64,000 bases of DNA, taken from the IMG/VR virus record IMGVR_UViG_3300046804_001959. The stretch is one strand, 5' to 3'. Origin of the DNA: a virus. Lineage: Duplodnaviria > Heunggongvirae > Uroviricota > Caudoviricetes. Shown in pieces: positions 1 to 64,000 of this stretch. The translations under genes and the position numbers were made by a program. The notes beneath the pieces are model-generated. The model did not search any database and had not been told where the DNA came from. It saw only the letters and a list, made by a program, of their open reading frames with translations. How positions within the stretch are numbered: the stretch's first letter is position 1; every line of letters begins with the position of its first letter.

Positions 1-1220
1 GCCAGTGTCCTTTCGTTCGGTAACGAAGGCTGAGAAGAGATCAATCGCAGGGACGGTCTTTTTTCTGATTTTGGTGGAGCGTTCGTACTTTTCATAGAGT
101 TCTCTAAACGTTTCAACGCTCGTGTAAAACGCCTCATAGAGATCCGGGACATCACCAGGTGAGAAGAGGGTGATATTACCTCCAGATAAAAGTCTTTCAT
201 ACATTACCTTGTTAAACTGGACACCGTAGTCCAGATGACGAATACGATTGTCTTCAGTGCCCTTGTTGTTCTTTAGGACAAGAAGATCCTCCACTTCGAG
301 ATGCCAAAGGGGGTAATAGAGTGTCGCCGCTCCACCGCGGACACCACCTTGGCTACAAGACTTAACAGCAGATTGAAAATGCTTCCAGAAAGGAACAACG
401 CCAGTGTGACTAGCATCACCACGGCGAATAGGAGATCCAATAGCCCTAATACGACCGCCACCAATACCAATTCCGGCTTTCTGACTAACGTACTTAACGA
501 TCGCAGAAGACGTTGCATTTATCGAGTCCAGCGAGTCGTCAGTCTCGATAAGTACGCACGAGCTAAACTGACGTTGAGGGGAGCGGACGCCTGCCATAAT
601 AGGAGTAGGCAAACTAATGTCAAATGTACTGATTGCGTCATAGAGATCCTTTACCCATTTGATTCTGTCTTTGGTATAGTTCTGAAACAGCGTCATGGCA
701 ATCAACATGAAAGCCATCTGAGGTGTTTCGTAGAACTTACCAGTCACGCGGTTCTTGATCAGATACTTGCCGCGGAATTGCTCCATGGCAGCATAGGTCA
801 GAAGGTTGTCACGGTCATGATCGATGTAGTCGTTTAGTTCGTACCACTCTTGCTGAGAGTATACTTCACCAAGCTCTGAATCGTAGTAACCATGAGACTT
901 CACTTTCACATAGTGAGTCAGCAGATGGTCAGGATAGTACTTACCATAGACTTCCTTGCGGAGGTTGTAGTTGATCAGACGACCAGCTACGTACTGATAG
1001 TTCGGTGCATCTTCTGAAATGAGGTCGGCTGCAGCCTTGATCAGGGTTTCCTGAATATCCGTAGACTTGATGCCGTTGTAGAACTGAATGTGTGTCTTGA
1101 TTTCAAGATCTGATACCGAAACGCCTGAGAGACCTTCGCAGGCATACATAGCAACTTTGTGGAACTTATTAATATCGAGGGGTTCGCGCGTTCCATCACG
1201 CTTCGTGACTTGAATCATCT
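1..1220 (-). CDS. nrdA: Ribonucleotide reductase class I alpha subunit. The gene is truncated by the window start, so the C-terminus is missing; start codon at 1218-1220.
   Basis: The ORF track does not list this frame because it runs off the window start; translating the minus strand from the ATG at 1218-1220 gives MIQVTKRDGTREPLDINKF (ATP cone), ...LPTPIMAGVRSPQRQFSSCVLIE (NrdA active-site region), ...GGGRIRAIGSPIR. Confidence 0.88.
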
Positions 1221-1456
1221 GTTCTCTTTCTTAGCAATATCTTGCCATCTTCTACGATCCATACGAGATCGTCGCCTATTGACCAACCAAGTTGATCCAA
1301 CAATTCTTGAGGTAACTCTATATATAACTCGCCGTCATCATCTTGCTTGACTATAGTACTAAAAGATAACCGTTTCATGTCCAATGCCTTAGCGTATTGG
1401 CGATGATAAAGAAGTTGGTGATAAAGGCTTGACCTATTAGCACAGTTCTTACCCAT
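1196..1456 (-). CDS. Small hypothetical protein. The likely start is the internal Met at about 1378.
   Basis: 86-aa ORF upstream of nrdA. The internal segment MKRLSFSTIVKQDDDGELYIELPQELLDQLGW is a plausible 60-aa product. Confidence 0.3.
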   Translation of the reverse strand: MGKNCANRSSLYHQLLYHRQYAKALDMKRLSFSTIVKQDDDGELYIELPQELLDQLGWSIGDDLVWIVEDGKILLRKRTDDSSHEA

Positions 1457-1529
1457 GCAACCTTGTCTGCTTCTTTATCGCATGGACTGGCTTTTTCGCC
1501 AAGAGCTTTAAACCAAATCCTTTTCCATG

Positions 1530-2234
1530 TCACGGTAGCTTCCTTTCGAACTCTTCCCATGCCTTGATATCATCGAGCGCCTTCTTCACGTCTGGGAAGT
1601 GATGGCTGATAATATCCCAACACTGTTCGGCTACGATACGATGTTCCTTCTGAGTTGCCTTATCCATACGCAACTGACAGTAGTGAACCCACGAACGTAG
1701 AGAACCCGACATGATCATGACTGATTCGGTACAACCTTCAGGTAGAACTGCACGAGCCTGTTCCTTGGCAATACCACGATCGACTGCCCATTGATATGCA
1801 AAGTTAGCAGCGTTGATAGCTTGCTGTTGTACTACGTTCCATTCCTCAGCCAGACGATTCTCGTCAGGAGTTAGTTCGACGGAGTTCTGTCGGTTCTTGG
1901 CATCCTGGAGTCTGGCTTCACGTCGTACAAATCCCAGATCCTTTGTTGGATCTGCATAGCGTTGTGAATATTCTTGAAATGAAAAAGAACGGTGGCGAAG
2001 GATTTGACGAGCGATGTCCCGTGTCGTTTTGATTTCCATGGAAACATGGACCATCTCCAACGGTGACCAGTGTTGGTTACGAATGAGATACTGAACCAAC
2101 TTCGGTGCTGTAGCAGTGTTGTTTTGATTGGATGGATTGGATACTCGAGCTGCCCATGCCACGAGTTCGTTTGCAGTCGTGCACTCGGTGTATGCACTTG
2201 GCTTGGTAATACCGATAAGATTCACTTCAGACAT
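1530..2234 (-). CDS. thyX: Flavin-dependent thymidylate synthase ThyX
   Basis: Contains the ThyX signature RHRSFSFQEYSQRY (RHRx7-8SxRY). 234 aa. Confidence 0.9.
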   Translation of the reverse strand: MSEVNLIGITKPSAYTECTTANELVAWAARVSNPSNQNNTATAPKLVQYLIRNQHWSPLEMVHVSMEIKTTRDIARQILRHRSFSFQEYSQRYADPTKDLGFVRREARLQDAKNRQNSVELTPDENRLAEEWNVVQQQAINAANFAYQWAVDRGIAKEQARAVLPEGCTESVMIMSGSLRSWVHYCQLRMDKATQKEHRIVAEQCWDIISHHFPDVKKALDDIKAWEEFERKLP

Positions 2235-2378
2235 TGTATAGCTTTCCTAGTTCTTCGATCGTTTGTTCGAGTTTGTTGAGTAGTTCTTTCTTAGCAGGAT
2301 CGTTTGCAATATCTTCTGCTTTTAGAGTAGCGATCTTTGCTTTTATAAGGTCGTACTGTCCGAGTAGAATGTCACTCA

Positions 2379-2744
2379 TCAAATAAAATCCTCTAGAGTT
2401 GCTGAAGTCATACCGATGTGGTAAGGCTTCTTACGACGAATCATGTTCTCGATCATGTTACGAGTACCTCGAGACTGACCATCCCATATAATGATGGCTG
2501 CATCTGCATATTCGGCCATGGCTCGATTGCGCTGTGGACCAGCAGAGTTACCGAATCGATTCCAATCAGCAGGCATCTCCTTGATCGGGATATTGTTAGC
2601 TCTAGCCCATTGTTCACCGAGCTGATCAGGACCGACTGCTGTCCCGCTTACCACTTCAGTGATCTCATAGCCAGAACTCTGAATGGTATCGACTACCAAC
2701 TTGTAGTCATGAATGTTACGCGAACCCGCTATGATCACTTTCAT
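2379..2744 (-). CDS. SLOG-superfamily protein (DUF2493/YpsA-like), function unknown
   Basis: MKVIIAGSRNI...VVSGTAVGPDQLGEQWA...AIIIWDGQSRGT is typical of the phage DUF2493 Rossmann-like family. Confidence 0.5.
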   Translation of the reverse strand: MKVIIAGSRNIHDYKLVVDTIQSSGYEITEVVSGTAVGPDQLGEQWARANNIPIKEMPADWNRFGNSAGPQRNRAMAEYADAAIIIWDGQSRGTRNMIENMIRRKKPYHIGMTSATLEDFI

Positions 2745-3009
2745 TGTTCACCTCAAATGTTTTCACAGTCTGGAACCGTGTCTTACTTACATAACCTGTT
2801 GATTTGAGAAACTCGATGCGTTCGAGCGCATCGGTGTACTCGACATACACACCATCGTTGAACCACCACCAACGATCAAGTCCAAAGATCCAGCGAGGAA
2901 CTCGACGATACTCTACAAGCCACTTGCCATCCGTACGAAAGATGCGAAGCTTGGTAATAGTGATGTGATCAAACTCTACGCCGTACTCGTTAGCTACTAG
3001 CTCAGCCAT
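2716..3009 (-). CDS. hypothetical protein
   Basis: 97-aa ORF in the minus-strand gene array. Confidence 0.4.
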   Translation of the reverse strand: MAELVANEYGVEFDHITITKLRIFRTDGKWLVEYRRVPRWIFGLDRWWWFNDGVYVEYTDALERIEFLKSTGYVSKTRFQTVKTFEVNNESDHSGFA

Positions 3010-3280
3010 ATCCGTTTCCTACAAGTTGGAAAAATTTAGGATCAAAGTATAGAACACCTTGAGCCCCAGTAGAATCTTCTCGTGAAACTACCTTTACATA
3101 CTTATCAAAGTATTCGAGTCCACGGAGCTGAATGATAAGCATCTGAGCGTAATTTACCATGTTGGCATTGTAGACGACCCACGTTAACTCCTGTTCTGGT
3201 AGATTCATGACCGCTTCAACGGTCTTTTCTCCAAATTGCAAAGTGCAGTTTTGCAGTAGGTCCTGAGTAGTTGCATTCAT
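3002..3280 (-). CDS. hypothetical protein
   Basis: 92-aa ORF with tight spacing to its neighbours. Confidence 0.4.
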   Translation of the reverse strand: MNATTQDLLQNCTLQFGEKTVEAVMNLPEQELTWVVYNANMVNYAQMLIIQLRGLEYFDKYVKVVSREDSTGAQGVLYFDPKFFQLVGNGYG

Positions 3281-4235
3281 CGATAACTTCCTTGATATAT
3301 TCAGCTGACAATCCCGATAGGATCATGTCGTTGACGTCCTTCTGTTCTATCTCAGAAGGCCAGATGACTACGCGATAGCCAGCGTCAATGGCCTTCTGCA
3401 TCCTCTTAATGGTATCAGGGTGCCGAGGCTCATTATCAAATACTACCACGATTTTCTCTTTAGGTAAACCGGTTTGTTCGACTTGAGCAGCAAGATCTCC
3501 GCCTGCTGCAGCCATGGCGTTAGGCAAGAACATCGAATCGATCGGTCCCTCTAGTAAATATATATCCTTGCTAGAGTCGATACTGTCCATGCCGTAAACC
3601 TTTGGTTTACTTTCGTCGAGCATGATGGTAATGTACCTTACACCGTCTTTTCGAAACGATCGACCCTGAAAACCGAAGAGTTGCTTGTCCTTGTCAAGGA
3701 AAGGGATGATCAGACGAGGCTCGTCCTTCTCTCCGATCTTGATCTTGTCAGGGATCATGCTGTTGACCCACGCGCCGAACTTGGGAGCATAGAACAACTT
3801 GTAGTGAAGATGGACTGGGATCTGACGTGACTGCACGTACTGTTTCACTGGGTGATCAGGTTTAAGCTGACTCACCTTCTTGATATCTGAAAGAGCCGTA
3901 GTCTTGACGAAGACAGGAGGCTTCATCTTCTCGGCAAAAGTCTCGACGTCCTTCTGAGTACCAGATTCCTTGATCTGTTCTTTGACGTATTCCAGATACA
4001 GAGTAGGATCGATCTCCTTCAAGAAGTATCGAAACTTCATGGAGGCATTACAGTTGTGGCAGTAGTAACGAACCTTGCCACCCTTCTCGAGGATATGCCC
4101 GCGCTTCTTTCTCTTATCTTTCTTCGAGTCGCCGCAGATAGGACAGCGGCATCGATAGACATAAGGACTGACCCGTTCGAAGCCTTCGAGGCGGAACGAG
4201 AGCAGACTGATGTATTTGTGTTCTATCCAAAGCAT
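3216..4235 (-). CDS. DNA primase (T4 gp61-like; zinc ribbon plus TOPRIM)
   Basis: Zinc ribbon CRCPICGDSKKDKRKKRGHI...CHNC. TOPRIM region YLLEGPIDSMFL. The N-terminal region resembles T4 gene 61 (RFRCPVCGDSKTDQNKARGW). Confidence 0.8.
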   Translation of the reverse strand: MLWIEHKYISLLSFRLEGFERVSPYVYRCRCPICGDSKKDKRKKRGHILEKGGKVRYYCHNCNASMKFRYFLKEIDPTLYLEYVKEQIKESGTQKDVETFAEKMKPPVFVKTTALSDIKKVSQLKPDHPVKQYVQSRQIPVHLHYKLFYAPKFGAWVNSMIPDKIKIGEKDEPRLIIPFLDKDKQLFGFQGRSFRKDGVRYITIMLDESKPKVYGMDSIDSSKDIYLLEGPIDSMFLPNAMAAAGGDLAAQVEQTGLPKEKIVVVFDNEPRHPDTIKRMQKAIDAGYRVVIWPSEIEQKDVNDMILSGLSAEYIKEVIDECNYSGPTAKLHFAIWRKDR

Positions 4236-4293
4236 ACTATCTCCAAACTGTTAGCTTCATTATACCCAAGTGGAGATATATGTACATGCTTTT

Positions 4294-4836
4294 TTAAATA
4301 AACTTGCCCTTTAAATTAAAGTTTATCGCGAGTCTTCTTTCGACATCGAGCGGCAAGTTCGTGCTGTGCATGTTATCGATATGATTACCTCCTTCGAAGA
4401 AGAGTAATCGATTCTCGTTATGATTTACTTCTGTTCCGTCTTCAAATAAAGTAGGAGCAGTAGTACAAGTATTGATATAGAAGAGAGCGACGTAATGCTT
4501 GTATGGGCAGTCATTATGCCAACCATGAGCGCGCTTTCGACCCTGGTTCATCATACTGTTGACGTTTACGCTGATGATATGATCGGTGACGAATCCAAGT
4601 TTTTCTTCAAAAAAATAGAGCATCGGCCGAATCGTCTGCCAATAACCAAAGGCATCTTCGATCGGTTCTTGCTCTGAATAGATTCTTTTCATGAAGTACC
4701 AGTCTTTTTCAGTCTGGCCTTGGTATCCTTCAGGTAGGATAGATGAGAAGTTCCATCGAAAGGATGGATGTTCGATCATCATTTTTATTTCATTAAAATA
4801 ACTTCTTGGTAAGAAGTCGTCGATCACACATCTCAT
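4294..4836 (-). CDS. Hypothetical protein (possible double-stranded beta-helix / 2OG-Fe(II) oxygenase-like)
   Basis: 180 aa. WHNDCPYKH...NHIDNMHS gives a possible HxD...H arrangement. Weak. Confidence 0.3.
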   Translation of the reverse strand: MRCVIDDFLPRSYFNEIKMMIEHPSFRWNFSSILPEGYQGQTEKDWYFMKRIYSEQEPIEDAFGYWQTIRPMLYFFEEKLGFVTDHIISVNVNSMMNQGRKRAHGWHNDCPYKHYVALFYINTCTTAPTLFEDGTEVNHNENRLLFFEGGNHIDNMHSTNLPLDVERRLAINFNLKGKFI

Positions 4837-4839
4837 AAT

Positions 4840-5322
4840 TTATCCAGCTCCAAATATTGAACTCCATGGCACCAAAGCGATGATGCCACCTACAATAGCA
4901 GAACCACCAATTACTGTCCACATCCATTTTTCCATAGCAGTGATTCTCGCACTCAATGTATTGTGCTGAGTGGTCGACTCTGCGCGCATCTCTTTAATTT
5001 CTTTCATCAGTTCGTCGTACTGATCATCAATCTTCTCTTTGATCTCACGTTCTCCTGATGAAATTCTCTCATGTAAAAGTTGTACTTTTTCGTCTGTTTC
5101 CACTCTACGCGCTTCCACTAAATCTGATAGCTGCTTACTTATAATTTCTTGAGAAGTGAGCTTAGTCTCGTGTACTGCAAGCAGGTTTGAAACGCTGTTC
5201 GAGATGTCAGTCAGCTTGTCGATGGTAGTATCCAAACGATCAACAAGCGCGCCTACGACTGCCATATCCTTACGTAGATACGACACATCTTCGGCGAGCT
5301 TGTTGACGTTTGTAGTTGCCAT
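4840..5322 (-). CDS. Coiled-coil protein with a C-terminal transmembrane anchor
   Basis: Heptad-rich N-terminal 130 aa, then WMWTVIGGSAIVGGIIALVPW at the C-terminus. Confidence 0.45.
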   Translation of the reverse strand: MATTNVNKLAEDVSYLRKDMAVVGALVDRLDTTIDKLTDISNSVSNLLAVHETKLTSQEIISKQLSDLVEARRVETDEKVQLLHERISSGEREIKEKIDDQYDELMKEIKEMRAESTTQHNTLSARITAMEKWMWTVIGGSAIVGGIIALVPWSSIFGAG

Positions 5323-5597
5323 TATTCTGTCGGAGCCTTCGGTGCAAACTTCTCTGCGCCAGTAATTCCAAGACTTGCAATGACGATGTACATCATAGCT
5401 TCGAACATGAACTGTTCGACTGTGTAATCCCAGAATAGGTTAGCGATATAGCCTACAGCGACTAGCACTGTAGCAAGCATGGCCACCCATCTCTTCGACG
5501 ACGGGTTACCGTTCCCGTCAGCCATCATTCCTTTAAAGTATCCTGCGATATCCATTTTGTCCTCCTTAGAAAGGACCGTGATCCTCGTCAGATTCAT
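5322..5597 (-). CDS. Small two-TM membrane protein (holin candidate)
   Basis: 91 aa. WVAMLATVLVAVGYIANLFW and MMYIVIASLGITGA are hydrophobic helices with a charged C-terminus. Sits next to the spanins. Confidence 0.4.
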   Translation of the reverse strand: MNLTRITVLSKEDKMDIAGYFKGMMADGNGNPSSKRWVAMLATVLVAVGYIANLFWDYTVEQFMFEAMMYIVIASLGITGAEKFAPKAPTE

Positions 5598-6015
5598 GAT
5601 ACTTGTCGATCGCTGCCATCATCTTAATTTCATTATCTACTTCAATTGACTCGGCCTCGGCGTTGATTTTGTGTGCCTCTGCGAGAGCTTTGTGATCCGT
5701 TGTGCCAAGAGTTTGTGTCTTGACGTTTGGATCGAACTCTGTTACTTTCATGCCCATCATCGTCGCGAAGGCACCTACGAAGGCACCTACGATGGTCGAG
5801 AACGCTGGGCCGATGATCTTAAAGATCTCGTTGTTGTCGATCAGCTCGTTCGGCATGAACATACCGATGAGGAAGATTGCAACGACAGCAAGCATGATAG
5901 TGCCAAGAATCGTGGCAGCCATCTTCATGATGGTCAGTTGGATCTTACCCTTCTCGAGTTCGAGTTGCTCGAACGAAGTGATCTGCGGTGTTGAGAAAAA
6001 CGACGTCAGACTCAT
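5566..6015 (-). CDS. Membrane protein (multi-TM), lysis-region neighbour
   Basis: 149 aa with several hydrophobic spans (MAATILGTIMLAVVAIFLIGMF; IIGPAFSTIVGAFVGAFATMMG). Confidence 0.4.
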   Translation of the reverse strand: MSLTSFFSTPQITSFEQLELEKGKIQLTIMKMAATILGTIMLAVVAIFLIGMFMPNELIDNNEIFKIIGPAFSTIVGAFVGAFATMMGMKVTEFDPNVKTQTLGTTDHKALAEAHKINAEAESIEVDNEIKMMAAIDKYHESDEDHGPF

Positions 6016-6230
6016 TTCTTTTTTCTACCCTTTGTAGCCTTCTTCACTTGAGTCACAGCATCAGTGATCTGATCATTGATAACTACTGCGGCTTTATTAA
6101 TCTCTTCGTTGGCTTTCTTCAGTTCTTTTTCTGCAAGAGCTTTTGCAAGCTCTATATCTTCTGCTGTTACTTTGCCGTCTCTATCAAGATCAAGAGCTCT
6201 TGCAAACCAGTTTTTAATCTTTTCCCACAT
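6012..6230 (-). CDS. Small protein with an EF-hand-like calcium-binding loop
   Basis: DLDRDGKVTAEDIE matches the 12-residue EF-hand loop pattern D-x-D-x-D-G-x-V-x-x-x-D/E. 72 aa. Confidence 0.35.
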   Translation of the reverse strand: MWEKIKNWFARALDLDRDGKVTAEDIELAKALAEKELKKANEEINKAAVVINDQITDAVTQVKKATKGRKKK

Positions 6231-6241
6231 ATCACTCTCCG

Positions 6242-6451
6242 TTATTTTCTATTCGATGTTGATGCCAGTTTACGAGCCACGCTAGCAGGTAACCCGTCTT
6301 TTGAAACGTTAAGTAGCCCAAGTGCAGCGATTAGCAGCAGGAGGCCACGTGTGTCGTCTTTGTTACTTGCACGGTTCAATGAGTTAGCGATCACATTGAT
6401 CAAGCTATCATTCGAATCATCTTCTACTGGTAGATCTTTAAACTTCTTCAT
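6242..6451 (-). CDS. hypothetical protein
   Basis: 69-aa ORF. Confidence 0.3.
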   Translation of the reverse strand: MKKFKDLPVEDDSNDSLINVIANSLNRASNKDDTRGLLLLIAALGLLNVSKDGLPASVARKLASTSNRK

Positions 6452-6660
6452 TGCTTTGGCTCTTCTACTGTGACTGAAGTCTCTGTCACGGTGAGATTGT
6501 TCTTCTTAATAGTCTTCAGTTCCTTCGGCGCTTGCATAAGAATTGCAGGAGGTTCTGGCATGTATGCCTGCGGAACCAGTCTTGTCTTCTTACCACCAAA
6601 CATGCTACATGCAGATAAAGAGGCAACTAGAGCAACCAAGATTACTTTCTTCATGATCAT
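6448..6660 (-). CDS. Outer-membrane lipoprotein spanin subunit (o-spanin, Rz1-like)
   Basis: Signal peptide plus lipobox (LVASLSAC), 70 aa, Pro-rich. Immediately downstream of the i-spanin, overlapping by 4 nt. Confidence 0.6.
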   Translation of the reverse strand: MIMKKVILVALVASLSACSMFGGKKTRLVPQAYMPEPPAILMQAPKELKTIKKNNLTVTETSVTVEEPKQ

Positions 6661-7175
6661 TTCTCCTTCGGAGCCTTCAAGTTGGCCGCATCTATAGCTT
6701 GCTTGTTATCTGTGATCCATCTTTGCAGACTGATCAACTGTTGTTTGTTTTCATGACATACTCTATAGTTAGACAACACCACAGCAAGAGCTGCGTTGTC
6801 CATGATGCCGGAAGGAGACTTATCAGATGCTAGCTGAGCGTCAGGATCAGCGAGTCTTGCTGCTGCATCATGTAGTTCGATCCAACCGTTGGAAAGGTTG
6901 TTAGTACCTTCACCGAGGTTGACGAGCTTGTCTCTGTAGATCACTTCCTTATCATGAATTGTATTCACACGGTCGACGAATTCTGTAGTTACGTTGTCAG
7001 AGATCTTAGCATTCTCAGTCTTAAGATCCGAGATCTGCTTCTCTGCCTTTGCTTGGTAGTTGGCCAGCTCGATCTCAGCATGAGCAGAACCTTTCATGTA
7101 TCCCCAACCTGCCGCACCGAGTACGATAAAGATAATCACCATGATCTTAACAGGAAGTGGGATCAAACCAAACAT
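6657..7175 (-). CDS. Inner-membrane spanin subunit (i-spanin, Rz-like)
   Basis: N-terminal TM (IMVIIFIVLGAAGWGY) followed by a long coiled-coil periplasmic domain. 172 aa. Confidence 0.6.
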   Translation of the reverse strand: MFGLIPLPVKIMVIIFIVLGAAGWGYMKGSAHAEIELANYQAKAEKQISDLKTENAKISDNVTTEFVDRVNTIHDKEVIYRDKLVNLGEGTNNLSNGWIELHDAAARLADPDAQLASDKSPSGIMDNAALAVVLSNYRVCHENKQQLISLQRWITDNKQAIDAANLKAPKEK

Positions 7176-7176
7176 A

Positions 7177-7503
7177 TTATTTTCCTTGGAAACCCTTAAA
7201 TCTCTTGAGAACCTTTGACTTCTTGACTGGTGGTTCTCCTTGTGGTCCTACACCGAGACCTGCAACGTTACCAGCACCGACAGAGTTGCATGCTACTTCT
7301 TCGTTGGTCTCGCCTTGAAGATAGTTTGCAGCAGTAGAGATGTAGTCTTCTGCCAAAGTAATCTTCGACTGAACCCACTCTGGAAGATTGGTATCTCTCT
7401 CCAGCGAGTCATGAATACGCTGAGCGTTAGCAATAATAGACTTGAGCTGTGACATTGCCATGTCACCTTCGTAGTCGTACTCTTGTTTTTCCTTAGCCAT
7501 CAA
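7177..7503 (-). CDS. hypothetical protein
   Basis: 108-aa ORF. Confidence 0.35.
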   Translation of the reverse strand: MMAKEKQEYDYEGDMAMSQLKSIIANAQRIHDSLERDTNLPEWVQSKITLAEDYISTAANYLQGETNEEVACNSVGAGNVAGLGVGPQGEPPVKKSKVLKRFKGFQGK

Positions 7504-7889
7504 ATTTTCCTTAGCAAGCTTACTATCTTATCGTCCATTACAATATCGCTTGTGTATATCGTCTTGTTATCTGCACCGATGCCATGTATTCTATCAGGGA
7601 GTCGTCCTAATAAAACAATGAACGGCTTCAACATATGGTGATAGCCGTCCAACTTAAAGAAGAGTAGTCTTGTTGCTTCGTTGCCGAATACATTATACAG
7701 GACAACGAGATGGTTTACAATCAGTCTGTCTTTAAGTTCTCCGGATTCTTCATAACGATTGAGTAATCTTTTAATATACTTGAACCGAGCGAGATCTTCA
7801 TAGAACTCAAGGTCCTCGAAACACTGTGGGTTATCATAACACTTCGCAGCATATATTACAAAATTTGAATCATCAAGCTTTTCGATCAT
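7500..7889 (-). CDS. hypothetical protein
   Basis: 129-aa ORF. Confidence 0.4.
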   Translation of the reverse strand: MIEKLDDSNFVIYAAKCYDNPQCFEDLEFYEDLARFKYIKRLLNRYEESGELKDRLIVNHLVVLYNVFGNEATRLLFFKLDGYHHMLKPFIVLLGRLPDRIHGIGADNKTIYTSDIVMDDKIVSLLRKI

Positions 7890-8140
7890 TATGCAATTCT
7901 TACTTTGACAACCCCTGCAGCAGTATAGTATAGTTGTCCAAGAGCTACACCTGCGGTGTTAGCTGCAGTATCGTCTGCATAGGGACCTTGTACGATTGCT
8001 TTGCGTAATGTTGATAATGTAGCAGACTTTGTCGTGTTAGCGGAGATATCCTCGACGATGAAGATATCCCCGCTAGCGATCGACGTGTTGGCCGTGCCAA
8101 TGGATGTCAGTTCTGTAATCTTCTTGGCACGATCAGTCAT
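7889..8140 (-). CDS. hypothetical protein
   Basis: 83-aa ORF with 4-nt spacing to the next gene. Confidence 0.35.
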   Translation of the reverse strand: MTDRAKKITELTSIGTANTSIASGDIFIVEDISANTTKSATLSTLRKAIVQGPYADDTAANTAGVALGQLYYTAAGVVKVRIA

Positions 8141-8143
8141 TTA

Positions 8144-8989
8144 TTAGGCGTCCTTCATTACGGTATCTTCAGCGTCGGTCGAAAGGTTTCCGCCCATCGC
8201 CACGAGAGTTTCGTACTGAACGCGACCTGCGCGACCACCAGTTCCGACTGTGCGAAGTACCCAACCAGTGTGAGCTGCACCGTGTTGTACACCTGAAAGA
8301 ACCGCAACTGCTGTAGCAGTTTCACCGGTCAGTGTACCACCACCGGCAGTCGTAACGTCACCAGCAGCCTTCGTCAGTGCAATGTTAGCACCGTTTGGTG
8401 TAGCAGAAAGAGCTACTACTGTGGTGTTCGAGAACGAGATGTAGTATGTAGCAGTATCTGTCAGACCACCAGGTGTCGACAGCGTGTTACCTGCGTATAC
8501 AACCTTATCGCCTACCAAGAACTTCGAGTTAGCGGCAGTAATAGCGATGGTGTTGCTTGCAACTGCAGTGTTACCGTTGAAAACAATAGCAGCAGGTGCC
8601 GCGATCGTAACAGCTGGTGCTACACCGCTGAAACCACCGAGAGCGATGTTTGCAGTCAGAGCAGTTACACGACCAACTGCAACCGTCGAGTTAGCAGCCG
8701 AGGTGTTCGATCCACCTGTCGAGTTAGCTACAGTAACAGCAGCGTTAGCCGAGTAACCCGAACCGGCATTGACAACGATGTACTGAGCGACAGCGGCATT
8801 GCTCTGCGCCAGATTCATTTCTGTTACGTCAACACCAAACTGACCTACAACCTTGCCTGTAACGAAAGCGTTTGGCGTTACGTTACCGAACAGGTTTGTT
8901 TGGTTAGTAGTGTTTGCAGTCTTATTAAGTTGAGACACGGCCCACAGGACTGAGTTTGCCGCGTCGTCTGTATTGCCCCATTGAGCCAT
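8144..8989 (-). CDS. Ala/Thr/Gly/Asn-rich protein (possible virion or fibre-like structural protein)
   Basis: 281 aa, low complexity with repetitive NTxAxS-type segments. Confidence 0.35.
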   Translation of the reverse strand: MAQWGNTDDAANSVLWAVSQLNKTANTTNQTNLFGNVTPNAFVTGKVVGQFGVDVTEMNLAQSNAAVAQYIVVNAGSGYSANAAVTVANSTGGSNTSAANSTVAVGRVTALTANIALGGFSGVAPAVTIAAPAAIVFNGNTAVASNTIAITAANSKFLVGDKVVYAGNTLSTPGGLTDTATYYISFSNTTVVALSATPNGANIALTKAAGDVTTAGGGTLTGETATAVAVLSGVQHGAAHTGWVLRTVGTGGRAGRVQYETLVAMGGNLSTDAEDTVMKDA

Positions 8990-9021
8990 TTTTTATCTCC
9001 TGTTGAACTTTCTTTTATTTA

Positions 9022-9210
9022 TCATTCTTCAGATGTGAGCATATCGATCATGTATGCTGACATATTTTTATTAAACTTCTTTGGCTTACCGTTGTGTACG
9101 ACCGTACCTTCTTCCATCTGTACGATCTTGTTTTCAATCTTTATCTCTGTATCAGTTTCTGTTGAGATAGATTGATTACCAATGATAATGTTACCAGCTT
9201 TGATTGCCAT
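9022..9210 (-). CDS. hypothetical protein
   Basis: 62-aa ORF. Confidence 0.3.
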   Translation of the reverse strand: MAIKAGNIIIGNQSISTETDTEIKIENKIVQMEEGTVVHNGKPKKFNKNMSAYMIDMLTSEE

Positions 9211-9218
9211 GTTACACC

Positions 9219-10694
9219 TTATACGTGTTTCATCAGTTGCTCGTGAGAGTGACCGATCTTCTTCTGGAAATCTTCCTTCTCGTTCGGCTTCATGCCAGCA
9301 TACTTATCGAGTAGCTTAGCAGCATGTGCACCCGAAACGTGCTTCGAGTCACCGTGTGTGAAGTGAATCGTAGATCCGCCTTGCATCGATGTCTTCGCCT
9401 TCTGAAGTTGGTTGATGATGTGCTGGCCTGCTTCAGTCTTTGGCTTCTCAAGAACCTTGTTCTTCTGAAGAAGTTCGATCTTCTTCATGTGCTCAGGGTT
9501 ATTGTGCATCAGCTTTTCTTTTGTCTTCGGATGGATGGTAAAGTCCTTACCACCTGCCTTCTTCGGACGGCCGCGAGCTTCGTCGAGTGTGTCTGCGTTT
9601 AGAGAATCGATGAAGTCTTGCTCTTCCTTCGTCAGCTTATTAACCGCTCGAGCAATGCCTTTTTCACGCTTGCCCATATCTTTAAAGTTCTTCTTCGAGT
9701 TCTCATCAGAAGCAATCTTGAGACCGGCAGTAATACCTTGAGTGCCAATTTTCGTAGCAGCCTTGTTGATGTAACGACCCATTGTGGCCTTCGACAACTC
9801 GTCGAGCTGTTCGAACGATTCATCTACACCCTTGACAAAATTCTTACGGATATTCTTAGATGCCTTAGTATAACCCTTTGTTCTCTTGTTGTAAGTATCG
9901 GTATCGTCGTTAGCATCAGCATCAATGATATCTTTACGAGCTTTGCTTCTGTAGCTGTCAAGAGTCTTGGTTGACAACTCGTCGATCTGCTCGGCATCTT
10001 CTGAAACGATACGTGCACTCTTTGTTGAAGGATCGTTACGATAACGATTCAGCGCTTTGTATGCATTTGTTGGATGAACAGGAACTTTCTTCTTGTGGCC
10101 AAGAAGATGAGTTACTTCGATGTACTGTTTGTTCTTCTCAGCAGTCGACTTCGGCAAACCAGTTTTGTTTTCGCCTTCTTCTAGGTCGACTTCTTCTTTG
10201 GCAAGAGTATTGTTACCAAGACGATCGATAGCGTTTCTAGCTCCGACCTGTCTCTTCAACTTCTGATCTCCAGTTGCAGTCTTGCTCTGTGCTAAAGCCT
10301 TCTTAGAATAGTTCTTCAGAAGAGCATCAGAAAGCTCATCGATCTGCTCAGCTTCTTCCTTTACGCCATACTTTTTCTTGGCATCTGCAACAGACTTCTT
10401 GGTCTGGCGCTGGGCCTTCAGCTCAGCTTCAAGAGCATCGTCGATCTCTTCCTTGACTGGCTTCTTTTCCTTGGCAAGCAGAGCACGAACCTTGTCAGCA
10501 GTCTTCTTGTTTGCTTCAGTCGGCTCATCAGAAGTAGGAACATATCCTTCTTCCATGTCATCATCTTCTTTGCCTTCGTCTTCGCACTCGCACTTGGCGC
10601 AGCCGCATTCTTTGCACTTCTTGGCTTCGCCGAGAACACCGCGAACGGCGTCGAGAAGATCAGCACTGAAGTCTGTAAACTTTTTAGTAAGCAT
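9219..10694 (-). CDS. Lys/Glu-rich protein with an internal repeated motif
   Basis: 491 aa. A Cys cluster (CKECGCAKCECED) is followed by three copies of the module (E/D)AEQIDELS / ESFEQLDELS. Confidence 0.5.
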   Translation of the reverse strand: MLTKKFTDFSADLLDAVRGVLGEAKKCKECGCAKCECEDEGKEDDDMEEGYVPTSDEPTEANKKTADKVRALLAKEKKPVKEEIDDALEAELKAQRQTKKSVADAKKKYGVKEEAEQIDELSDALLKNYSKKALAQSKTATGDQKLKRQVGARNAIDRLGNNTLAKEEVDLEEGENKTGLPKSTAEKNKQYIEVTHLLGHKKKVPVHPTNAYKALNRYRNDPSTKSARIVSEDAEQIDELSTKTLDSYRSKARKDIIDADANDDTDTYNKRTKGYTKASKNIRKNFVKGVDESFEQLDELSKATMGRYINKAATKIGTQGITAGLKIASDENSKKNFKDMGKREKGIARAVNKLTKEEQDFIDSLNADTLDEARGRPKKAGGKDFTIHPKTKEKLMHNNPEHMKKIELLQKNKVLEKPKTEAGQHIINQLQKAKTSMQGGSTIHFTHGDSKHVSGAHAAKLLDKYAGMKPNEKEDFQKKIGHSHEQLMKHV

Positions 10695-10707
10695 TGGTTA
10701 CTCCTGA

Positions 10708-11145
10708 TTATCTTTTAAGGGTTGCTCTTAAGAACCACGCATGTTTCTTGTGCTGATCAAGGCGGTCTTCTAGAAAATTAACTAATCCGTTTTCACCATA
10801 TTTATCGGCGACGTCTCGTGCTGCCTTCAGGCTAATGAGTACCTTTTGGTTATCATCGAAAAGCTTCTCTGCCATGGCTACAGGAGTAGGGATCGTTTCT
10901 TCTCCCATCACGGTCGTCAGCTCATCGAGTCTCTTGAAGGATCCAGGTGCATAAGCGTTCTGAGCTCTGATCTCTTCGGCGAATGCATCCACAGCTCCGT
11001 AAACTTCAGAGTAGATGGTTTCAAACAAACCATGGTACTGATAGAAGTCAGGACCTTCTACGTTCCAGTGGAAATAGTGTGCCTTCAAATACATTGAGAA
11101 TGTATCTGCAAACGCTTTCTTCAGCGGTACTACGATCTCTTCCAT
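10708..11145 (-). CDS. dps: Dps-family ferritin-like DNA-protection protein
   Basis: FADTFSMYLKAHYFHWNVEGPDFYQYHGLFE and DQHKKHAWFLRA follow the Dps ferroxidase-site pattern (HW..G..F...H). 145 aa. Confidence 0.65.
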   Translation of the reverse strand: MEEIVVPLKKAFADTFSMYLKAHYFHWNVEGPDFYQYHGLFETIYSEVYGAVDAFAEEIRAQNAYAPGSFKRLDELTTVMGEETIPTPVAMAEKLFDDNQKVLISLKAARDVADKYGENGLVNFLEDRLDQHKKHAWFLRATLKR

Positions 11146-11438
11146 TAGTTACACTTCCATCTTCTCAATGACATTGCCTTACGAGTCGGTTTACCCTTCT
11201 CGTCTTTCATCGGACCTTTCATGCCACTCATACGAGCACAGAAAGACTTACGTCTCTTGGCATCCTTCGATCCTGGTTTAACTTTACCTGTAACTGCGGT
11301 CTGAAGCTTCGAACCGGGATTAGCACGACGATAAGCTTTTACACCCTTCTCAGTCATACCAGCACCCTTTTCGGTAGCAATGAAATGACCTTTCGAGTCT
11401 TCACCGCGTTCTATGATGAACTCTTTAAAGCCTATCAT
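11145..11438 (-). CDS. Small basic protein
   Basis: 97 aa, Lys/Arg-rich C-terminus. Confidence 0.35.
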   Translation of the reverse strand: MIGFKEFIIERGEDSKGHFIATEKGAGMTEKGVKAYRRANPGSKLQTAVTGKVKPGSKDAKRRKSFCARMSGMKGPMKDEKGKPTRKAMSLRRWKCN

Positions 11439-13036
11439 TCTGCGTCCTTCTCGATGTTTGCTTCACGACGAACTTTTCTCCAAGTCCATCCCTTCGGTGT
11501 ACGGACTTTGATCATACGAAAGTCTGATTCGACTTCTTTCTCTTCTTCTACCACGTCTGGATGCATCTCGAAACCTGGCTTGATGAAGATGCCGCATTCA
11601 TTGGCAGTCAGACCTACACCGATGCCAGCAGCATACTCGATCTCGAACATCTCGTTCAGATCTGCTTTTTCCTGGCCTGGCGTGTCCTTCTGATATGCTT
11701 TGACAAGTGACTTCGTACCTACTTCAAGTTGAGATGGCTTGTAAGAGTCGTCGATTACCTTCTTCTTGATCTGGTCCTGAGCGATACGGATCTGTTGTGG
11801 ATCCATATCTTTTTCAGGCTTGATGTTCTTTTTGTTACGCTTGATGTATTGAACTTCACCGCGCTCTTGTGTACCAGTCTCTTTATGAGCAGCGGTTCTG
11901 ATACCCATGTAACTTACTTTGCCGTGTTTGTTTAGTGGAGCAACCTTGTTACCTACCTGATCTTCGACAGATTCTGCTGCATCTCTGAACGCAGCTGCAG
12001 TCGGTGCACCCTTTGAGCCAGGCTTACGCATGCGTTCACCTGATCCACGCTTAATACGTTCGCGCTTGGCATGAATGTTATCCCATAGACCACGCTTCTC
12101 TACCAATTCGTTGAACGCTCCGTCGAGAGCATCGTGTGATGTCTTCTCTTCGCGAAGGTCTGCATCGAGTGTCCATGCTCTGCCTTTGGCGATGTAGCTG
12201 TTGACACGAGAGAATGCGTACTGTTCTTGTGTAACTCGTGCATCTTCGTCCCATGCAAAGAGGCCGCGCTCGAACACTTCTCTAAGTGTCGAGAACGGGA
12301 TGCCTGTCTTTTCGGCTTTCTTGACGAGTGTGGATGTAGTGGTATCTTCTGGAAGAACGGCGTTGAGCAGTCTCTTGAGTGTGATAGCCATCGAGTCGTT
12401 GTTTTCGCTAAGATGATCGATCGATTCTCCGATGATATCTACGAGTTGCATCGAGCTCTTATCGTTAAGGCTCTCTACGATACGATTGAACTCTTCGTTG
12501 GTGGCAGCAGGAGCGAGGTGCTGCAGCTTCTCTCCCTTGTTAAAGGAAGCGAGACGCTGATACTCCATCTTACGGATGCGTGGAAGCAGGCGACCAGCCA
12601 ATCTTCTGATCAGCTTCACCTTCTTGTCTACGACTTTGTCTACTTGAATCTTTTCTGCAGTCGTCAGCTCTGCATAAGGTGTTCCCTTACGAGAAGCAAA
12701 CCTCATCTTGACGATGTTACGAGCTTGGACAATGGCTCGAGCCTTCAGCTTTTCGTCTGAGGCGAGCTTATGTTTTGAAACTTCTTTGGCTCTCTGCATC
12801 TTCGGCTCTTTGGCACGAAGAGTGCGTGCTCTCTTCTGTCTTTGGACAAGAGTGAGAGCTTTCTTTTCAGCTAAGGTATCAGTTAGGACTACGGTATCCT
12901 CGTTGTGCTGGCGATTACCGAGACCTTTGAGCTGAGGACGGATCTCGATTCCATCAAGTGGTTTGCCAGTGACAGACTTACCGGTTGGTTTTTTCAATTC
13001 TTGCTTGTCGACCGGTTTTTTATTCTTATCTTCCAT
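11435..13036 (-). CDS. Hypothetical protein, Lys-rich, 533 aa
   Basis: Long ORF with no recognisable motif. Confidence 0.5.
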   Translation of the reverse strand: MEDKNKKPVDKQELKKPTGKSVTGKPLDGIEIRPQLKGLGNRQHNEDTVVLTDTLAEKKALTLVQRQKRARTLRAKEPKMQRAKEVSKHKLASDEKLKARAIVQARNIVKMRFASRKGTPYAELTTAEKIQVDKVVDKKVKLIRRLAGRLLPRIRKMEYQRLASFNKGEKLQHLAPAATNEEFNRIVESLNDKSSMQLVDIIGESIDHLSENNDSMAITLKRLLNAVLPEDTTTSTLVKKAEKTGIPFSTLREVFERGLFAWDEDARVTQEQYAFSRVNSYIAKGRAWTLDADLREEKTSHDALDGAFNELVEKRGLWDNIHAKRERIKRGSGERMRKPGSKGAPTAAAFRDAAESVEDQVGNKVAPLNKHGKVSYMGIRTAAHKETGTQERGEVQYIKRNKKNIKPEKDMDPQQIRIAQDQIKKKVIDDSYKPSQLEVGTKSLVKAYQKDTPGQEKADLNEMFEIEYAAGIGVGLTANECGIFIKPGFEMHPDVVEEEKEVESDFRMIKVRTPKGWTWRKVRREANIEKDAE

Positions 13037-13119
13037 CAGAGTTTCCCTTGGGCTTATCTGTTATTACAACGGGATTGCCGTAGCCTAACCGCAAATCTAT
13101 TTATAACAAAAGAAAACTC

Positions 13120-14457
13120 TTAACGACTAATTTCTTCCCAGTCAAACGAAGCGTATACGCTAGCACCATTAGTATCAGATGCAACAACTAACGCCAACTC
13201 ATATGGTGTATCGGTTAATCCATTTCTTTCTAATTGAAATTTAAATAGAGCTTCTTTTAACAGGGATACAGGTGTGGAACCTTGGTTAGATCCATTAGTA
13301 TAGCCAGATGCAACAATTCTACCACTGGTTACTGATGTTGCAGTAGTATTATACTCTACTGCCGAATCGGAACTAACGTTACTCCAACTTCCACCGGTTG
13401 TTGTACAGCTCTGAACAATAGACCATTTATAGTTGGCATTATTAGTTGTTGCCAATAATGAAAGAGCAGTGAGAATAATAATGGCATCTAAAGCGGTTGA
13501 TTTAAGCCTAATAGAAAGGACTGGATATGATGTTGAAGCAGTTGTAAGAGATCTGGGAGATCCAATTGCATGTCCAGCCGATTGTTGAAGACCCCTTAAT
13601 TCATAACCGCCCTCAGAGATAACCGACGAACACACTTGTGCCATCGTCGAAGAACTAGCAGTGGTTCCAGTATTCTTGATCTCATAGCGTAGAGGCAAAG
13701 ATGCTGTAGTGATATAAGTCGATGTGATCTTGTTAGCATGGTTGAAAGTATGGCAATGGATAATCTTGCCATCGATAACAAATCCCATACGAACAGAACC
13801 GAGACCCAACCACTCGATATCCATCCAGAAGATCTGAGCCTTCGAAGGATCGAGAAGAATACCTGATGGACAAGGACCGATACCTTGACCTGGCACATTG
13901 ACTGATGAACCTTGCAGAGTATCGTTTGACCAATCAGCCTGAGCGACCCGAGTCTCTACTATAGAACCACTGACAGATGATCTCTCTACGAAGTAAACAT
14001 CGGTTCCATCGATCTCGAGGTACATACCGTTGTTTGCACCAAAGTAACCTACTCTTTGACGAAGGTTTGCTTTTGGAGTGGCAGGAACAACCGTGTTGAG
14101 AATAAACAACGATTTACCAGGCTGATAAGAGAAGACTTTAGTCGTCTCTCTTACGATCTCAGCATTGGCAGTCGTAGGAAGATTTAGGTTGACTAGACCT
14201 TGGTTGGCACTAAATGCATATGTAGTTCCAGCTGTATTCGATGTATTCCATAGACCATTGTCTTTATATCGGTGAGACGAATCGAACAGCGTCAATGGAA
14301 CAGACATGCGAGCACGTCCGAAAGCATCGACTGCAACACCAGATGGATTAGCAGGACCTACTAGGTTTCCATATGGATCTGCCAACATGAATGCTTCGAA
14401 GAGCGTTACGTTGTGCGGTTGCTTCCATTCATGCGAGTCGATACGCCATTGTGCCAT
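13120..14457 (-). CDS. Hypothetical protein, 445 aa
   Basis: Long ORF, Ser/Thr/Asn-rich C-terminus. Possibly structural. Confidence 0.5.
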   Translation of the reverse strand: MAQWRIDSHEWKQPHNVTLFEAFMLADPYGNLVGPANPSGVAVDAFGRARMSVPLTLFDSSHRYKDNGLWNTSNTAGTTYAFSANQGLVNLNLPTTANAEIVRETTKVFSYQPGKSLFILNTVVPATPKANLRQRVGYFGANNGMYLEIDGTDVYFVERSSVSGSIVETRVAQADWSNDTLQGSSVNVPGQGIGPCPSGILLDPSKAQIFWMDIEWLGLGSVRMGFVIDGKIIHCHTFNHANKITSTYITTASLPLRYEIKNTGTTASSSTMAQVCSSVISEGGYELRGLQQSAGHAIGSPRSLTTASTSYPVLSIRLKSTALDAIIILTALSLLATTNNANYKWSIVQSCTTTGGSWSNVSSDSAVEYNTTATSVTSGRIVASGYTNGSNQGSTPVSLLKEALFKFQLERNGLTDTPYELALVVASDTNGASVYASFDWEEISR

Positions 14458-15068
14458 TAACTAATCCAGTTCTTAAATCTGACGATGAACGACTCATGAA
14501 TACCCATTCCCTTACGAACGTCATGGTACAGTTCATCTTTGTGTGCTTTACTCATTCCAGATGGTGCCATCTTATGGAATGACTCTTTGTCTCCAGCTGC
14601 AGCGTGCTTACGCATAGCAGTACCAGAAGCAGACTCGATTCCGCCTCCACCTTCCTTGCGTTCACCACCTACTGACTTCACTTTGATGCTCTTGAAGTTG
14701 TAGTGACCGTGACGTCCTTCAGCACCGTTGTACTTATGAAGAAGATCATGAAACTCTTTCACGCGATCTGAGCCGACATGCATGGTAACATGAGTGTAGC
14801 CTTGCTTATGCAGCTTCGACATCTGATGAAGTAGAGTAGGGTGATCCTTACTCATAGCCTCGACGTGTGCACCCTTGACAGCACGAGAAAGATGCTTGAC
14901 CTTCTGCTCAGGTGTTAGCGGGTTCTTCTTGGCATCATGAGATCCAGTCGTCAAGATCTTATGGTCTGCGCCTTCTTTTTTGGCAGCATCCATCACATGC
15001 TTGACTACCATCTCGTGGCCGGCATGGACTGGATTGAATCGACCTTGTGTGATATGAATGGACTTCAT
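14457..15068 (-). CDS. HxGH-motif nucleotidyltransferase (cytidylyltransferase / NMNAT-like fold)
   Basis: GRFNPVHAGHEMVV is the (T/H)xGH motif and IESASGTAMRK is the ISxTxxR-like motif. It overlaps the next gene by 4 nt. Confidence 0.55.
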   Translation of the reverse strand: MKSIHITQGRFNPVHAGHEMVVKHVMDAAKKEGADHKILTTGSHDAKKNPLTPEQKVKHLSRAVKGAHVEAMSKDHPTLLHQMSKLHKQGYTHVTMHVGSDRVKEFHDLLHKYNGAEGRHGHYNFKSIKVKSVGGERKEGGGGIESASGTAMRKHAAAGDKESFHKMAPSGMSKAHKDELYHDVRKGMGIHESFIVRFKNWIS

Positions 15069-16234
15069 AGTGCTTTGTCCCTGTTAAAGTTAGCAGCCGA
15101 GAACTCAGCACGATCAACGATCTTAGTAGGACGATTATGTCTTACAACAACAAATCCCTCGGGTTTTGATTTCTTTCCATTGATGCTATGATCAAACTCT
15201 GCACCGCTCGAGAGCGTATGAGCGAGAACATCCTTTGCCTTCTGCAAGTACTTATGCTGGTTGAGGATGTTCTGAAAGTGTGCACGGTTACGTTGAACAT
15301 GACTGATGGCAGCTTCCATCGCAGCGGTCTTAGCAGCCTTCGAAGCGGGAGTCTTGACTCCTTCGATCTTCTTCATGTGCGACTTCATGTAGTGATCCAT
15401 GAAAGCTTCTACAGTAGGCTTTGTACCTGTACGAACCGTATGGTTGATGTATGTCTTGAGAGGAATCTCATGGCCTTTGATAGCTTCGAAGGTTTCAGGC
15501 TTCGCTTGCTTATTAGCCTTCGCAGCGAGAGTCATAGCTTTCGCAAAACGTTCTTTCTGCTGAGGTGTGTACTTGATCTGCGAGAGATCATGATCGGTAG
15601 AGATGAGATGCACATCGCGATGCAGACCGAACTCGTTGAGATCAGGAGCGTACTCAGCTTGCATATCCTCAAGAGTCTTGCCGTTGTACTTCGTGTGTAC
15701 AGCTACACCTACCTTGGCATTCTTTGCAGCCTTGCCATGTGGAGAGTTGGCAGGAGTCGAGTATGTGATGGTGTTCGGTGTAAAGTGAACACGACCGTTG
15801 GTTTCATGCACATCTTCAGGAGTATGCATGATATCGCCTTGGAAAACACCCTTCTTTGGAGTCACCTTAGGAAGATGATGCAGAGCAGCCTTTAGTTTCG
15901 CTACCAGGCCTGGAGCATGGCCATGGTTCTTCTGGATATCTTCATCGGTATAGTTGATCTTCGGGTTCTTGTTGAACACCGACTTGGATGCAACGAAGAA
16001 TCGACCAGTCTGAGGATGGCGACCGAACACAACAGAAGGAGAACCATCATACTTCATGGTTACCTTCGTAGCGTTGTTCTTACCTGACAGACGATCGTGA
16101 ACGTCTTTCAGGTTATGAAAGGCATGAGAGAAACCCTCGTTGCCTGCATTGATCACGTGATCTTCAGCATGCTCGAGATGCTTGAGCACCTTCTCATCGA
16201 CTTCTTCTGCAAGGAAATTTCTAAAACTTGTCAT
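15065..16234 (-). CDS. KxDG-motif protein, possibly an ATP-dependent polynucleotide ligase or adenylyltransferase
   Basis: TMKYDGSPSV resembles motif I (KxDG) of covalent nucleotidyltransferases and of T4 Rnl1 (KEDGS). An EGFVVV motif lies near the C-terminus. Translationally coupled to its neighbours. Confidence 0.35.
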   Translation of the reverse strand: MTSFRNFLAEEVDEKVLKHLEHAEDHVINAGNEGFSHAFHNLKDVHDRLSGKNNATKVTMKYDGSPSVVFGRHPQTGRFFVASKSVFNKNPKINYTDEDIQKNHGHAPGLVAKLKAALHHLPKVTPKKGVFQGDIMHTPEDVHETNGRVHFTPNTITYSTPANSPHGKAAKNAKVGVAVHTKYNGKTLEDMQAEYAPDLNEFGLHRDVHLISTDHDLSQIKYTPQQKERFAKAMTLAAKANKQAKPETFEAIKGHEIPLKTYINHTVRTGTKPTVEAFMDHYMKSHMKKIEGVKTPASKAAKTAAMEAAISHVQRNRAHFQNILNQHKYLQKAKDVLAHTLSSGAEFDHSINGKKSKPEGFVVVRHNRPTKIVDRAEFSAANFNRDKAL

Positions 16235-16836
16235 CGTATTCTCTTTACCGATCCATCGTGGTTAACGAACCAAGCTTCGAACTGAATTCCTGGATACTCG
16301 TCAGAGAGTTCCAAGAAAGCCTTGAGGTTACTCATGGCATCGTCATACAGTCGAGTCTTAGTGTAGTTCTGTGTATTTAAGTATTTCCGAAAGATCACTT
16401 TCTTGGCTTCGGCCGAAGAGTCGATGCCAAGGTTACCAGCACGTTCGACATGCATCTCGTCGATAGGTAGACCATGATCACGGAAGGTCTGAAGGAACAT
16501 CTTCTTGTTGTCAAAGTCTGCGCGCGCAGTACAGATGATCGCGCGAGAATGAGGGTTCTTCTTGGCCTTGACGATTGCCTTGGCCTTCTCGATCATCTTA
16601 ACAACAGGAACAGAAGTCTTACGAAAAACAGCGGCCGATTTGAATTCCTTAAAGTCGTACTCTTCACCGGCTTTCCTCTTATATGTATTAAACTCTTGGT
16701 TGTCTAGCATTCGAACGACTTTGCCGTCCTTGACGACCGCAACCTTCGCCTTCGTATGGAAGAGCGTCTCATCGATATCGAATATCGTGAGAGTACCTGT
16801 ACCGATGAACTTTTTAAAACGACTTACTTTCTTCAT
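16231..16836 (-). CDS. HAD-superfamily phosphatase (Pnk 3-prime-phosphatase-like)
   Basis: IFDIDETLF is HAD motif I (DxDxT) and ICTAR is motif II. 201 aa. Confidence 0.6.
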   Translation of the reverse strand: MKKVSRFKKFIGTGTLTIFDIDETLFHTKAKVAVVKDGKVVRMLDNQEFNTYKRKAGEEYDFKEFKSAAVFRKTSVPVVKMIEKAKAIVKAKKNPHSRAIICTARADFDNKKMFLQTFRDHGLPIDEMHVERAGNLGIDSSAEAKKVIFRKYLNTQNYTKTRLYDDAMSNLKAFLELSDEYPGIQFEAWFVNHDGSVKRIR

Positions 16837-16852
16837 ATTCTCAGTCTACAAT

Positions 16853-16876
16853 GTTTTCGAAATAATGTACATGCCT
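16853..16876 (-). promoter_or_regulatory. Phage promoter motif (ttcgaaataaTGTACAtgcc)
   Basis: One instance of the recurring GTGTACA-containing motif, upstream of the HAD phosphatase gene. Confidence 0.5.
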
Positions 16877-17873
16877 AAATGTACTGCGTCGTGCTTTTTG
16901 GCGCTTTTGCTATCGCGAAAACACCGAGTCTGGCTTTGTTCACGAACAGAGAACCAAACTTGGCTCCTCTGTCAGAGGTATATCTGGCAAAGTAGATCGC
17001 CGTAAAGTCTCCGTCAGGAATATCACCGTTTAGTCCTTTGTGTAGAGACGTAATCTCGTACATCATGCCCTTCTTTTGCAGCTTCATGTTACCGAGATGA
17101 AACTCATCTACGTTATGAATACCACGTTGTGATTTTCCATAGTCTTTACCGTAGATAGCTCTGCCAATACCTGTATTATCTTTTACTACTCGTGCAATGG
17201 ATTCTTTTGGGGACAAACCTTCCGGTCTCAGAGCTGCTAGATCTTTTACGAACTGTACAGCATCGTTATTAGTATGATACCATGTGTCATCTGATAGCCC
17301 GCCGTACTGCTGAAAGTGACTTGCCTTCGTTCCGGCCTTATGCGAGATCCATGCAACTTGGTTGCCTTTGATATCGACTATCGAGAAGTCGGCCTTCGGT
17401 GCTCGACCTCCTGGATTCGGAGTACTGATGATTCCGGCACACTCTACGGTTCTACCACCGATCTTTAACTTGATAGAAGGAGTTTTTAGTTTTGCAAGCA
17501 AAGATTCTAGCTCTCCTCTGAACAGAGTCAACTCAGCATCTTCGGCTGCAGTACCAGATCCTTCTCCCTTACCACCAAAATCTGGTGTCTTATAGAAGTC
17601 CTTCGGATAGGTGACTGTCACCTTGACGTTAGTCTGAGCATGCTTGCCAGTAAACGTGGCCTTGAAACCGGATCCTTTCATCATATAATGAATGTCTTTT
17701 GGATCTACAGTCAGGTTGCCGATCTTCTGTTTCTTGTCAAGCTTTACTGGACCTTTAACTGTTCCGAATGGAGATTCATTCTTTATTTTTTCCACAAAGA
17801 TAGCGACGCGAGAACCCCCGCGTTTCGTCAAGTCGTTGTGTGCTAAGATCTTGTACTGAACTTCTTTCTTCAT
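16875..17873 (-). CDS. Hypothetical protein, 332 aa
   Basis: ORF with no recognised motif. Confidence 0.45.
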   Translation of the reverse strand: MKKEVQYKILAHNDLTKRGGSRVAIFVEKIKNESPFGTVKGPVKLDKKQKIGNLTVDPKDIHYMMKGSGFKATFTGKHAQTNVKVTVTYPKDFYKTPDFGGKGEGSGTAAEDAELTLFRGELESLLAKLKTPSIKLKIGGRTVECAGIISTPNPGGRAPKADFSIVDIKGNQVAWISHKAGTKASHFQQYGGLSDDTWYHTNNDAVQFVKDLAALRPEGLSPKESIARVVKDNTGIGRAIYGKDYGKSQRGIHNVDEFHLGNMKLQKKGMMYEITSLHKGLNGDIPDGDFTAIYFARYTSDRGAKFGSLFVNKARLGVFAIAKAPKSTTQYI

Positions 17874-17948
17874 GATCTATTTATCAAACAAAAGAAAACC
17901 GACCCGAGCATTGCTGCTGGGTCGGCCGTGTTACTTCTATTTATATTA

Positions 17949-18542
17949 TTAGGCTGCGACGAACCAGTCTGGTACTGGACGCTTGGTCCATGCCATCTTG
18001 AAACGATCTTGTTTCGTCTGATAGAACTTACGATAAGATCCTACGATATCTCGATAGTCCATACATTCAGGGTTGGCTTTCATGGCCAACGGCTGAGGAG
18101 TCTTTGGACCGATAGGGATATTACGAGGTGGGTTCTTCAGAGCTTCGCGAAGGAGCTTGTCAGTGCCATGAACCTTGCCGTAGCGATACGTGTACTCGTC
18201 GCAGAGTGCTACAAAGTGGACGTAGTGCCAGTTGTAGTTGTTGTTCGACTCTGCAGTCCATACCGTGCAAGGATGATGCATGTGCACAGCTCGATAGAAC
18301 GTTTCTTCGCGTTCGTCAGGAAGAATCCATGCCTTCGACATTGTCTTGCCAGACTTTGAAGGGATACGAGTCTGATGGCCATCGAGCATGCGATGAACCG
18401 TCGAGAGCATCTGAGCCGACTCGACGATCATCTTCACGACATGCTTGTCACACTGCAGCTGAGCTGCCTTGACCGGATCGCTATCAAGAATGAAGAGGTT
18501 CATAGTCCTGCCTTTTGTACCAATTCCTTGTAACCACGCCAT
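17949..18542 (-). CDS. Hypothetical protein. The N-terminus faintly resembles pyrimidine-dimer glycosylases.
   Basis: MNLFILDSDPVKAAQLQCDKHVVKMIVESAQML. 197 aa. Confidence 0.3.
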   Translation of the reverse strand: MAWLQGIGTKGRTMNLFILDSDPVKAAQLQCDKHVVKMIVESAQMLSTVHRMLDGHQTRIPSKSGKTMSKAWILPDEREETFYRAVHMHHPCTVWTAESNNNYNWHYVHFVALCDEYTYRYGKVHGTDKLLREALKNPPRNIPIGPKTPQPLAMKANPECMDYRDIVGSYRKFYQTKQDRFKMAWTKRPVPDWFVAA

Positions 18543-18925
18543 GAAGGATGGATGTGGTCTGGTTGCAACGAGTTTGTTTTGATAACAGTATCTGTATGCT
18601 CTGCGGCGATCTGTTGTACTGCAGCGTTCACTAACGGCTTACAGAACTTTTGATTACAAGGAGGAAGGATCCACACCACATTCTGAGAACGAATGCGATG
18701 ACGGATCTTGTTCAGTTCCTTGTATGTATTTACACCTGAATGGTCGTTCGTGCCAAGGCTGATAACGACCTTCTTGGCCTCGAGTGGAGTATTACCCCAC
18801 TTACGATTCCATTGCCATGTATTCCAACCACCCTTCGAATACGAAACGCATTCTTTGGGTGCAAACATCTTCGTGCCAACACCGATAGAATCACCGATGA
18901 TAAGACACGCCAATAGCATGCTCAT
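18500..18925 (-). CDS. SGNH/GDSL-family hydrolase
   Basis: Block I LIIGDSIG (GDSx) and block V DHIHP (DxxH). 141 aa. Confidence 0.65.
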   Translation of the reverse strand: MSMLLACLIIGDSIGVGTKMFAPKECVSYSKGGWNTWQWNRKWGNTPLEAKKVVISLGTNDHSGVNTYKELNKIRHRIRSQNVVWILPPCNQKFCKPLVNAAVQQIAAEHTDTVIKTNSLQPDHIHPSWRGYKELVQKAGL

Positions 18926-19185
18926 ACTTGTAACCCCGTAACTTGTTTGATGTATTGAGTGGCAATACTCTGTGCCGTCTCGGTAGCACCGACGATGACT
19001 GTATCAGAGATCACCACGTTGTTGTCAGGAGCTGACATCATCCATGGCATCATAGCGAAACCGTTAGGTCCCATGCCAACTGTACGCGGTTTAATAAGTT
19101 CCGTGACTCCGTTCTCTTGTTTAACTCGCGAGATTACTTCCTCGCCAGACATGAGCTTGATAGTATATACTTTATTCTGTTCCAT
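18922..19185 (-). CDS. hypothetical protein
   Basis: 87-aa ORF. Confidence 0.35.
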   Translation of the reverse strand: MEQNKVYTIKLMSGEEVISRVKQENGVTELIKPRTVGMGPNGFAMMPWMMSAPDNNVVISDTVIVGATETAQSIATQYIKQVTGLQV

Positions 19186-19441
19186 TTTTCACCTTATGTA
19201 CTGCTTCCATTGCACGTGCTGGTCCCCATGATTCGAGATACGGAGCATCTTCGAAGAAGAGGACTGGGATTTCTTCGTCAGACACTACACGACAACCGAC
19301 AATGGCTTCGTCGATGTGCTTCTGTCCGAACTCTTCAGCTTCTTGCATGCTTACAGTATCCTTCGCATGCTCTGGACTGTCACACTCAATGACATAACGC
19401 ATGCGAAACATGCTGATAGTTTCAACTAGATATTTTGACAT
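19172..19441 (-). CDS. hypothetical protein
   Basis: 89-aa ORF. Confidence 0.35.
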   Translation of the reverse strand: MSKYLVETISMFRMRYVIECDSPEHAKDTVSMQEAEEFGQKHIDEAIVGCRVVSDEEIPVLFFEDAPYLESWGPARAMEAVHKVKNGTE

Positions 19442-19623
19442 TACAGGTTTCCTAACTCTTTCACAACGTCTTTACGACTTGCCCAGTGTCTTGCCCACTC
19501 TTCAGCAGCTTCTACAGTCCTGTGTGTATTTGTCTGAGGCTGACACCAAATCGGTAGCCACCAACGCCAGTGCTGAACTTCGTAACCGCTATAGCGATCT
19601 TTTACGATTCGATATTTAGCCAT
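19441..19623 (-). CDS. hypothetical protein
   Basis: 60-aa, Trp-rich ORF. Confidence 0.3.
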   Translation of the reverse strand: MAKYRIVKDRYSGYEVQHWRWWLPIWCQPQTNTHRTVEAAEEWARHWASRKDVVKELGNL

Positions 19624-19837
19624 TCATAATCTCCTGAAACTCAGTTTCACCGAGGCAACTTGAGTAGCTCCATGTTCTATCACAAACATGGCAAGACACC
19701 ATTCCTGAAGTCACGTTACGATCTGGATTGATATTGTTGCCATGCTTATCATAGACCGGAGGATAGTATGCACACGTAGTCATACCCATGCCGACATTGA
19801 ATCGGCATTCTCCTTCACAACCAGGATTAGGGTTCAA
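19616..19837 (-). CDS. Cys-rich small protein
   Basis: 73 aa with CEGEC...C...CHVCD...C. Confidence 0.3.
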   Translation of the reverse strand: MNPNPGCEGECRFNVGMGMTTCAYYPPVYDKHGNNINPDRNVTSGMVSCHVCDRTWSYSSCLGETEFQEIMNG

Positions 19838-20078
19838 GACCCATATCCTTCAACTGTTCAGGAGTAGAATACCACTTGAGCAGAAGTTCAAGAGCATCGA
19901 TGTGCTTCTGGATCTGAGCATCATCTGCTTCCTGATCACCCCACACAAACACCCACTTACCAGCTCCGAGGTCCTGCTTCAGAGTTTCCCATGTGTTACG
20001 AAGCTGACCAACGACGATGTTGTCGATGGTTTCCCAATCAAGTTCTACAGAAATCTTAGACATATCAAAGTGCTCCAA
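19827..20078 (-). CDS. hypothetical protein
   Basis: 83-aa ORF. Confidence 0.35.
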   Translation of the reverse strand: MEHFDMSKISVELDWETIDNIVVGQLRNTWETLKQDLGAGKWVFVWGDQEADDAQIQKHIDALELLLKWYSTPEQLKDMGLEP

Positions 20079-21201
20079 AGTAGTTAAAGGTTTGCTGCTT
20101 CTCGCGAGTCAGCTTGAGGCGAGTGCCGTCCTTGGCACGATACTCAAAGGTTCCGGTCTGACCGTTGACGTTGAACAGTTCAGACTGATCGAAGCTGTAA
20201 GTCAGATCGCCTTCGTCATCGTTTCCGAGAATGGCGTTGATAGCATCGCTACCGTTGTCGTTCAGCTCGATAACGATGGTGTTGCAAGCCAGCGGGTTGC
20301 GGTTCCACGTCTTGTTGTACAGATACTTATCTTCGATTTGAGTACCGTCAGCTTCGAACAACTCGACCTTGAACTTGGCCTCGTCACGATTGTCGTACTC
20401 AGGCTTGGCATTCAGCAGCTGCATGACCTGCTGTGGAGTTTCACCGTAGCGATTCATGTCCTCGACCATTGCCTTGAGCATATCGAAGTTGAACTCAGTG
20501 AACAGCGTGGCGATCTTAACGATCTGATCGATATGAGTCTTATCTTCGAGATTATCGTTGCAGTACTCGATGATGAATTCGCCTGTGAGACCCTTGAAGT
20601 CGATCATGTAGAAGATACGACCAGGACGATTGCGCATGTGCTGGTCGATCCGCCATTTGTCGTTGCAAGTCAGGACGAACAGCTTCTTCGAAGGGAACAC
20701 ACCATCGAGCAGAGTCAAGATAGCTTCCTGCTTACGATGATCGTAGACCTTCTCGAACTCGTCGAAGAGAACGATGCAGGGCTGATCGATATCGGCAAGG
20801 AACTTGTTGAAGTTATCTCCAGACCAATCGTTGTTGATGACGATGGTCGGAATATCGTAGTTGTAGCCTAGGATCGAGAGCTGCTTAGCAAGCAGAGTCT
20901 TACCAGAACCCTTCTCGCCAGTCAGCATGACACCGGTGCTGGAAGGACGATCACCGAACGTACGATGAATACGGTCAGCATGCCGCAGACAGTCGCCGTA
21001 GTACTTACTCAGCGGCTTGAACTTGTCAGTTTCCTCGAGATAGAGGTTTCCAAACTGATCCTGCTTGATGATATAGTTACCAGCAGGCAACTTCTCGTGC
21101 AGATCGAGAGCAGCTTCGTCAGAGACGCGATACGTATTACCAGAACGAAGAAAATAAGTCACAGTATCATCCTTTACAGCGTTGATAGACCTTTCTACCA
21201 A
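20065..21201 (-). CDS. P-loop (AAA-type) ATPase
   Basis: Walker A MLTGEKGSGKT and Walker B IVLFDEFE. 378 aa. Confidence 0.6.
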   Translation of the reverse strand: MVERSINAVKDDTVTYFLRSGNTYRVSDEAALDLHEKLPAGNYIIKQDQFGNLYLEETDKFKPLSKYYGDCLRHADRIHRTFGDRPSSTGVMLTGEKGSGKTLLAKQLSILGYNYDIPTIVINNDWSGDNFNKFLADIDQPCIVLFDEFEKVYDHRKQEAILTLLDGVFPSKKLFVLTCNDKWRIDQHMRNRPGRIFYMIDFKGLTGEFIIEYCNDNLEDKTHIDQIVKIATLFTEFNFDMLKAMVEDMNRYGETPQQVMQLLNAKPEYDNRDEAKFKVELFEADGTQIEDKYLYNKTWNRNPLACNTIVIELNDNGSDAINAILGNDDEGDLTYSFDQSELFNVNGQTGTFEYRAKDGTRLKLTREKQQTFNYFGAL

Positions 21202-21223
21202 CTTTCACACTTATTGTACACCC

Positions 21224-21496
21224 TTAATACTCAGGGCCCCAAGATTTATCAGTACGTTCATACACTTGAAACCAGTCTACACCGTATGCAGGACAGACGT
21301 GTATCTGTTTAGGTAGGTTGTTACTATCTTTCTCTCCACCTTCACCGCAGATGAAGTAGATATCGCCCATCTGCTCATGAAGCAGCTCGTGCTTGATCAG
21401 AGACTTGATCTTACGGAGCTCACGAAGCTCACCTTCGTACGCTTCTACTTCGAGGTTCATCTTACTTTCTATCCAAAATAATGCTACCGGCAACAA
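21224..21496 (-). CDS. hypothetical protein
   Basis: 90-aa ORF. Confidence 0.35.
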   Translation of the reverse strand: MLPVALFWIESKMNLEVEAYEGELRELRKIKSLIKHELLHEQMGDIYFICGEGGEKDSNNLPKQIHVCPAYGVDWFQVYERTDKSWGPEY

Positions 21497-21544
21497 CCAA
21501 TACGAGTTGAGCTACAAACAACCCGCCAAAGATATACATACCTG

Positions 21545-22654
21545 TCATACTTCCTTCTCCACAATAATCGAGCAACACTTACCACCAAATCCAAACGAGT
21601 TCACCAACACCTTCTTGACATCAGTATCGATGTTCTCTGTCACCACATCCATGTCTGTGTCCTTGCATCCAGCAGTATGAGGGATCACGCTGTTCTGAAT
21701 TGAAAGAATGCTGTAGATGGTCTCGAGTACACCAGCTGCAGCGAACGTATGACCAATCTTACCTTTGTTGGAGTAGATCGGTGCATCAGTAAACTCTCGA
21801 ACCACGTTGTACTCTACCACATCTCCGAGTGGTGTACTCGTTCCATGAGAGTTGACCGAGTCAACGCCTTCAAGATCTAGTTTTTCAAGACACGCGCGAG
21901 CACCAGTCCCAGAAGGAGCAGTAGTATCGTGTGCGTCAGAAGCATTTGCCACTCCTGTAATACGAGCATACACCTTCGAACCCATCTGTTCGGCTTTCTC
22001 GCGAGACTGCAGAATGATGCAACCTGCTCCTTCACCCATGATAAAGCCATCACGATTCTTATCGAAAGGACGAGATACCTTACCAAGTGCTCTGATTACA
22101 GAGAAGAAGTACAGATCCATGGCATTGACACCTGCATCGGATCCACCTACGATCACGTAGTCGTAGTCGTCGAGCAGTCGCATGGCATAGTCGATGCTGA
22201 CCAGCCCGGTCGCACACGCCGAGTATGTCATGGTATTGATACCAGTGTATCCGTACTTGATCGAGATCTGACTGCAGAGGTAATCCATCGTCGAGCGAAG
22301 GATCTGCTTCGGCATAAGCCTCTTGCCAGCTGCCTGAGCTTTTGCTTTCGAAGAGTTTCCGCCGGTGAGAGTCGAAAAGATCACACCTACGTTAGACGAA
22401 TGTGGTAGAGCAGCCATCTGTAGTGCTTGATCGACTGCATGCATGCCATAGTAGACTGTACGGGGAGTCAAATCTTCGTCGATCTTGACATCGGGATAGA
22501 ACCCGTACTGTACTTTTAGACCGTGGCCTTCATGAACATGAGGATCGATAGGCATATGAAAGTCATGGTCGTTGAGCATGTTTTTCCAACACGTAATAGG
22601 ATTATCTCCTAACGCGTCGATCATGCCAAACCCAACTACACAAGCTTCTTTCAT
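21545..22654 (-). CDS. Beta-ketoacyl-(acyl-carrier-protein) synthase, FabF/FabB-like (KAS I/II fold)
   Basis: Active-site Cys in YSACATGLVSIDYA, His in HGTSTPLGD, Lys/His in KGKIGHTFAAAG, C-terminal NSFGFGGKCCS. 369 aa. Confidence 0.8.
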   Translation of the reverse strand: MKEACVVGFGMIDALGDNPITCWKNMLNDHDFHMPIDPHVHEGHGLKVQYGFYPDVKIDEDLTPRTVYYGMHAVDQALQMAALPHSSNVGVIFSTLTGGNSSKAKAQAAGKRLMPKQILRSTMDYLCSQISIKYGYTGINTMTYSACATGLVSIDYAMRLLDDYDYVIVGGSDAGVNAMDLYFFSVIRALGKVSRPFDKNRDGFIMGEGAGCIILQSREKAEQMGSKVYARITGVANASDAHDTTAPSGTGARACLEKLDLEGVDSVNSHGTSTPLGDVVEYNVVREFTDAPIYSNKGKIGHTFAAAGVLETIYSILSIQNSVIPHTAGCKDTDMDVVTENIDTDVKKVLVNSFGFGGKCCSIIVEKEV

Positions 22655-23067
22655 TCTACAACCTTCTTGTATCGATTAATCGTGCCATCTGGTTCAACTA
22701 CCATGATCTCATCGAGATCCTTGTTCTCGGCCATGACACGATGTTCACCTTCGGCAATCACACGATCGTGTTCACGAAGCTTACGCATCACAGCGTTCGC
22801 TATACCATACTTATTACGATCGGTATCGATAGCCTCTTGTGCTGCATCAGCACATGCACGATACAGTTCGTCAGGAAGTTCCCAACTCATTTCTGTAACG
22901 ACGTTACGGCCGTCTGGCATCTTTCCAAGACCACCGACTCGGCGAAGATATGCTTGGCCACCGTCTACCGAGATGGTTCCACAATGGCAAGTTACGAAGT
23001 CATGACGGTGTTTCGAGACGATGAACTCGCCACACTTATTACAAATCACTGCATTCTGAACGATCAT
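22651..23067 (-). CDS. Zinc-ribbon protein
   Basis: CNKCGEF...CHCG gives four Cys. 138 aa. Confidence 0.4.
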   Translation of the reverse strand: MIVQNAVICNKCGEFIVSKHRHDFVTCHCGTISVDGGQAYLRRVGGLGKMPDGRNVVTEMSWELPDELYRACADAAQEAIDTDRNKYGIANAVMRKLREHDRVIAEGEHRVMAENKDLDEIMVVEPDGTINRYKKVVE

Positions 23068-23294
23068 GCTACGAGCCTTTCATGCACTTGCTTGATGTGC
23101 TTACACTTGTTGTAGAAGTTGAAACCTGGACAATCGCATACCCAACCTTGATCGAGCATCGTCACGTGGTACTGCTTACCCTTACAGTTGACGTAAGGCC
23201 AAGTCAGACCGACCAGATGGTGATCATGAAAATTCACCCCAGGCAAAGCCAGAGGTGTGCGAAAAGCGGAGTATCGAGGTGTATGGTCAATCAT
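23064..23294 (-). CDS. SWIM zinc-finger protein
   Basis: VCDCPGFNFYNKCKHIK matches the SWIM pattern CxCx(n)CxH. Confidence 0.5.
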   Translation of the reverse strand: MIDHTPRYSAFRTPLALPGVNFHDHHLVGLTWPYVNCKGKQYHVTMLDQGWVCDCPGFNFYNKCKHIKQVHERLVA

Positions 23295-23474
23295 GTATTC
23301 ACCTTACTACGAAAAATTAATTTTGTACACCCCCTAAAGCGAGCAGTATCAAAATTATAAAAAGAAAACCGTAGAAGACAAACCGAAAATAAATCTTGGC
23401 GACCTTGAGTCCGATCCAAAGAAAGAAACCCAAGGCCGCCAAGAACGGCGTAGCCAGCAAGAGGAGCAGAAAGC

Positions 23475-23930
23475 TCAGCACCGTCTCTTACCGGTCGCCG
23501 GGTCGGCCGCATCAGACTTGGAAAGGACAACAAGTCCGCCTTTGTTATAGGCTTGGCCGACGATATAATTACTACTGACTTCGAGCTTGGCCCGCTCGTA
23601 AGCCACGTCCTTCGTGAAGTGTGTACCGATCTCGTTCTGAGAAGGGTATTGCTTGCGGTGGTCCGATACCTTGTACTGAGGCATCGCCGTACCACGAAGC
23701 TTAGGCTTGTAGTTGCCTTGACGGTAGTCGATGTACTCGTCGAGAGTCTTGGACTTGATACCGAAACGCTTGTTGCGCTTGCAGTCCTCGCGCCATTCCA
23801 TGCAATACTTATGGAACTGAGCGTCGCTGAGTTTAGACTTACGCTTACTGTGATTGGTGGTAGTGTAAGCAGGACCAAGAAGATGCATTGTCATAGTAAC
23901 CTCCAGATCCTGGTATACACTACCAGCCAA
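23475..23930 (-). CDS. hypothetical protein
   Basis: 151-aa ORF. The overlapping ORF 23291..23878 in another frame is judged spurious. Confidence 0.4.
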   Translation of the reverse strand: MAGSVYQDLEVTMTMHLLGPAYTTTNHSKRKSKLSDAQFHKYCMEWREDCKRNKRFGIKSKTLDEYIDYRQGNYKPKLRGTAMPQYKVSDHRKQYPSQNEIGTHFTKDVAYERAKLEVSSNYIVGQAYNKGGLVVLSKSDAADPATGKRRC

Positions 23931-23943
23931 TTATTGTACATGC

Positions 23944-24759
23944 TTACTTGACGTTGATGATGCCCTTAAAGTCGTAAGGCACAACGACCGAGTGGACCTT
24001 GCCGTTCTTCACACCTTCGGCAATGTCCTGTAGAGCCATCGCAGCCATGTACTGAGTAGCACCACGGTTGGCGTTCAGAGCAGCGATACGCTCGGCTTCG
24101 AGCTTAGCGGTCTGAACTTCAACCTGCTTACGCTTCTGTTCGTTCTGAGCCTGAACGAGAGCGTTAGCCGAGGCAACGATGTTATCAGCAGGCTTGATCG
24201 AACGAACCAGAACCTGCGAGACGTCGATCACACCGTCAAGCTTTTCAGCTGCCAACTGAGCAACGATTTCCTGACGAACCAGGTTTTCGATCTCTGCGCG
24301 GTTATCAGCCATCTTCAACGACTCGTACTTACGAGCAACCTTATAAGCAGCGTTACGACCGAGCTGACGAACATAGTTGTACATCAGCAGCGTGTCACCT
24401 TCTTCGGTATCAGCATGGAAGCCACGGTTCTTCTCGATGTAGATCTCAGCGACAGAGGTCGGGTTGATCGAGTAAATGACCGACAGATCGAAGTCAGCGA
24501 TCGTCGAGTTGTCAGCAGCCAGCGGAGTCATGTCGGTAATGTCAACCGAGACGTCCTTGGTCGGGAACGTCAGCACGTCACCGAAGATAACCTGGTTGAC
24601 AGTACCAGGCTGCAGCTCAGTGGTCTCGATGGTCTTGTCGAACGAGCGACGAACACCGACTTCGCCAGTTTCGATTCGAGTACATGCAGCCGAAGCGATA
24701 GCGAGAGCCGAGACAGCAGCGAGCTTAAGATAACGATTCATTCTAAATAGTCCTTTCAA
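23944..24759 (-). CDS. SPFH/band-7 (prohibitin/HflK-like) lipoprotein
   Basis: Signal peptide plus lipobox (LAIASAAC), a band-7 domain, and a C-terminal coiled coil with an Ala/Gln-rich tail. Confidence 0.6.
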   Translation of the reverse strand: MKGLFRMNRYLKLAAVSALAIASAACTRIETGEVGVRRSFDKTIETTELQPGTVNQVIFGDVLTFPTKDVSVDITDMTPLAADNSTIADFDLSVIYSINPTSVAEIYIEKNRGFHADTEEGDTLLMYNYVRQLGRNAAYKVARKYESLKMADNRAEIENLVRQEIVAQLAAEKLDGVIDVSQVLVRSIKPADNIVASANALVQAQNEQKRKQVEVQTAKLEAERIAALNANRGATQYMAAMALQDIAEGVKNGKVHSVVVPYDFKGIINVK

Positions 24760-24935
24760 TTAAAACAAAATAACAATACAAGCAACAATCAAAAATGCCA
24801 AGATAGAACATGCTAAACTATACCCCGCGATCTTGGCGACTTGGAGTTGTTCTCGACCAGTCGCGGAGATAAACGCTTGAATGCCAAGGAATATCGCCGT
24901 GAAGATGGCCAAAAATGCAAAAACCATTTTAATCA
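24759..24935 (-). CDS. Small two-TM membrane protein
   Basis: Own translation of a 58-aa ORF absent from the ORF track (shorter than the track's apparent 60-aa cut-off): MIKMVFAFLAIFTAIFLGIQAF...LACSILAFLIVACIVILF. Confidence 0.35.
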
Positions 24936-25580
24936 TTAACCTGGTCCACTTCCATTACCCCAACCATCGTTGGCAGCTGGTTGATATCCAGCATAGTCCC
25001 AACGTTGTTGGATTCTTGCTTCAACTTCATCAAAATGCAACGGTGTAAAGTCTGTCTGTTCGACACACACGCACAAATAACGAGGATCTGGTTCGTCCAT
25101 CGTAAACGGCACTCCATTTGATGCCGTGTACTTTGTTACATTTCGCATGATCTGATTGGCATGCAGGTGACCGTGCACGTTCACACGGAATCGACCAGTC
25201 ACGCAGTCCGGATGCAGAGGGATATGGCTCAGGATGAACTTATCCACGAATACACGAACACCATGGATCTGCTCGAAGCCAACTTCACGATAGTCATCAT
25301 CACGGAAGATATCGTGGTTGCCACGGATCAGGATTTTGCGACCGTTCAGCTTCTTGACCAGATGCAGGTGCTTGCGATTGATCACCACATCACCGAGGAA
25401 GTAGACAGTGTCGTGTTCCTTGACCTTGGCATTGTGACGCTCGATCATAGTCTCGTTCATCTCGTCGTTTGACGTAAACGGTCGCAGCGGACTACCATCA
25501 GCCAGCTTGAACTTTTCCCACGAGTTCGTGTGACCAAAGTGATGGTCAGAGATCACGAACCGATTTACGAACTTTGTCAT
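24936..25580 (-). CDS. Calcineurin-like metallophosphoesterase
   Basis: Motifs DHHFGH, GDVV, GNHD and GHLH. Confidence 0.7.
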   Translation of the reverse strand: MTKFVNRFVISDHHFGHTNSWEKFKLADGSPLRPFTSNDEMNETMIERHNAKVKEHDTVYFLGDVVINRKHLHLVKKLNGRKILIRGNHDIFRDDDYREVGFEQIHGVRVFVDKFILSHIPLHPDCVTGRFRVNVHGHLHANQIMRNVTKYTASNGVPFTMDEPDPRYLCVCVEQTDFTPLHFDEVEARIQQRWDYAGYQPAANDGWGNGSGPG

Positions 25581-25659
25581 TTCATTGGTTTCCCGCAGCA
25601 GATTACTGTCTTCATTTCACTAGTGGTTTTCCTACCACATACAGAGCAGTATCGAACCA

Positions 25660-25806
25660 TTAATAATGGCCTTCTTCCCAACCGATGCGATATGCTTCTT
25701 GAATAAGAAGCTCAACTCGTTCGTTTTCAGTCTTGGCTTGATTCCACAGGCGATACAAATCTTTGTCGTTCTGGATTCTACGGAAAGCCTTTTCACGGAT
25801 AGTCAT
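25660..25806 (-). CDS. Small hypothetical protein (48 aa)
   Basis: Own translation: MTIREKAFRRIQNDKDLYRLWNQAKTENERVELLIQEAYRIGWEEGHY, with a GGAGA RBS 6 nt upstream. Confidence 0.3.
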   Translation of the reverse strand: MTIREKAFRRIQNDKDLYRLWNQAKTENERVELLIQEAYRIGWEEGHY

Positions 25807-25869
25807 AACGATCTCCATTCGGTATATTCTTACCCTATACCAAACAGCATAATATGTACACAGTTATTT

Positions 25870-26349
25870 TCACAGAACAGTGATTTTTGTGAAACCTTCT
25901 TCTTCAGTAGGCATCTGTGCACTGTTGACCATCGAAGCCAGAACCGAGTTCGGAATGGTCTTGCCTTGACGAGAGTCGAGACGACGAAACCATTCCTCTT
26001 CGCTAAACTCAACGGTTCCAGGCAGAGGGAACACCACAGCCTCGAACTCGTAGCCGTACGGCTTGAGGTAATCGATGAACTTCTTACGTGACTTTGCAGT
26101 CAAGTTCGTTCGATCGATTACCACATCGTTGCCACGTTCTGCATTCCATTCGAGACGCTTCCACATGATCTTCTCAGCAAGACTGATCGAGTCCTTGAAG
26201 ATCTGATCGTAGGTGAACCCGAACAAGCTTCCCATAAACTCGATGATGTTGTCAGTCGAGATAGGAGCCACCGTTGAGGTCTTGTTCTTACTAAACCACG
26301 TCGACTTTCCCGAGGCAGGAACACCAACAAGAATAGTGCAGTTAGGCAT
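25870..26349 (-). CDS. pnk: Polynucleotide 5-prime-kinase (T4 Pnk kinase-domain-only homologue)
   Basis: ILVGVPASGKSTW (P-loop) and VVIDRTNL...FEAVVF parallel the T4 Pnk N-terminal domain. 159 aa, with no HAD domain. Confidence 0.75.
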   Translation of the reverse strand: MPNCTILVGVPASGKSTWFSKNKTSTVAPISTDNIIEFMGSLFGFTYDQIFKDSISLAEKIMWKRLEWNAERGNDVVIDRTNLTAKSRKKFIDYLKPYGYEFEAVVFPLPGTVEFSEEEWFRRLDSRQGKTIPNSVLASMVNSAQMPTEEEGFTKITVL

Positions 26350-27613
26350 TATACTCTACTCCAGGAAACCAAGCATCGCGAATCGCTTCGTACTTTGCAG
26401 TCTTGGTCAGGTTGTTACGAATCGTATTGCGAACATCAGCCCAATACTTCTCGTTGCTGAGCTCTTCGAAGTTCTTGAAGATCAACGCTCGCATATACTG
26501 ATCATACTTTCCAGCATGTTCGATAGCAAAGGTCTTACGATCGATGTTATCGTTACGTATCCACTGCAACTCGTTAGCCAACACATAGGTTGCATCAGCA
26601 ACCGCAAGATTGAATTGACCTTCAAACTGCGTCAACCGGTCGCGATCCTCAGCAGGCAAATGAGCCTTCACGTCATCGAGCTTCTCATCGAGAATCAACT
26701 CAACGATGTTACGATCCTGAAGGATAGCTTCCTTAGCCTTGTGAATCTGCAGATACCAGTGGCACTTCAGCTTCAGCATATGACCATCGTCGAAACGAAC
26801 AACAAACCCCTCCAGATCCTCGAGGTCGCGAACGTACTCGAGGAACGACTTCATCGTATGATTGTCCATCTGCATGCCGATATCCCACTGACGAACAACA
26901 GGGATACGATACTGAGGAGCTACATCCATCATCCACTTAAACGAACGATACTCTCCGGTATGCATATTACGAGCAGCAGTCAAGATCAATTGATCTTCCT
27001 TATAGTCAAGAACAATACGCTGCTTACGCGAACACCATTCGAAGATCGGAGTGTAGCCGCATTCAATTACCCACTGAGCAAACCGAACGTACTCGGGATT
27101 GCGAGCAACGAACTCTTCGACAGGCTTTGCCACATCGGTAGCACCCATCTTCGTGCCCCAGATCATCTCACCATTCACAATGAACGGAGCGATCATCGAG
27201 CCATCCAGCTTCTCAAGGATAGCATGAGGACGAGACAGATCGACTACATGATCCTGAGTTTCTTCACGTTCGTTGACGTTGAAGAACTTATGGAACGGAC
27301 GACGAAGGATCTCGCCAGTCTCTGAGTCGAAGATGATACCACGACACTCACGACGAATGGCAGCCACACTATCTTCGATATAACGACTACCAATTAGTCC
27401 CGGTTCGGAATGAATAATCTCTTCGCGATAAACATCAGGAAACGTATCAGCCATCATCACGTTGTAGTTGATGACAGTATAGCCTTCCTTCTCAGCCACA
27501 ACGAATTCGTCGCGACCTTCGATTGCAGGCAGCACATCAGAGATGTTGATGATGGTGGGAAATTCGTAGTTCATGATAACCTCAAAAAGAAATGGTTGAA
27601 GCGACCGATCCAC
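26342..27613 (-). CDS. rnlA: RNA ligase 1 (T4 RnlA-like)
   Basis: ECRGIIFD, motif I EKLDGSM, motif IV EGFVVRF, KLK. Co-linear with T4 Rnl1. 423 aa. Confidence 0.8.
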   Translation of the reverse strand: MDRSLQPFLFEVIMNYEFPTIINISDVLPAIEGRDEFVVAEKEGYTVINYNVMMADTFPDVYREEIIHSEPGLIGSRYIEDSVAAIRRECRGIIFDSETGEILRRPFHKFFNVNEREETQDHVVDLSRPHAILEKLDGSMIAPFIVNGEMIWGTKMGATDVAKPVEEFVARNPEYVRFAQWVIECGYTPIFEWCSRKQRIVLDYKEDQLILTAARNMHTGEYRSFKWMMDVAPQYRIPVVRQWDIGMQMDNHTMKSFLEYVRDLEDLEGFVVRFDDGHMLKLKCHWYLQIHKAKEAILQDRNIVELILDEKLDDVKAHLPAEDRDRLTQFEGQFNLAVADATYVLANELQWIRNDNIDRKTFAIEHAGKYDQYMRALIFKNFEELSNEKYWADVRNTIRNNLTKTAKYEAIRDAWFPGVEYNA

Positions 27614-27700
27614 CCTGCAGTCACTAGCAATTTACGAAAGATCACTCGAGATCGCTTCAACCATTATCAGCTTACACTGATTTCGAAATATTGTACACCG

Positions 27701-27931
27701 TTAAGTGCGAGCAAAGTTACCGACTACTACGTTAGTATCGCCGAGCTCGCTCATACGAAAGCGAACGCGTGCTTCGACTTCACGACGAACTTCAGGATAA
27801 CGAGCCATCATCGTCAGAAGCAGAGACTCGAAGTAGCCAGCGTTGAAAGAGTAACGATGCTCAGCAGGAACGTCTGCGCTGTTGACAAGATAGTCAGTCA
27901 GGTCGAGGTCAGACTTATCACTCAGGTTCAT
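27701..27931 (-). CDS. Hypothetical protein. The likely start is an internal Met (MNLSDKSD...).
   Basis: The 124-aa ORF 27701..28075 begins inside the neighbouring gene, so a later start is more plausible. Confidence 0.35.
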   Translation of the reverse strand: MNLSDKSDLDLTDYLVNSADVPAEHRYSFNAGYFESLLLTMMARYPEVRREVEARVRFRMSELGDTNVVVGNFART

Positions 27932-27932
27932 A

Positions 27933-28157
27933 TCAATATCCTTCCTTATGCATTTGAATACCCTTGATGTGCGGCGAGATCTGGCTGGCAGAGTACTGAA
28001 CGCCGTGGATCTCGAAGAACCAACGACCACCGATACCGTTCTCGTTAGCAACCCATTCAAGGCTGAAGAAGTCACGATCGCGAGCAGGGCTAAAACCGAA
28101 GGTCCAAGGACGGCCGGTACGGATTTCGAAAGCGCCGCCAGAAAGAGTGGTAATCAT
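27933..28157 (-). CDS. Hypothetical protein. The start is reassigned to MITTLSGG...
   Basis: The ORF-track start (MMKDTNM) overlaps a TATAAT -10 element. An AAGGA RBS precedes the third Met. Confidence 0.4.
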   Translation of the reverse strand: MITTLSGGAFEIRTGRPWTFGFSPARDRDFFSLEWVANENGIGGRWFFEIHGVQYSASQISPHIKGIQMHKEGY

Positions 28158-28173
28158 GTTTGTGTCCTTCATC

Positions 28174-28222
28174 ATTATAGGTTTACCTTACCAAAGTTTT
28201 GATAAAATGTACACCCTAGAAA
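28174..28222 (-). promoter_or_regulatory. Promoter: GGGTGTACA, 17 nt, TAAGGT, then a downstream TATAAT
   Basis: Near-identical 50-nt copy at 38788..38835. Confidence 0.6.
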
Positions 28223-28458
28223 AACGAATCACGGCGCTTTTTTTCTTCTTTCTGCCACTTTTTGTAAAGCTTGTCGACGTCTCCGTGAGAGGCCAGCTTT
28301 GCTCGCATCAGCTCTTCCCCTTCAGGCAGGTTCCAGACCTCGAAAAATTCGATGCCCAGACAGATCTCATCGATGGTCTGATTTTCTTTCTCGATCATGC
28401 TGGTACTGAGGCTCTTGAGGGCGCCTGCGAGTTCTTCATCGGTAACTAGCTTCGTCAT
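28216..28458 (-). CDS. hypothetical protein
   Basis: 80 aa, with a GGAGAAG RBS and a promoter motif upstream. Confidence 0.45.
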   Translation of the reverse strand: MTKLVTDEELAGALKSLSTSMIEKENQTIDEICLGIEFFEVWNLPEGEELMRAKLASHGDVDKLYKKWQKEEKKRRDSFF

Positions 28459-28479
28459 GATCTTCTCCTGTTGATAAGA

Positions 28480-28512
28480 TCACTCTACTCAGTTTTCGAT
28501 ATAATGTACACA
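28480..28512 (-). promoter_or_regulatory. Promoter: TGTACA-N17-TAGAGT upstream of 28216..28458
   Basis: The motif, then an RBS GGAGAAG, then ATG. Confidence 0.55.
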
Positions 28513-28530
28513 AAAAAATGGGCGACCCGA
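28502..28530 (-). terminator. Rho-independent terminator (GGGCGGCTTTCGGGTCGCCC plus T7 on the minus strand)
   Basis: GC-rich hairpin followed by a U-run, read on the minus strand. Confidence 0.55.
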
Positions 28531-28659
28531 AAGCCGCCCATCATGCGTGTAGCAGGAGGAACCCCACCTTTAACCCTGCCTATTCCAATCGTCAGTTAAG
28601 ACACTTGCCTCTTCCACGGATGAAACCGTAGATCCACGCACCACATAGTGTACAACTAT

Positions 28660-28896
28660 TTATACAAGTTCTTCACTATCCAGAGAAATTTTTGTATTAT
28701 TTTCGATAAAAAATGCAGGAGTAAACCCATCAAAACCCGCTCCGAAGTTCAGAGATCGGCAAAGCTCGCGAGCCTTTTCTACCGATAGACCACCACGAAT
28801 GGTATGTCCAGTGTTGACCTCGACCACGTCAGCGTAGACACTGGACGGGCTGTCGATGTGGGCAGTGTAGTTCTTGACCTTGTAGTTAACCATCAT
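28660..28896 (-). CDS. hypothetical protein
   Basis: 78-aa ORF immediately downstream of the helicase gene. Confidence 0.4.
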   Translation of the reverse strand: MMVNYKVKNYTAHIDSPSSVYADVVEVNTGHTIRGGLSVEKARELCRSLNFGAGFDGFTPAFFIENNTKISLDSEELV

Positions 28897-30308
28897 TTAA
28901 ACTCCGCAAACTTGTTTCGATTGAACTTGTTGACTGGCTTTGACTCATCGAGTAGGCGACTGCCTGAGCCAGAGTTGTCAAAGACAGGAACATCATCGTC
29001 TTGTAAGACATCTTCCTGTGCAGACATCTCTACGTTGTACAGTCTCATCTTCGAGTAGTCGACACCGATGACGAATCGCTTATGAACGGCAGGATCACCG
29101 TAACGATTCTTCAGCTGCTTGACCATGATCTGACCGAGCTGTCGAAGCTCGTCGCTCGTGATCAAGGCAAACATAAAGTCGGCGGTAGCTGGTAGACCGA
29201 ACGACTCTGAGGTATCCTCGAGACCGACGTCAGAGTTACTGAAACCTGAACGATTAGTCTGAGTAGCCGAGATGATGGGTACGTTGAACTCGACGGCCAA
29301 GCCACGGAGCTCTTCGGCGATCGCCTTGATGTAGGTGTACGAGTTCACGTTCGATCCCGGCTTGATCCTCGACGACGCGCAGATGTTGAGGTAATCGATG
29401 TAGATGATGTCGGGTACGAAGTTCTTCTTTATCTTCAGTTCGTTCAAGAGATGCCTGAAGTTTGCTGAGCCTGCGCATGCTGTAGGGTATTCCTTCACGA
29501 TGAGCTTGCCTTTGGCTCGCTCTTTGACTCGACCTACCAACTTGTAGTAGATGGCTTGCGGTAGTTCTTTGAGATCGTCGAGCGTAACACCGAGAAGGTT
29601 GGCATCGATACGTTCGGCGATTCTTTCTTCGGCCATTTCCATGGTGATGTACAGGACGTTCTGACCTGCCATCAAGTTATGAGCCGCGTTGTGACACATG
29701 AACAAGGACTTACCGACACCAGTACCGGCGAGAGCGATGTTCAGAGTCTTACGAGGCAGACCACCTTGAGTGATCTTGTTGAAGAAATCCAGATCGAAGC
29801 CGATACGAACTTCCTTACGATGATAGAACTCATATCGTTCTGCTGCATCATCAAGGAAGTCATGACCGATGTGTGTATCGAAAGAAACACCGAGCGCATC
29901 GGTCAGGATCTGAGGGATAGCACCGACCGAGATGCTATCCTTCTTGCTGTCGTCTACGATCTGAATGGATTTCATCAAGGCATTGTAGAGTGCCTTGTCT
30001 TTACAGAACTTCTCGGTATTATCTACGAGCCATTCGACGTCTCGATCTTCTGACTTCTGAAGACCGTTGACGAGCTCCTTCGCTGCCTTGAACTGGTCGT
30101 CAGACAGTCCGCTAGCATCGTTGAGCTCGATCTCGACGGCAGACTTTGTAGGGAAGTTGTTGTACTTCCCTACGTAGTCGTTGATGATGGAGAAGATTTT
30201 ACGTTCTACAGTGTCGGTAAAGTATTCCTCCTTGAGAAACGGGATTACCTTGCGACTGTAGTTTTCGTTTTCGAGTAAGTTAGCAAATATGACATGTTCA
30301 ATTCTCAT
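28893..30308 (-). CDS. Replicative DNA helicase (T4 gp41 / DnaB-like)
   Basis: Walker A LAGTGVGKS, ISMEMAEERIAERIDAN, SATQTNRSG...ESFGLPATADFMFA. Co-linear with T4 gp41. 471 aa. Confidence 0.88.
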   Translation of the reverse strand: MRIEHVIFANLLENENYSRKVIPFLKEEYFTDTVERKIFSIINDYVGKYNNFPTKSAVEIELNDASGLSDDQFKAAKELVNGLQKSEDRDVEWLVDNTEKFCKDKALYNALMKSIQIVDDSKKDSISVGAIPQILTDALGVSFDTHIGHDFLDDAAERYEFYHRKEVRIGFDLDFFNKITQGGLPRKTLNIALAGTGVGKSLFMCHNAAHNLMAGQNVLYITMEMAEERIAERIDANLLGVTLDDLKELPQAIYYKLVGRVKERAKGKLIVKEYPTACAGSANFRHLLNELKIKKNFVPDIIYIDYLNICASSRIKPGSNVNSYTYIKAIAEELRGLAVEFNVPIISATQTNRSGFSNSDVGLEDTSESFGLPATADFMFALITSDELRQLGQIMVKQLKNRYGDPAVHKRFVIGVDYSKMRLYNVEMSAQEDVLQDDDVPVFDNSGSGSRLLDESKPVNKFNRNKFAEFK

Positions 30309-31372
30309 TCATCCTCCATCTCGTAGACGTCTTCCACAGTGTCTTCTTGCATGATTTTGCCAGAAGCAACACGATACTTATCCTCGATGAACTTCACGAA
30401 CTTCGGGCAGATCAAGATCGGATGCCAGAAACTGAAGTTGTAGGTGTCGTTCATGCGATAAGACTTGTCGAAGATCTCGCCAGTTTCCATGTCGACCTTC
30501 TGATACCAGCCGTTCTTTGGCTTGATAACGTGGCCAGACTCGAGAGCGAGATCGAGAAGGCCAGACCACTTGCTGATACCTTCTTCCCATGTGACTTCGA
30601 TGGGGATCTTGCTCTTTTCTTTGACGAAGCGAGACTTCTCTACGTTGATGATGAAGTTGTAGCCAACGATGTCGGAACCTTCCTTCTCTTGCTGACGACC
30701 GATGATGTAGATGTTGTCAGCTGAGTAGTAGATGCCAGTACCACCGGAAACTACAGGCTTAGAGAACATTTCCTGAGTCATGTAGGTGTGGTTCACCACG
30801 ACCATCGGAATGTCCTTGAGATTGAGGTGCGGTGTCACCATACGGAACAGAGACTTGAGCTGCTTGGCTCGAGTCATGTCTGCTGCCGAATTTTGCTTGA
30901 GTGCGTCTTCGACTTCCTTCTTCGAGGCAAGGTTACCGACCGAGTCGATGACGATCATGACACGATCGCCACGGTTGATGTTCTCGAGTTGAGCCATCAC
31001 GTCGAACTTCAGCTGCTCGACATCAGTGATGGGAGTATGAAGGACACGAGACTTATCGATGCCAAAGGTATCGAAGTACGACTGCGGAGTACCGAACTCA
31101 GAGTCGTAGAACAGGACTACAGAGTCTCGATACTTGTCCATGTATGCCTTCGCCATGAGAAGGCTGAACGATGTCTTGAAGTGCTTCGAAGGACCTGCCC
31201 AAATCGTGAGGCCAGGTGTGAAGCCGCCGTTGATCTGACCTGAGAGAGCGATGTTGACTGCTGGGACCGTGGTAGGAATGAGATCCTTGGCAGTAAAGAA
31301 CTTGGAATCTTCGAGGATATCGGAATCTTTGATCGTAGTATTCTTACGTAGTTTGTTCATGAGGTCAGACAT
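30305..31372 (-). CDS. uvsX: Recombinase UvsX (RecA-like). The start is reassigned to MSDLMNKL.
   Basis: Walker A WAGPSKHFKTSF. IDSVGNLASKKE...MTRAKQLKSLFRMVTP is near-identical in layout to T4 UvsX. RBS AAGGAGA. Confidence 0.88.
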   Translation of the reverse strand: MSDLMNKLRKNTTIKDSDILEDSKFFTAKDLIPTTVPAVNIALSGQINGGFTPGLTIWAGPSKHFKTSFSLLMAKAYMDKYRDSVVLFYDSEFGTPQSYFDTFGIDKSRVLHTPITDVEQLKFDVMAQLENINRGDRVMIVIDSVGNLASKKEVEDALKQNSAADMTRAKQLKSLFRMVTPHLNLKDIPMVVVNHTYMTQEMFSKPVVSGGTGIYYSADNIYIIGRQQEKEGSDIVGYNFIINVEKSRFVKEKSKIPIEVTWEEGISKWSGLLDLALESGHVIKPKNGWYQKVDMETGEIFDKSYRMNDTYNFSFWHPILICPKFVKFIEDKYRVASGKIMQEDTVEDVYEMEDE

Positions 31373-31394
31373 AAATTCTCCTTGCAATATTGTC

Positions 31395-31432
31395 CAGTAT
31401 AATCGATGTGTGGTTATTTGTACACCGGTAAT
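31395..31432 (-). promoter_or_regulatory. Promoter: TGTACA-N17-TATACT upstream of uvsX
   Basis: The spacing is identical to the other copies. RBS AAGGAGA. Confidence 0.6.
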
Positions 31433-32061
31433 TCCATCGCCCAGTTAACTTCTGCTTTATTAATATTATACTCTTCACCGATGGTTCCTTTAATCCATAC
31501 ATTGTAAGGCATGCAAATTCGCAGATGATTACTTCGTGTGGGAGGTACTGCATGATATAGATCCGGCGGGAATATGTATAAGTCTCCCGACGTGCACGGC
31601 ATTCTACGTGATTCTTCGTTTCGATGGTTTACATTCTGCGAAGGCAACCATATCTGCTTGAAACGAGAGTAGTTGATGAAGTCGATAGCATCGTCCATCC
31701 CATTGCCGTTGAAGTAGAACACACCTGACAAGATGCAGTTCTGATGGCAATGCGGTGTGTGCTGTGCACCTGGTTCGTTGTAAGTGAACCATGAGTTGGT
31801 AATGTTAAACTCCACCGACGGTGGAGGTGACATGATCTCATTGATATAGATCGACGTATGATGTCTGATAAAGTCTTTGATACCGATCAGCTCATGATGG
31901 TATCGATCTAGCACATATCGTTCGAGACTGAGACGATGCGGGCCTGTTCGATCACACATCTCTTCAGGCGCATGCGTCAATGCGATTGCCATCTCTTCCT
32001 GAGTAATCTCACGACCGATGTTGGCATGATACACCGACACCGGAAACAAATCATGGAACAT
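31414..32061 (-). CDS. 2OG-Fe(II) oxygenase-like protein (phage TIGR02466-like family)
   Basis: HTPHCHQNC...GDLYIFPPDLYHAV gives an HxH...H arrangement on a predicted jelly-roll. 215 aa. Confidence 0.45.
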   Translation of the reverse strand: MFHDLFPVSVYHANIGREITQEEMAIALTHAPEEMCDRTGPHRLSLERYVLDRYHHELIGIKDFIRHHTSIYINEIMSPPPSVEFNITNSWFTYNEPGAQHTPHCHQNCILSGVFYFNGNGMDDAIDFINYSRFKQIWLPSQNVNHRNEESRRMPCTSGDLYIFPPDLYHAVPPTRSNHLRICMPYNVWIKGTIGEEYNINKAEVNWAMELPVYK

Positions 32062-32303
32062 TAGCTACTCAGTATCTTGTTCAGACGAGTAATAAACTGA
32101 TCGATCTTGGCAGCACGATTTGGCCAGTTGATGATCGGGTTCTTGTCTGCATCCTTCTGGAGGTTTTTGAGTAGAGGCATGATGGCATCGTACATTGCTT
32201 GAGCCTTGTCGTTGCCTTCTTGTTTAAAATCGTCTTCAGATCCGGTCGTGAAACCAAAATCAAAGTCTAAGTCTAAGTCGATGTTTGCCATTAGTTGAAC
32301 CAA
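32061..32303 (-). CDS. hypothetical protein
   Basis: 80-aa ORF just downstream of the polymerase gene. Confidence 0.4.
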   Translation of the reverse strand: MVQLMANIDLDLDFDFGFTTGSEDDFKQEGNDKAQAMYDAIMPLLKNLQKDADKNPIINWPNRAAKIDQFITRLNKILSS

Positions 32304-34798
32304 TCCTCGAGTGTTGCGCGTTTCTCTACTTGCCAGCCAAGAGTGGTAGCGATGGATTCGATGGGCTTGAGATAGCCTTTCTCGAACTGAAGATCGTAGT
32401 CGATGTAGTCGTTCATCTTGAACTCAGCAGGCATACCGTTGGGACAAGAGATCACGTAGTCCTTTGCGGGATTGGGATTCTTGAGGTATACGTACTTGAT
32501 CTTCTCGCCGCTGGCAATGGTTTCATATTTATTCGTGAGCTTCAACTTCTTGAGCATCTCGTTGTAGATTACTGAGCCACGAACATGGATAGGTGTCTGA
32601 CTCTGAAAGTTGCCACGAACCCAATACTTCTCGATGTCCTTAACTGAGGAGGTGAAAGCGATGTCTTCGAACGAGAGTTGACGGAACTTTTCCTTGAACT
32701 CTCCTACAAACTTCTGAAGATCTGATTCGTTTCCATCCATGATGATCTCGAGCGACTTCTTAATGTTTGCACGACATGCAGTGGGAGTGGACGAACGAAC
32801 AGCTTCGATGCCCATCATCTTCAGCTTCGGCTTCTCGTACTCGACTCCTTCGGAGTTCCATACGTTGAGGATGTACATCTTCTTGGCTTTCCAGATGCCC
32901 TTGTTAGCGATGTTCTCTCGCTTCATCTGCATCTTCTGCTCGTAGGCATGCATGTAGGTAGCCAACTCTTGATAAGAGCGGTCGATGTACGGCTCGATCT
33001 TTTCCTTACAGATCTTGTCGAGGTACTGCACGACCTTCTTGGTTTCAGGTACATCTTCACCGAACACGTTCTTCACGAGATATTCGAGAGACACATAGAT
33101 CGAGTCGGTATCTGATGCGATGACATAATCGAAGTTTTCTGTCTTCAGGATCTTGTTGAGATACTCGTTGATCTTGTTCTCGATCCAACGAATGCTCAGC
33201 TGACCAGAAGTGGTGATGGCTTCGGCGTTGTTCACATCGAACCAACGGAACCACTTGTTACCAAGAGCACCATAAGCCGAGTTCAGCTGAATCTTCTTGG
33301 CCATCTGCATGTTATCGAGACGAGCAATTTCCTTGACGAGTTTCGGATCCTTCGTCTTCTCGTATTCCTTCTTACACTCGATCATCTGCTTCTTGTACTT
33401 GGTACGATCGTTGTACATGCGATCCATCAGACTCGGTAAGAAGCCACGCTTGGACTTATCATATATACAAAGGTTGGCGGCGATAGTGCAGTTCGTCTTA
33501 TCAAGATAGTCACCGAACTGACTAGCGCCACCAACAAGTAGGTCGTCGATCGACACCTTATCTTTCAAGCGAGTGACAAGAGTCTCGGGGGAGATGTTGT
33601 ACTGCATGATAAGGTGTGGGTAAAGGGAGTTCAAATCGAACGACACAACCCATTTGCTCATACCGATCTTTGGTTCCTTAACGTAACCACCTACGAAGGC
33701 CCGATCCGGTTTGTTCTTGTCGTTCTGAGGAACGACGATGTTCTTGTTCATCAGGTAGTTGTGAGTGATAACGTCCCACTGCCGAACGGTAGCGAGAGTA
33801 TCCTCGTAGTTGACCTTGGCATCGTAAGCCAATGCCATCACCAACTCGATGAGCTTCAGCTTGTCTTCGAGTCGCTCGACGATCTCAACGTCTCGAATGT
33901 TGTACTCGATGTAACGTTGGAAGTTACGCAGACGTAGATCGTCGAGGTTCTCGTAGCCTTCATCACGATAGTCTACCTTACCTTCACCTAGCTCAACGTG
34001 AGCGATGTAGTCAAGGCGGTAGGACTCTTGCTGAGTGTATGTAAACTTCTTGTACAGCTGAATGTAGTCAAGCACGGCGATTCCAACAGGAGTGTAGATG
34101 GTGCTCTTGCGTCCACGGATTTCGACGTTGTGCTCACGAAGGATTTTCCATGGCGAGAGACGTTCAGCGTGATCGCCTCCAAGAACCTTTCGAATCCTGT
34201 TGACAAGATATGGAATGTCGAAGAACTCGATGTTCCAACCGGTGACAACGTCAGGCGAATAGAGTGATCCGTTCCAGACTTCGAGAAAGGCGAGTAGGAG
34301 AGCAGATTCGTCTGCGCACTTGTAGTATTGTACATTGTCTTGATGCTCCTTGTATTCGCCGCAACCAAAGACAGTCTTTCTACCATTGCGGCCGATGGTA
34401 ATAGCTGTAACTTCATTGTCTGCCTTCTCGATATCGGGGAAACCACCTTCAGCGGTGGTCTCGATGTCGATCGAGCAAACGGAAACGAGAGCGGGATCGT
34501 ACTTGATCTCGCCCTTGTAGTTGTCATAAATATACATGTACGGCCAATCAGACAAGCCATAGATGTTCATGCCTGCAACGCCTTCATAGTTTTGAAGGAA
34601 TTCACGGGCTTCAGACATCGAGTCGAAGTCCATTCGACCAACGTACTCACCTTTCAGGTTCTTGTACTCAGTCTGTGCATTTGCTTGAACGAATAAATAA
34701 GGCTTGTATTTGGCCGAAAACTTTACGGGTTTACCATCCGATATTCCGCGGACGAGGATATGATTACGATGACGTGTGATGTTCGTGTAAAATTTCAT
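32291..34798 (-). CDS. Family B DNA polymerase (T4 gp43-like) with a 3-prime-5-prime exonuclease domain
   Basis: Exo I SIDIETT, Exo II TGWNIEFFDIPYL, Exo III YNIRDVE. Pol motifs DLNSLYPHLI, KIQLNSAYGALG, ASDTDSIYV, KKMYIL. 835 aa. Confidence 0.95.
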   Translation of the reverse strand: MKFYTNITRHRNHILVRGISDGKPVKFSAKYKPYLFVQANAQTEYKNLKGEYVGRMDFDSMSEAREFLQNYEGVAGMNIYGLSDWPYMYIYDNYKGEIKYDPALVSVCSIDIETTAEGGFPDIEKADNEVTAITIGRNGRKTVFGCGEYKEHQDNVQYYKCADESALLLAFLEVWNGSLYSPDVVTGWNIEFFDIPYLVNRIRKVLGGDHAERLSPWKILREHNVEIRGRKSTIYTPVGIAVLDYIQLYKKFTYTQQESYRLDYIAHVELGEGKVDYRDEGYENLDDLRLRNFQRYIEYNIRDVEIVERLEDKLKLIELVMALAYDAKVNYEDTLATVRQWDVITHNYLMNKNIVVPQNDKNKPDRAFVGGYVKEPKIGMSKWVVSFDLNSLYPHLIMQYNISPETLVTRLKDKVSIDDLLVGGASQFGDYLDKTNCTIAANLCIYDKSKRGFLPSLMDRMYNDRTKYKKQMIECKKEYEKTKDPKLVKEIARLDNMQMAKKIQLNSAYGALGNKWFRWFDVNNAEAITTSGQLSIRWIENKINEYLNKILKTENFDYVIASDTDSIYVSLEYLVKNVFGEDVPETKKVVQYLDKICKEKIEPYIDRSYQELATYMHAYEQKMQMKRENIANKGIWKAKKMYILNVWNSEGVEYEKPKLKMMGIEAVRSSTPTACRANIKKSLEIIMDGNESDLQKFVGEFKEKFRQLSFEDIAFTSSVKDIEKYWVRGNFQSQTPIHVRGSVIYNEMLKKLKLTNKYETIASGEKIKYVYLKNPNPAKDYVISCPNGMPAEFKMNDYIDYDLQFEKGYLKPIESIATTLGWQVEKRATLEDWFN

Positions 34799-34872
34799 GA
34801 GGTCTCCAGTATCGGCTCATTATTAGTTATAACCAGACCGCGAATTAAAGTAAACAGCAAAGGCAAGAAAAA

Positions 34873-36045
34873 ATGCAACTGACTGAACATTTTACCCTCG
34901 AAGAGATGACTGTATCGCCTACTGCGAAGAAGCTCGGTCTTTCGAACCAACCAACTCCTGAACATATCGAAAACATGAAGTACTGCTGCGAGAAGATCCT
35001 CGAACCAGTTCGTGCACACTTCGGCAAGCCGGTAAAGATCAACTCATCTTATCGTTCGCCTCTCGTCAACAAGGCAGTCGGCGGATCGAAGACATCACAA
35101 CATGTCAACGGTCAAGCTATTGACTTTGAGATCGAAGGTATCGATAACAAAACAGTCGCTGACTGGGTTGCTGACAACCTCGAGTTCGATCAAGTGATCC
35201 TCGAATTCTACACTGCTGGTGATAAGAATTCTGGTTGGGTACACGCTTCGATCAAGAAGGAAGGTGGCAATCGGAAACAACGTCTGATAGCGACAAAATC
35301 AAAGGCGGGCGGGACTGTTTACAAGCCTGTTGCTGACTTTGATCCTTCGACTCTACCTGGTCAATCTCAGCCAGCAGCTCCCGCAGCCCGGCGTCAAGCC
35401 ACTGCTCCAGCTCCTGCCGCTCAATCTGGTCTCGGTCCATTAGCACAACTCCAAGCTAAATGCGGCTTAACGCCTGATGGTAAATGGGGACAGGGTACTT
35501 ATCGTGCAGCACGTGACTACTTCAAGCTAACGAATGCACAAGCTGCTCACTTCTTCGGCCAGTGTGCACACGAGTCGAACAACTTCAAGGCATTCTCTGA
35601 GAATCTAAACTACTCTGCTCAAGGTCTACAAGGAATCTTCAAGAAGTACTTCCCGAACGCAGCTATCGCCGCTCAGTATGCTCGTAAGCCAGAGAAGATC
35701 GCTAACAAGGTATACGGTGGTCGCATGGGTAACGGACCAGAATCGAGCGGAGACGGCTACAAGTATCGTGGACGCGGACCAATTCAGCTGACCGGAAAGG
35801 ATAACTACACCGCATTCTCTCAAGCAGTTGGTCGTCCGGATGTTCTGACAAACCCAGATCTTGTTGCAGGCGAGTTGGCTTTCGAGTCAGCATTGTGGTT
35901 CTTCCGTAAGAATGGTCTATTGGCTATCGCTGATAAGGGAACATCAGTTCCTGTGATCACACAGATCTCGAAGCGAGTCAACGGAGGAACGATCGGTCTA
36001 GATGATCGAATCAAGAAGACTCAACAGTTCTTCGCATGGGGATAA
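34873..36045 (+). CDS. Two-domain endolysin: N-terminal peptidase M15 (VanY-like), linker, then C-terminal GH19 lysozyme/chitinase-like domain
   Basis: M15 motifs SSYRSPLVNKAVGGSKTSQHVNGQAIDFEI. A Pro/Ala-rich linker. GH19 motifs GQCAHESNNFK, YRGRGPIQLTGKDNY. The only convincing plus-strand gene. Confidence 0.75.
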   Translation: MQLTEHFTLEEMTVSPTAKKLGLSNQPTPEHIENMKYCCEKILEPVRAHFGKPVKINSSYRSPLVNKAVGGSKTSQHVNGQAIDFEIEGIDNKTVADWVADNLEFDQVILEFYTAGDKNSGWVHASIKKEGGNRKQRLIATKSKAGGTVYKPVADFDPSTLPGQSQPAAPAARRQATAPAPAAQSGLGPLAQLQAKCGLTPDGKWGQGTYRAARDYFKLTNAQAAHFFGQCAHESNNFKAFSENLNYSAQGLQGIFKKYFPNAAIAAQYARKPEKIANKVYGGRMGNGPESSGDGYKYRGRGPIQLTGKDNYTAFSQAVGRPDVLTNPDLVAGELAFESALWFFRKNGLLAIADKGTSVPVITQISKRVNGGTIGLDDRIKKTQQFFAWG

Positions 36046-36050
36046 ATTGA

Positions 36051-36078
36051 AGGGGACCGAAAGGTCCCCTTCTTTTTT
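36051..36078 (+). terminator. Rho-independent terminator after the endolysin gene
   Basis: AGGGGACCGAAAGGTCCCCT followed by TCTTTTTT. Confidence 0.65.
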
Positions 36079-36170
36079 ATAGTGCTAGAATAGCGTACAA
36101 ACAAAATGCACACATAGCAGCCACGCTCAGATGAGCAGCCCGAGAAACGGGCAGTATAAGATTAGACATT

Positions 36171-36704
36171 TTACTTTTCCTTACGTTCTGCTAGAAATTC
36201 TGCAGTCGAAGGAGCAGCAGATGTTTCCTCTTCAGTATCGATTTCTACCTTCTTCGGCTTCTTGTGTTCTGGAATGATAGCTTCAAGAGCGATCTTCAGA
36301 ATGCCGTTCAGGAGCGAGGCACCACGAATCTCGACATTATCTGCGAGACTGAAGGTGCGTGTGAAAGGACGCATAGCGAGTCCTTGATGTAGGATCTGAG
36401 GCCAAGTCCATTCACCGCGAGAGTCTTGCTCTGCTGGTTCACCTGACTTGACATTACCCTTGATGATGAGCTTGTCATCGACGATCTCGATCTCGAGATC
36501 TTGCTTACCGAAACCGGCTACTGCCATCTCGATAGTGTATCGATTGTCATCGATCTTTTTGAGATTATATGGAGGATATTTGGTGGCCAGCTTTGCAGTT
36601 TCGTCTGCTACTGTTGCCATTCTTTCGGCGACCTTATCGAATCCGACAAAGAAACGATCAAGGTCCTTAAACGTGTGGTTGAAGTCCCAACCTGCCATAT
36701 GCAT
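36171..36704 (-). CDS. Small heat-shock protein (Hsp20/alpha-crystallin family)
   Basis: YNLKKIDDNRYTIEMAVAGFGKQDLEIEIVDDKLIIKG...NGILKIAL is an alpha-crystallin domain. Confidence 0.75.
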   Translation of the reverse strand: MHMAGWDFNHTFKDLDRFFVGFDKVAERMATVADETAKLATKYPPYNLKKIDDNRYTIEMAVAGFGKQDLEIEIVDDKLIIKGNVKSGEPAEQDSRGEWTWPQILHQGLAMRPFTRTFSLADNVEIRGASLLNGILKIALEAIIPEHKKPKKVEIDTEEETSAAPSTAEFLAERKEK

Positions 36705-36732
36705 TCTCCTTATTAAGCGAGTTTATGTGATG

Positions 36733-37176
36733 TCACCCATTAGGCGTGACGGGTTTATTTATAAGATAAAGTTGGACGCCGGCTTCAAGAAACATCTGTT
36801 TTGTAACGTGCCAGTTAAAATGTGGGACATCATCGATAGGTTGATACGAGATCACCTTCTTGATGCCCTTCTGAATGATAGACTTCGCACACTCGTTGCA
36901 TGGAAGCAGTGGACTGTACAGCGTGCAGCCTTCTACTGAGAGCGGAGCGTTGTCGAGTGCATTACGTTCTGCGTGTGCTACGAAGAGGTGCTTCGTCGGT
37001 CGGTCAGCATATCTCTCTACGAGATCCTTCACTCCACGAGGAAATCCGTTGAAACCAACAGATACGATACGATTCTGCTTGTCGACGATCACGCATCCAA
37101 CCTGTGTAGTAGGATCCTTCGACCACGTGGCAATATGATCGGCGAGATCAAGAAAACGTTCAGACCACTTACTCAT
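36733..37176 (-). CDS. dCMP deaminase (cytidine/deoxycytidylate deaminase family)
   Basis: HAERNA (H-A-E zinc ligand) and PCNECA (PCxxC). Confidence 0.85.
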   Translation of the reverse strand: MSKWSERFLDLADHIATWSKDPTTQVGCVIVDKQNRIVSVGFNGFPRGVKDLVERYADRPTKHLFVAHAERNALDNAPLSVEGCTLYSPLLPCNECAKSIIQKGIKKVISYQPIDDVPHFNWHVTKQMFLEAGVQLYLINKPVTPNG

Positions 37177-37658
37177 TTCTTACCTGCTTTCAAAATACGT
37201 TCGCGAAGGGCCGACGAACTATAACTATGCTTGCGTGGGCAATAGTGAATTGGAATATCAAGATCAGATCCAGTAAAGTCAGTACGACCGACGTAGTCTT
37301 CACCAAGGAAACGAATGTCCCAGTCATAACCTACAAGCATATTGTAAAGATCTGCTTCAGTGTCGTACGGAACGACCTGATCAACATACTCGCACGACTC
37401 GACCTGCACAAAGCGCTCGAACAATCCTTGAATAGGCTTGTTCTTTTCAGGTCGATCGAGAGTAGGATCTGACTGAAGAGCTACTACCAAACGATCACAG
37501 TGCTGCTTAGCATCATACAACATGAGAACATGACCTGCATGGAACAGATCGAAGCAACTCGCTACGATTCCTACGCGTTCAGCCATTCTGCAATTACTCC
37601 GATTATAATGATAAAGGCAAGAAGACCCAAGCAACCCGTACCAGTTAAACCTTCCCAC
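37173..37658 (-). CDS. Cytidylyltransferase-like nucleotidyltransferase (second HxGH protein). The likely start is MAERVGIV.
   Basis: GIVASCFDLFHAGHVLML resembles the TagD/RfaE-domain-II signature. Confidence 0.55.
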   Translation of the reverse strand: MGRFNWYGLLGSSCLYHYNRSNCRMAERVGIVASCFDLFHAGHVLMLYDAKQHCDRLVVALQSDPTLDRPEKNKPIQGLFERFVQVESCEYVDQVVPYDTEADLYNMLVGYDWDIRFLGEDYVGRTDFTGSDLDIPIHYCPRKHSYSSSALRERILKAGKK

Positions 37659-37679
37659 ATCTCACGCTGACGTGGATGA

Positions 37680-37889
37680 TTAGTCATACTCTACACCAGG
37701 ATCTTGCTTACGACCAGAATGATGATCGTCAGATACGCAAACGAGTTGAACGGTCGACTTCTTATACATTCTGGCAACAGTTTCCATCGAGGCGTAACAT
37801 GTAGCTTCGTCTTTGTACTGAATTTCCTTCTTGGAGATAAAATCACCATGCGAATTCATTAGAAATACGATCAGCCAGAACTTCATCAC
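37680..37889 (-). CDS. Small protein, paralogue A of a tandem pair (N-terminus MMKFWLIVFLMNSHG)
   Basis: 69 aa with a hydrophobic N-terminus. Paralogous to 37886..38086. Confidence 0.4.
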   Translation of the reverse strand: MMKFWLIVFLMNSHGDFISKKEIQYKDEATCYASMETVARMYKKSTVQLVCVSDDHHSGRKQDPGVEYD

Positions 37890-38086
37890 TTTGCCTCCAG
37901 GACATGACGATACTCATCGTCACTGATGCAGTGCATCTGCAGACTCAACTGGGTGTTCAGATGAACGCGAGCCACTTCGCCGGCGAACGCTTCACACTGC
38001 TGACGATCTGCCGCTTCGTAAACGTCCTTGGCCTGCATCTGACCATGAACGTCGAACAGGTATACGATCAACCAGAACTTCATCAC
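37886..38086 (-). CDS. Small protein, paralogue B of the tandem pair (N-terminus MMKFWLIVYLFDVHG)
   Basis: 66 aa. Shares the N-terminal 15 aa and the ...CxSDD... pattern with paralogue A. Confidence 0.4.
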   Translation of the reverse strand: MMKFWLIVYLFDVHGQMQAKDVYEAADRQQCEAFAGEVARVHLNTQLSLQMHCISDDEYRHVLEAK

Positions 38087-38373
38087 TTGATCTCCACGAG
38101 GTTGGACGGAGCGGCGCAGAAGCTACCTGCATCAGTACGAACCTTGATCATACCGGCAAGGAAACATGCCTTCGTCTCGGCCTCACTCTTATCGAGACCG
38201 AGCAGAGCTACGTAGAACAACGCAGAACAGGCGACGACCATGAAACCGCCGAAGCTGAACACCGAGTTGAAAACGTTCTTCACAATATCCTTCATAACAA
38301 AATCCTTTTTGATTAACGGTTCATCCACTTTGCGAAAAGACCGACTTCTCGGCCGTAGGCTTCGATCTCCCAC
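38083..38373 (-). CDS. Small membrane protein. The likely start is MKDIVKNV.
   Basis: Contains the TM segment FGGFMVVACSALFYVALLGL. Confidence 0.35.
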   Translation of the reverse strand: MGDRSLRPRSRSFRKVDEPLIKKDFVMKDIVKNVFNSVFSFGGFMVVACSALFYVALLGLDKSEAETKACFLAGMIKVRTDAGSFCAAPSNLVEIK

Positions 38374-38771
38374 GGAGAATCGAAGTAGTGATCTTCCTTG
38401 GCCTTCGGCTTCCAGATTTCACCCATCCACTTGCTGTACATCTTCAGGCCGCCTCGTGCTGCGACCATGATGCCACCCTGCAGTTCGTTCTTGGCATGCT
38501 GCTTGACATGGACCATTTCATGGCCAAGAGTCTTGATCATCTCGTTGATGTCTTGGTAACGGAGGGCGATTGTGAAGAAACGAGGGTTACGAGTACCGTC
38601 TTCGTCGACGCATTCACCCTGAACATCGAGATCCTTGCGAACTTCGAGGTCAATCACGAGGTTGCGGACCATGCGGGGATCCATCAACTGATGCGCAAAA
38701 AATTCGGCAGCTTCCTTGAGGAGGGCCTTTTCGTTACGCTTGCCAACCATGCCGGTGATAGTGATCTGCAT
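38313..38771 (-). CDS. HExxH zinc metallopeptidase-like protein. The start is reassigned to MQITITG.
   Basis: HEMVHVKQH, with a downstream WEIEAYG glutamate. The ORF-track start overlaps a TATAAT element. Confidence 0.45.
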   Translation of the reverse strand: MQITITGMVGKRNEKALLKEAAEFFAHQLMDPRMVRNLVIDLEVRKDLDVQGECVDEDGTRNPRFFTIALRYQDINEMIKTLGHEMVHVKQHAKNELQGGIMVAARGGLKMYSKWMGEIWKPKAKEDHYFDSPWEIEAYGREVGLFAKWMNR

Positions 38772-38787
38772 GTTTTCGTCCTTCATC

Positions 38788-38835
38788 ATTATAGGTCCAC
38801 CTTACCAAAGATTTGATAAAATGTACACCCTAAAA
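38788..38835 (-). promoter_or_regulatory. Promoter: GGGTGTACA, 17 nt, TAAGGT, then TATAAT
   Basis: Copy of the element at 28174..28222. Confidence 0.6.
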
Positions 38836-38836
38836 A

Positions 38837-39454
38837 TCAGCGTGAACGATAATTTGGTCTTGGAAATGAAAACTGCGCGTTTGATGTATTATCCTGATGA
38901 ACGTAGTGAAGGAACAGTTGGACTAATGAGTCGATCTCGAGAGCGTCTCTCCAGTGCCATTTTCCTCCGTAGTTTGTTCCTCCGTTAAAGATGATGGCAT
39001 CTCCTTCTTCAAGTTCCACTGGAATAGCATCGCTCTTATCATCTTTTTCGCTGAACCATAAAGCAACGTTGCCTTGTCCTCTCTTACACATAGTCAGAGT
39101 TAACGAATACTGACATGCTTCTCTGTCTCGATGAACGAGGAGCTCGGATCCATGATAATATTCTCTTGAATATGCATAAGAAGGAACCATATCATCGATT
39201 CCCCATATTTGCTCGGTAAGATGCTTGCAATAAAGGAGAATACTATCGTCAAAGATATTGTGTGCTACTCTTTCAATATTACCTGTTAAATTCGATCCAG
39301 TTTCGACTTCACGCAGAGTATCGCTCGTCTGCGTAATATCAATAAAAGATTTGTACAGTTCTATGATTTCTGGAGTAAGAACGTTTTTGATCTTCACGAA
39401 ACCATACTTTTCGAAGTGCTCTCTCAGAGCAGGCAATTCACTATCGTTAATCAT
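38837..39454 (-). CDS. 2OG-Fe(II) oxygenase (PhyH-like)
   Basis: LLVHRDRE (HxD) ... GGKWHWRD (distal His). 205 aa. Confidence 0.5.
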   Translation of the reverse strand: MINDSELPALREHFEKYGFVKIKNVLTPEIIELYKSFIDITQTSDTLREVETGSNLTGNIERVAHNIFDDSILLYCKHLTEQIWGIDDMVPSYAYSREYYHGSELLVHRDREACQYSLTLTMCKRGQGNVALWFSEKDDKSDAIPVELEEGDAIIFNGGTNYGGKWHWRDALEIDSLVQLFLHYVHQDNTSNAQFSFPRPNYRSR

Positions 39455-39460
39455 GTTTCC

Positions 39461-41518
39461 TCACTTACTTGTAGCTCTGTACACTCCGTCCCAGTTGAGT
39501 GGCTCATCTGTCTTCAGATCGTAGATTCGCTGTTCCATCATCTTGTAGTATGCAGCTAGTTCTCCTCCCCATAGAGGTCCCATTTCATGGACCATCGTCA
39601 TCGCACGATCCCAACGACCAGCACGATAGTGTCCAAGGAACAGATTGTGAGCTTTCTCTGCAGCGCTGTCCTTCTTCTCAAGAACAGTGAAGATACGAGC
39701 TGGTTCTGTCTTACCCTTCACAGCGATGAGATCGAGCTCGACTACTTGGTATACATCCCTAACCATGTCTGCTGTGACTGGCCCGGCAACGAGTTTAACT
39801 CCATAAGGTTTGGATTGACCTTCGAGACGAGAAGCCAGATTAACGCCGTCACCCAAGCAAGTATAATCGAAACGCTGATCACTACCCATATTGCCGACAA
39901 CCACAGTGGCAGTGTTAATGCCAAGACCCATCCCAAAAGCTGGGATCCCTTCTTTTTCGATTTCTGCATTGAACGCCTCCAAATCCTTTAACATATCCAT
40001 TGCCGTGCGTACAGCGTTCTTGGCATGGTCTGGATCGTCGAGCGGTGCGTTCCAAAATGCCATTTGTGCATCACCAATATACTTATCGAGTGTTCCCTTG
40101 TTATCGATGATACGCTTTGTCATGGCCGTCATGTAACGGTTCATGATCTTCGTCAGACCTTGTACATCTTCGCCGTAGTGTTCTGAGATGGTAGTAAATC
40201 CACGAACGTCAGTGAACATGATCGACAACTCTCTGCTTTCGCCACCCAACTTCAACAGTTCAGGGTTCTTCTGCAGTTTTTCTACCATGTCAGGCGAGAG
40301 GTATGTTCCAAACTGCTTCTTGATCTGCTGCTTCTGCAGATACTCGCTGATGAACTTGACTGTATAGATATGTACGTAGATCAGTAAAGTTGCGATTACG
40401 TTGAAGCTGATATCCAGTATTATACCATATGTGCCGAATAAGTAAACCGGTAAATACACATAGGCTGCAACGAGAGCAGCGATATATACATAAGAGAATC
40501 TAAAACGAGAGATCACTACCAGTGCCAGGAACAGAGCAAGAAACCCACCAAGATCTGCCAGCGGAACCCAGTTCGGGATCGAAACAGAGTCTCCGTTTAT
40601 CAGAGTCTCAAGAAGACTGGCTTGTAGCTGATGGGGATACTGCGCACCTGAAGGAGTCGCTACAGGGTTACTTAATCCAGCTGCAGTCACTCCAACAATC
40701 GCGATTTTACCTGTCAGATCAGGTAAAGGATCCGCACCGATTTCGTATGACTGGAATCGATAGTTCGGATTAATGAAAACTCGGCCGTACTCATCTGTCT
40801 TAATAGTTTCGAAAGAAGGAATTCGTAATGCCTCAACGCCCGTCTGATTTATCTTCGCTTGATACGAAGAGTCTCCTGCAGCTACACGGAGCATCTCTAC
40901 AGCAAATGACGGATAGTATTCGCCTGATGATTGAGATAGAAGAGGAACTCGGCGAACAACTCCATCTGATTCGGGAAGCGTCGACGTTACACCTACACCG
41001 ACGGCTGCTTCTTGAAGACTTTGTATATTACTTAGAACGCATGGGTATTGAGGAAGAAATTCAGTCGGCAGTCCGTCACCGATTACGGCAACCCCGGTAC
41101 GTCGAATCGTTTGCGTATTCTTTGATGGTGCACAATCGGACGTTACGGTCTGACTCAGAACAGTAGGATACTGATTTAAGGCATTAGCAAGAGCTGCGTC
41201 AGTCCCCATCCGATCAGGCTCAGGGTAAAGTATAGTACTGCCAACAAGAGCAGCCCCTCGACCATAAACCTCAGCATGAATGTCAGCGTAGACCTTACGC
41301 GGGAACGGATACTGTCCATATTTCTCGATCGCTTTCTCACCAATATTTATCAAAACGATCTGTTCCGACTTCTTCTGCTCTGACAGCATGAGATAGTCGT
41401 AAAACTTGAGACGTGTAGCTTCGACGAGGTAGGGATCTGAGATCTTGACAGCGAGAAGAATGGCAAAAGTAAACAGCGCCATCCACGGAGATAATAAAAG
41501 TTTAGTTACCTTTGACAT
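39461..41518 (-). CDS. CHASE2-domain sensor fused to a class III adenylate/guanylate cyclase. The likely start is MSKVTKLLL.
   Basis: N-terminal TM and a periplasmic CHASE2-like region, then 3-4 TM helices, then a cyclase domain with FTDVRGFTTISE and YIGDAQMAFWNAP. Confidence 0.75.
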   Translation of the reverse strand: MSKVTKLLLSPWMALFTFAILLAVKISDPYLVEATRLKFYDYLMLSEQKKSEQIVLINIGEKAIEKYGQYPFPRKVYADIHAEVYGRGAALVGSTILYPEPDRMGTDAALANALNQYPTVLSQTVTSDCAPSKNTQTIRRTGVAVIGDGLPTEFLPQYPCVLSNIQSLQEAAVGVGVTSTLPESDGVVRRVPLLSQSSGEYYPSFAVEMLRVAAGDSSYQAKINQTGVEALRIPSFETIKTDEYGRVFINPNYRFQSYEIGADPLPDLTGKIAIVGVTAAGLSNPVATPSGAQYPHQLQASLLETLINGDSVSIPNWVPLADLGGFLALFLALVVISRFRFSYVYIAALVAAYVYLPVYLFGTYGIILDISFNVIATLLIYVHIYTVKFISEYLQKQQIKKQFGTYLSPDMVEKLQKNPELLKLGGESRELSIMFTDVRGFTTISEHYGEDVQGLTKIMNRYMTAMTKRIIDNKGTLDKYIGDAQMAFWNAPLDDPDHAKNAVRTAMDMLKDLEAFNAEIEKEGIPAFGMGLGINTATVVVGNMGSDQRFDYTCLGDGVNLASRLEGQSKPYGVKLVAGPVTADMVRDVYQVVELDLIAVKGKTEPARIFTVLEKKDSAAEKAHNLFLGHYRAGRWDRAMTMVHEMGPLWGGELAAYYKMMEQRIYDLKTDEPLNWDGVYRATSK

Positions 41519-42965
41519 AGCTATATCCTGTACATGGTCCGGTCGAGCACGTAATCTCCATCTTGGCAGAGTCTGCCGCCGTAGAGTTCGTTTGCTGTAC
41601 CGTGACACCTATTCCAGGATTATTTATGATCAATTGAAACTGCTTGGTTGCGGATCCCTGCTGTGTGATATTAGCGTTTAGACCTCCAAAGGGAGCGGAG
41701 ACCTCAAGAAAGTGATTGCCTGTTCCCTGTTGCAATGCAGTCACAGCGTTGCCGTTTCCTAACAAGTTGAAGAATGCGGACTTAGATCCTGTATCATTCT
41801 GCTGAGCAGAGATCGTGTTGCCAGTACCAGAAGTTATGATCTCTGCATACTTGTTGTTATGCTGCTGAGTTAAGCTGAGTGTGTTGCCGCTTCCAGTAAT
41901 CGAAACTTCTGCTAAGTTCTTGCCGATAGCTGTCGTAGCTGTTCCTTGATTGATCGTAACAGTGTTGTTCGAACCGTTGATTACCATCGACTGGTTTCCG
42001 TTGACACCTCTTACTTGATTGTAGCCTGAGAACTGCTCGACATGAACGCTGTTAAAGTTGCCATAACTCTCGATATAGACTTTATTCTGAGTGATGGCAT
42101 TGGTCTGCTGGATCTTCGTCGACTGTGCATTACTGATCGCTGCAGCTGGATATGTAGGTTCGACTGGGCCTGGAGCTGGAGGTGGAGGAGCAGAAGATCC
42201 CGCGTTTGGTTGAACAGGAGTAAACGTAGTACCGTTCAGTAAAGTTGTTCCCTGTAACTGATCGATGAATAGGATAGGAGACAGCGCTGTGTCGCCAAGA
42301 TTGAACGAAGCAAAGCCGAGCGTGTATGTTCCATCTGACGGAACGGTGAACACTGCTACTTGCCATCCTGTTGCACCGTACGAGTTGGTAGAGTAGTTGC
42401 CTGTTCCAGTATTAGTGAACCCGAGAAGTGCAAAGTTCTGTGTCTGACCATTGATAGTAGGAACACCTGGGCCACCAGTCAGAGTGATCAGAGACCCGTC
42501 GTTGTATGGCATGTAGTCAGTTGAGACGTACTGCCATGCAAACGTGTAGGTAACACCTGCTTGTAGAGTAACCGTCTTACTGATCGAAGAAGCGTTGGTA
42601 GGCCACATGTTACCGTTCGAGTAGATCGTGTTCTTGATCGACGTGATAGCTGATCCTGCCAGACCGAGAGTCGTCATAGCATTATCAAACGTGGGAGAAC
42701 CGCCTCCAGCTTGAACGGATGCCATGTAGGTTCCGTATGGAGTGACTGTCCAGCACTTACCTCCACCTGGGCAGTAATTCTGCATACCCGTCGTAACTTG
42801 TACACCAGATCCGTTTGATCCCCATGTTGTACGAAGCGTAGTTGACCCGTTACTGACTGTCCAGCTCGAATAGTCTCCGTTCTCGAAACCGTAGTTGGTT
42901 ACTTGCGCGTGCACTACTTCACTGAAAAGTAGAAACAGTGCAGTTAGGATGTACCTTATCATCTT
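41502..42965 (-). CDS. Secreted protein: N-terminal beta-rich domain, Pro-rich linker, C-terminal curlin (CsgA-like) repeats. The likely start is MIRYILTALF.
   Basis: Signal peptide. APPPPAPGPVEP linker. Repeats of the type GNGNAVTALQQGTGN, SGNTLSLTQQHNN, TGNTISAQQNDTG match the curlin consensus S-x5-Q-x-G-x-G-N-x-A-x3-Q. Confidence 0.55.
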   Translation of the reverse strand, partial: KMIRYILTALFLLFSEVVHAQVTNYGFENGDYSSWTVSNGSTTLRTTWGSNGSGVQVTTGMQNYCPGGGKCWTVTPYGTYMASVQAGGGSPTFDNAMTTLGLAGSAITSIKNTIYSNGNMWPTNASSISKTVTLQAGVTYTFAWQYVSTDYMPYNDGSLITLTGGPGVPTINGQTQNFALLGFTNTGTGNYSTNSYGATGWQVAVFTVPSDGTYTLGFASFNLGDTALSPILFIDQLQGTTLLNGTTFTPVQPNAGSSAPPPPAPGPVEPTYPAAAISNAQSTKIQQTNAITQNKVYIESYGNFNSVHVEQFSGYNQVRGVNGNQSMVINGSNNTVTINQGTATTAIGKNLAEVSITGSGNTLSLTQQHNNKYAEIITSGTGNTISAQQNDTGSKSAFFNLLGNGNAVTALQQGTGNHFLEVSAPFGGLNANITQQGSATKQFQLIINNPGIGVTVQQTNSTAADSAKMEITCSTGPCTGYSYVKGN

Positions 42966-44110
42966 GTTCCTGACTCCTGAATCACAGTGATGTTGCCTTG
43001 AGGACGACCTGTTCCGGATGTGGTCCACTTGTCATCCATAAAGTTATAGACGTCTACGATCCCATTCTGTACAGAAACGAACTGTAGCTCTGTATCCTTT
43101 GGAAGCCATGTTACAACGAGTTGGTTCTTATCGTCAGAGATTCGCGAGTATACCCATCCAACCTGAACCTGTTTCTTAAAAGTAGGAGAAACGTTAGTAT
43201 AGATTGGTTCCTTCGGTCTCTGACCATCGTTGTACTCGGCATATACTTGTTGAAGTTCTTCTTGTGTAGGCATACGAATCACTGCCACAGCAACCTCTTC
43301 GGTGCTGTCTCCTCCAGTATTCGGATCTTTGTTATCGTCTGAAGCGGCTTTCGCTGGGTTGACATACTTCTTCAAAGCTTCACGTGCTGCATTGATAAGA
43401 GATTGACCGTCATCAGTCTCAAGGGGAGCGATCTGAATGTTGTTGTCCATGCCTTTCATCGTAGGATTAATTACGACAGGAGGAGCAGGAGGAGCATATC
43501 CGTTTTCTACAACGGTAGCTTGGAACGGCTTTGTCAGAGATACAACACCCGCAGCAGTCATGACATCGATCGCTCCAGCTGGACACTCGAAGTTGATCTT
43601 TGTGATATCTTTGTCGTTGTAGCATTCTGGAACGAGAACGACTGTAGATCTGCCTGCTTCGTCGACTGACATGACGAAGTCTGTACCTCTTACGGCAATC
43701 GTCGCGGTGGGTGTCCGTATACCAACACCGCGAGCGTTACCATGAGCGATAGCACCAGAAGTGTATCGCGCTGTTCCCAGAGCCAGCTTAAGACCGAGCT
43801 TACCTTTGCTCTTATTGTTTCCATCATAGACGAAATCATCGATGAGTAACCTTGAGTTCTGTGTGATGTTGACGGTTGTAGCATCCACGAAGGTGATCTT
43901 GAATCGACCTTGTGAATTGGTAGAAACTGTGTCGTTCTTTTCGATGCCAGAACCTGGAGCAGCCGGAACTACTTTCGCTCCGCGCTTGACGGTTCCTCCG
44001 CCCTTAAACTCCGATATCGATCCCACACCAGCAAAGGCAGGGACCGATATCAGGAGTAAGAGATTAATGACCAGTCTTGATATTAAACGTACCATTTGAA
44101 CCCACTGCAT
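42959..44110 (-). CDS. FecR-domain secreted/periplasmic protein
   Basis: Signal peptide. FKITFVDATTVNITQNSRLLIDDF...ALGTARYTSG...TATIAVRGTDF matches the FecR domain pattern. Confidence 0.55.
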   Translation of the reverse strand: MQWVQMVRLISRLVINLLLLISVPAFAGVGSISEFKGGGTVKRGAKVVPAAPGSGIEKNDTVSTNSQGRFKITFVDATTVNITQNSRLLIDDFVYDGNNKSKGKLGLKLALGTARYTSGAIAHGNARGVGIRTPTATIAVRGTDFVMSVDEAGRSTVVLVPECYNDKDITKINFECPAGAIDVMTAAGVVSLTKPFQATVVENGYAPPAPPVVINPTMKGMDNNIQIAPLETDDGQSLINAAREALKKYVNPAKAASDDNKDPNTGGDSTEEVAVAVIRMPTQEELQQVYAEYNDGQRPKEPIYTNVSPTFKKQVQVGWVYSRISDDKNQLVVTWLPKDTELQFVSVQNGIVDVYNFMDDKWTTSGTGRPQGNITVIQESGTR

Positions 44111-44837
44111 TGATATTTACTACGGTTTCTGAAGCTCCGTATTGCTGGGTTGTAACGGTATTAAGCGAACCTGTTAGGTTGACGTAAAGCGAGTGACCAA
44201 ACGTTCCACCGAGACCCGTCTGTGTAACGTTGAACGCGTTATAGTCTCCTGTTACAAGAAGAGTCTGAGTAGCGTTAGGCGAGAGAGCGTCGATGGTGAA
44301 AGTGTTGTTGTCACCGCTGATGTCCATCGAGTTACGAATGTTTGCACCCGAACCATGGAATGTGAGCGAGTTTGAGTCACCAGTAAAACGAGCGTTCATA
44401 TCAAACTGATTACAGATCGAATCAGTTACGAGAGTGCCGCAACGAATGTCTGCGGTGTTGAGATCACCGATCTGACGAATGGTTGCAGTCGCGATGCCTG
44501 TACCACCTGTAGCAGATACTAGACCCATGTACAGCTGGTTGCCGTTACCTGTTTGAATAGCGATAACGCTTTGATTATCACCGCGAAGGTAGATAGGATC
44601 GTTGACATCACCGATGATGTTAGCAGTGCCGGTCTGTACAACGTTAACGTCGACGTTACCACCTTCTTGATCGATGTAGACCTTGTTGGTAGTCGCCACT
44701 GCTGCAGCTGTGACTTCGTTCGGAGAAGTAGTTACGATTGTAGGTGGAGTTGGAGCTGTAGGCAACACGGCCTGTGCGATCGCAGAGGTTCCATAAACAA
44801 GAGCAGCACCAACGATGAAAGACTTAACGAGTCTCAT
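44064..44837 (-). CDS. Curlin-repeat protein (CsgA/CsgB-like amyloid subunit). The likely start is MRLVKSFIVG.
   Basis: Signal peptide ending AIAQA. Repeated Q-x-G-x-(G)-N units: VYIDQEGGNVDVNVVQTGTANI, IAIQTGNGNQ, NAFNVTQTGLGG, NTVTTQQYGAS. Confidence 0.55.
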   Translation of the reverse strand: MRLVKSFIVGAALVYGTSAIAQAVLPTAPTPPTIVTTSPNEVTAAAVATTNKVYIDQEGGNVDVNVVQTGTANIIGDVNDPIYLRGDNQSVIAIQTGNGNQLYMGLVSATGGTGIATATIRQIGDLNTADIRCGTLVTDSICNQFDMNARFTGDSNSLTFHGSGANIRNSMDISGDNNTFTIDALSPNATQTLLVTGDYNAFNVTQTGLGGTFGHSLYVNLTGSLNTVTTQQYGASETVVNINAVGSNGTFNIKTGH

Positions 44838-45648
44838 TGGTTGTTTCCTTCTGTTTAAATCTCCATAGATTCTTCTTTTCACCATCCTTGATCAACTCAA
44901 CAACGGCCGTTTCTATGGCTGAACGGATCGCATAACTACCTGCTTCGTTCGATGTCTGCTGACCATCGAATTCAAAGGCCTTGGTGGCCATATCAAAGAA
45001 TTTAAATGCCGTAACTCCCTCGGAAGTAGAGAGCACGTTCTTTTCTACAGTTACAGACGTCAGCACTTCACCGGTCTGAACCGAAACGAGGCGCATACTA
45101 ATCGTAACTTGATCTTCTGAGTACTGTTGATACGGGCCGATGCCGAGGAATCGAGCTCCTGTACCACCGGTCTTGGTGTTCGAACTATAGTCGATGATTC
45201 CTCCTTCAAGGATCAGACCGGCTACCATCAGAGGAGGAAGAGGTTCGGCGTTCTCACCTGCAACTTGCTCTCTCATCTGACGAACGAGCTGACGTTCTTT
45301 GATCAGCGAATCGATACCTACACGCTCGACTGGACGAAACCACTTTCCGCCTCCAACATCTGCCAAAGTTTTGATAACGTAGGCATCTGCACCTTGAGTC
45401 ACAGCAGTTGAGAAGCTGGCTTGAGTAGCAGAAGGCTTACGTTGTCCTGTACGATCGGTAAACGAGTAGATGGCGATAGGAATTACCTGACCGTCGAGTT
45501 CGGGTAAGTTCTTGAAGAGTTTCGGGTTTGCAAATCTTTCTACCTCAGCATCTGATCTCAAGATATAAGACTGGTTAGCCATCGGATGCAGTGCACCTAC
45601 GCAGCCTGATGTAGCAAGAAGAATCGGAAGTACGAGTAACTTTTTCAT
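44824..45648 (-). CDS. csgG: Curli production/transport lipoprotein CsgG
   Basis: Lipobox LLATSGC. IAIYSFTDRTGQRKPSATQASFSTAVTQGADAYVIKTLADVGGGKWFRPVERVGIDSLIKERQLVRQ aligns convincingly with E. coli CsgG (VSVYNIQDETGQFKPYPASNFSTAVPQSATAMLVTALKDSRWFIPLERQGLQNLLNERKIIR). Confidence 0.8.
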   Translation of the reverse strand: MKKLLVLPILLATSGCVGALHPMANQSYILRSDAEVERFANPKLFKNLPELDGQVIPIAIYSFTDRTGQRKPSATQASFSTAVTQGADAYVIKTLADVGGGKWFRPVERVGIDSLIKERQLVRQMREQVAGENAEPLPPLMVAGLILEGGIIDYSSNTKTGGTGARFLGIGPYQQYSEDQVTISMRLVSVQTGEVLTSVTVEKNVLSTSEGVTAFKFFDMATKAFEFDGQQTSNEAGSYAIRSAIETAVVELIKDGEKKNLWRFKQKETTNETR

Positions 45649-45657
45649 GACTTCTCC

Positions 45658-46098
45658 TTAGAATGCAAACGTGGCGATGGGAACAGTCACGACGGTAGTG
45701 TTACCTTTTGCATCTACGACAGTCAACTTTACTTCAGTACCAGTCTTGACGTAACTGATCGTGTTTCCGTCAAGATTAAATGTTCCGGCTTGTGCAGAAC
45801 CTTCTGCAAATAGATTGTTAGAAAGCTGTGTAGCCAACTGAGCATACACTTGGCTGGTGAACAGCGCCATGAACTTAGCAAGAGGAGTGTTAGCTGCCTC
45901 TGCTTTGGCAAGAGCAGCTTTCGCTGCTTCAGCATCCTTGATAGCTTGTTCACGAGATCTTTCTTGAGCGTCTATCGATTGCACATGAGAAGACCACCCG
46001 TAGCCATTAAAGCTCGGGCTCTTAAACTGTTGTACTATCGGATCAGCTTTTGCTTGGCTGCTTGTCAGCAGGGCCAGCAGGAGCAGACTCTTTCTCAT
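45658..46098 (-). CDS. CsgF-like curli assembly protein
   Basis: Signal peptide. The mature N-terminus QQFKSPSFNGYGW parallels CsgF (FQFRNPNFGGNPN). A beta-rich C-terminus ends in an aromatic residue. Confidence 0.5.
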   Translation of the reverse strand: MRKSLLLLALLTSSQAKADPIVQQFKSPSFNGYGWSSHVQSIDAQERSREQAIKDAEAAKAALAKAEAANTPLAKFMALFTSQVYAQLATQLSNNLFAEGSAQAGTFNLDGNTISYVKTGTEVKLTVVDAKGNTTVVTVPIATFAF

Positions 46099-46172
46099 CT
46101 TGTTTTTCCTTCTTCAGCGTCAGCTTCTTGTCAGAAGAAAGATTAAACTCAAGCGAGAAAACTTTGAGGATC

Positions 46173-46439
46173 TCAATTTTTAGGGATATTGTCACTGTGA
46201 TCCTCCTTAATCTGCAATACTACACTCACCTTCTGGTTTAGTCTAATTAAATCGTTGTCTAACATGCGAATACGATCGATCAAAGCGATAAGAATGACAT
46301 TCGTCTCGCCAATCAACGGCATCAGTTTATCTGTAACAAATTTGTAAATAAAGAACACGAAGTATCCCATGCCTACTGAGGCAACGATAGGAAATCCGTA
46401 CTGTTTTACTAGTTCAGCGACTACATTTAAATCCATCAA
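46173..46439 (-). CDS. Small membrane protein, holin-like (BhlA/UviB-type architecture), paralogue 1
   Basis: 88 aa. N-terminal TM QYGFPIVASVGMGYFVFFIY followed by a coiled C-terminus. Paralogous to the next gene. Confidence 0.4.
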   Translation of the reverse strand: MMDLNVVAELVKQYGFPIVASVGMGYFVFFIYKFVTDKLMPLIGETNVILIALIDRIRMLDNDLIRLNQKVSVVLQIKEDHSDNIPKN

Positions 46440-46723
46440 TCTCTTCTCGCATCGTTCTTGCCATCGGCTCGAGCGATACGATCGAGATCCGGCTTCAGTC
46501 CAAGTGCTGAACTTACAACCGCATCCACGCGAATGATATCATGGTTCATGGTCTTGACACGATTGTCGAGGCCCATGATGATACCTTGCATTCCTTTAAT
46601 AGCTTTCACAACACTTTCTAAAATATAATTGATGACAAAATAAACGAAAACTCCACCGAGCAAAGCAGCCGCGATGGGGAAACCGACATCAGCAATTAAC
46701 TTAAATATAGCGTCGTAGTTCAT
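46436..46723 (-). CDS. Small membrane protein, holin-like, paralogue 2
   Basis: 95 aa. DVGFPIAAALLGGVFVYFVINY, then MGLDNRVKTMNHDIIRVD. Shares GFPI...D..I.R...L..D.IR motifs with paralogue 1. Confidence 0.4.
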   Translation of the reverse strand: MNYDAIFKLIADVGFPIAAALLGGVFVYFVINYILESVVKAIKGMQGIIMGLDNRVKTMNHDIIRVDAVVSSALGLKPDLDRIARADGKNDARRD

Positions 46724-46738
46724 ACGACTTATTTATAA

Positions 46739-47758
46739 TTACCTCGTCACCGAGGCACTACACTTCGTGCATATATTGTTATAAGCCCGATCGATGGTTT
46801 CTACGTGCTTATCACTGAACCACATCTCACGAATATCTTGTTCAATGATGTTGCCAAACACGTAGTCAAAATTGTAGTCGTTACAGCAGAGAATAGCATC
46901 GCCTCTTGAATTGACGCTCAACCACTCGTAGATCCTATCACCCCAGTTTTGACAACCTACGACCGTACGGTTCTTCATTCGATCTTCCATGTACTTGGCT
47001 TCGCTGATGTAGTCAGCGATGAGACCAGTACGATCGATGAGATCTGATTTCTCAATATCAAAGTTAGGGAACATCTTCGCTGCCAACTCTACCTGCTGTT
47101 GATGTTCACCGGTTCTGATATCAAGATCGATATCTAACTCATCGAACTTCGGACCCTTCTGAAGAGATCCGGTCTTGAAAGATACTTCATCGAGACCGTT
47201 GATGATAAGCTTGACTCTACCTTGAAGCTTGCGTGTAACAGCATGCTTATGTAGGTTCTGAAGATTCGCCATCAAGTCATCGAATCTCTTCTCAGGAAAA
47301 CCAGAGCGCTTCGACCACAGCTCTGCATCAGAGATGATAGGCACGTTGAGGCCGATCTCTTGGATTACAGAAGGAGTATACTTGTTGATGATATCGAGTT
47401 TCTCTGGTGTAAGGTTGACACCGTTACTCAGAATGAACGTCTTCAGACCGTAGTGCTTAGCCAGCTCGAGAAGCTTCTCGAAGTCCTTGTAAAGGAGTAC
47501 TTCGCTGTAGTGAGTAGTCAGAAATAGATCGAACCGCGGACTGACTACTCCGTTGCCGTTTGGAGTGTTCCTTTCAACTATCAGCTTACGGAATATCTTT
47601 TCGACATCCTCGATCGGCATCTGCTGTTTGCCTTCTTCAGGCTGAGGAATGTATCTAACAGGACAATACCAGCACTTGGCATTACAGAACCCAAAGAGGT
47701 CGATAGCCAAACGCTGGATCTGATAGGACTTCAAACGAGAACGAATAAATTGAGACAC
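46739..47758 (-). CDS. Radical SAM enzyme with a C-terminal SPASM-like cysteine cluster
   Basis: CNAKCWYC is CxxxCxxC. The C-terminal CCNDYNFDYVFGN...CTKCS cluster is SPASM/twitch-like. 339 aa. Confidence 0.7.
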   Translation of the reverse strand: MSQFIRSRLKSYQIQRLAIDLFGFCNAKCWYCPVRYIPQPEEGKQQMPIEDVEKIFRKLIVERNTPNGNGVVSPRFDLFLTTHYSEVLLYKDFEKLLELAKHYGLKTFILSNGVNLTPEKLDIINKYTPSVIQEIGLNVPIISDAELWSKRSGFPEKRFDDLMANLQNLHKHAVTRKLQGRVKLIINGLDEVSFKTGSLQKGPKFDELDIDLDIRTGEHQQQVELAAKMFPNFDIEKSDLIDRTGLIADYISEAKYMEDRMKNRTVVGCQNWGDRIYEWLSVNSRGDAILCCNDYNFDYVFGNIIEQDIREMWFSDKHVETIDRAYNNICTKCSASVTR

Positions 47759-47937
47759 ATTTCACCTCACAAAAAACTGTATGTGAGGTATTTATTCTTC
47801 TTTCAAGAACAGCTGGTCTGCAGACAAGAATAGCTCGTCGAACTTCTTGAGCCACATTTCCTTGAATTCAGGGTTCTGTGCACGCTGAGATGCAACCAAA
47901 ACATTCTTCAACCGACGAGCAAGAACAAGATCATATT

Positions 47938-48249
47938 TCATTTTACAACTCCTACCAAAAGAATACCTACGATGAAACTATTTACTGCCAAGAGAGCCTT
48001 ATCGTTCATCTTATGAGCAGCATAGGCCCAGATGCCTGCGCCGATGATCGAGAGGATGAGGTCGATCTGATGATAACCACCAGCGCGAGCACTCGCAGCT
48101 GCGATGACACAAGAGGTGCCGATCCATTTCAGAGCATTAAGCACAGTGAGCGTTCTCCAAAGAAGTGAAACCCCACGAAGCGCAGCGATAGAGGCTACCA
48201 TCTTCGAGTTCGAGGATGTCGCCGACTGACATCGAAGAGCAAGAACCAA
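47938..48249 (-). CDS. Small membrane protein (the annotated start overlaps the neighbour and is uncertain)
   Basis: Hydrophobic helices VIAAASARAGGY...LILSIIGAGIWAYAA and LLAVNSFIVGILLVGVV. It overlaps 48137..48478 by about 110 nt, so one of the two starts is wrong or uses a non-ATG codon. Confidence 0.3.
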   Translation of the reverse strand: MVLALRCQSATSSNSKMVASIAALRGVSLLWRTLTVLNALKWIGTSCVIAAASARAGGYHQIDLILSIIGAGIWAYAAHKMNDKALLAVNSFIVGILLVGVVK

Positions 48250-48478
48250 GACGTTCGACTTCGATGACGCATTCGTCCCAGAGGTTCATGGCACGGAAGG
48301 CTTCTTCCATCTCATCAGTAGCAACGTTGGCGACGTGAGTGTAGTACTGGAAGTTATCGGGATCGAACTTCGAATCGAACGAGCGGCTGAAGAAAGCCTT
48401 CGCTTTCGGGAAAGACTCATCACGGTTGATGGCATCGACTTCAGCATCGGTGAGGCGGATCTGATAAACCTTAATCAT
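48137..48478 (-). CDS. hypothetical protein
   Basis: 113 aa. A promoter motif and a GAAGGAAACG RBS lie upstream. Confidence 0.45.
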   Translation of the reverse strand: MIKVYQIRLTDAEVDAINRDESFPKAKAFFSRSFDSKFDPDNFQYYTHVANVATDEMEEAFRAMNLWDECVIEVERLGSCSSMSVGDILELEDGSLYRCASWGFTSLENAHCA

Positions 48479-48496
48479 TTCTTCGTTTCCTTCTTG

Positions 48497-48546
48497 ATTA
48501 TAGGTTTACCTTATATTGTTTTCGAAATATTGTACACCCTTAAAAC
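48497..48546 (-). promoter_or_regulatory. Promoter: GGGTGTACA-N17-TAAGGT and TATAAT
   Basis: Upstream of 48137..48478. Confidence 0.6.
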
Positions 48547-48548
48547 AC

Positions 48549-48590
48549 AAAAAAACGCACTCAGAACAAGCCTGAGTGCGTTTTTTTTCG
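48549..48590. terminator. Bidirectional rho-independent terminator
   Basis: A7, then CGCACTCAG...CCTGAGTGCG, then T8. A U-run follows the hairpin on either strand. Downstream of the OMP gene. Confidence 0.65.
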
Positions 48591-48601
48591 ATCGTTCAAG
48601 A

Positions 48602-49171
48602 TCAGAACGTATGAGTTACGTTCAGGCCAAGAGCGTCAGAGCGAGTTGTGCCAGTGGTGCGATAGTAGTTAGCACCTACAGCATTACCAGAACCTACATC
48701 GACTGCAAGACCTGCATGCAGACGGTTTTCAGTCAGACGACCGGTTCCTTCGAACGCTTCGCGATGGCGATATCCAGCGGTCAAGGCAACGGGACCATAA
48801 AGCGCGCGCTTCGCCTTTACTGCTCCACCCCAGAAAACAAAGTTTGCACCTTGCTTGAGGTTCTGTCCAATTTCACCATACGCTTCTGTATGGAAACCAA
48901 GAACGTCCGGAAGACGTGGACCTACACGAGCTGCGACCTTCGAGTCAACTGCGCCTTCGCGAGCTGCCTGCTTGGTCTGAAACTCAGCGCCATAATTCAA
49001 GAATGAATTAAGAGGGGCGGAATAGTCGACACGATACTCGGTCGAGTCAGGAGCCCGTCCACCACGAACATCAGCAAAACGAACTTCTGCTGTTACAGTT
49101 CCAGCCATTGCTGGTGCTGCAGAGATAGCAGAGAGAGCCAAAGCCGAAAGTGATAGAATAGTCTTATTCAT
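48602..49171 (-). CDS. Outer-membrane beta-barrel protein (Lom/OmpX/OmpW-like)
   Basis: Signal peptide (ALALSAISAAPAMA). Alternating amphipathic beta-strands, a C-terminal ...THTF aromatic, and Tyr/Gly/Arg-rich girdle residues. 189 aa. Confidence 0.55.
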   Translation of the reverse strand: MNKTILSLSALALSAISAAPAMAGTVTAEVRFADVRGGRAPDSTEYRVDYSAPLNSFLNYGAEFQTKQAAREGAVDSKVAARVGPRLPDVLGFHTEAYGEIGQNLKQGANFVFWGGAVKAKRALYGPVALTAGYRHREAFEGTGRLTENRLHAGLAVDVGSGNAVGANYYRTTGTTRSDALGLNVTHTF

Positions 49172-49235
49172 ATAGTTTTTCCTTGTACTGTTGATCGACG
49201 GTCGATAGGCTCAACCGCCAAAGCCTGCAATCAGA

Positions 49236-49676
49236 TCAGAACTCACGCATAAACTCTCCTGAGCCATGATTATGCCAATGTCCATTGACCTGTATTCTCA
49301 TACTAAGATTTCTACTGGCTCCAAACTCATAGAGCCATGATAGAACTTTTGAATCGATCTGTTTACCTATCTCCCTGACTTCGAGATAGGATCCTCCACT
49401 CCATGGTCTCCAATCACAGATGACTCCTGAAATATCAGGTCGAAGCCATTCCGGAAAGGCGATCCGATCATCAGCGAGCCACGCGCATTGATAACTCTTG
49501 CATGATTCTGGACGAAATTCATAGATTGTGCAGGATTTCCCAAAGAAGTGGCACGGTCTGCCGGGATACATTTCATGACCGCGAATGTTTGAAGTATGCC
49601 AACCTTCACAGCATGCGGTACAATCTCCGCATGACCTATTATTTATATTGGTTGTCATCTGTGCGGTGCCCATCAA
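49236..49676 (-). CDS. YkgJ/UPF0153-like Cys-rich metal-binding protein
   Basis: CGDCTACCEGW is the CxxCxxCC motif. Additional Cys are scattered through the protein. Confidence 0.45.
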   Translation of the reverse strand: MMGTAQMTTNINNRSCGDCTACCEGWHTSNIRGHEMYPGRPCHFFGKSCTIYEFRPESCKSYQCAWLADDRIAFPEWLRPDISGVICDWRPWSGGSYLEVREIGKQIDSKVLSWLYEFGASRNLSMRIQVNGHWHNHGSGEFMREF

Positions 49677-49832
49677 TCTTTACTCTTTGGATAGCGATGA
49701 TGATAGATGTCGTCGAAGTCTTTCCAGATATCATCGTCGACCATACTGCTGAGTTCTTTCATGACGCGATAGCCGAGATAGGAAAGGATCCCTACCACGG
49801 CCACGCTCGCTGCTCCGATGATAAGCGGCTTC

Positions 49833-50474
49833 TTATCCATTGGCTCGCAGCCAGTTTAGGATATTTTCAGGTGAAGTCTCACCGTAAGGATCGGTCTCGC
49901 AGTTGTCTTCGAAGCCCGGCTCGATGAACCACTTCTCGATCTTGCCGTTGTTGACGATGCATGCATAGCGCCACGAACGTTCACCGAAACCGAGGTTGTC
50001 CTTCTGAACTGCCATCTGCATATCACGAGTAAAGCGAACAGAACCGTCAGGGATCATCTTCACCTTCTTGATCTTCTGCTGCTTAGCCCAGCAATTCATC
50101 ACGAAAGCATCGTTGACCGACACACAGACGATGTCGTCGATGCCGAGTTCCTTGAATGCCTTGTAATTTTCTTCAAAGCCAGGAAGTTGATACGTAGAAC
50201 ATGTGGGAGTGAAGGCACCTGGAAGAGAGAAGAGGACTACGCGCTTCTTGGCAAAGTAGTCGAAAGAACTCTTATCTTCCCAACGAAACGGATTCGGGCC
50301 TTCGATCGAATCGTCTCTTACGCGTGTCTTGAATACCACATTAGGCACAACTTCAGGGAGTTCCTGAACCGTGCCGTTTTCAAACTTATGCCAATAGCGC
50401 TTGACTGGAATTGTTTCTGCCATAATATTCTCCATGAATGAAAGCGGAGTGGAAGGATTTGGTTGTACCTTCAT
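49833..50474 (-). CDS. Peroxiredoxin (Prx5-like / AhpC-TSA family). The start is probably internal (MENIMAE or MAETIP).
   Basis: FSLPGAFTPTCS contains the peroxidatic Cys. The thioredoxin fold continues with DDIVCVSVNDAFVMNCWA. Confidence 0.75.
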   Translation of the reverse strand: MKVQPNPSTPLSFMENIMAETIPVKRYWHKFENGTVQELPEVVPNVVFKTRVRDDSIEGPNPFRWEDKSSFDYFAKKRVVLFSLPGAFTPTCSTYQLPGFEENYKAFKELGIDDIVCVSVNDAFVMNCWAKQQKIKKVKMIPDGSVRFTRDMQMAVQKDNLGFGERSWRYACIVNNGKIEKWFIEPGFEDNCETDPYGETSPENILNWLRANG

Positions 50475-50981
50475 GACCTAGCCAATTACCTATCGTAATC
50501 TTCGGTCAACGACTCGTTCGCCGGTTGAGCAGGAGGACCACTCCCCGAGTCTGCCTTACCCCCACTGGCGAGGGTGTTATTCAGCCACACTCCTTACGCC
50601 ACCCGTCGGCAGCGATATCTATGTTGCCCTGCGGGATCCACCCCCGCGTACCAGCCGCATGGCCGGATCTTAGTCTCAATGCACGTATGTCGTGTCCCAG
50701 ATCAAGGGCAAAAACTGGTCGGCAGTTTTGTATCATACCGAGGATACGTGGACTTACAGAGACCGGCATTACCCGTAAAGATATCTCGCCACGTTATGAA
50801 GGCTACTGAGGTGTTGCCGCGCTACTGGCAGTCATTTCGCTCTTTACGTTCCCAGCTTCCCCCATATCGCTGAGTCACCACGGGAACTTCCTTCATCCGT
50901 TTTGTTTTCAACGCACACGCCGACGAACTTAATCCCCTGCCCTAACGTTGGTTCAGCAGACGGTACTGCTTATTCTTAAAC

Positions 50982-51056
50982 TGGCTCCTCGAATAGGATT
51001 CGAACCTATGACCGATCGGTTAACAGCCGATTGCTCTACCGCTGAGCTATCGAGGA
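50982..51056 (-). tRNA. tRNA-Asn (anticodon GTT)
   Basis: Hand-folded cloverleaf. Acceptor TCCTCGA/TCGAGGA, D arm GCTC/GAGC, anticodon loop CTGTTAA, T loop TTCGAAT, CCA encoded. Confidence 0.8.
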
Positions 51057-51077
51057 ATGAAACTCTTTATATTCTGA

Positions 51078-51112
51078 ACCTACATTATATATTAAATAAT
51101 GTACATGGTAAA
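51078..51112 (-). promoter_or_regulatory. Promoter: TGTACA-N17-TAGGTT immediately upstream of tRNA-Asn
   Basis: The motif lies about 20 nt 5-prime of the tRNA 5-prime end. Confidence 0.5.
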
Positions 51113-51222
51113 AGACGCAGTTTTTTACAGAAACCGCCATCCCAAAAACTGGAACCTGCATTATACCCAAGCAGCTTGGATGCTAGCTATCTATTGTCCG
51201 GTATCTCCGACATTTCGATCTT

Positions 51223-51300
51223 TGGTACCCTCGGTAGGATTCGAGCCTACAACCTCTCGCTTCGTAGGCGAGTGCTCTATTCCAGTTGAGCTACGAGGGC
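51223..51300 (-). tRNA. tRNA-Arg (ACG)
   Basis: Hand-folded. Anticodon stem CTCGC/GCGAG, anticodon loop CTACGAA. Confidence 0.75.
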
Positions 51301-51470
51301 ATTAAATGGCCGCCAATCCTTTGCAGGGACTTTAACACATATAGCCAAGATAATTGGTTGGCCGACCCATTTTTCTATATGTGCTGCTAGCCCTCCGGTA
51401 GCGACTAGACGTCTTACGCTTTCCGAACTCTAGCTGTCGTCGAGGATTCGAACCCCAACGGGCGATAAAC

Positions 51471-51545
51471 TGGTACCCGGTGACGGGATTGAACCGCCGA
51501 CCCTCTCGGTGTAAACGAGACGCTCTACCGCTGAGCTAACCGGGC
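51471..51545 (-). tRNA. tRNA-Val (TAC)
   Basis: Hand-folded. Anticodon stem TCTCG/CGAGA, anticodon loop TTTACAC. Confidence 0.75.
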
Positions 51546-51546
51546 A

Positions 51547-51630
51547 TGGTACTCCAAGAGGGACTCGAACCCCCACGCACTAGGCACTAGTTCCTAAGAC
51601 TAGCGTGTCTACCATTCCACCATTGGAGCA
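51547..51630 (-). tRNA. tRNA-Leu (TAG), type II
   Basis: Hand-folded. Anticodon stem CTAGT/ACTAG, loop CTTAGGA. Long variable arm TGCCTAGTGCGTG. Confidence 0.75.
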
Positions 51631-51857
51631 TTCAAAACTTTGGGATCTTGTGTCTTGCTTCTCATAGGTGAGATTTAACGGTTCTACCAGCAGTCCAACA
51701 TTCAGCGGGTTCCCTATTCACTTCGCTTAGTCCCAAACTTGGCTGACCCGTGGGACTCGAACCCACCTTAGCGCTTATATCTTTGCATAATACTCCCGAG
51801 CATACAATGCAAAGACCCCGGGGCGCATTCTCACCTGACTTAGGGCCAATAAACTCA

Positions 51858-51933
51858 TGGTGCCTTCGGAGGGAGTCGAACCCCCGACACGTGGATCTTC
51901 AATCCACTGCTCTACCAACTGAGCTACAAAGGC
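51858..51933 (-). tRNA. tRNA-Phe (GAA)
   Basis: Hand-folded. Anticodon stem GTGGA/TCCAC, loop TTGAAGA. Confidence 0.8.
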
Positions 51934-51959
51934 AAAACTTCTTAGAAGAATGCACTGAT

Positions 51960-52345
51960 TGCCTATTAACACGCATCTTAAGCGGGACTTACATCAATAC
52001 ATTCATCTAAGAAGTCTTAGATCAGGATGAGATTACTCCTGAGTAATGAGAGTCTTTGAGCCGTACCGAATCCCTTGCGAGGATTGTTAACCCGTTATCC
52101 ACTCGAGCTGTCGCCAGTCATCGAGTATCTCTCAGTGCTGCCTTTTTTAGCGTCTGGCGTTTGACGCGTCACATCATGCTATTCGACCATCAATCTTCCG
52201 CCTGCCTTGCGAGCAGTTCGAAGGCGCTAACCTCCTACGTCTTCAATCCAATCAATCACTTCCGCCTTGCGAGCTTCCATGAACCACATTCCTTTCGGTG
52301 TGGTATTAAGCACCTTTCACATGATGCCGGGACAGTCTTTGCGTT
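51960..52345 (-). ncRNA. Candidate structured ncRNA segment A (ORF-free, between tRNA-Phe and the class I TAG tRNA)
   Basis: No credible ORF. Repeated CTTGCGAG hairpin-loop modules, for example AATCC-CTTGCGA-GGATT and CTGC-CTTGCGA-GCAG. Lies inside the tRNA transcription unit. Confidence 0.4.
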
Positions 52346-52349
52346 TTTA

Positions 52350-52425
52350 TGGCGTGCAAAGTTGGGATCGAACCAACTACCTACATATCCTAAAAATGTT
52401 GCTCTACCAGATGAGCTATTTGCAA
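52350..52425 (-). tRNA. Class I tRNA with anticodon TAG (identity undetermined; U1xC72 mismatch)
   Basis: Hand-folded. D arm GCTC ATCTGGTA GAGC, anticodon arm ACATT-TTTAGGA-TATGT, T arm GTTGG TTCGATC CCAAC. Short variable arm despite a Leu-type anticodon. Confidence 0.5.
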
Positions 52426-52429
52426 AGAA

Positions 52430-52885
52430 CCTACCAAGATGTGCTGTCCCTGTCGCTTCACTACCTTTTGAGTAGCAAAATACAACACACCTCATGTCTT
52501 TCGGCTTGCGGCCTAATTAACCATGCTTCGCGGATCCGGTTATCCCTTCTTCGCTTGCATTACTACATCGCCTTTCCTTGCGAGGTCAGACTCTGTAACT
52601 ACCTATTAGTGTACAGCATTCGTTGACTTGGTTTGTTGCAGCTCGGCCACCACAGCCTCTTGGAACTCAGCGACTGCCTCTGTTCCTATCCTTTCGGACT
52701 ACAACTTCAACTTACTGCCTCACGCCATCCTACTGACGCTGAGTTGCTTTCGACCGAGATCGAGTCAACTCACACTTAGGCTTGTATAGATGGACTCTTG
52801 CGAGCGCAGCTGCGTAGGCTTTACTGCTTTGGCCTCCGTTACCGGAAGTTACCCTAATGACGCTATACCGCCATTCGTTATTTTC
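52430..52885 (-). ncRNA. Candidate structured ncRNA segment B (ORF-free, downstream of the promoter motif at 52888..52926)
   Basis: No credible ORF. Further CTTGCGAG / GCTTGCGGC modules. Preceded by a GTGTACA-N17-TAGAGT promoter. Confidence 0.4.
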
Positions 52886-52887
52886 TT

Positions 52888-52926
52888 ACTCTATCAAAGA
52901 ATTCAGATAATGTACACCCTTAAAAC
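52888..52926 (-). promoter_or_regulatory. Promoter: TGTACA-N17-TAGAGT firing into ORF-free segment B and the tRNA cluster
   Basis: Same architecture as the other copies. Confidence 0.55.
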
Positions 52927-52945
52927 GCACATTAGCTAAAATAAT

Positions 52946-53021
52946 TGGTGGAGAATATCGGACTCGAACCGATCACCTCCTGCTTGCAAAGCAGGCGCTC
53001 TCCCAGATGAGCTAATCCCCC
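52946..53021 (-). tRNA. tRNA-Ala (TGC)
   Basis: Hand-folded. Anticodon stem CCTGC/GCAGG, loop TTTGCAA. Confidence 0.8.
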
Positions 53022-53028
53022 ACTAACT

Positions 53029-53103
53029 TGGTGCCGCAGGATGGAATCGAACCACCGACAAGTGGCTTATGAGACCACCGCTCTACCGCTGAGCTACCGC
53101 GAC
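53029..53103 (-). tRNA. tRNA-Met (CAT). The elongator, initiator or Ile-lysidine type is not resolved.
   Basis: Hand-folded. Anticodon stem GTGGT/GCCAC, loop CTCATAA. Confidence 0.75.
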
Positions 53104-53108
53104 GAAAC

Positions 53109-53182
53109 TGGAGCGACCGAAGGGATTCGAACCCTCTCCATCAGCTTGGAAGGCTGAGTCCTCTCCCAGGAGAACGGTCGCA
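53109..53182 (-). tRNA. tRNA-Gly (TCC)
   Basis: Hand-folded. Anticodon stem TCAGC/GCTGA, loop CTTCCAA. Unusual D arm. Confidence 0.7.
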
Positions 53183-53257
53183 TGGTGCCGGTTGTGGGAT
53201 TCGAACTCACGACCTACCGCTTACAAGGCGGTTGCTCTACCACTGAGCTAAACCGGC
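53183..53257 (-). tRNA. tRNA-Thr (TGT)
   Basis: Hand-folded. Anticodon stem ACCGC/GCGGT, loop CTTGTAA. Confidence 0.8.
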
Positions 53258-53262
53258 AAAAA

Positions 53263-53338
53263 TGGTCGGGAAGACAGGGATCGAACCTGCGACCTCGCGG
53301 TCCCAAACCGCGCGCTCTCCCACCTGAGCTACTTCCCG
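53263..53338 (-). tRNA. tRNA-Pro (TGG)
   Basis: Hand-folded. Anticodon stem CGCGG/CCGCG, loop TTTGGGA. Confidence 0.8.
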
Positions 53339-53389
53339 TTGTGGCTTATTATATATACGAGATATTTCAAGCCGCTGAAATTAATTTAC

Positions 53390-53533
53390 TGTCAACCAAC
53401 TTCCACATGATCTGCTCGACGATGTTGGCTTCTTCATCCATGTCTGCTTCAAACAAAGCAGTCTGGAGAGCGCCGACACTGCCATCGACCAGTTCATCAA
53501 AGTACGGTGCATCTTGTTCAAAAACGTTCATAA
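53390..53533 (-). CDS. Small acidic protein (47 aa) embedded in the tRNA cluster
   Basis: Own translation: MNVFEQDAPYFDELVDGSVGALQTALFEADMDEEANIVEQIMWKLVDSK, with an AAGGA RBS. The coordinates are approximate (the ORF was not in the track). Confidence 0.4.
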
Positions 53534-53547
53534 TATATCCTTTACAA

Positions 53548-53623
53548 TGGATGCCCCTTCAGGGATCGAACCTGAACTCTTCGGAATCAAAATCCGACGT
53601 GTTGCCAATTACACCAAGGGGCA
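53548..53623 (-). tRNA. tRNA-Gln (TTG)
   Basis: Hand-folded. Anticodon stem TCGGA/TCCGA, loop TTTTGAT. Confidence 0.8.
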
Positions 53624-53630
53624 ATATAGA

Positions 53631-53716
53631 TGGTGGGTGACCAGGGAATCGAACCCCGTATGTCTTTCGACGCCAGATTTACAGTCTGGTGTAGTCGCCA
53701 ATGCTACTCGTCACCC
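53631..53716 (-). tRNA. tRNA-Tyr (GTA), type II
   Basis: Hand-folded. Anticodon stem CCAGA/TCTGG, loop CTGTAAA. Long variable arm. Confidence 0.75.
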
Positions 53717-53722
53717 AAAACT

Positions 53723-53798
53723 TGGTGGACCCCGTGGGGCTCGAACCCACGACCTACAGGTTAAAAGCCCGTTGCTCTACCTACTGAGCTAGAGGTCC
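53723..53798 (-). tRNA. tRNA-Lys (TTT)
   Basis: Hand-folded. Anticodon stem ACGGG/CCTGT, loop CTTTTAA. Confidence 0.8.
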
Positions 53799-53802
53799 GA
53801 AA

Positions 53803-53878
53803 TGGTAGACGATACAGGGCTCGAACCTGTGACCTAGGGCTTAAGAGGCCCGCGCTCTACCTACTGAGCTAATCGTCC
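53803..53878 (-). tRNA. tRNA-Lys (CTT)
   Basis: Hand-folded. Anticodon loop CTCTTAA. One mismatch at the base of the anticodon stem. Confidence 0.6.
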
Positions 53879-53886
53879 ATTAAACT

Positions 53887-54120
53887 TTAACCGATGTAGA
53901 TCCGATATCCATCAGAATCTACAGGTGCACCGACCGAGCGGCGCTCGATGTAGTACGAATCGATGAATCGATCACCGTCGCGAGTGTACACACCATGGGC
54001 AGTCCGTGCTTCTTCTTCAGAAGCGTACACACCCAGGAGTTCCGAACCTTCGTAGTCGAACTCGCCTAACAGCACAAAAACTTCCATGACAAAATTCCTT
54101 TTCAATCTGTATATTCTCAA
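53887..54120 (-). CDS. hypothetical protein
   Basis: 77-aa ORF between tRNA groups. A promoter motif lies upstream. Confidence 0.4.
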   Translation of the reverse strand: MRIYRLKRNFVMEVFVLLGEFDYEGSELLGVYASEEEARTAHGVYTRDGDRFIDSYYIERRSVGAPVDSDGYRIYIG

Positions 54121-54175
54121 CCTACTACGCAGTAGATAATTTGTACACCCTAAAAACGAACTTTATCGAAAAAAA

Positions 54176-54252
54176 CTGGTAGGGACGGCGGGACTCGAAC
54201 CCGCACTGTGAGGATTTTAAGTCCCCTGACTCTGCCTTTGGCCTACGTCCCC
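54176..54252 (-). tRNA. tRNA-like gene with a Leu (TAA)-type anticodon loop, but a short variable arm and an irregular D arm
   Basis: Hand-folded. Acceptor GGGGACG/CGTCCCT. Anticodon arm GGGGA-CTTAAAA-TCCTC. T arm GCGGG TTCGAGT CCCGC. The D region GGCCAAAGGCAGAGTCA is non-canonical. Confidence 0.45.
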
Positions 54253-54328
54253 ATGGGGTGAAGGAGGAGTTTCGAAATCCCGACCTCTCGGTCCACAACC
54301 GAGCGCTCTGCCTCTGAGCTACCAACAC
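54253..54328 (-). tRNA. tRNA-His (GTG)-like with G-1, two U-U mismatches in the acceptor stem, and a weak T stem
   Basis: Hand-folded. G-GTGTTGG TA GCTC... Anticodon arm CTCGG-TTGTGGA-CCGAG. The 3-prime acceptor strand is CCTTCAC, where CCAACAC would be expected. Confidence 0.5.
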
Positions 54329-54329
54329 C

Positions 54330-54416
54330 ATGGCGGAACGTCTGGGAATCGAACCCAGTCTACCCATAAGGTAGTACAGGTTAGCAACCTGCTGCATTAC
54401 CATCCTGCCCACGTTC
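54330..54416 (-). tRNA. tRNA-Ser (GCT), type II
   Basis: Hand-folded. Acceptor GGAACGT/ACGTTCC. Anticodon arm GCAGG-TTGCTAA-CCTGT. Long variable arm. Confidence 0.7.
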
Positions 54417-54422
54417 CTGAAA

Positions 54423-54499
54423 CTGGTGACCCCACCGGGTGTCGATCCCGGTTCTCAGCTGTGAAAGAGCTGGATTCTAGCCAACGTAAACTATGGGGC
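54423..54499 (-). tRNA. tRNA-Glu (TTC)-like (atypical D and T loops)
   Basis: Hand-folded. Anticodon arm CAGCT-CTTTCAC-AGCTG. T arm CCGGG ATCGACA CCCGG. Acceptor GGCCCCA/TGGGGTC. Confidence 0.5.
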
Positions 54500-54584
54500 C
54501 AAAGTGGCTGCAGCGCAAGTATGGGCCATTGACGAACAATGAAGCATTGGCTGGCAATTTAAACGGGACACGTACCACATAAAA

Positions 54585-54674
54585 ATGGAGGAAGCGGTGG
54601 GATTCGAACCCACGGTACCTTTCGGTACGACGGTTTTCAAGACCGTTCCATTCAACCGGACTCTGGCACGCTTC
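54585..54674 (-). tRNA. tRNA-Ser (TGA), type II
   Basis: Hand-folded. Anticodon arm ACGGT-CTTGAAA-ACCGT. Variable arm CGTACCGAAAGGTACCG. Confidence 0.8.
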
Positions 54675-54679
54675 CAAAT

Positions 54680-54755
54680 TTGGTGCGAATGACAGGGCTC
54701 GAACCTGTGACCTAACGATTATCGGTCGTTTGCTCTACCAACTGAGCTACACTCG
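54680..54755 (-). tRNA. tRNA-Ile (GAT)
   Basis: Hand-folded. Anticodon arm AACGA-CCGATAA-TCGTT. Confidence 0.8.
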
Positions 54756-54790
54756 CACATAAAGAGTTTCTAACGATTTCAAAGAACAGA

Positions 54791-54865
54791 CTGGCGAAGG
54801 TGCCGGGATTCGAACCCAGAACGACGGTTTTGGAGACCGTAATGATAGCCGTTTCACCACACCAA
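54791..54865 (-). tRNA. tRNA-Trp (CCA) with two U-U mismatches in the acceptor stem
   Basis: Hand-folded. Anticodon arm ACGGT-CTCCAAA-ACCGT. Acceptor 5-prime GTTGGTG against 3-prime CACCTTC. Confidence 0.65.
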
Positions 54866-54871
54866 CGTAAT

Positions 54872-54948
54872 CTGGCGATCTAGAAGGGACTTGAACCCTC
54901 GACCTCTCGCGTGACAGGCGAGTGCTCTAACCAACTGAGCTACTAGAC
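54872..54948 (-). tRNA. tRNA-Asp (GTC)
   Basis: Hand-folded. Anticodon arm CTCGC-CTGTCAC-GCGAG. Confidence 0.8.
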
Positions 54949-55006
54949 CATGAACCAGTATTTATACCCTTCTACACGATCGACGCTTATTTGTACACCT
55001 TTATTT

Positions 55007-55450
55007 TCAGTTTAGATGACGAACAGCGTGGTCAGCAGCGTGAGTAGCAGCGAACGATGCAGGCTTGACCTTCGCATCCAGACCGAGCGAGCCTTTCACC
55101 CAACCAAGAGCTTCCTTGATCGCGATCGAAGACTTGTGCTTCGGGTTCGGATTAATGTCAAGGTGCACTTCCATGTGACGATCGCCGAGAACATCGATGA
55201 TGCTCGTCGCAGCAAGAACCGCCATCTGCACTTCGTTCAATAAACGCTGCTTCAGGTTACCGAAGTCAGGCATATCCACCGATTCGTGGAACAACTTGCA
55301 ACCACGCTTGGAGTCCATGTGGACGATGATCACGGTGCTGTACTTGGCATACCACATCTTGTTCTTTTTGAAACGAATAGAGTCACAGCCGATGTAGACT
55401 GACGATTCCTTGCTCGAATCAAGAATCGCTTGCTTTGCTTGTTCAATCAT
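55007..55450 (-). CDS. RNase H-like fold protein (YkuK/DUF458-like)
   Basis: MIEQAKQAILDSSKESSVYIGCDSIRF...YSTVIIVH resembles the N-terminal pattern of that family. 147 aa. Confidence 0.35.
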   Translation of the reverse strand: MIEQAKQAILDSSKESSVYIGCDSIRFKKNKMWYAKYSTVIIVHMDSKRGCKLFHESVDMPDFGNLKQRLLNEVQMAVLAATSIIDVLGDRHMEVHLDINPNPKHKSSIAIKEALGWVKGSLGLDAKVKPASFAATHAADHAVRHLN

Positions 55451-55466
55451 TGTACTTACTCAAAAA

Positions 55467-55544
55467 TGGAGGGCCGGGTGGGATTCGAACCCACGGCTTT
55501 CAGGATTTGCAGTCCTGTGCGATGGACCACTCCGCCACCGACCC
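55467..55544 (-). tRNA. tRNA-Cys (GCA)
   Basis: Hand-folded. Anticodon arm CAGGA-CTGCAAA-TCCTG. Confidence 0.8.
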
Positions 55545-55545
55545 T

Positions 55546-55640
55546 TGGTACTCCCGGTAGGACTCGAACCTACATCGTCGGCTAATCTGGCCGTCATGCC
55601 TTATAAGGACACCGCTCTACCATTGAGCTACAGGAGTAAA
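55546..55640 (-). tRNA. tRNA-like gene, about 95 nt, type-II-like (anticodon loop CTTATAA; identity undetermined)
   Basis: Hand-folded. Canonical acceptor (ACTCCTG/CGGGAGT), D arm and T arm (GTAGG TTCGAGT CCTAC). Anticodon stem GTGTC/GGCAT with two G-U pairs. A long extra hairpin GACGGC-CAGATTA-GCCGAC. Confidence 0.4.
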
Positions 55641-55641
55641 T

Positions 55642-55718
55642 TGGCGCGCCGTGCAGGACTCGAACCTGCCACCTCAAGTTTAGAAGACTCGCGCTCTATC
55701 CGGATGAGCTAACGGCGC
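55642..55718 (-). tRNA. tRNA-Arg (TCT)
   Basis: Hand-folded. Anticodon arm CGAGT-CTTCTAA-ACTTG. Confidence 0.8.
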
Positions 55719-55724
55719 AATTGA

Positions 55725-55958
55725 TTAGGCGATGCGACCTATTCGATGGAGGAGATTGGCAACCTTGACCAGTTCTTCATCTGCGGATCGCTCAGTTTCT
55801 GATGTCATAACCAGCATAGTTTTGTAATGAAACAAAGCGCGCTTGAGAACAGGCATATCGGCTGGTGCGAACGTACCGCCTTTTGCTTCTTTCGGTTTGC
55901 TCTTAAAAATTTCCATTACTTCGACTCCAACAACCAAGTGTTTGCAGTATCCATCCAA
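55725..55958 (-). CDS. hypothetical protein
   Basis: 77-aa ORF. Confidence 0.35.
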   Translation of the reverse strand: MDGYCKHLVVGVEVMEIFKSKPKEAKGGTFAPADMPVLKRALFHYKTMLVMTSETERSADEELVKVANLLHRIGRIA

Positions 55959-56103
55959 TCCAAAGCCTCGAGAGGCAACGATTCTCCACGACGCTGAGCG
56001 TTCAACAGTTCGCAGAAGGTTACTTCTACTGCCTTCGGATCAGCCATAGTAGGAAACGCGAAAAGTTCAACTTCCATGATTCACCTCCGTAGTATACTAT
56101 ATA

Positions 56104-56319
56104 TCAGCGAGACGTAAACACCGCCACGATAAAAACAACCAAAAAGATAACCGCAGCGATTGCCAGCGGAATCCAGAACGGTGAGAGAACCCACAGCCAC
56201 GACCAGGCAATATAACCAGTAAGCTTGAGAGTGATGAAGATCAGACCAAGCAGGCCGAGGATGGGAAACTGAACGGTAACGTTTTTAGATTCAGACATAA
56301 CGAGCTCCAGTATAATCAT
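56104..56319 (-). CDS. small membrane protein
   Basis: 71 aa with two hydrophobic helices. Confidence 0.35.
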   Translation of the reverse strand: MIILELVMSESKNVTVQFPILGLLGLIFITLKLTGYIAWSWLWVLSPFWIPLAIAAVIFLVVFIVAVFTSR

Positions 56320-56605
56320 AGACGGTGAAGTGAGTGGCGTCAGCGATCAGACAGTCTTGCATCGCACGATGGCGGCCACGAATATAAGTACGGCCGTTAG
56401 TTGCGGGCATTTCGCGACCGATAGCGACGGTACGAGGACCACGATAGCGAAGACGGACACGGACACGTTCAGCGCGATAAGCGGCGAGCACTTGTTCGCG
56501 AAGTTCGATCGGAATCCAATACGCACGGACGGGGTAGTAGTTTTGACGAGTCGCGTCGGCGGGGACGGTGTAGGTCGATTCGATCTGTGCAACGGTAAGA
56601 GTCAC
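56291..56605 (-). CDS. hypothetical protein
   Basis: 104 aa, Arg-rich. Confidence 0.35.
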   Translation of the reverse strand: MTLTVAQIESTYTVPADATRQNYYPVRAYWIPIELREQVLAAYRAERVRVRLRYRGPRTVAIGREMPATNGRTYIRGRHRAMQDCLIADATHFTVYDYTGARYV

Positions 56606-56651
56606 TGATATTTCCTTTCAACTGATAATATCATCTTACTGCAGTTTCGGA

Positions 56652-56981
56652 TTATTGTACACCCCTTGTTTTCGAATTTAGCAAATCTTTTGCTCTTTTT
56701 TTGACCCAATCATCGAAAGGCAAGAAAGCACCTGAGGCACCGGTCCAGTCAGAGAATTCCTTGTCGTAGAATCCTATGACCTTCTTCTGCTTCTGTAGCT
56801 CTACGAGCTCGTCTGCCCATTGTTGCCACTTATGGTCGTCGATGACGTTCTCATCCATCTCGTAGTAGAGATATGAGTGGACCAGCATCTGAATCCTACG
56901 TTGGCGAATCTTTTCAGACAACGTCTGAACCTCGTTCACCATCGGATCATCGTCCAACCACGCAGAGAGGTCGGCTGCCAT
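56652..56981 (-). CDS. hypothetical protein
   Basis: 109-aa ORF. Confidence 0.4.
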   Translation of the reverse strand: MAADLSAWLDDDPMVNEVQTLSEKIRQRRIQMLVHSYLYYEMDENVIDDHKWQQWADELVELQKQKKVIGFYDKEFSDWTGASGAFLPFDDWVKKRAKDLLNSKTRGVQ

Positions 56982-57373
56982 TACTCAGACAACCACTGAG
57001 CAATGGAGCCATACTTCAGGTCGAACTTGTACTCAAGCGCTTCGAGCCCATAGAACTTGAACTCGTCCTCTGAGATGCCTTCAGCATCAGCGATGATCTC
57101 GACTGCACGCTCACGAGTAGAACCGTGTACCATCTGCATGATACCATCCACACGGCACACAAAGTCTTCGAAGTTACGAGCTTGCTGCTCTGCTTCCTGA
57201 GCGTTCTGCTCGTTAAGACGATTGACAAGATACTCGAAGTCCTCATCGAACTCTTTGACCGATTCGAACTTAGCATAACGAGGCCGGCTACCGTACACGT
57301 CCTTGTACAGATCCGAGTAGATATCGCCGTCCTTCGAGTTGGTCAGCGTGTTGATGTCCGAGAGAGTAAGCAT
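56981..57373 (-). CDS. hypothetical protein
   Basis: 130 aa. A GGAGG RBS is embedded in the upstream hairpin. Confidence 0.45.
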   Translation of the reverse strand: MLTLSDINTLTNSKDGDIYSDLYKDVYGSRPRYAKFESVKEFDEDFEYLVNRLNEQNAQEAEQQARNFEDFVCRVDGIMQMVHGSTRERAVEIIADAEGISEDEFKFYGLEALEYKFDLKYGSIAQWLSE

Positions 57374-57378
57374 AAGAA

Positions 57379-57442
57379 AACCTCCGTTGTTACATTCTTA
57401 CCCTACAACGGAGGTTTCTTTTTGTACACCCTAAAAGTGATT
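57379..57442 (-). promoter_or_regulatory. Promoter (TGTACA-N17-TAGGGT) overlapping an 11-bp perfect inverted repeat that contains the RBS
   Basis: AACCTCCGTTG...CAACGGAGGTT followed by TTTCTT, then ATG. Confidence 0.5.
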
Positions 57443-57456
57443 TTTATCGAAAAAAA

Positions 57457-57657
57457 TTACACTGCGATGTTGAACGCAGCGAGCTTGGCAACCACTTCGT
57501 CGATAGTATCGAGGATGGTATCAGGGCCACGATCGTCGACTGTACGGATCATGACCTTGCCGCGGTGTTCTACGACACCGATAAGATGGTTAACGTTGAC
57601 CAGGTACTTACCACCTGATTCGTTGATGAACTCTACGAATTGCACTTTGTCGCTCAT
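57457..57657 (-). CDS. hypothetical protein
   Basis: 66-aa ORF upstream of regA. Confidence 0.4.
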   Translation of the reverse strand: MSDKVQFVEFINESGGKYLVNVNHLIGVVEHRGKVMIRTVDDRGPDTILDTIDEVVAKLAAFNIAV

Positions 57658-58049
57658 TTCTTTCTTCCTATGTTATACTTCGTCACGAGGTTCCATTCGT
57701 TCTTTTCTTTGAACGGAAGGATTTTAATCTGGTTCAATGGAGTCTGTGGATCTTCGATCTTTTCTGGCTCAACGACAGCGATCAGTCCCCAATCAGACAG
57801 AAGTTTGGTGATGGTATTCCTACGACCCTTGTCCTCGGACGAGAAGTCAGACGGCTTGCCATCAAGAGCAAACAGTTCCTTGAAGTGTACGATGTAGTAC
57901 TTACCTTGTTTGTGGAGGATATGACAAGATTGGTAAAGTGTCTTGTCCTTGCGTGAAGCTACGCCGATGCGAGTCAGAGTCTCACGGACCTTCAGGAAAT
58001 CGTCTTCTTCGCCCAGCCTCACTTCAACTAAACTTTCGATGATACTCAT
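57654..58049 (-). CDS. regA: Translational repressor RegA
   Basis: FLKVRETLTRIGVASRKDKTLYQSCHILHKQGKYYIVHFKE matches T4 RegA (FLKVKETLTRMGIANNKDKVLYQSCHILQKKGLYYIVHFKE). Confidence 0.85.
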   Translation of the reverse strand: MSIIESLVEVRLGEEDDFLKVRETLTRIGVASRKDKTLYQSCHILHKQGKYYIVHFKELFALDGKPSDFSSEDKGRRNTITKLLSDWGLIAVVEPEKIEDPQTPLNQIKILPFKEKNEWNLVTKYNIGRKK

Positions 58050-58432
58050 GTTTCACCCTTCTGAATCTTTTTCTTTATTATCTTTATCTGTTCAGAGGAG
58101 AGGATATCAAGGGCAGCCTTGGCAGCACGACGATTGTAACCGTAGTACTCTGCAACCGCTTCGAGATCTCCATCCTTTTCTTTCTTCACCCACTTAGCAA
58201 AGCGTTTACTGGGGCGAATAATATTTATCAAAAAGGAGTATTGCAGTTTGTGATCCAGATGATGGTTGCAGTTCATCATGTTGGCTGCATGGATAGTATC
58301 AGCGAAGTATGAGAGAGACTTGTTGGTCAGCCAAGGACTGTAAGTCTTCTCGGCGAGAGCATCATTCTCCGTACCTTTCATCAGGTTCTTCTTCGTCGAG
58401 TTGATCGAGTTCACGAAGTCGAAGGGATTCAT
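58046..58432 (-). CDS. Clamp-loader small subunit (T4 gp62-like)
   Basis: RPSKRFAKWVKKEKDGDLEAVAEYYGYNRR parallels T4 gp62 ([32 protein letters not shown]). Its position between gp44 and regA is also syntenic with T4. Confidence 0.7.
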   Translation of the reverse strand: MNPFDFVNSINSTKKNLMKGTENDALAEKTYSPWLTNKSLSYFADTIHAANMMNCNHHLDHKLQYSFLINIIRPSKRFAKWVKKEKDGDLEAVAEYYGYNRRAAKAALDILSSEQIKIIKKKIQKGET

Positions 58433-58604
58433 CTTTGCGGCCTTTCATAATCACGTCAGCAGACTTGTCAAAGAAGTCTGCACACTTTTCACATATTTCC
58501 AGTGTGTGAAGGCCTTCGACTGTTTCCAACCTCAGTTCATGGAACTGAGCCTTCTTCGGATACTTATCTTCACACACTGGACACTTCTTCTTACCGAAGA
58601 TCAT
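58362..58604 (-). CDS. Zinc-ribbon small protein inserted between the gp44 and gp62 homologues
   Basis: CPVCEDKYPKK...CEKCADFF gives four Cys. 80 aa. Confidence 0.4.
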   Translation of the reverse strand: MIFGKKKCPVCEDKYPKKAQFHELRLETVEGLHTLEICEKCADFFDKSADVIMKGRKDESLRLRELDQLDEEEPDERYGE

Positions 58605-59536
58605 ACGAACTCGCAGTCAGCCATGATCTCGGTGACACATGCCACGAGGTTGATCTCAGGATCGGCAGCGAAAGCGTTCTGATACTGGTACTTCGAGAGG
58701 TGTAGCACCAACTGAGGTACACTACCTTTGCCGATGTAGTCTTCAGCCTTGTCGAAGAACAGACGGAAGAACTCGGTCGGCTCGACATCAGACTCGGCAA
58801 CCCACTTACGGACAGCAGTGAAGTTCTTATCCTTCATGTAACCAATCAGCTTAGCGAGAGCAGAATCCGTGAAGTTCCTAAGAATCCCAGTGTCAATGCT
58901 GCCAGTAGCACTATACCTCTGAAGCTCGTTGATAACACGTCGCCAATCTGGAAAGTGAGTCTTGATGACTTCAGCAACGACCGCCTTTTCATAAGAAACC
59001 GATTCAGCTTCGAGGATTCCACATACCCTCTGAAGAAACTGCTTCGCGAGATTGGGAAGTTCTGACTTAGGAATCTTAAACTTGACAACCGAGCATCGAG
59101 AATGTAGTGGCTCAATAATCCGATCGACAAAATTACAAGTAAGAATGAATCCACAGTTTGCACTGAATTCCTCCATAAAGTTACGCAGCGCTGGCTGAGT
59201 GGACTGAGGGTTGAGATAGTCAGCCTCGTCGAGGATCACCATCTTTCTGCCACCCATCAGAGACACCGAGCTGGCAAACTGAGAGATGTCGTTACGCAGC
59301 ATGTCGATGTTGCCATTCATCGAACCGTTGATAACGATGTAGTCGCATCCAAGCTCTTCACACATGGCTTTTGCCACAGTCGTCTTACCGACGCCTGCAG
59401 TACCAGAGAGAATGAGGTTTGGAATGTTCTTCTGATCGACGAACTGTTGGAAAGTCTTCTTCAGTTCGTCGGGGAGAATAGTGTCAGCAACAGTCTTGGG
59501 ACGATACTTCTCGACCCACAAAAAATCTTCAAGCAT
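58601..59536 (-). CDS. Clamp-loader large subunit (T4 gp44 / RFC-like AAA+)
   Basis: Walker A LILSGTAGVGKTT, Walker B MVILDEADYL, SRC-like motif EPLHSRCSVV. 311 aa. Confidence 0.88.
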   Translation of the reverse strand: MLEDFLWVEKYRPKTVADTILPDELKKTFQQFVDQKNIPNLILSGTAGVGKTTVAKAMCEELGCDYIVINGSMNGNIDMLRNDISQFASSVSLMGGRKMVILDEADYLNPQSTQPALRNFMEEFSANCGFILTCNFVDRIIEPLHSRCSVVKFKIPKSELPNLAKQFLQRVCGILEAESVSYEKAVVAEVIKTHFPDWRRVINELQRYSATGSIDTGILRNFTDSALAKLIGYMKDKNFTAVRKWVAESDVEPTEFFRLFFDKAEDYIGKGSVPQLVLHLSKYQYQNAFAADPEINLVACVTEIMADCEFV

Positions 59537-59659
59537 AATATATCTCCGTCAAAATCAAAATGCCGGTTACGAGGTCCGGCGTCGCCTTTTCGTATCGACC
59601 GCTCCACTCTACGAGTGCCTTTTATACGCTGGCATCTTATGGTGGCCAGTCACCATCCG

Positions 59660-60319
59660 TTAGGCTTCGAACGAAGAGTTGGATTCGACGGCGATCCAGT
59701 ACTCTACGGTTGCACCCTTCCAGTGGCTGAGACCCTTCGACGAGATCGATACGTCGTAGGAACCAGGAATCAGTTTGATGCAGTCAGCACGGAATACCAT
59801 GCGGAAGCGTGCTTCAGTTTCACCAACTATGACGCTGAACGAGTCATTGGTAGTACCACGAGTATCGACTGCCTGCAGAAGGATCTGACCGTCCTTACCG
59901 ACGATGGCGATTTCAGGAAGCTGAGATACGCTCAGTGCCTTCATCACTCGGTTAAGTGCTTCTTCGGTGATCAAGCAGTTGACTTCAGGATTCGGAAGCT
60001 CGATCTCACGATCGGGCGGAACGATGATCAGCGAAGGATCGGTAACAGCATAGTTGAACTTGTTGTTGCCTTCGCTGATGACCACGTGCGAGTCCTTGAC
60101 ATCGATCTCAGGTTCATTGAACAGAGAAAGAGTGCCGATGAACCTCGACAGGTCGTACACTGCAAAACTCTTGTCGAATTCTTGACTGATCGTTGCGCGA
60201 GCAAGAACAGACTTGGTCGACGAGATGGTACGGATTACATTACCCGGCTTGAACATGATGTTCTTGTTAATAGCCGAGAAGTTCTTCAAAATTTGCAGCG
60301 TAGCATTATCTAGTTTCAT
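59660..60319 (-). CDS. Sliding clamp (T4 gp45-like)
   Basis: MKLDNATLQILKNFSAINKNIMFK matches the T4 gp45 N-terminus MKLSKDTTALLKNFATINSGIMLK. 219 aa. Confidence 0.85.
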   Translation of the reverse strand: MKLDNATLQILKNFSAINKNIMFKPGNVIRTISSTKSVLARATISQEFDKSFAVYDLSRFIGTLSLFNEPEIDVKDSHVVISEGNNKFNYAVTDPSLIIVPPDREIELPNPEVNCLITEEALNRVMKALSVSQLPEIAIVGKDGQILLQAVDTRGTTNDSFSVIVGETEARFRMVFRADCIKLIPGSYDVSISSKGLSHWKGATVEYWIAVESNSSFEA

Positions 60320-60349
60320 AATAAAGTCTCCATATGTTCGGAATATTCA

Positions 60350-60385
60350 TCTTACACGTTGTAGTATTAATTGTACACCTTTAAT
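60350..60385 (-). promoter_or_regulatory. Promoter: TGTACA-N17-TAAGAT upstream of the gp45 homologue
   Basis: Motif copy. Confidence 0.5.
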
Positions 60386-61355
60386 TCTTCTTCTTGAGTG
60401 CAGCAGGATCTGCGGTAGCTGCAGCACCTACTCGAGCAAGGTCGGGCAGAGAACCACCGAACACGTAAGAACCAACGTGCTTCAGTTCCATCCACGGACA
60501 CAGCCAGACATGCATGCCAGCGTTACGAACCCACTGACAGAACATGTAGTCTTCTGAGAGGTAACGCTTCGAGTAATCCTTCAGCAGACCCCCGTTCGGA
60601 TCTTGTACGAATGCCAAGATATCGTCTGCCTTTGCCTTTGGGTTCTTGTCAAGGAATTCCTTGAGTTCGGCATTGAGGTTCGTACGCTTGTGATCGATCG
60701 GAGTATCGAAGAATGCCATGATCTCACGGCTACCGTCGAAGTGTTCGGTACGAACGTGATCAGGCTTGTAGAACTGCTGAGGATACTGTTCGATGAACTT
60801 CTCGAAGGTGTTACGACGAATCATCATGAAACCGGTACCAGCTTCGAGCACTTCGACAGGCTGACCGAGCGGGATCTCGCGAGTCTCACCGGTCGGGTTG
60901 AAGACGTAGTCGCCTACGAACTTCTCGAGCTGGTTAGGATCTTCGTCAGCCATTCCCTTGTCGACAGCAAGCTTGATCTTTTCCCAGCTGATGCACTTCT
61001 TTGGATACGGACCAGCGATGATGTCGTAGTTGTCCTGAGTTGCATCAGGATTCTGCAGAGCGAGTAGAGCGATCACATCGTTCGGATTGAAACCGATGTC
61101 CGAGTCGATGAACATCAGGTGAGTATCACCTGAACGCATGAACTCATCTGCGCAGTAGTTACGAGCTCGAGTAATTAGCGACTCGTTGAAGAGGAAGTAG
61201 AATCGAACCTGAATACCGTAATGGGTACAGAGAGCCGAGAGGTCAGCGATCGAACGAGTGAACATACCCGCACACTGGCCACCGTACATCGGTGCAGCGA
61301 CGAAGAGCTTACGCTTCCTTAGCTCTTCGATTGGAACTTGAATTTCAATACCCAT
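60381..61355 (-). CDS. Putative glycosyltransferase (GT-A-like with a DxD motif)
   Basis: LFVAAPMYGG...THLMFIDSDIGF. 324 aa. Confidence 0.35.
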   Translation of the reverse strand: MGIEIQVPIEELRKRKLFVAAPMYGGQCAGMFTRSIADLSALCTHYGIQVRFYFLFNESLITRARNYCADEFMRSGDTHLMFIDSDIGFNPNDVIALLALQNPDATQDNYDIIAGPYPKKCISWEKIKLAVDKGMADEDPNQLEKFVGDYVFNPTGETREIPLGQPVEVLEAGTGFMMIRRNTFEKFIEQYPQQFYKPDHVRTEHFDGSREIMAFFDTPIDHKRTNLNAELKEFLDKNPKAKADDILAFVQDPNGGLLKDYSKRYLSEDYMFCQWVRNAGMHVWLCPWMELKHVGSYVFGGSLPDLARVGAAATADPAALKKKN

Positions 61356-61357
61356 AA

Positions 61358-61783
61358 TTAGTCCTTATATTCATTGTCATGTACATGGAGTTGGATGATG
61401 GCGTAGTGGATAACCTTCATGAGGTCCTTTCGCCATTCTTTTGGATCGCCCTTGCGACCGTAACGCTGAGTGTACTTCATCATATTCCCGATGTTGAAGC
61501 CTGTACCGTGACCACCATCGATGATGAACTCGGTTGCCTGAAACTTGTTGCGGGAATAATGCTGATCGTACGTAGCATCTACGTAGGCCTGAATCTCTTT
61601 GATGAGCTCGCCTTCATTGTATTTATAATCGATGAGAGGCTTCGTCTTCAAACCAGGAACAAAATTTGTCGTAGTTGTTTTCAGTGGTTCTACTTCAACA
61701 GCGCTCAACGTAGTTCCATGTCCCACAATAGTTTGCGTTCCCATATTTTCATCCTTATCTTCATAATATTTGTAAGCACTCAT
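61358..61783 (-). CDS. hypothetical protein
   Basis: 141-aa ORF. Confidence 0.4.
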   Translation of the reverse strand: MSAYKYYEDKDENMGTQTIVGHGTTLSAVEVEPLKTTTTNFVPGLKTKPLIDYKYNEGELIKEIQAYVDATYDQHYSRNKFQATEFIIDGGHGTGFNIGNMMKYTQRYGRKGDPKEWRKDLMKVIHYAIIQLHVHDNEYKD

Positions 61784-62811
61784 GCAAAGAAATCCTCTAG
61801 AGTTGCGGGTTTATTTTCAGATAGACCAGACCACTTGCGGCCTTGCCAATGCGGGTAAGATGCTCGTGAAAGGTGTACTGATTTTGGCTTTTCCATACAC
61901 TCGAAGTCAAGTTCTCCCTTGTCGTTGAGAAGCGGATCGACCCACTCGATAAAGTTGACTCGACTTTTTGCACACAACTTCTTCATCTCGTCCTTGAAGA
62001 TGAGACGTGCTTCATTACGCTGAGCCCACGATCCGTAGAACGGTGTGCCTTTGTAGTAGCCAGTCTTCGGAAGGACACGAGATTCGTTTTCGATAGGAAG
62101 TAGCTCGTAGGCAGATACTGATTCTACCTCAAGTGCAGCCAATTGTACATGGTATCTGTTCGCAAGATCTCGTGTCGCCTGTTCCATGTTCGGCTGACGG
62201 TTAAGGTGGTGACGAACGTCGATGTTGCCAAAGTAGAACTCTACGAGCTGATGATGAGGTTCTACGAACGTATTCAGTCCTTCCTTCAGGGCACCGTGTA
62301 GAGTCTTAAACGGAACAGAGTTGACGAACCAACCAGGACGATACATGCAGATAGCATGACTATCACCTGCCACCGCACGATTCGCTACTTCGATCTCGCG
62401 AACGGTGATAGCAGTGTCTTCGATCTTCTTCAGGTTTTCCCAATCAACGAGGTGCCAGTCAGGATGGATATCACCTTCGAGACGAGGCTTCAACATCTCG
62501 CTGTACTTCGGATGGTCGATCCATAGAGAATAGACAGGAGCTTTCAGCTTCGAGTAACGAATCAGCTTGTCGATGTTGCTATAGTTCTTCATACCGCCGA
62601 AGAGGTTCAGCGAGCCGAACCAGTCGTTTCCGTGATACACGTACACTTCGTCGAACGAACCTGGATCGGGGTGAATATCACCAGTACGGTCGAGATGTAC
62701 GTTACCGAACTCGTTGCTTAGTTGCTCTGCATAGATGGCAGCCTGAGCAGCACGATGTGAGTGAATGTTCGAAGAGACAGGAGTGAACGGAGAAGTTACA
62801 AGGATTTTCAT
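61780..62811 (-). CDS. Hypothetical protein, 343 aa
   Basis: ORF translationally coupled (4-nt overlaps) to its neighbours. Confidence 0.45.
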   Translation of the reverse strand: MKILVTSPFTPVSSNIHSHRAAQAAIYAEQLSNEFGNVHLDRTGDIHPDPGSFDEVYVYHGNDWFGSLNLFGGMKNYSNIDKLIRYSKLKAPVYSLWIDHPKYSEMLKPRLEGDIHPDWHLVDWENLKKIEDTAITVREIEVANRAVAGDSHAICMYRPGWFVNSVPFKTLHGALKEGLNTFVEPHHQLVEFYFGNIDVRHHLNRQPNMEQATRDLANRYHVQLAALEVESVSAYELLPIENESRVLPKTGYYKGTPFYGSWAQRNEARLIFKDEMKKLCAKSRVNFIEWVDPLLNDKGELDFECMEKPKSVHLSRASYPHWQGRKWSGLSENKPATLEDFFA

Positions 62812-63686
62812 AGGTTTTTATCCCAATCACGATAAGAGTCTACACGATCGTAGATGGTAGGATCCTGCAGTACAGGTTCTTTCCCAACATTCCAAAACAG
62901 GATATCACGGCCAGTATTCTTGGGAATGTACTTCCATACTTTGCCGTCGTATGTATCTATACAAGGAAACGGTGGCATGTTCTCGGTTTTTTCTGGAGAA
63001 GTGAAAGCAAGTGGTTCAGAGATGACCTCTTCGACTCGACCTGCTTCACCGGCCTTGAGGTTACGGGCAACAGCCACGCTATGGAACTTGGCATTCGGCC
63101 ATGCGATCTGCAATGCTCGACTCAAGACACCAGTCGAAGCAGCCACGTACACCTCTTCAGGCTCGTCGATCATGGATGCTGCGTGTACGATACCAGCAGT
63201 GGCGAACTCATGCTTCAGGCCAAGCGGGACGAAGAAGGCATCATTCTCTTCTGCGTACTGCTTAGCTGCAGCATTGAGGTTCGGCATGGCAGCGATACGC
63301 TTGAAGATCACGTCTGCACCCTGTTCGATGCAACATGCCTGATGGTGTGAGATACGCTTGCTCGATGGCATGAAGAGTGTGATCTTCTTGTTGTGATGCT
63401 TGGCCACATCCATCAGAGAAACACCAGCCAGACCAGTACGAGGCTGTGAGTATACGATGTGCGAGTAGTTCGTCTTCGATGCAAGCAAGTCACCAGCACG
63501 AGTCTTCGTGCCGACGATGAGGTCGTCCCTTACGCAACGAATCCCGTCGTGTACAGTCACGACAGGATCCGGGTTGTACGGCGTCCATCCATCGGCCAAC
63601 GAGAGGTAGTAGTCCTTTGCCCATTCCCAGCCAAAGATACCTACGTCTTTGTTGATCCCATCGAGGACATGGTTGTTATGCGCCAT
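62808..63686 (-). CDS. Possible PLP-dependent (PALP fold) enzyme
   Basis: 292 aa. Weak resemblance to the ACC-deaminase / D-Cys desulfhydrase family (GDLLASKTNYSH candidate Lys region). Confidence 0.3.
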   Translation of the reverse strand: MAHNNHVLDGINKDVGIFGWEWAKDYYLSLADGWTPYNPDPVVTVHDGIRCVRDDLIVGTKTRAGDLLASKTNYSHIVYSQPRTGLAGVSLMDVAKHHNKKITLFMPSSKRISHHQACCIEQGADVIFKRIAAMPNLNAAAKQYAEENDAFFVPLGLKHEFATAGIVHAASMIDEPEEVYVAASTGVLSRALQIAWPNAKFHSVAVARNLKAGEAGRVEEVISEPLAFTSPEKTENMPPFPCIDTYDGKVWKYIPKNTGRDILFWNVGKEPVLQDPTIYDRVDSYRDWDKNL

Positions 63687-63984
63687 TCGTTAGCCTATCA
63701 TATTTGTTGGTCTTGAGCGACCAGTTAATGGGATATACCCAATCATATGGGATCTGCATCGTCTGAGACTTGATACCGAACTTCACTGCCATGTACTTGT
63801 AGTGCATGCACAGCTTGTCTTCGAGGTTCAGGTACTGATGTGTATGGATCGGGTTTGAAGGATGCGCCTTCAGATAATCCATGTGTTCGACCTGCATCTT
63901 GGCTGCATCGTTCAGCGGAATGTATGCACCAAACTCATCGATCTCGTACTTGCTCTTGCTCATGAGGTTCGGGCAATCGAACAC
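63676..63984 (-). CDS. Hypothetical protein (may extend beyond the window end)
   Basis: 102-aa ORF near the window edge. Confidence 0.35.
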   Translation of the reverse strand: MFDCPNLMSKSKYEIDEFGAYIPLNDAAKMQVEHMDYLKAHPSNPIHTHQYLNLEDKLCMHYKYMAVKFGIKSQTMQIPYDWVYPINWSLKTNKYDRLTNGA

Positions 63985-64000
63985 CTGACTCAGACCATCG

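Follow-up and report, generated by a model that had tools for sequence, protein, structure and literature searches.

A diverged relative of the pelagiphage curli-type module in a T4-like phage, with an exchangeable head on one of its curlin-like proteins

Introduction

What use could a T4-like phage have for a curli-type secretion system? The question is raised by a locus in the window, the 64,000-nucleotide stretch of DNA analysed here (IMG/VR record IMGVR_UViG_3300046804_001959, Caudoviricetes), for which a preliminary description had proposed such a module, made of four consecutive genes at positions 41502-46098. Profile matches to CsgF and CsgG and the T4 core genes nearby bear out this identity, but the module had been delimited incompletely: the interval holds five genes, a FecR-domain gene (42959-44095) lying between the two curlin-like genes, and the module extends on both sides to 39461-46723, taking in the genes of an adenylate cyclase and of tm1 and tm2, both small membrane proteins, all three of which had been missed. 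The accompanying view that a module of this kind is not expected in a T4-like phage no longer holds, given its presence in the GenBank annotation of two cultured isolates, Pelagibacter phage HTVC008M and Methylophilales phage Melnitz, and its publication for marine phages, as a viral curli/T8SS module, in three papers of 2020-2022 that also cover FecR, the cyclase and both curlin-repeat genes (PMC7029224, PMC9004378, PMC9599517). The carriers described are HTVC008M pelagimyophages, Melnitz and HTVC023P-type podophages (Zaragoza-Solas 2020; Buchholz 2022; Wittmers 2022).

Layout and phage context of the module

The module is an eight-gene unit on the minus strand, in the order tm1-tm2-csgF-csgG-cur1-fecR-cur2-cyclase, with co-directional and tightly packed genes in a single operon arrangement (Table 1). 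CsgE, CsgC and CsgD are not evident among the eight operon ORFs, each of which is assigned to another family; their absence there fits the close spacing of its genes, and alphaproteobacterial curli loci likewise do without all three (PMC9599517).

Table 1. Features of the module (positions in the window)
Feature	Position	Strand	Basis or remark
T4-type late-promoter motif TATAAATA	46730..46737	-	6 nt upstream of tm1 ATG
tm1, 95 aa, bitopic membrane protein	46436..46723	-	PHROG 18771, E 6e-30
tm2, 88 aa, tm1 paralogue	46173..46439	-	PHROG 18771, E 2e-30
CsgF homologue, signal peptide AKA↓DP	45658..46098	-	Pfam PF10614, 67.1 bits
CsgG outer-membrane lipoprotein channel	44824..45648	-	Pfam PF03783, 178 bits
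cur1, 257 aa, secreted beta-solenoid with curlin-like repeats, candidate main subunit of the fibre	44064..44837	-	Curlin_rpt 22.0 bits
FecR-domain periplasmic protein, signal peptide AFA↓G	42959..44095	-	Pfam FecR 48.1 bits
cur2, 486 aa, secreted head + linker + solenoid fusion	41502..42962	-	Mainly structure and orthologues
CHASE2-sensor class III adenylate cyclase, membrane-bound	39461..41518	-	Pfam CHASE2 124.6 + Guanylate_cyc 65.6 bits

The T4-like context recognised earlier holds: the module is surrounded by gp43, gp41, an RNA ligase, gp44, gp45, UvsX and a virion protein, and the gp43 of the window is 51% identical to cyanomyophage polymerases. HTVC008M and Melnitz share this T4-like (Kyanoviridae-type) backbone as well as the same eight genes in identical order, all of whose proteins are orthologous to those of the window. 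The differences lie in protein identity, which is only 34-50% (29% for cur1), in GC content (47% versus 34-37%), in the head of cur2, and in the fact that the window belongs to a separate metagenomic clade. Judged from these sequence relationships, the locus is a diverged member of the pelagiphage-type viral T8SS module. Its kinship to known phages is visible solely at the protein level, since a megablast search with the module returned nothing from 50,697 phage records. The clade consists of uncultivated T4-like phages that are very abundant in metagenomes (987 metagenomic clusters for cur2 and 3163 for tm1); sample names lead us to suspect freshwater lakes as its habitat, and its host is unlikely to be of the same low-GC streamlined type as the hosts of HTVC008M and Melnitz.

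Omega values of 0.03-0.17 (about 0.03 for tm1 and 0.06 for cur1) show that the module is under strong purifying selection; a pseudogenised remnant was considered and rejected.

The secretion channel

The long similarity to Escherichia coli CsgG that had been noticed by eye is confirmed over the full length of the protein, with a phmmer E-value of 3.4e-46 against the solved E. coli structure 3x2r and 39% identity, and the Pfam score lies far above the family cut-off of 20.8 bits. Identity to the HTVC008M and Melnitz orthologues is 45-48%, and the lipobox matches PROSITE PS51257. The constriction of the E. coli channel is reportedly formed by Y51, N55 and F56; in the alignment only F56 is kept here, Y51 and N55 being replaced by Ser, and the constriction loop (TGQRKPSATQASFSTAV, compared with TGQFKPYP-ASNFSTAV in E. 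coli) is one residue longer. This loop is variable in other phage CsgGs too.

CsgF was likewise recognised correctly. It matches PF10614 at positions 5-132 of 132 (E 2e-18; cut-off 25.8 bits), and its mature N-terminus, DPIVQQFKSPSFNG, fits the FxxPxFxG pattern (the FKSPSFNG motif), which recurs in the CsgF of all three phage lineages (window, HTVC008M and Melnitz) at overall identities of 37% to the HTVC008M and 34% to the Melnitz orthologue. A single-sequence phmmer search among PDB sequences found no solved relative. Of the features for which the preliminary description had asked for predictions, the lipobox is present in CsgG, and signal peptides in CsgF and, as described next, cur1.

How close does this bring the module to the bacterial curli system? 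With the csgBAC-csgDEFG loci of E. coli and Salmonella it shares a lipoprotein channel of the CsgG family and an adaptor, CsgF, and its putative substrates, Sec-exported like those of E. coli, likewise carry strand-turn-strand repeats of about 22 aa with G-x-G-N...Q motifs. The window differs in that CsgE, CsgC and CsgD are not evident in its operon, in the length of its substrates (257 and 486 aa), their Cys pairs and the one large head, in the gathering of all genes in one co-directional operon with added signalling genes, and in the loss of Y51 and N55. The holdfast anchor of Caulobacter (HfaA/HfaB/HfaD), in which an adhesin is held by amyloid-like anchor proteins whose export depends on HfaB, a lipoprotein of the CsgG family, offers an analogy only: the match to the NCBIfam HfaB family is weak (E 2.8e-5; 23.5 bits against a family cut-off of 300), and no homology to HfaA or HfaD was found in the module.

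Two curlin-like proteins, one with an exchangeable head

That the module encodes two secreted proteins with curlin-like repeats stands as far as signal peptides, solenoid and repeats are concerned, whereas the support of hidden Markov models for a 'curlin repeat' identity is thin: against a Curlin_rpt (PF07012) cut-off of 20.7 bits, cur1 is marginal, scoring barely above it, and cur2, with 13.9 bits, falls below. Both proteins carry conserved Cys pairs, and for both the predicted fold is a solenoid like that of CsgA. For cur1, which has a signal peptide (AQA↓V) and shares 29% identity with the proteins that bear a curlin annotation in HTVC008M and Melnitz, the AlphaFold2 model reaches pLDDT 80-98 for residues 50-257 and shows a strand-arc-strand unit recurring about every 11 residues. 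For cur2, the curlin-like assignment depends mainly on structure and orthologues; its repeats are four G-x-[GS]-N-x-h-x-h-x-Q motifs spaced 22-27 aa apart. CsgA was absent from the PDB-sequence matches of the cur1 and cur2 alignment profiles, and a Foldseek search of cur1 against the PDB returned generic beta-helices alone (E at least 0.085).

The fusion architecture proposed for cur2 is confirmed in kind and corrected in detail. A beta-rich head (residues ~20-262) is followed by a Pro-rich linker (~263-290), the curlin-like solenoid and a C-terminal CxxxxC, but the start codon is the ATG at 42962 rather than 42965, overlapping the stop of the FecR-domain gene as ATGA, a position on which independent gene calls agree, and the head measures ~243 aa rather than ~270. 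Foldseek matches of this head in the PDB are weak, being to CBM61, CBM16 and CBM4 jelly rolls (E at least 0.016, TM about 0.5), so that a carbohydrate-binding fold is merely weakly suggested; no paralogue of the head was found elsewhere in the window. The type of head changes with the lineage: it is autotransporter-type in the window, PA14 in HTVC008M, missing altogether in Melnitz and of other types, discoidin among them, elsewhere. We read cur2 as an adhesin of modular design, in which the curlin stalk stays constant and the head can be swapped, a feature absent from the 2020-2022 papers.

Two small membrane proteins and a late-promoter motif

The most conserved protein of the module is tm1 (92-98% identity within the close clade), which has one hydrophobic segment, an N-terminal TM helix, and a charged, helical C-terminus. 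Its identity to the orthologues of the known phages is 50%; that of tm2 to its counterparts in HTVC008M and Melnitz, which occupy the same position, is 44-46%. Homologues of tm1 occur in six of the 50,697 phage records, and all six records also carry CsgG. In PMC9599517 the genes preceding csgF are labelled "histidine kinase"; we equate these genes with tm1 and tm2 on the assumption that position suffices. Histidine-kinase identity was rejected: the two proteins are only 95 and 88 aa long and have no HisKA or HATPase_c domain. Tm1 has no Pfam or NCBIfam domain, a Pfam scan of both proteins at E ≤ 10 gave nothing but YvrJ (E 0.13), NCBIfam offered for tm2 a sub-threshold match alone (E 0.069), and none of the 120 best homologues carries a Pfam domain. 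To judge from their domain content, tm1 and tm2 are not kinases, a point absent from the 2020-2022 papers.

Upstream of tm1 stands TATAAATA, the motif of T4 late promoters. The window holds eight exact matches to it, as against 1.0 expected, every one of them on the coding strand, and in an alignment of 25 sequences the motif lies 4-8 nt before the tm1 ATG in the window and in all 24 related loci (5 nt in 18 loci). The sequence upstream of tm1 otherwise differs among the 25 loci while the motif is kept; its conservation there is another point absent from the 2020-2022 papers. The module is probably transcribed late from a T4-type promoter, a function ascribed to the motif from what is established about T4 late promoters. 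The motif stands so near the first ATG that the transcript would have little or no leader; late-promoter use and leaderless translation are both inferred from this motif.

The FecR-domain protein and the CHASE2 cyclase

The FecR-domain protein (PHROG 37870, E 9e-58) is 40-44% identical to its HTVC008M and Melnitz orthologues, and the cyclase 40-42%. TM segments lie on either side of the CHASE2 domain of the latter, and alignment with CyaB (3r5g) and CyaC (1wc1) finds its catalytic set complete, comprising the two metal-binding Asp, the Lys/Thr pair (ATP) and Asn/Arg; it is classified as a class III adenylate cyclase with an intact catalytic site.

A secreted FecR-domain protein beside a cyclase is also found in bacteria, as a FecR-domain/CHASE2 cyclase pair in Campylobacterota, and in Sinorhizobium meliloti CHASE2 cyclases are accompanied by Clr targets with FecR or TPR domains. 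The neighbours of the bacterial pair, however, are genes for a TPR protein and a phosphodiesterase rather than T8SS genes, and in the window, unlike there, the curlin-adhesin gene cur2 sits between the FecR gene and the cyclase. Among 77 genuine bacterial csgG loci, none had a FecR or cyclase gene adjoining csgG, and none showed the whole eight-gene arrangement expected of a bacterial ancestor.

What is the module for?

We favour, at a probability of roughly 0.6, a viral curli module that, late in infection, would equip the host cell with adhesive fibres. At that stage Sec would export CsgF, CsgG, cur1, cur2 and the FecR-domain protein; lipidated CsgG would form the outer-membrane channel, with CsgF as its cap, and cur1 and cur2 would cross it unfolded and polymerise on the outside of the cell into amyloid-like fibres of beta-solenoids. 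Most of the fibre would consist of cur1; cur2 would co-assemble via its curlin block and expose a head of lectin or adhesin type, so that infected cells or their debris become sticky. In the envelope, the FecR-domain protein of the periplasm may act together with the CHASE2 cyclase as a sensor that raises cAMP. Fibre formation, adhesion and their timing would, on this account, pay off ecologically through the capture of neighbouring cells, attachment to particles or the masking of receptors.

Several observations count against fibres of this kind. Cells infected with Melnitz did not clump in the work of Buchholz et al. (PMC9004378); the PF07012 scores are low, the PDB profile search yielded no CsgA and the Foldseek beta-helix matches have E-values above 0.08. 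Two of the three constriction residues of E. coli CsgG are replaced, and a Cys-paired head of ~240 aa would need to thread a narrow channel unfolded in a system whose operon has no evident CsgE-like gate.

Could CsgG and CsgF have been reused instead as a gated outer-membrane pore, pinholin- or secretin-like, that times lysis, the repeat proteins being irrelevant or otherwise used? This was put forward for Melnitz from structural modelling and synteny (Buchholz et al. 2022, PMC9004378), and here the late-promoter motif suits a lysis-related role, tm1 and tm2 are small and bitopic with charged C-termini, a holin-like architecture, and the constriction residues are unlike those of E. coli. Yet its premise was that csgA/B are missing, whereas two secreted curlin-like solenoid proteins are conserved under strong purifying selection; the endolysin is encoded separately in the window (34873-36045); CsgG, placed in the outer membrane, cannot depolarise the inner one; and the restriction of tm1 homologues to CsgG-carrying phage records argues that they are not general lysis genes. 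We regard a bare pore as unlikely.

Still more doubtful is the idea, raised in PMC7029224 and PMC9599517, that the CsgG pore, ungated without CsgE, admits nutrients or cofactors whose supply is sensed by FecR and the cyclase. A CsgE-like gene is indeed not evident in the dense operon, and the FecR domain is classically tied to ferric-citrate signalling (PMC9599517), but the FecR-domain protein comes without FecI or FecA partners and resembles the bacterial FecR-domain/CHASE2-cyclase pair instead, and an uptake channel leaves CsgF, two conserved secreted solenoid proteins and the adhesin head unexplained.

That the module is bacterial DNA mis-assembled onto phage DNA, or a decaying passenger, is scarcely credible even though three module-bearing contigs had been assigned to MAGs of bacteria (Bacteroidetes, Pelagibacter and Luteolibacter), for these hold the phage-specific tm1/tm2, FecR and cyclase genes as well and look like mis-binned phage contigs, GC is the same as in the rest of the window (47.5% versus 47.1%) with T4 core genes on both sides, more than 25 independent contigs show it in this phage setting, and many, of up to 171 kb and 356 kb, repeat the same junctions, two cultured isolates carry it, and omega is low; chimerism or contamination, a doubt attached to the locus at the outset, is rejected as far as sequence data go.

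To return to adhesive fibres, a more specific scenario may be offered tentatively. Cur2 may be a curli-anchored adhesin whose head is exchanged between lineages like a receptor-binding protein; switched on late via a leaderless transcript, the module may coat infected cells or debris with lineage-specific sticky fibres before lysis, capturing hosts or particles or masking receptors, with the FecR/CHASE2 cyclase pair coupled to this via cAMP.

The module kind itself has already been described, and the window extends a known phenomenon. Phage curli systems are abundant in aquatic viromes, and the published hypotheses on them clash: fibre-mediated "sibling capture", a lysis pore or an uptake channel. 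The swappable head on a constant stalk, the small proteins that are not kinases and strictly co-occur with CsgG, and the conserved late motif together favour fibres and adhesion over a bare pore, and the module is not limited to phages of low-GC streamlined marine hosts.

Layout and genomic setting

The minus-strand unit at 39461-46737 comprises eight densely packed genes, whose refined start sites agree with independent gene calls (see table). Between adjacent genes there are either overlaps of 4-47 nt or 10-nt gaps, the sole exception being a spacer ahead of csgF, the operon's only sizeable gap, in which a weak CTCAA...TTGAG hairpin with a T-rich run behind it can be made out by eye; this hairpin could serve as a read-through attenuator. 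CsgG aligns end to end with the solved E. coli CsgG (E 3.4e-46) and carries a lipobox, and AxA-type signal peptides are present in CsgF, in the FecR-domain protein and in the two secreted repeat proteins, cur1 and cur2. Given this match and the Pfam scores of CsgF and CsgG, the curli-like module proposed in the preliminary description is real. That description was largely right in its interpretation but incomplete in its delimitation, counting four genes in an interval (41502-46098) that holds five and leaving out the cyclase as well as both small membrane proteins, tm1 and tm2.

Coordinates of module genes, late-promoter motifs and neighbouring features
Feature	Position	Strand	Details
tm1	46436-46723	-	95 aa
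tm2	46173-46439	-	88 aa
tm2-csgF spacer	46099-46172	-	74 nt
csgF	45658-46098	-	Pfam CsgF 67 bits
csgG	44824-45648	-	Pfam CsgG 178 bits
cur1	44064-44837	-	257 aa; Pfam Curlin_rpt 22.0 bits
FecR-domain gene	42959-44095	-	378 aa; Pfam FecR 48 bits
cur2	41502-42962	-	486 aa; Pfam Curlin_rpt 13.9 bits
CHASE2 adenylate cyclase	39461-41518	-	685 aa; Pfam CHASE2 125 bits, Guanylate_cyc 66 bits
TATAAATA copies	13098, 17938, 28657, 36756, 46730, 49640, 54959, 61620	-	exact match
Endolysin-like gene	34873-36045	+	Peptidase_M15 + GH19 lysozyme/chitinase fold
PhyH/2OG-Fe(II)-oxygenase-like gene	38837-39454	-	6 nt downstream of cyclase
Radical SAM/SPASM gene	46739-47758	-	directly upstream of module
Intrinsic terminator	48549-48587		strong; 17-bp stem
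Barrel-like protein gene	48602-49171	-	189 aa; signal peptide
tRNA block	50982-55718	-	26 genes
tRNA-Asp	54873-54949		9 nt downstream of motif at 54959-54966

The window is that of a T4-like phage. To the left of the module are genes for gp43 DNA polymerase (51% identical to cyanomyophage polymerases), gp41 helicase, an RNA ligase and a virion protein; to its right are those for the gp44 clamp loader and the gp45 clamp, together with the tRNA block, which covers nearly all amino acids. UvsX is encoded as well. The GC content of the module (47.5%) equals that of the window (47.1%), and a chimeric insertion, which the preliminary description had listed as a refuting outcome, is thereby excluded.

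Several neighbours deserve mention in their own right. Only some clade members (L003-L005, L008, L011, L012 and L018 among the related loci) have the radical SAM/SPASM gene at this place, and for this reason it is counted as lying outside the module. Just upstream of its own module, HTVC008M, a Pelagibacter phage, has a 206-aa gene with an annotated phytanoyl-CoA-dioxygenase domain; no similarity between its product and the PhyH-like protein of the window was found by BLASTP (E <= 1e-3). The 189-aa protein has an outer-membrane-barrel-like sequence and no Pfam or PHROG match, and its gene is followed by the terminator. The endolysin-like gene, which adjoins gp43, is the only plus-strand one among the annotated genes examined. 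Hsp20, dCMP deaminase, a heptose kinase/adenylyltransferase-like protein and peroxiredoxin are also encoded near the module (36171-37658 and 49833-50474).

Published relatives

A CsgG tblastn search of 50,697 phage records matched HTVC008M and four isolates of the Methylophilales phage Melnitz. The island recurs in these homologous phages, their GenBank annotation listing, in the same series, CsgF, CsgG, a curlin-associated protein, a FecR-domain protein, another protein with curlin repeats, and an adenylate/guanylate cyclase. CsgF and CsgG were described in pelagimyophages by Zaragoza-Solas et al. 2020, who proposed "sibling capture" (PMC7029224); Buchholz et al. 2022 regarded csgA/B as missing and suggested a pore that times lysis (PMC9004378); and Wittmers et al. 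2022 reported the order "HK"-CsgF-CsgG-CsgA/B-FecR-CsgA/B-AC in podo- and myophages, inferred an alphaproteobacterial origin, and found the module expressed in metatranscriptomes and its genes at 65/65 GOV2 stations (PMC9599517). Since the module had thus been annotated and published, the earlier view that it is not expected in a T4-like phage is outdated.

HTVC008M and Melnitz have orthologues of all eight module proteins, seven of them at 29-50% identity, with cur2 of the window alignable to that of HTVC008M through the repeat block only; DNA-level similarity to the window module is nevertheless lacking, and their GC content is 34-37% versus 47%. Much closer are 22 IMG/VR contigs of up to 171 kb, on which this module recurs with protein identities of 60-98%. 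The window's clade is abundant, as shown by the 987 cur2 clusters and 3163 tm1 clusters recovered in homologue searches. Within it, dS is saturated, omega is 0.03-0.17 for every module gene, and conservation is highest for tm1 and lowest for cur2; judged by these substitution patterns, all eight genes are maintained by selection. In one locus, L107, an inserted TerC gene on the opposite strand separates cur2 from the cyclase gene. The window module is a diverged new member of a known system, adding a few testable details and no new phenomenon.

The repeat proteins and the cur2 head

Are cur1 and cur2 curlins? Of the two curlin-repeat proteins initially claimed, cur1 lies marginally above the Pfam Curlin_rpt cut-off of 20.7 bits and cur2 below it, and profiles of both gave negative results against the PDB. 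The HTVC008M orthologue of cur2 scores 33 bits on Curlin_rpt, and cur2 itself contains four G-x-[GS]-N-x-h-x-h-x-Q repeats at regular spacing. AlphaFold models built from alignments of 53-60 homologues show one strand-arc-strand unit per ~11 residues in cur1 (pLDDT 80-98, residues 50-257) and in the C-terminal half of cur2 (mostly about 80-90, ~residues 330-430). The phage repeat blocks match genes that in genuine bacterial csg loci lie 1.5-2.5 kb from csgG, at the csgA/B position, and cur1 and cur2 cross-match across lineages. Thin as the sequence evidence is, we conclude that cur1 and cur2 are solenoid proteins of the curlin type that have diverged too far to be easily recognised by HMMs. 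Closely spaced cysteine pairs are invariant across the clade (C133/C142 in cur1; C64/C70 and C472/C477 in cur2) and recur in HTVC008M and Melnitz at the equivalent cur1 and cur2 C-terminal places, unlike in E. coli CsgA, which to our knowledge has no cysteine; they may represent disulfide-stapled turns.

The head of cur2 (residues ~20-262) matches no Pfam family. Among 1.84 billion representatives, an exhaustive HMMER search identified 350 relatives, including type V autotransporters with ESPR, PATR and an autotransporter barrel, giant Big_9/cadherin-like adhesins and other curlin fusions; cur2 homologues bear the name "fibronectin-binding autotransporter adhesin" in some sources. At the same position HTVC008M has a PA14 domain (27.7 bits). 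The window-type head recurs in L107 together with a discoidin (F5/8 type C) domain, and in L108 an unrelated head of ~150 aa is combined with the same Pro-rich linker and a repeat block of 46% identity. Melnitz cur2 is headless, and in L022 and L028 the FecR and cyclase genes have no cur2 between them. A constant stalk with an exchangeable adhesin/lectin head argues for a surface-exposed binding function. As far as PMC7029224, PMC9004378 and PMC9599517 go, the last of which does not contain the term "PA14", this finding is new.

The signalling genes

The cyclase has a periplasmic CHASE2 domain flanked by TM segments and all class III catalytic residues, among them a Lys/Thr pair of the kind typical of ATP-using enzymes. 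Pairing of a secreted FecR-domain protein gene with a CHASE2 cyclase is recognised in Campylobacterota (PMC9239204), and the S. meliloti Clr regulon is a related case (PMC5498481). Among 80 loci from reference genomes, FecR, cyclase and tm1/tm2 adjoin csgG in only three, L027 (RGCF01000015), L028 (NHJA01000016) and L032 (CAYWLC010000001), deposited as Bacteroidetes, Ca. Pelagibacter and 'Luteolibacter' MAG contigs, respectively; all three have the phage-type module and are probably mis-binned phage contigs. This survey independently supports the published statement that fusion of T8SS with the signalling pair is virus-specific. L032 has its cyclase inverted and yielded no cur2 homologue.

tm1 and tm2 are paralogues with a single TM segment and charged helical tails, occurring in the phage collection only in CsgG-carrying records. 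They occupy the place of the "histidine kinase(s)" in the layout of Wittmers et al., a label that is unsupported for these proteins, as neither has a kinase domain or any other significant Pfam/NCBIfam match.

A late-promoter motif at tm1

The T4 late-promoter consensus TATAAATA occurs in eight exact copies in the window, all on the coding strand, versus 1.0 expected. One lies 6 nt ahead of the tm1 ATG, unlike three of the four copies with a clearly assigned downstream gene (13098, 17938 and 36756), which lie 52-65 nt before the start codon. The motif stands 4-8 nt ahead of the tm1 ATG in 25/25 aligned sequences (the window and 24 related loci), at exactly 5 nt in 18 loci. The sequence farther upstream varies, and in several loci it belongs to another gene; the Melnitz motif overlaps the ATG. 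This conserved motif, a putative tm1 expression signal, is new here. By analogy with the well-established late promoters of T4, late transcription is predicted to start at or next to the tm1 AUG, which would produce a leaderless message. The copy ahead of tRNA-Asp suggests that a late promoter may drive tRNA transcription.

What the module may do

The best-supported reading is a self-sufficient secretion-and-assembly system for surface fibres with an envelope-sensing cAMP branch. Late in infection, the module would place curlin-type fibres with an adhesin head on the surface of the infected cell. CsgG/CsgF have also been proposed to act as a pore only, and CsgG as an uptake channel; these are less probable alternatives, since neither accounts for secreted solenoid proteins that are conserved and under selection, or for the adhesin head. 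For the fibre-forming system, capture of neighbouring cells, attachment to particles and masking of receptors on debris are candidate ecological benefits.

Follow-up and report, generated by a model that had tools for sequence, protein, structure and literature searches.

A module that joins a FecR-domain protein to an adenylate cyclase (AC) within pelagiphage clusters of type VIII secretion system genes (T8SS, curli) was published in 2022 by Wittmers et al. (PMC9599517). As represented by Pelagibacter phage HTVC008M and Methylophilales phage Melnitz, it includes, in this order, one or two small proteins, CsgF, CsgG, a CsgA/B-like protein, FecR, a second CsgA/B-like protein and the AC. Expression of the FecR plus AC module in metatranscriptomes was reported, as was its transfer as one unit between myo- and podoviruses, and the cyclase is often absent from podovirus modules that keep FecR (PMC9599517). 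In bacteria, related pairs are known from Sinorhizobium meliloti, where CyaD1 adjoins the FecR-domain protein SMc02177 and becomes constitutively active once its CHASE2 domain is deleted, from Campylobacterota, where a cluster comprises a CHASE2-AC, PDE, FecR and TPR (PMC9239204), and from Burkholderia, where a CHASE2 kinase has a LysM-FecR partner (PMC5192318).

The window analysed here, a 64,000-nucleotide stretch of DNA from a marine T4-like phage, has 47% GC and a 26-tRNA array, and its T4-like genes include those for UvsX and a T4-type DNA polymerase. Like the phage T8SS modules, it carries CsgF, CsgG, curlin-repeat protein(s), FecR and an AC in a co-oriented cluster. The genes form a tightly packed minus-strand operon in the order two small transmembrane (TM) proteins, csgF, csgG, curlin, FecR, large curlin and cyclase, with the following features.

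46730..46737, minus strand: TATAAATA, a match to the late-promoter consensus of T4 type that lies 7 nt upstream of the gene for the first small TM protein and is the proposed operon head.
46436..46723, minus strand: small single-TM protein, 95 aa, TM 13-31 (phrog_18771 at 6e-30).
46173..46439, minus strand: paralogous small single-TM protein, 88 aa (hydropathy; phrog_18771).
45658..46098, minus strand: CsgF homologue (Pfam CsgF 2.2e-18; phrog_35372).
44824..45648, minus strand: CsgG homologue, outer-membrane T8SS channel with a lipoprotein-type N-terminus (Pfam CsgG 1.9e-52).
44064..44837, minus strand: protein with curlin repeats and a signal peptide, beginning at 44837 or 44885 (Curlin_rpt 21.4 bits, cut-off 20.7).
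42959..44095, minus strand: secreted FecR-domain protein, 378 aa (Pfam FecR 1.6e-12; phrog_37870; aligned with its Melnitz and HTVC008M counterparts).
41502..42962, minus strand: large curlin-like protein, 486 aa (junction sequence; Curlin_rpt; repeats visible in sequence).
39461..41518, minus strand: CHASE2 receptor, predicted adenylyl cyclase, 685 aa (Pfam, PDB alignment, hydropathy; phrog_35576 at 6e-238).
40568..41440, minus strand: periplasmic CHASE2 sensor domain of the cyclase, residues about 27-317.
39704..40234, minus strand: predicted class IIIb catalytic domain of the cyclase, residues 429-605, with D437, K479, D483, T553, N560 and R564.

The FecR and cyclase genes are separated by the large curlin-like gene, the ATG of which overlaps the FecR stop (ATGA), and the cyclase start in turn overlaps the stop of this gene by 17 nt. 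The large curlin-like product consists of a signal peptide, an N-terminal domain of about 280 aa without family and C-terminal curlin-like repeats, where Curlin_rpt falls slightly short of the cut-off, with 19.9 bits for the last 186 aa. Three Q-x-G-x-x-N motifs, against 0.13 expected, are present in the smaller curlin-repeat protein, and the CsgG homologue also matched NCBIfam CsgG (2.1e-50, under the equivalog cut-off). No Pfam or NCBIfam family was found for the 46436..46723 protein, and permissive Pfam scans of both small TM proteins, of the large curlin-like protein's N-terminal domain and of the C-terminal tail of the cyclase returned noise only and nothing resembling CsgE. The T4 late-promoter motif occurs eight times in the window, each time on the minus strand, as compared with 1.0 expected (0 of 100 shuffles reached 8), and the modules of L008, Melnitz and HTVC008M likewise have it at their head, making four phages with the window. 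By analogy with T4 late promoters, TATAAATA presumably serves as a late promoter. A scan for sigma-70 promoters performed no better than shuffles (16 found, 18.6 expected).

The first-pass annotation had described the 39461..41518 product as a class III cyclase with TM helices and a CHASE2-like extracytoplasmic region, and Pfam, motifs and hydropathy agree on this. CHASE2 (PF05226) was matched at residues 24-332 (E 6.1e-36, 124.7 bits against a cut-off of 26.3) and Guanylate_cyc (PF00211) at residues 429-605 (E 5.3e-18, 65.7 bits against 21.9), with the motifs FTDVRGFT at residues 435-442 and DKYIGDA...MAFWNAP from residue 478. Hydropathy placed one TM segment at 8-26 and three within 318-384, in agreement with the helices at 11-27, 318-336, 342-364 and 371-399 modelled by AF2 at pLDDT 95. 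This is the layout of the CHASE2 family, in which one N-terminal TM segment, an extracytoplasmic domain and three TM segments precede a cytoplasmic output domain. The conserved linker (about 391-428) before the catalytic domain aligns with that of the phytochrome-cyclase fusion 6fht. The ORF list also gave a GTG at 41608, which would lengthen the cyclase; as homologues are 681-693 aa long and align from residue 1, ATG 41518 is the supported start. An exact-sequence look-up found no identical sequence on record for the window cyclase. A search for the CHASE2 family gave 2203 representatives at E<=1e-10, and homologues in metagenomes number >7,500 for the cyclase and >3,100 for the FecR protein.

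In alignment with CyaC (1wc0) and CyaB (3r5g), equivalents were found for the metal-binding residues D437 and D483 and for the transition-state residues N560 and R564, and the six catalytic residues, D-K-D-T-N-R, are identical in the three proteins. In the classification of Linder and Schultz, class IIIb cyclases combine an adenine-specifying Lys with Thr or Ser instead of the Asp of classes IIIa and IIIc, and guanylyl cyclases have Glu/Cys. The substrate-specifying pair, which the first-pass annotation had left to be read by alignment, is Lys479/Thr553, favouring cAMP over cGMP. Since this pair matches those of CyaC and CyaB, both solved adenylyl cyclases, cAMP is the predicted product and the protein is assigned, from its sequence, as a putative class IIIb adenylyl cyclase. 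In a PDB sequence search (43 matches), every one of the best solved relatives is an adenylyl cyclase, with E from 9e-32 to 2.5e-25. The DKDTNR signature is kept in 74 of 84 phage homologues, the substrate pair being K/T in 74 and K/S in five; in the Melnitz-like clade, Ser replaces the transition-state Asn. Among the bacterial relatives, K/S (64) and K/T (20) were observed.

The second gene had been annotated as 42959..44110, encoding a secreted FecR-domain protein. Its identity was borne out by a match to FecR (PF04773; E 1.6e-12, 48.1 bits against a cut-off of 24, residues 60-160) and a signal-peptide-like N-terminus (...LLLLISVPAFA/GVGS), and the CHASE2, Guanylate_cyc and FecR models thus all scored above their cut-offs. 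The start should probably be revised to ATG 44095, since a length of 378 aa, at 100% coverage, is shared by more than 100 homologues from metagenomes. The protein comprises a signal peptide (about 1-22), a FecR domain with a beta-rich extension (about 25-210) that includes a conserved Cys158/Cys171 pair, a low-complexity linker, and a poorly conserved C-terminal region (290-378), for which a permissive Pfam scan gave noise only and no CsgE-like signal. In the AF2 model, built on a 31-sequence alignment of two clades, the mean pLDDT is 47 and only residues 23-110 are confident. The next-best family matches are Leptospira FecR-domain lipoproteins, not iron regulators.

That CHASE2 cyclases are often encoded beside FecR-like proteins in bacteria, as had been proposed, agrees with the published Sinorhizobium, Campylobacterota and Burkholderia examples and with the genomic neighbourhoods: a FecR ORF lies within 10 kb of the CHASE2 cyclase in 39 of 84 bacterial loci, and within 500 nt in 18. 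FecR density next to the bacterial cyclase gene is 22 per 100 kb, versus 0.9 at a distance of 5-10 kb (about 24-fold). No csgG was found near the CHASE2 cyclase in any of the 84 bacterial loci, and hence there is no cellular precedent for coupling to curli. In phages, FecR, CsgG and CsgF are present upstream of the cyclase in 47 of the 49 viral loci with enough upstream sequence. The order csgF, csgG, FecR, cyclase is seen in 44 of these 47, FecR is on the cyclase strand in 46, and the distance between FecR and cyclase is 500 nt or less in 24, as compared with one intervening gene in the window. The six-gene order of the window recurs in Melnitz, HTVC008M and a 166-kb metagenomic contig, and the phage cyclases group in a single clade that contains no bacterial tips. 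When the region was compared by megablast with 50,697 phage records, there was no match, relatives being detected at the protein level only.

In a mirror-tree comparison, FecR distances tracked those of CsgG/CsgF (r 0.75-0.80) more closely than those of CHASE2 (r 0.51), the partial correlation between FecR and CHASE2 was 0.15 when CsgG/CsgF were controlled for, and the cyclase domain correlated poorly with everything. Together with the podovirus modules that lack the cyclase, this closer tracking of CsgG/CsgF suggests that FecR may have a role for which the cyclase is not needed.

On this evidence, the two genes are probably a phage version of the bacterial two-part envelope-signalling unit, coupled to curli export. 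The cyclase would be a receptor-type, probably homodimeric, class IIIb enzyme, in which a cytoplasmic N-terminus, TM1, the periplasmic CHASE2 domain, three TM helices and a helical linker lead to a cytoplasmic domain converting ATP to cAMP. The FecR-domain protein would be exported by Sec and retained in the periplasm or envelope, where it may act, by analogy with the bacterial neighbour loci, as a co-sensor or ligand for CHASE2. An ancestor of the pair from a proteobacterial, probably alphaproteobacterial, lineage would have been joined in phages to a type VIII secretion module, and the whole set would be transcribed late in infection as one operon. During export of CsgG/CsgF and the curlin-like subunits, the pair would then most likely respond to an envelope cue tied to that export or to fibre assembly by raising the cAMP level of the cytoplasm. 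The cAMP would act on host cAMP-binding proteins. At limited sensitivity, no cNMP-binding protein was found among all window ORFs (phmmer with four cNMP-binding queries, E. coli CRP among them), in 80 viral loci (jackhmmer) or in the phage collection (tblastn with one query).

The putative coupling to fibre production suggested by the first-pass annotation is supported by the phage synteny, the overlapping reading frames and the shared late-promoter motif and finds no counterpart in the 84 bacterial loci. The bacterial pair is free-standing and occurs in many contexts, in none of the 84 loci beside csgG, the pelagimyophage region between the replication and structural modules has been described as hypervariable, and a PhyH-like dioxygenase gene (38837-39454) that is unrelated to curli follows the cyclase and is packed just as tightly. 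These observations would suit a self-contained host-takeover device that raises cAMP so as to reprogramme the metabolism or transcription of the host, is merely parked by the curli genes and has no role in fibre export. However, the linkage in 47 of 49 loci holds with conserved order in viral contigs spanning 32-48% GC, FecR is flanked by a curlin gene on either side and overlaps one of them by ATGA, and the module reportedly passes between myo- and podoviruses as one unit (PMC9599517), and the takeover explanation is therefore considered unlikely.

It is more doubtful still that the pair senses envelope state or superinfection to time lysis, with cAMP or the CHASE2 signal feeding the two small TM proteins as holin/antiholin-like partners. 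The late-promoter motif and the two single-TM paralogues at the operon start would fit such a function, Buchholz et al. used synteny to argue that the CsgGF pore of Melnitz has a part in lysis timing, and the Burkholderia CHASE2/FecR partner has a peptidoglycan-binding LysM domain. Against this, the small TM proteins have no holin family match in PHROG, Pfam or NCBIfam, no cAMP link to any lysis protein is known, and the endolysin-like gene (34873-36045) is located away from the operon on the opposite strand.

A bolder possibility, for which the expectation is similarly low, is that the FecR-like protein is primarily a T8SS component that replaces the missing periplasmic factor CsgE and keeps CHASE2 informed of curlin flux or of the CsgG pore's state, which would amount to phage-borne outside-in signalling. 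If so, a lytic phage would possess its own path from an envelope event via CHASE2 to cAMP, would use it to time late steps of infection, for instance fibre deployment or lysis, and would encode a transmembrane receptor with second-messenger output in its bacterial host.

The Pfam family name, and a suggestion in PMC9599517, would point to an iron regulator of the ferric citrate type that ties the module to iron or siderophore uptake. This is very improbable. The phage protein shares the periplasmic PF04773 domain with E. coli FecR (FecIRA) but carries only this domain, and because a signal peptide is followed by the domain from residue 25-55, there is no room for the cytoplasmic anti-sigma domain or membrane anchor of the E. 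coli protein. Likewise, no FecI- or FecA-like gene, and more generally no ECF sigma factor or TonB-dependent receptor, is present in the cluster, and bacterial proteins of this kind pair with CHASE2 receptors having kinase or cyclase outputs. The FecR protein should rather be read as a CHASE2 partner. That the cyclase is catalytically dead or makes another nucleotide (cGMP, or cCMP/cUMP as in Pycsar) is scarcely credible. PADLOC PycC models do match its catalytic domain (best 1.3e-25), but such a match to the shared fold would be expected of any class III domain. Lys479/Thr553 and all catalytic residues are those of proven adenylyl cyclases, PycC structures are absent from the 43 PDB matches, and no cNMP-binding effector gene adjoins the cyclase among the window ORFs or in the 80 viral loci.

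Receptor-type signalling proteins are rare in phages, and an abundant ocean phage group has a periplasm-sensing cyclase and its partner in a fibre-secretion operon. If the module does couple envelope events to cAMP, infected cells of bacteria that rank among the most numerous in the sea would gain a new sensory pathway together with a new surface structure late in infection, with possible effects on aggregation, lysis timing and carbon export.

Among known systems, CyaC of Spirulina and CyaB of P. aeruginosa share the six-residue signature of the window cyclase and differ from it in their sensor and N-terminal parts, which lack CHASE2. Both are bicarbonate-stimulated enzymes, which provides a lead for the window cyclase. 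The S. meliloti CyaD1/CyaD2/CyaK system likewise combines CHASE2 with a class III cyclase and a FecR-domain neighbour, and rhizobial plasmid homologues are 28-35% identical to the window cyclase over the full length. CHASE2 is an inhibitory sensor there, given the constitutive activity of the deletion form. However, that system is cellular, responds to a cue from plants, has the cAMP regulator Clr as its known receiver, and has no T8SS link, and SMc02177 was dispensable for signal perception in that study. The Campylobacterota cluster also encodes a CHASE2-AC together with a FecR-domain protein and has spread horizontally (PMC9239204); TPR neighbours as found there occur in Ensifer and Paracoccus loci too, whereas the phage module has neither a PDE nor a TPR gene and includes csgF, csgG and curlin genes instead. 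The Burkholderia 'BiofilmReg' operon, for which an association with biofilm or matrix phenotypes is known, has a periplasmic FecR-domain partner directly upstream of its CHASE2 receptor (PMC5192318). It differs in being cellular, in its output, which is a histidine kinase with a response regulator rather than a cyclase, and in the LysM domain of the partner.

The closest system is the pelagiphage T8SS module, which shares with the window its gene order and its protein families, including PHROG families, and has cyclases of the same clade. The phage FecR-cyclase module itself was already known. Identity to the HTVC008M and Melnitz proteins is 39-42% for the cyclase and 34-35% for FecR, and these isolates have 30-37% GC and 0-2 tRNAs, compared with 47% GC and 26 tRNAs in the window, which is a higher-GC, tRNA-rich member outside the published pelagimyophage set. 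The earlier description (PMC9599517) makes no mention of CHASE2, treats FecR as an iron regulator and labels the small-protein position 'HK', a histidine-kinase reading that found no support in the window proteins. What is added here is the CHASE2 identity of the sensor, the predicted class IIIb assignment with cAMP as product, the late-promoter motif, and the evidence against FecR as an iron regulator.

The product of 39461-41518 (minus strand, 685 aa) contains the CHASE2-like region and the class III cyclase domain reported in the first-pass annotation, as matched by the Pfam models CHASE2 (6.1e-36, residues 24-332) and Guanylate_cyc (5.3e-18, residues 429-605). Its start is ATG 41518, since homologues are 681-693 aa long and align over the full length. 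The transmembrane (TM) helices claimed for it were recovered by hydropathy, an N-terminal one (residues 8-26) and a group of three within 318-384. Residues 1-400 were also modelled with AlphaFold2 from 55 diverse homologues; the model is highly confident (pLDDT 95.3, pTM 0.91) and consists of TM1, an alpha/beta domain at 49-308 and three long helices at 318-336, 342-364 and 371-399. Given the four TM helices, both termini are cytoplasmic, and the CHASE2 domain is therefore periplasmic. Segment 391-428 aligns with the linker of the phytochrome-cyclase fusion 6fht.

The best solved relatives of the catalytic domain are all adenylyl cyclases. When aligned with CyaC of Spirulina and CyaB of P. aeruginosa, the domain has D437 and D483 at the metal sites, K479 and T553 at the substrate-specifying positions, and N560 and R564 at the transition-state positions, all six residues being identical in the three enzymes. 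Lys together with Thr or Ser is the established signature of class IIIb adenylyl cyclases, whereas a guanylyl cyclase would carry Glu/Cys at the substrate-specifying pair. Hence, the Asp pair and the Asn/Arg expected of a working cyclase are present, and the choice between cAMP and cGMP, on which no judgement had been passed, falls to cAMP: the cyclase is predicted to be an active cAMP-forming enzyme of the class IIIb type. The D-K-D-T-N-R signature occurs in 74 of 84 phage homologues; five have K/S at the substrate-specifying pair, and five have K/D with Ser in place of Asn. The latter form a clade comprising the Methylophilales phage Melnitz (L001) and loci L160, L162, L166 and L168, in which D-K-D-D-S-R, with Asp at the substrate position and Ser replacing the transition-state Asn, may confer altered or reduced activity. 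This clade is the one lineage with a cultured OM43 host.

The second gene, at 42959-44110 (minus strand), encodes a FecR-domain protein (Pfam FecR, 1.6e-12) with a signal-peptide-like N-terminal segment, in agreement with its description as secreted. ATG 44095 is the more likely start, because more than 100 homologues are 378 aa long. The signal-peptide-like segment is followed by the FecR domain, a beta-rich extension, a low-complexity linker and a weakly conserved C-terminal region. The FecR domain and beta-rich extension, including two invariant cysteines, are conserved between phage lineages, which fits a periplasmic location for this part. A role as a ferric-citrate regulator like that of E. 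coli was rejected: of the E. coli FecR architecture, the cytoplasmic anti-sigma domain and the membrane anchor are both missing, and the module cluster contains neither FecI nor FecA. The protein is grouped with CHASE2-partner proteins and not with iron regulators.

The placement of the pair beside curli-like genes was borne out by Pfam matches of neighbouring products to CsgG (1.9e-52) and CsgF (2.2e-18), and of a curlin-repeat protein slightly above the cut-off. Between the FecR and cyclase genes lies a large gene starting at ATG 42962, the 486-aa product of which has curlin-like repeats in its C-terminal third (19.9 bits against a cut-off of 20.7). Further elements of this region, and the motif copies across the window, are:

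42063-42905, minus strand: N-terminal domain (~280 aa) of the 41502-42962 product, fused to the C-terminal curlin-like repeats
46173-46439 and 46436-46723, minus strand: two paralogous single-TM proteins of 88 and 95 aa (phrog_18771), opening the curli module and preceding csgF
46739-47758, minus strand: radical SAM/SPASM-domain protein, immediately upstream of the late-promoter motif
13098, 17938, 28657, 36756, 46730, 49640, 54959 and 61620, minus strand: exact matches to TATAAATA, with gene context examined for the copy at 46730

The N-terminal ~280 aa of the large curlin-like protein matched no Pfam or PHROG family, except for a weak PA14 match at E 0.023; joined to curlin-like repeats, it may be a binding domain attached to a fibre subunit. 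The small single-TM proteins were labelled 'HK' by Wittmers et al. (PMC9599517), but that label is not supported here: neither a kinase signature nor any other family signal was found in them. In a related 171-kb contig (L007), four consecutive weak radical-SAM genes lie downstream of the cyclase gene.

The genes of the module are tightly packed, with a 9-nt csgF-csgG gap that holds a Shine-Dalgarno sequence, an ATGA overlap of the FecR stop and the large curlin start, and 17 nt shared by the end of the large curlin gene and the beginning of the cyclase gene. Eight exact copies of the T4 late-promoter consensus TATAAATA occur in the window, each of them on the minus strand; the number expected by chance is 1.0. 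The copy at 46730 is 7 nt upstream of the first small single-TM gene; the motif has an equivalent place in a 166-kb relative and in Melnitz, and stands directly before csgF in the Pelagibacter phage HTVC008M. No convincing terminator interrupts the module gene run. From these junctions, the motif and the uninterrupted run, it is reasonable to expect that the module would be co-transcribed late.

The minus-strand run that includes the module belongs to a T4-like phage, whose family B DNA polymerase, encoded in the window, is 51% identical to cyanomyophage polymerases. A 166-kb metagenomic contig is syntenic with the window: its genes for UvsX, a DnaB-type helicase, dCMP deaminase and a small heat-shock protein follow the window's order. 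Three RNA features were located:

50982-55718, minus strand: tRNA array of 26 genes covering most amino acids
52024-52493, minus strand: full-length GOLLD RNA (Rfam RF02032; 171.4 bits against a gathering score of 150; model positions 1-416)
50442-50614, minus strand: manA RNA motif (RF01745; 62.5 bits against 55.2)

The GOLLD RNA lies inside the tRNA array and has a tRNA-Leu(tag) embedded within it at 52350-52425; the 3' end of the manA RNA overlaps the start of a peroxiredoxin-like ORF (49833-50474). Published pelagimyophages have 30-35% GC, the filter used to define them, and 0-2 tRNAs. At 47% GC and with 26 tRNA genes the window phage is set apart from these, and its lineage would have been excluded by that filter.

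The IMG/VR loci considered were the 49 in which 5 kb or more precedes the cyclase gene; they span 32-48% GC on contigs of up to 337 kb, and FecR, CsgG and CsgF are present in 47. The order csgF, csgG, FecR, cyclase is kept in 44 of the 47, and FecR is on the cyclase strand in 46. In 24/47 the gene immediately upstream of the cyclase is FecR, which is also the bacterial arrangement; the window's lineage has a second curlin-like gene between the two. The same set of six genes, identically ordered, is found in Melnitz and HTVC008M. Five IMG/VR contigs of 235-337 kb (L103, L106, L108, L129 and L162) carry cyclase, FecR and CsgG modules and are either of jumbo-phage size or mis-binned. In contrast, neither csgG nor csgF was found within 10 kb in any of 84 bacterial loci (80 found by scanning 185,579 species genomes, and four on plasmids). 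As the 81 phage CHASE2 cyclases also form one clade without bacterial tips (neighbour-joining tree of 164 sequences), the joining of the FecR/CHASE2-cyclase pair to the type VIII (curli) secretion system (T8SS) module appears to have taken place specifically in phages and to have been retained afterwards.

The phage curli cluster has been known since 2020 from HTVC008M-type pelagimyophages and since 2022 from Melnitz, through papers that do not discuss the cyclase or FecR. The same module was described in 2022 by Wittmers et al. (PMC9599517) in podo- and myoviruses, in the order one or two 'HK', CsgF, CsgG, CsgA/B, FecR, second CsgA/B, adenylate cyclase, with trees pointing to Alphaproteobacteria and with the remark that bacterial curli operons do not include FecR and AC. 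The Melnitz genes are labelled 'FecR domain protein' and 'adenylate/guanylate cyclase' in GenBank, and PHROGs has families for all module proteins, listed as of unknown function. The finding is therefore not new in kind, and the module, though unusual in its biology, would not surprise a specialist by its presence. The word CHASE2 is absent from all three papers. Added here are the identification of the sensor as CHASE2, the intact catalytic site of predicted class IIIb, cAMP type, the assignment of the FecR protein to the CHASE2-partner type rather than to iron regulators, the rereading of 'HK' as 88-95 aa single-TM phrog_18771 proteins, the late-promoter motif carried by the module, and its presence in a lineage with 47% GC and 26 tRNA genes.

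The original observation is confirmed, and its interpretation as a signalling circuit was supported on every point tested. On the most economical reading, the phage encodes a signalling unit that would run from the envelope to the cytoplasm. Late in infection, during export of the T8SS proteins and curlin-like subunits, the secreted FecR-type protein would cooperate with CHASE2 in the periplasm, and the cyclase would respond by making cAMP. Searches for a cNMP-binding protein were negative for the window, for 80 viral loci and, with a single query, for the phage collection, so the signal would have to be read by a host protein. Between-phage distances of FecR correlate more closely with those of CsgG and CsgF (r 0.75-0.80) than with those of CHASE2 (r 0.51), and FecR was the more constant of the two in the published survey (PMC9599517). 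This suggests that FecR may belong functionally to the secretion system, and that the cyclase may be an optional reader. On that basis the secreted protein could be primarily a T8SS component, a CsgE stand-in reporting curlin flux or the state of the CsgG pore to the CHASE2 receptor, which is considered improbable.

The signalling-unit reading draws on a FecR-CHASE2 gene pairing that is real in bacteria, as the first-pass annotation had stated and the literature agrees. A FecR ORF lies within 10 kb in 39/84 bacterial loci and within 500 nt in 18, its density falling from 22 per 100 kb over the nearest 500 nt to 0.9 per 100 kb at 5-10 kb; a cNMP-binding ORF lies within 10 kb in 20. All four best full-length plasmid homologues (Ensifer, Ruegeria, Paracoccus and Shinella) have a FecR-domain gene beside the cyclase gene, frequently with TPR and cNMP-binding genes close by. 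On the Ensifer and Shinella plasmids (L003 and L006), the pair adjoins NHLP-type bacteriocin export ABC transporters and small cNMP-binding proteins, a setting that suggests cAMP-controlled peptide export. In S. meliloti, CyaD1 adjoins the FecR-domain protein SMc02177 and becomes constitutively active when CHASE2 is removed. A cluster in Campylobacterota consists of a CHASE2-AC, a phosphodiesterase, a FecR-domain protein and a TPR protein, and in Burkholderia a CHASE2 histidine kinase is paired with a LysM-FecR protein in a biofilm-switch operon.

What the first reader, a model, noticed from the sequence alone, without database searches (positions are those of the whole stretch)
51960..52926. 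About 0.9 kb of ORF-free, motif-rich sequence inside the tRNA cluster: candidate large structured ncRNAs driven by the phage promoter motif
Two ORF-free blocks, 52430..52885 and 51960..52345, flank a tRNA. They lie directly downstream of a TGTACA-N17-TAGAGT promoter and contain at least six copies of a CTTGCGAG module, several of them placed as 7-nt loops on 4-5 bp stems (AATCC-CTTGCGA-GGATT; CTGC-CTTGCGA-GCAG). A longer direct repeat CTTCCGCC(TG)CCTTGCGAGC occurs twice, 66 nt apart. The six-frame ORFs here are short, overlapping and unsupported. T4 itself encodes stable RNAs of unknown function beside its tRNAs, and large ornate RNAs (GOLLD, ROOL) are typically found next to phage tRNA genes.
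Basis: partly seen in the sequence, partly recalled or inferred. Interest (0 to 1): 0.75.

Follow-up and report, generated by a model that had tools for sequence, protein, structure and literature searches.

The report
GOLLD RNA with embedded tRNA
The ORF-free stretch is one gene for a GOLLD RNA, a known giant phage RNA that builds RNA-only cages, and it carries a tRNA-like insert whose anticodon changes unusually fast between related phages.

Summary
Window 52024-52493 (minus strand) matches the Rfam GOLLD model end to end at 171.4 bits (gathering score 150). The upstream block, 52494 to about 52881, is the GOLLD 5' domain. The whole element is therefore one RNA of about 860 nt, not two. It starts at a recurrent phage promoter (52916-52888). 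The "tRNA-Leu" (52425-52350) sits inside its internal linker. The "CTTGCGAG modules" are six C-GCAA-G tetraloops read on the wrong strand.

Thirty-three distinct full-length relatives from viral contigs support 210 base pairs: 97.4% of cells are paired and 151 pairs show compensatory changes. No reading frame is conserved.

By homology with solved GOLLD structures, the RNA should form a 10-14-mer nanocage with the linker and its tRNA inside. Its function is unknown.

One extra result emerged. The embedded tRNA-like module keeps its cloverleaf, U33 and a purine at 37. Its anticodon, however, is among the fastest-changing sites in the RNA. It always duplicates a free-standing tRNA of the same cluster, and 22 of 26 relatives lack the CCA end that 98% of neighbouring tRNAs encode.

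Verdict: a new member of a known kind.

The parts
52888..52916 (-). Promoter TGTACA-N17-TAGAGT. The transcription start is inferred near 52881.
   Evidence: Exact motif. The motif family occurs 20 times against 1.0 expected, 18 on the gene strand. Relatives carry TTTACA-N17-TATAAG at the same alignment position.
52024..52881 (-). GOLLD RNA, about 860 nt including the embedded tRNA. The 5' end is inferred from the promoter and the 3' end from the end of the covariance-model match.
52494..52881 (-). GOLLD 5' domain, a structured region not covered by the Rfam model.
   Evidence: Conserved in 33 relatives, with covarying helices 2-23. A profile of this domain finds matches directly upstream of the 3' domains of other GOLLD loci.
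52688..52699 (-). Invariant hairpin GUCCGAAAGGAU with a GAAA loop. It may be the counterpart of the conserved L11a GAAA loop of env-38 (inference).
   Evidence: Invariant in all 33 relatives. It was part of the search pattern that found 47 viral loci. L11a is described in PMC12286853.
52024..52493 (-). GOLLD 3' domain (Rfam RF02032, model positions 1-416).
   Evidence: 171.4 bits against a gathering score of 150, E = 2e-46. Helices 24-46 covary.
52350..52425 (-). Embedded tRNA-like module in the GOLLD linker. It is 76 nt of class I length, has anticodon UAG, a U1-C72 mismatch, G73 and an encoded CCA.
   Evidence: ARAGORN. Rfam tRNA model 50.3 bits. It lies inside the GOLLD alignment. The D, anticodon and T stems covary (helices 27-29).
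52443..52450 (-). 5' strand (GGGACAGC) of the helix that closes the linker carrying the tRNA.
   Evidence: Alignment columns 537-544 pair with 666-674. All cells are paired and 4 of 8 pairs show compensatory changes.
52329..52337 (-). 3' strand (GACUGUCCC) of the linker-closing helix.
52309..52313 (-). Pseudoknot strand GUGCU.
   Evidence: Columns 690-694 pair with 868-872. All cells are paired and 4 of 5 pairs are compensatory.
52135..52139 (-). Pseudoknot strand AGCAC.
52797..52802 (-). C-GCAA-G tetraloop 1 (5' domain). Relatives mostly carry another tetraloop sequence here (commonly GUAA or GCAA).
52577..52582 (-). C-GCAA-G tetraloop 2 (5' domain).
52505..52510 (-). C-GCAA-G tetraloop 3 (5' domain). 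CGCAA is invariant in all relatives; the closing G is nearly so.
52266..52271 (-). C-GCAA-G tetraloop 4 (3' domain). It is invariant in relatives.
52206..52211 (-). C-GCAA-G tetraloop 5 (3' domain).
52074..52079 (-). C-GCAA-G tetraloop 6, on an inserted stem of the 3' domain.
52028..52036 (-). Conserved terminal loop GUAAUCUCA (L27 of GOLLD).
   Evidence: It matches the model consensus and is nearly invariant in relatives. Its role as a tertiary hub is described in PMC12286853.
51934..52019 (-). Very stable hairpin of about 85 nt between the GOLLD 3' end and tRNA-Phe. It probably protects the 3' end or serves as a processing element (inference).
   Evidence: Inverted repeat. Folding energy -35.6 kcal/mol, z = -6.0. 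The base of the stem is conserved in relatives and the apex varies.
51858..51933 (-). tRNA-Phe, which starts 1 nt after the hairpin. RNase P cleavage here would set the 3' end of the GOLLD transcript (inference).

Best explanation
The region is a single gene for a GOLLD RNA on the minus strand.

Shown:
- The 3' half matches the curated GOLLD model over its full length.
- The 5' half is a conserved, covarying structured domain contiguous with it.
- A tRNA-like module sits in the linker after the first hairpin of the Rfam model. A covarying helix closes that linker.
- Six GCAA tetraloops cap conserved stems.
- A recurrent phage promoter lies just upstream.

Inferred:
- The RNA is made during infection as the first product of a GOLLD-plus-tRNA operon.
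- Its 3' end is set by RNase P cutting at the downstream tRNA-Phe and is guarded by a long hairpin.
- Like the solved GOLLD RNAs, copies assemble through kissing loops and tetraloop/A-minor contacts into a closed RNA-only cage of 10-14 chains. The linker, and so the tRNA-like module, faces the interior.
- The biological role of GOLLD is unknown. My working reading is that the cage holds or shields the tRNA-like module (see the novel case).
For: - Model match: Rfam GOLLD at 171.4 bits against a threshold of 150, model positions 1-416. All nine relatives and published phages tested also pass, at 160-217 bits.
- Structure: in 33 distinct full-length relatives, 210 predicted pairs give 97.4% of cells paired, against 78.0% when shuffled and 32-40% when slid. 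151 pairs show compensatory change, and 0 of 500 shuffles reach the observed values.
- Long-range pairings: the linker-closing helix and a pseudoknot are each 100% paired with 4 compensatory pairs.
- 5' domain: a profile of it hits directly upstream of other GOLLD 3' domains.
- Promoter: the motif occurs 20 times against 1.0 expected.
- Context: 26 tRNA genes plus a family B DNA polymerase, a DnaB-like helicase and a UvsX match indicate a T4-like phage.
- Literature: GOLLD forms 10-, 12- or 14-mer cages with the linker inside, and tRNAs are sometimes found in that linker (PMC12286853; PMC12990946).
Against: - No transcript data exist for this phage, so both RNA ends and any processing are inferred.
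- Cage formation is extrapolated from two solved homologues that are too distant for sequence-level alignment. nhmmer did not connect the env-38 sequence to this family.
- I could not identify the J13/15-L20 kissing pair by covariation here, because the candidate segment is invariant.
- GOLLD is patchy: only 9 of 47 related tRNA-rich loci carry it. It is therefore dispensable, which limits what can be said about its function.
Confidence: 0.9

Rival explanations
1. Split GOLLD. The embedded tRNA is cut out by RNase P and a 3' processing enzyme like any other tRNA of the operon. The element would then yield three RNAs: the 5' domain plus the first hairpin, a mature tRNA, and the remainder of the 3' domain.
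For: In this window the module has a 6/7-bp acceptor stem and an encoded CCA, as all 25 other tRNAs of the window do. It scores 50.3 bits on the tRNA model.
Against: A covarying 8-bp helix and the outer helix of the first hairpin bridge the insertion, so the pieces would stay paired even if cut. Seven of 33 relatives have a degenerate or missing tRNA but keep both flanks contiguous. In Mycobacterium aubagnense GOLLD, no separate product of the embedded pseudo-tRNA was detected on Northern blots (PMC6582537).
Confidence: 0.2
2. Ordinary passenger tRNA. The embedded element is a normal decoding tRNA-Leu(UAG) that happens to sit in a tolerant loop of GOLLD. It has no functional link to GOLLD, and its anticodon drifts because it is redundant.
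For: - The anticodon loops follow normal tRNA rules: U33 and a purine at 37 are kept, and NNU anticodons are followed by AA.
- The window copy has CCA.
- The cloverleaf stems covary.
Against: - The module is 76 nt with no long variable arm, whereas the window's own tRNA-Leu(UAG) is 83 nt.
- Leu- and Ser-type anticodons sit on a body of class I length (71-76 nt) throughout.
- 22 of 26 embedded modules lack CCA, against 466 of 475 neighbouring tRNAs that have it.
- The end of the acceptor stem is eroded in many relatives, with G3-A70 or C2-A71 mismatches.
- Syntenic free-standing tRNAs keep their anticodons while the embedded one switches.
- The module occupies the same site in 41 of 59 distinct GOLLD 3' domains examined.
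Confidence: 0.25
3. Protein-coding region on the + strand, using the 139-aa ORF at 52056-52475 and/or the 119-aa ORF at 52267-52626.
For: Open frames of this length exist, and antisense open stretches of 72-231 aa occur in relatives.
Against: - Both ORFs start with TTG and run antisense to a tRNA and to the GOLLD match.
- They have no Pfam family.
- In relatives the longest open frame changes frame and length. The homologous segment carries 1-5 in-frame stops in 29 of the 32 relatives, and indels that are not multiples of three.
- Substitutions are compensatory in RNA stems.
Confidence: 0.01
4. Non-functional spacer or decayed tRNA remnants, with the repeats arising by chance.
For: Phage tRNA clusters do contain decayed tRNA-like pieces, for example 51849-51741 in this window.
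Against: The full-length model match is above the curated threshold. Covariation is strong across about 860 nt in 33 relatives. All five copies of the 8-mer in the window are clustered here.
Confidence: 0.01

Closest known systems
GOLLD RNA (Rfam RF02032), including env-38 GOLLD (cryo-EM 14-mer cage, PDB 9MEE) and Streptococcus agalactiae GOLLD (12-mer)
   Same: - The 3' domain matches the model over its full length above threshold.
- A structured 5' domain of about 390 nt is joined to it.
- The linker occupies the same place.
- The conserved L27 loop, the GNRA loops and the pseudoknots are present.
- The total size is about 860 nt.
- The context is a phage tRNA cluster.
   Different: The sequence is too far from env-38 for nhmmer to link them. 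The carrier is an uncultured T4-like phage lineage with no close match among deposited phage genomes. Here the linker is filled by a tRNA-like module rather than an unstructured A/U-rich stretch. Oligomer number and assembly were not tested.
GOLLD of Caulobacter phiCbK-type phages and of roseophages DSS3_MAL1 and MD18, Mesorhizobium phage Cp1R7A-A1 and roseophages DSS3P8 and vB_RpoS-V10
   Same: These are the nearest deposited sequences, at 67-72% identity over the first hairpin, the tRNA and part of the 3' domain. In phiCbK, Magneto and DSS3_MAL1 a tRNA-like module sits at the same linker position. phiCbK and Magneto differ by 4 of 7 anticodon-loop bases (UCC against CUU) across the 241-nt aligned stretch; the only other difference is one base well downstream of the tRNA.
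   Different: In the three records I opened (DSS3_MAL1, phiCbK, Magneto) only the tRNA is annotated in this stretch, not GOLLD. Their 5' domains are not alignable to this one by blastn. DSS3_MAL1 and phiCbK have a tmRNA gene next to GOLLD, which this window lacks.
Mycobacterial GOLLD in tRNA arrays, with an embedded tRNA-Phe or pseudo-tRNA
   Same: A tRNA or pseudo-tRNA lies in J13/15 of GOLLD, inside a large horizontally acquired tRNA cluster (PMC6582537; PMC12990946).
   Different: That GOLLD sits in a bacterial genome or prophage-like array. The embedded gene was reported as a pseudo-tRNA with no detectable separate product. The window copy keeps a CCA end and a near-complete acceptor stem.
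ROOL RNA
   Same: It is another large ornate phage RNA found next to tRNA genes, and it also forms RNA-only cages with an internal disordered linker (PMC12286853).
   Different: Its sequence and fold are unrelated. No ROOL match appears in the window at the gathering score, nor at E up to 1 in 50000-56500.

Membership tests
GOLLD RNA (RF02032) | Covariance-model score at or above Rfam's gathering score over the whole model | tested here: met
   171.4 bits against 150, model positions 1-416 of 416, E = 2e-46, window 52493..52024 minus strand.
GOLLD RNA (RF02032) | Conserved 3'-domain helices supported by compensatory changes | tested here: met
   Helices 24-46 of alignment A1 are 90-100% paired, and most pairs show changes on both sides.
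GOLLD RNA (RF02032) | Signature conserved blocks: the UCAAAAG loop of the first hairpin, GAAAGGUG, AGUGGAUAA and the terminal loop GUAAUCUCA | tested here: met
   All are present in the alignment to the model consensus. They are invariant or nearly so in the 33 relatives, except the UCAAAAG loop, which most relatives replace with CUAACAAG.
GOLLD RNA (RF02032) | Long-range and pseudoknot pairings | tested here: met
   The linker-closing helix (8 bp) and a 5-bp pseudoknot are each 100% paired with 4 compensatory pairs. The outer helix of the first hairpin is supported in the register.
GOLLD RNA (RF02032) | A less conserved but structured 5' domain of about 400 nt, contiguous with the 3' domain | tested here: met
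   52494-52881: helices 2-23 covary. A profile of this domain hits just upstream of other GOLLD 3' domains. Direct homology to the env-38 5' domain was not shown.
GOLLD RNA (RF02032) | A variable linker after the first hairpin of the 3' domain that can carry a tRNA | tested here: met
   The tRNA at 52425-52350 aligns within the linker of the model. 26 of 33 close relatives and 41 of 59 distinct GOLLD 3' domains examined carry a tRNA-like call there. Known from PMC12286853.
GOLLD RNA (RF02032) | Phage or prophage context next to tRNA genes | tested here: met
   There are 26 tRNA calls in 50982-55718, all on the minus strand. T4-like replication genes are present.
GOLLD RNA (RF02032) | Self-assembly into a homo-oligomeric RNA cage | not testable with these tools
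   Known for env-38 and the S. agalactiae RNA only. It would need native gels or cryo-EM of this RNA.
GOLLD RNA (RF02032) | Expression as a stable RNA during the phage lytic cycle | not testable with these tools
   There is only promoter evidence.
ROOL RNA | Match to the Rfam ROOL model | tested here: not met
   No match at the gathering score in the window, nor at E up to 1 in 50000-56500.
HEARO RNA | Match to the Rfam HEARO model | tested here: not met
   No match.
Canonical decoding tRNA (embedded module 52425-52350) | Cloverleaf recognised by tRNA models | tested here: met
   ARAGORN calls tRNA-Leu(tag). The Rfam tRNA model gives 50.3 bits against a threshold of 29. The D, anticodon and T stems covary.
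Canonical decoding tRNA (embedded module 52425-52350) | Intact 7-bp acceptor stem and a 3' CCA like the phage's other tRNAs | tested here: inconclusive
   The window copy has 6 of 7 pairs (U1-C72 mismatch), G73 and an encoded CCA. Only 4 of 26 embedded modules in relatives have CCA, against 466 of 475 free-standing tRNAs.
Canonical decoding tRNA (embedded module 52425-52350) | Body type fits the anticodon: bacterial tRNA-Leu has a long variable arm (established knowledge) | tested here: not met
   The module is 76 nt with a 5-nt variable loop. The window's other tRNA-Leu(tag) is 83 nt.
Canonical decoding tRNA (embedded module 52425-52350) | Anticodon stable among orthologues | tested here: not met
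   At least 11 anticodons occur on one homologous body. Anticodon position 35 is the second most changeable of 837 columns, and positions 34 and 36 are in the top 4%. Flanking tRNAs keep theirs.
Canonical decoding tRNA (embedded module 52425-52350) | Processing to a 76-nt species and aminoacylation | not testable with these tools
   This needs tRNA sequencing or acid-gel Northern blots.

The most novel reading that the evidence does not exclude
The tRNA-like module in the GOLLD linker is the cargo or business end of the cage, not a passenger. Each cage would hold 10-14 copies of an anticodon-stem-loop look-alike of one particular tRNA, most often Lys-CUU or Arg-UCU, and also Leu-UAG, Ser-UGA and others.

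The displayed anticodon is swapped rapidly between otherwise near-identical GOLLDs. This is the pattern expected for a decoy or sponge for host tRNA-targeting defence nucleases, or for a shielded spare tRNA, evolving in an arms race.

My evidence shows the hypervariability, the redundancy with free-standing tRNAs, the retained fold and the frequent loss of the CCA end. It does not show any interaction with a nuclease.
Probability: 0.2. Interest if true: 0.85.

Novelty: new member of a known kind. Interest (0 to 1): 0.5.

Why it matters
GOLLD has been known since 2009 and was recently shown to build RNA-only cages, yet its function is still open. This window adds a well-delimited GOLLD, with promoter, both domains, embedded tRNA and 3' hairpin, in a T4-like phage lineage with many environmental relatives. 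Those relatives give a deep, covariation-rich alignment of the poorly modelled 5' domain.

More usefully, comparing relatives singles out the embedded tRNA-like module. Its fold is kept, its anticodon is among the fastest-changing sites, it always duplicates a normal tRNA of the same phage, and it usually lacks CCA. That turns "what is the cage for?" into concrete experiments.

The cultivable Caulobacter phages phiCbK and Magneto suit those experiments well. In the 241-nt stretch compared here, their GOLLD sequences differ by four bases of the anticodon loop and one further base.

Tried and rejected
- blastn of the whole region against deposited phages found only partial matches of 67-72%. Most cover only the first hairpin and the tRNA, and the two longest also cover part of the 3' domain. 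It found no close relative.
- A scan for the pattern of the first 3'-domain hairpin in viral contigs gave 120 GOLLD-like loci, but none had a 5' domain alignable by blastn. Close relatives came from neighbour-protein searches and from a 5'-domain motif.
- nhmmer profiles of either domain did not hit the env-38 sequence, which I copied from the paper's supplement as 816 of 833 nt with apparent text-extraction errors. Direct homology to the solved 5' domain is therefore unproven.
- I looked for the J13/15-L20 kissing pair by covariation. The variable bases there pair with the outer helix of the first hairpin, and the rest is invariant, so the search was inconclusive.
- I looked for any Watson-Crick covarying partner of the anticodon within GOLLD and found none. 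This rejects the idea that the anticodon loop is an internal or homotypic pairing element.
- My first register for the outer helix of the first hairpin was off by one, giving only 42.9% paired. The register found is 100% paired.
- Protein-coding readings were rejected.
- A script timed out once.
- The original GOLLD paper and the Morgado 2020 paper are not in the held library.
Full report
**What is there**

The region lies inside a run of 26 tRNA calls, all on the minus strand, between 50982 and 55718. A scan of the whole window against Rfam at curated thresholds gave one non-tRNA match here. GOLLD (RF02032) matches 52493..52024 on the minus strand at 171.4 bits against a gathering score of 150, covering model positions 1-416 of 416. 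A more permissive scan of 50000-56500 returned the same match and nothing for ROOL or HEARO. In the alignment to the model, the ARAGORN "tRNA-Leu(tag)" at 52425..52350 falls inside the GOLLD match. It sits in the A/U-rich linker that follows the first hairpin.

- TGTACA-N17-TAGAGT is at 52916..52888 on the minus strand.
- The looser motif occurs 20 times in the window against 1.0 expected, 18 of them on the minus strand, which carries most of the long ORFs. It is a real, recurrent promoter-like element.
- All five exact CTTGCGAG copies in the 64-kb window lie in 52074-52804.
- Read on the transcribed strand, the core is C-GCAA-G, a GNRA tetraloop with its closing pair. Six of the window's 23 CGCAAG sites lie in this 730-nt stretch.
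- The two quoted stems and the two-copy repeat are present. The repeat spacing is 64 nt, not 66.
- The + strand has TTG-start ORFs of 139 and 119 aa. They have no Pfam family. In relatives the longest open frame changes frame and length, and the homologous segment carries in-frame stops and indels that are not multiples of three.

**Relatives**

Deposited phage genomes hold only distant partial matches: phiCbK-type Caulobacter phages, roseophages, and Mesorhizobium and Sinorhizobium phages. These matches centre on the first hairpin and the tRNA. The rest of the window matches deposited phages only weakly, at UvsX and DNA polymerase. Pfam finds a family B DNA polymerase and a DnaB-like helicase. 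The carrier is therefore an uncultured T4-like phage.

Searching viral contigs with two neighbouring proteins and with a conserved 5'-domain motif gave 33 distinct full-length relatives at 59-88% identity. All nine relatives and published phages tested pass the GOLLD threshold, at 160-217 bits.

**Structure**

The alignment of the 33 sequences is conserved from just after the promoter to the end of the model match.

| Measure (210 predicted pairs) | Observed | Shuffled partners | Slid partners |
|---|---|---|---|
| Cells forming a standard pair | 97.4% | 78.0% | 32-40% |
| Covariation score | 0.577 | 0.209 | 0.06-0.08 |

- RNAalifold predicts 210 pairs, and 151 of them show a compensatory double change.
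- None of 500 shuffles reaches the observed values.
- Both halves are supported: helices 2-23 in the 5' domain and helices 24-46 in the 3' domain.
- Three further pairings cross the nested structure. Two are strongly supported, each 100% paired with four compensatory pairs:
  - an 8-bp helix between the internal loop of the first hairpin and the sequence just after the tRNA, which closes the linker;
  - a 5-bp pseudoknot.
- The third is the outer helix of the first hairpin, supported in the register.
- The same complementary pair of segments as in the linker-closing helix (GAUAGAC and GUCUAUC) can be read in the env-38 sequence from the paper's supplement. That reading is my own inspection.
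- A profile of the 5' domain finds matches immediately upstream of the 3' domains of other, more distant GOLLD loci.

The two "blocks" are therefore the two domains of one GOLLD RNA of about 860 nt.

**Ends**

Relatives carry a sigma-70-like TTTACA-N17-TATAAG where the window has TGTACA-N17-TAGAGT, and sequence conservation begins a few bases downstream. This places the start near 52881 (inference).

After the model's end comes an 85-nt hairpin, 52019..51934, with a folding energy of -35.6 kcal/mol and z = -6.0. The base of its stem is conserved in relatives and its apex varies. tRNA-Phe starts one base later. RNase P cleavage there would release the GOLLD 3' end with a protective hairpin (inference from the known role of RNase P).

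**How it most likely works**

According to the cryo-EM work:
- env-38 GOLLD forms a closed 14-mer;
- the S. agalactiae RNA forms a 12-mer, or a 10-mer for the 3' domain alone;
- the cages are held together by kissing loops, tetraloop-receptor contacts and A-minor contacts;
- the 5' domains cap the cage;
- the variable linker points into the interior;
- tRNAs are sometimes present in that linker.

The window RNA has the conserved 3' core, the L27 loop, several invariant GCAA loops and an invariant GAAA hairpin in the 5' domain. I therefore infer the same kind of assembly, with the tRNA-like module inside. This step is not shown here. The function of GOLLD remains unknown in the literature I could search.

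**The embedded tRNA-like module**

This is the part that goes beyond a routine identification.

- Occurrence and anticodons: at the same alignment position, 26 of the 33 relatives have an ARAGORN tRNA call. The bodies are clearly homologous, but the anticodons differ: CUU, UCU, UAG, UGA, GCU, UUC, UAU, UCA, GUU, UGG and AUG, plus two odd-sized loops. Seven relatives have a degenerate or missing module.
- Wider set: 41 of 59 distinct GOLLD 3' domains examined carry such a module. All are 71-76 nt. Lys-CUU (10) and Arg-UCU (8) are the commonest.
- Rates: on a tree built from the rest of the RNA, positions 32 and 35 of the anticodon loop are the two most changeable of 837 columns (15 and 14 changes against a mean of 3.3). 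Positions 34 and 36 are in the top 4%. U33 changes only three times, and position 37 stays a purine.
- Close pairs: closely related GOLLDs differ mainly in the anticodon loop.
  - L277 and L291 are 95% identical elsewhere but differ at 5 of 7 loop bases (Fisher p = 8e-6).
  - The window and its 92%-identical relative L121 differ at 4 of 7 (p = 1e-3). The pairs tested are not independent.
- Published example: in the 241-nt stretch aligned, phiCbK and Magneto differ at four anticodon-loop bases (UCC against CUU) and at one base well downstream of the tRNA.
- Controls:
  - Syntenic free-standing tRNAs keep their anticodons across the same contigs.
  - In 16 of the 18 clusters examined, the embedded anticodon duplicates a free-standing tRNA of the same cluster. 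The exceptions are L121 (AUG) and L303 (UAU); two further modules have loops with no standard anticodon. Duplicated partners include long-arm Leu and Ser tRNAs, even though the embedded body is of class I length.
  - 466 of 475 free-standing tRNAs encode CCA, against 4 of 26 embedded modules. The window copy is one of the four.
  - The cloverleaf stems covary (helices 27-29).
  - No other GOLLD column pairs with the anticodon.

The module is therefore under selection for its fold. In most lineages it is not selected for an aminoacylatable end, and its anticodon turns over fast.

A decoy or shield role against tRNA-targeting defences fits what is known of phage tRNAs (PMC10264068, PMC11555353 and PMC11464382, listed). 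It also fits the "inhibited storage" idea of PMC12990946. It remains a hypothesis, to which I give about 0.2. I found no statement of this anticodon variability in the papers I could read, but the two most relevant papers are not held.

**Comparison and novelty**

Every GOLLD membership feature that could be tested was met. Cage assembly and expression could not be tested. GOLLD with an embedded tRNA is already described, so this is a new member of a known kind. The element is accessory: only 9 of 47 related tRNA-rich loci have it, with the caveat that the fetched stretches may not cover whole clusters.

**Verdict**

Interest is moderate. It comes from the current attention to GOLLD cages and from the handle that the hypervariable embedded anticodon gives on their unknown function.

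Noticed in passing
window 50442-50614 (-): A manA RNA motif (RF01745, 62.5 bits against a threshold of 55.2) lies directly upstream of a Redoxin/AhpC-TSA ORF (49833-50474, minus strand). The same pairing occurs in relative L121.
   Followed up: partly
window 51741-51849 (-): A tRNA-like element with a 7-bp acceptor stem (UUGGCCC/GGGUCAG) and a canonical T arm but an aberrant middle. ARAGORN finds it only in relaxed intron mode, as 'Ser(gct) with an 18-nt intron'. It lies in the 228-nt gap between tRNA-Phe and tRNA-Leu(tag), and parts of that gap are conserved in other contigs. It could be a decayed tRNA or a T4-style stable tRNA-like RNA.
   Followed up: partly
window 51301-51470: A 170-nt gap between tRNA-Arg(acg) and tRNA-Val has no Rfam match and no blastn relative among the roughly 330 loci fetched.
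   Followed up: partly
window 51934-52019 (-): An unusually stable 85-nt hairpin (-35.6 kcal/mol, z = -6.0) lies between GOLLD and tRNA-Phe. In relatives it follows GOLLD whatever the next tRNA is. The base of the stem is conserved and the apex varies in sequence and length.
   Followed up: partly
window 55546-55637 (-); L121 near its tRNA cluster: ARAGORN calls a 92-nt 'tRNA-Ile(tat)', far longer than a normal tRNA-Ile. The closest relative, L121, has a 76-nt Met(cat) at the syntenic place and an extra 'Pyl(cta)' call, which has an amber-reading anticodon.
   Followed up: no
window 55007-55450 (-): An ORF with a Ribonuclease H-like domain (PF04308, E = 1e-22) sits inside the tRNA cluster. It is widely conserved in related viral contigs.
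   Followed up: partly
L326 (DSS3_MAL1) 2094-2510; L327 (phiCbK) 696-1014: In these two published phages a tmRNA gene lies right next to the unannotated GOLLD. In the stretches I opened, the records annotate tRNAs (and in DSS3_MAL1 the tmRNA) but not GOLLD.
   Followed up: no
window 51077-51137 (-): A terminator-like hairpin (51137..51117) is followed at once by another copy of the TGTACA-N17-TAnnnT promoter (51105..51077) before tRNA-Asn. This suggests the GOLLD operon ends there.
   Followed up: no
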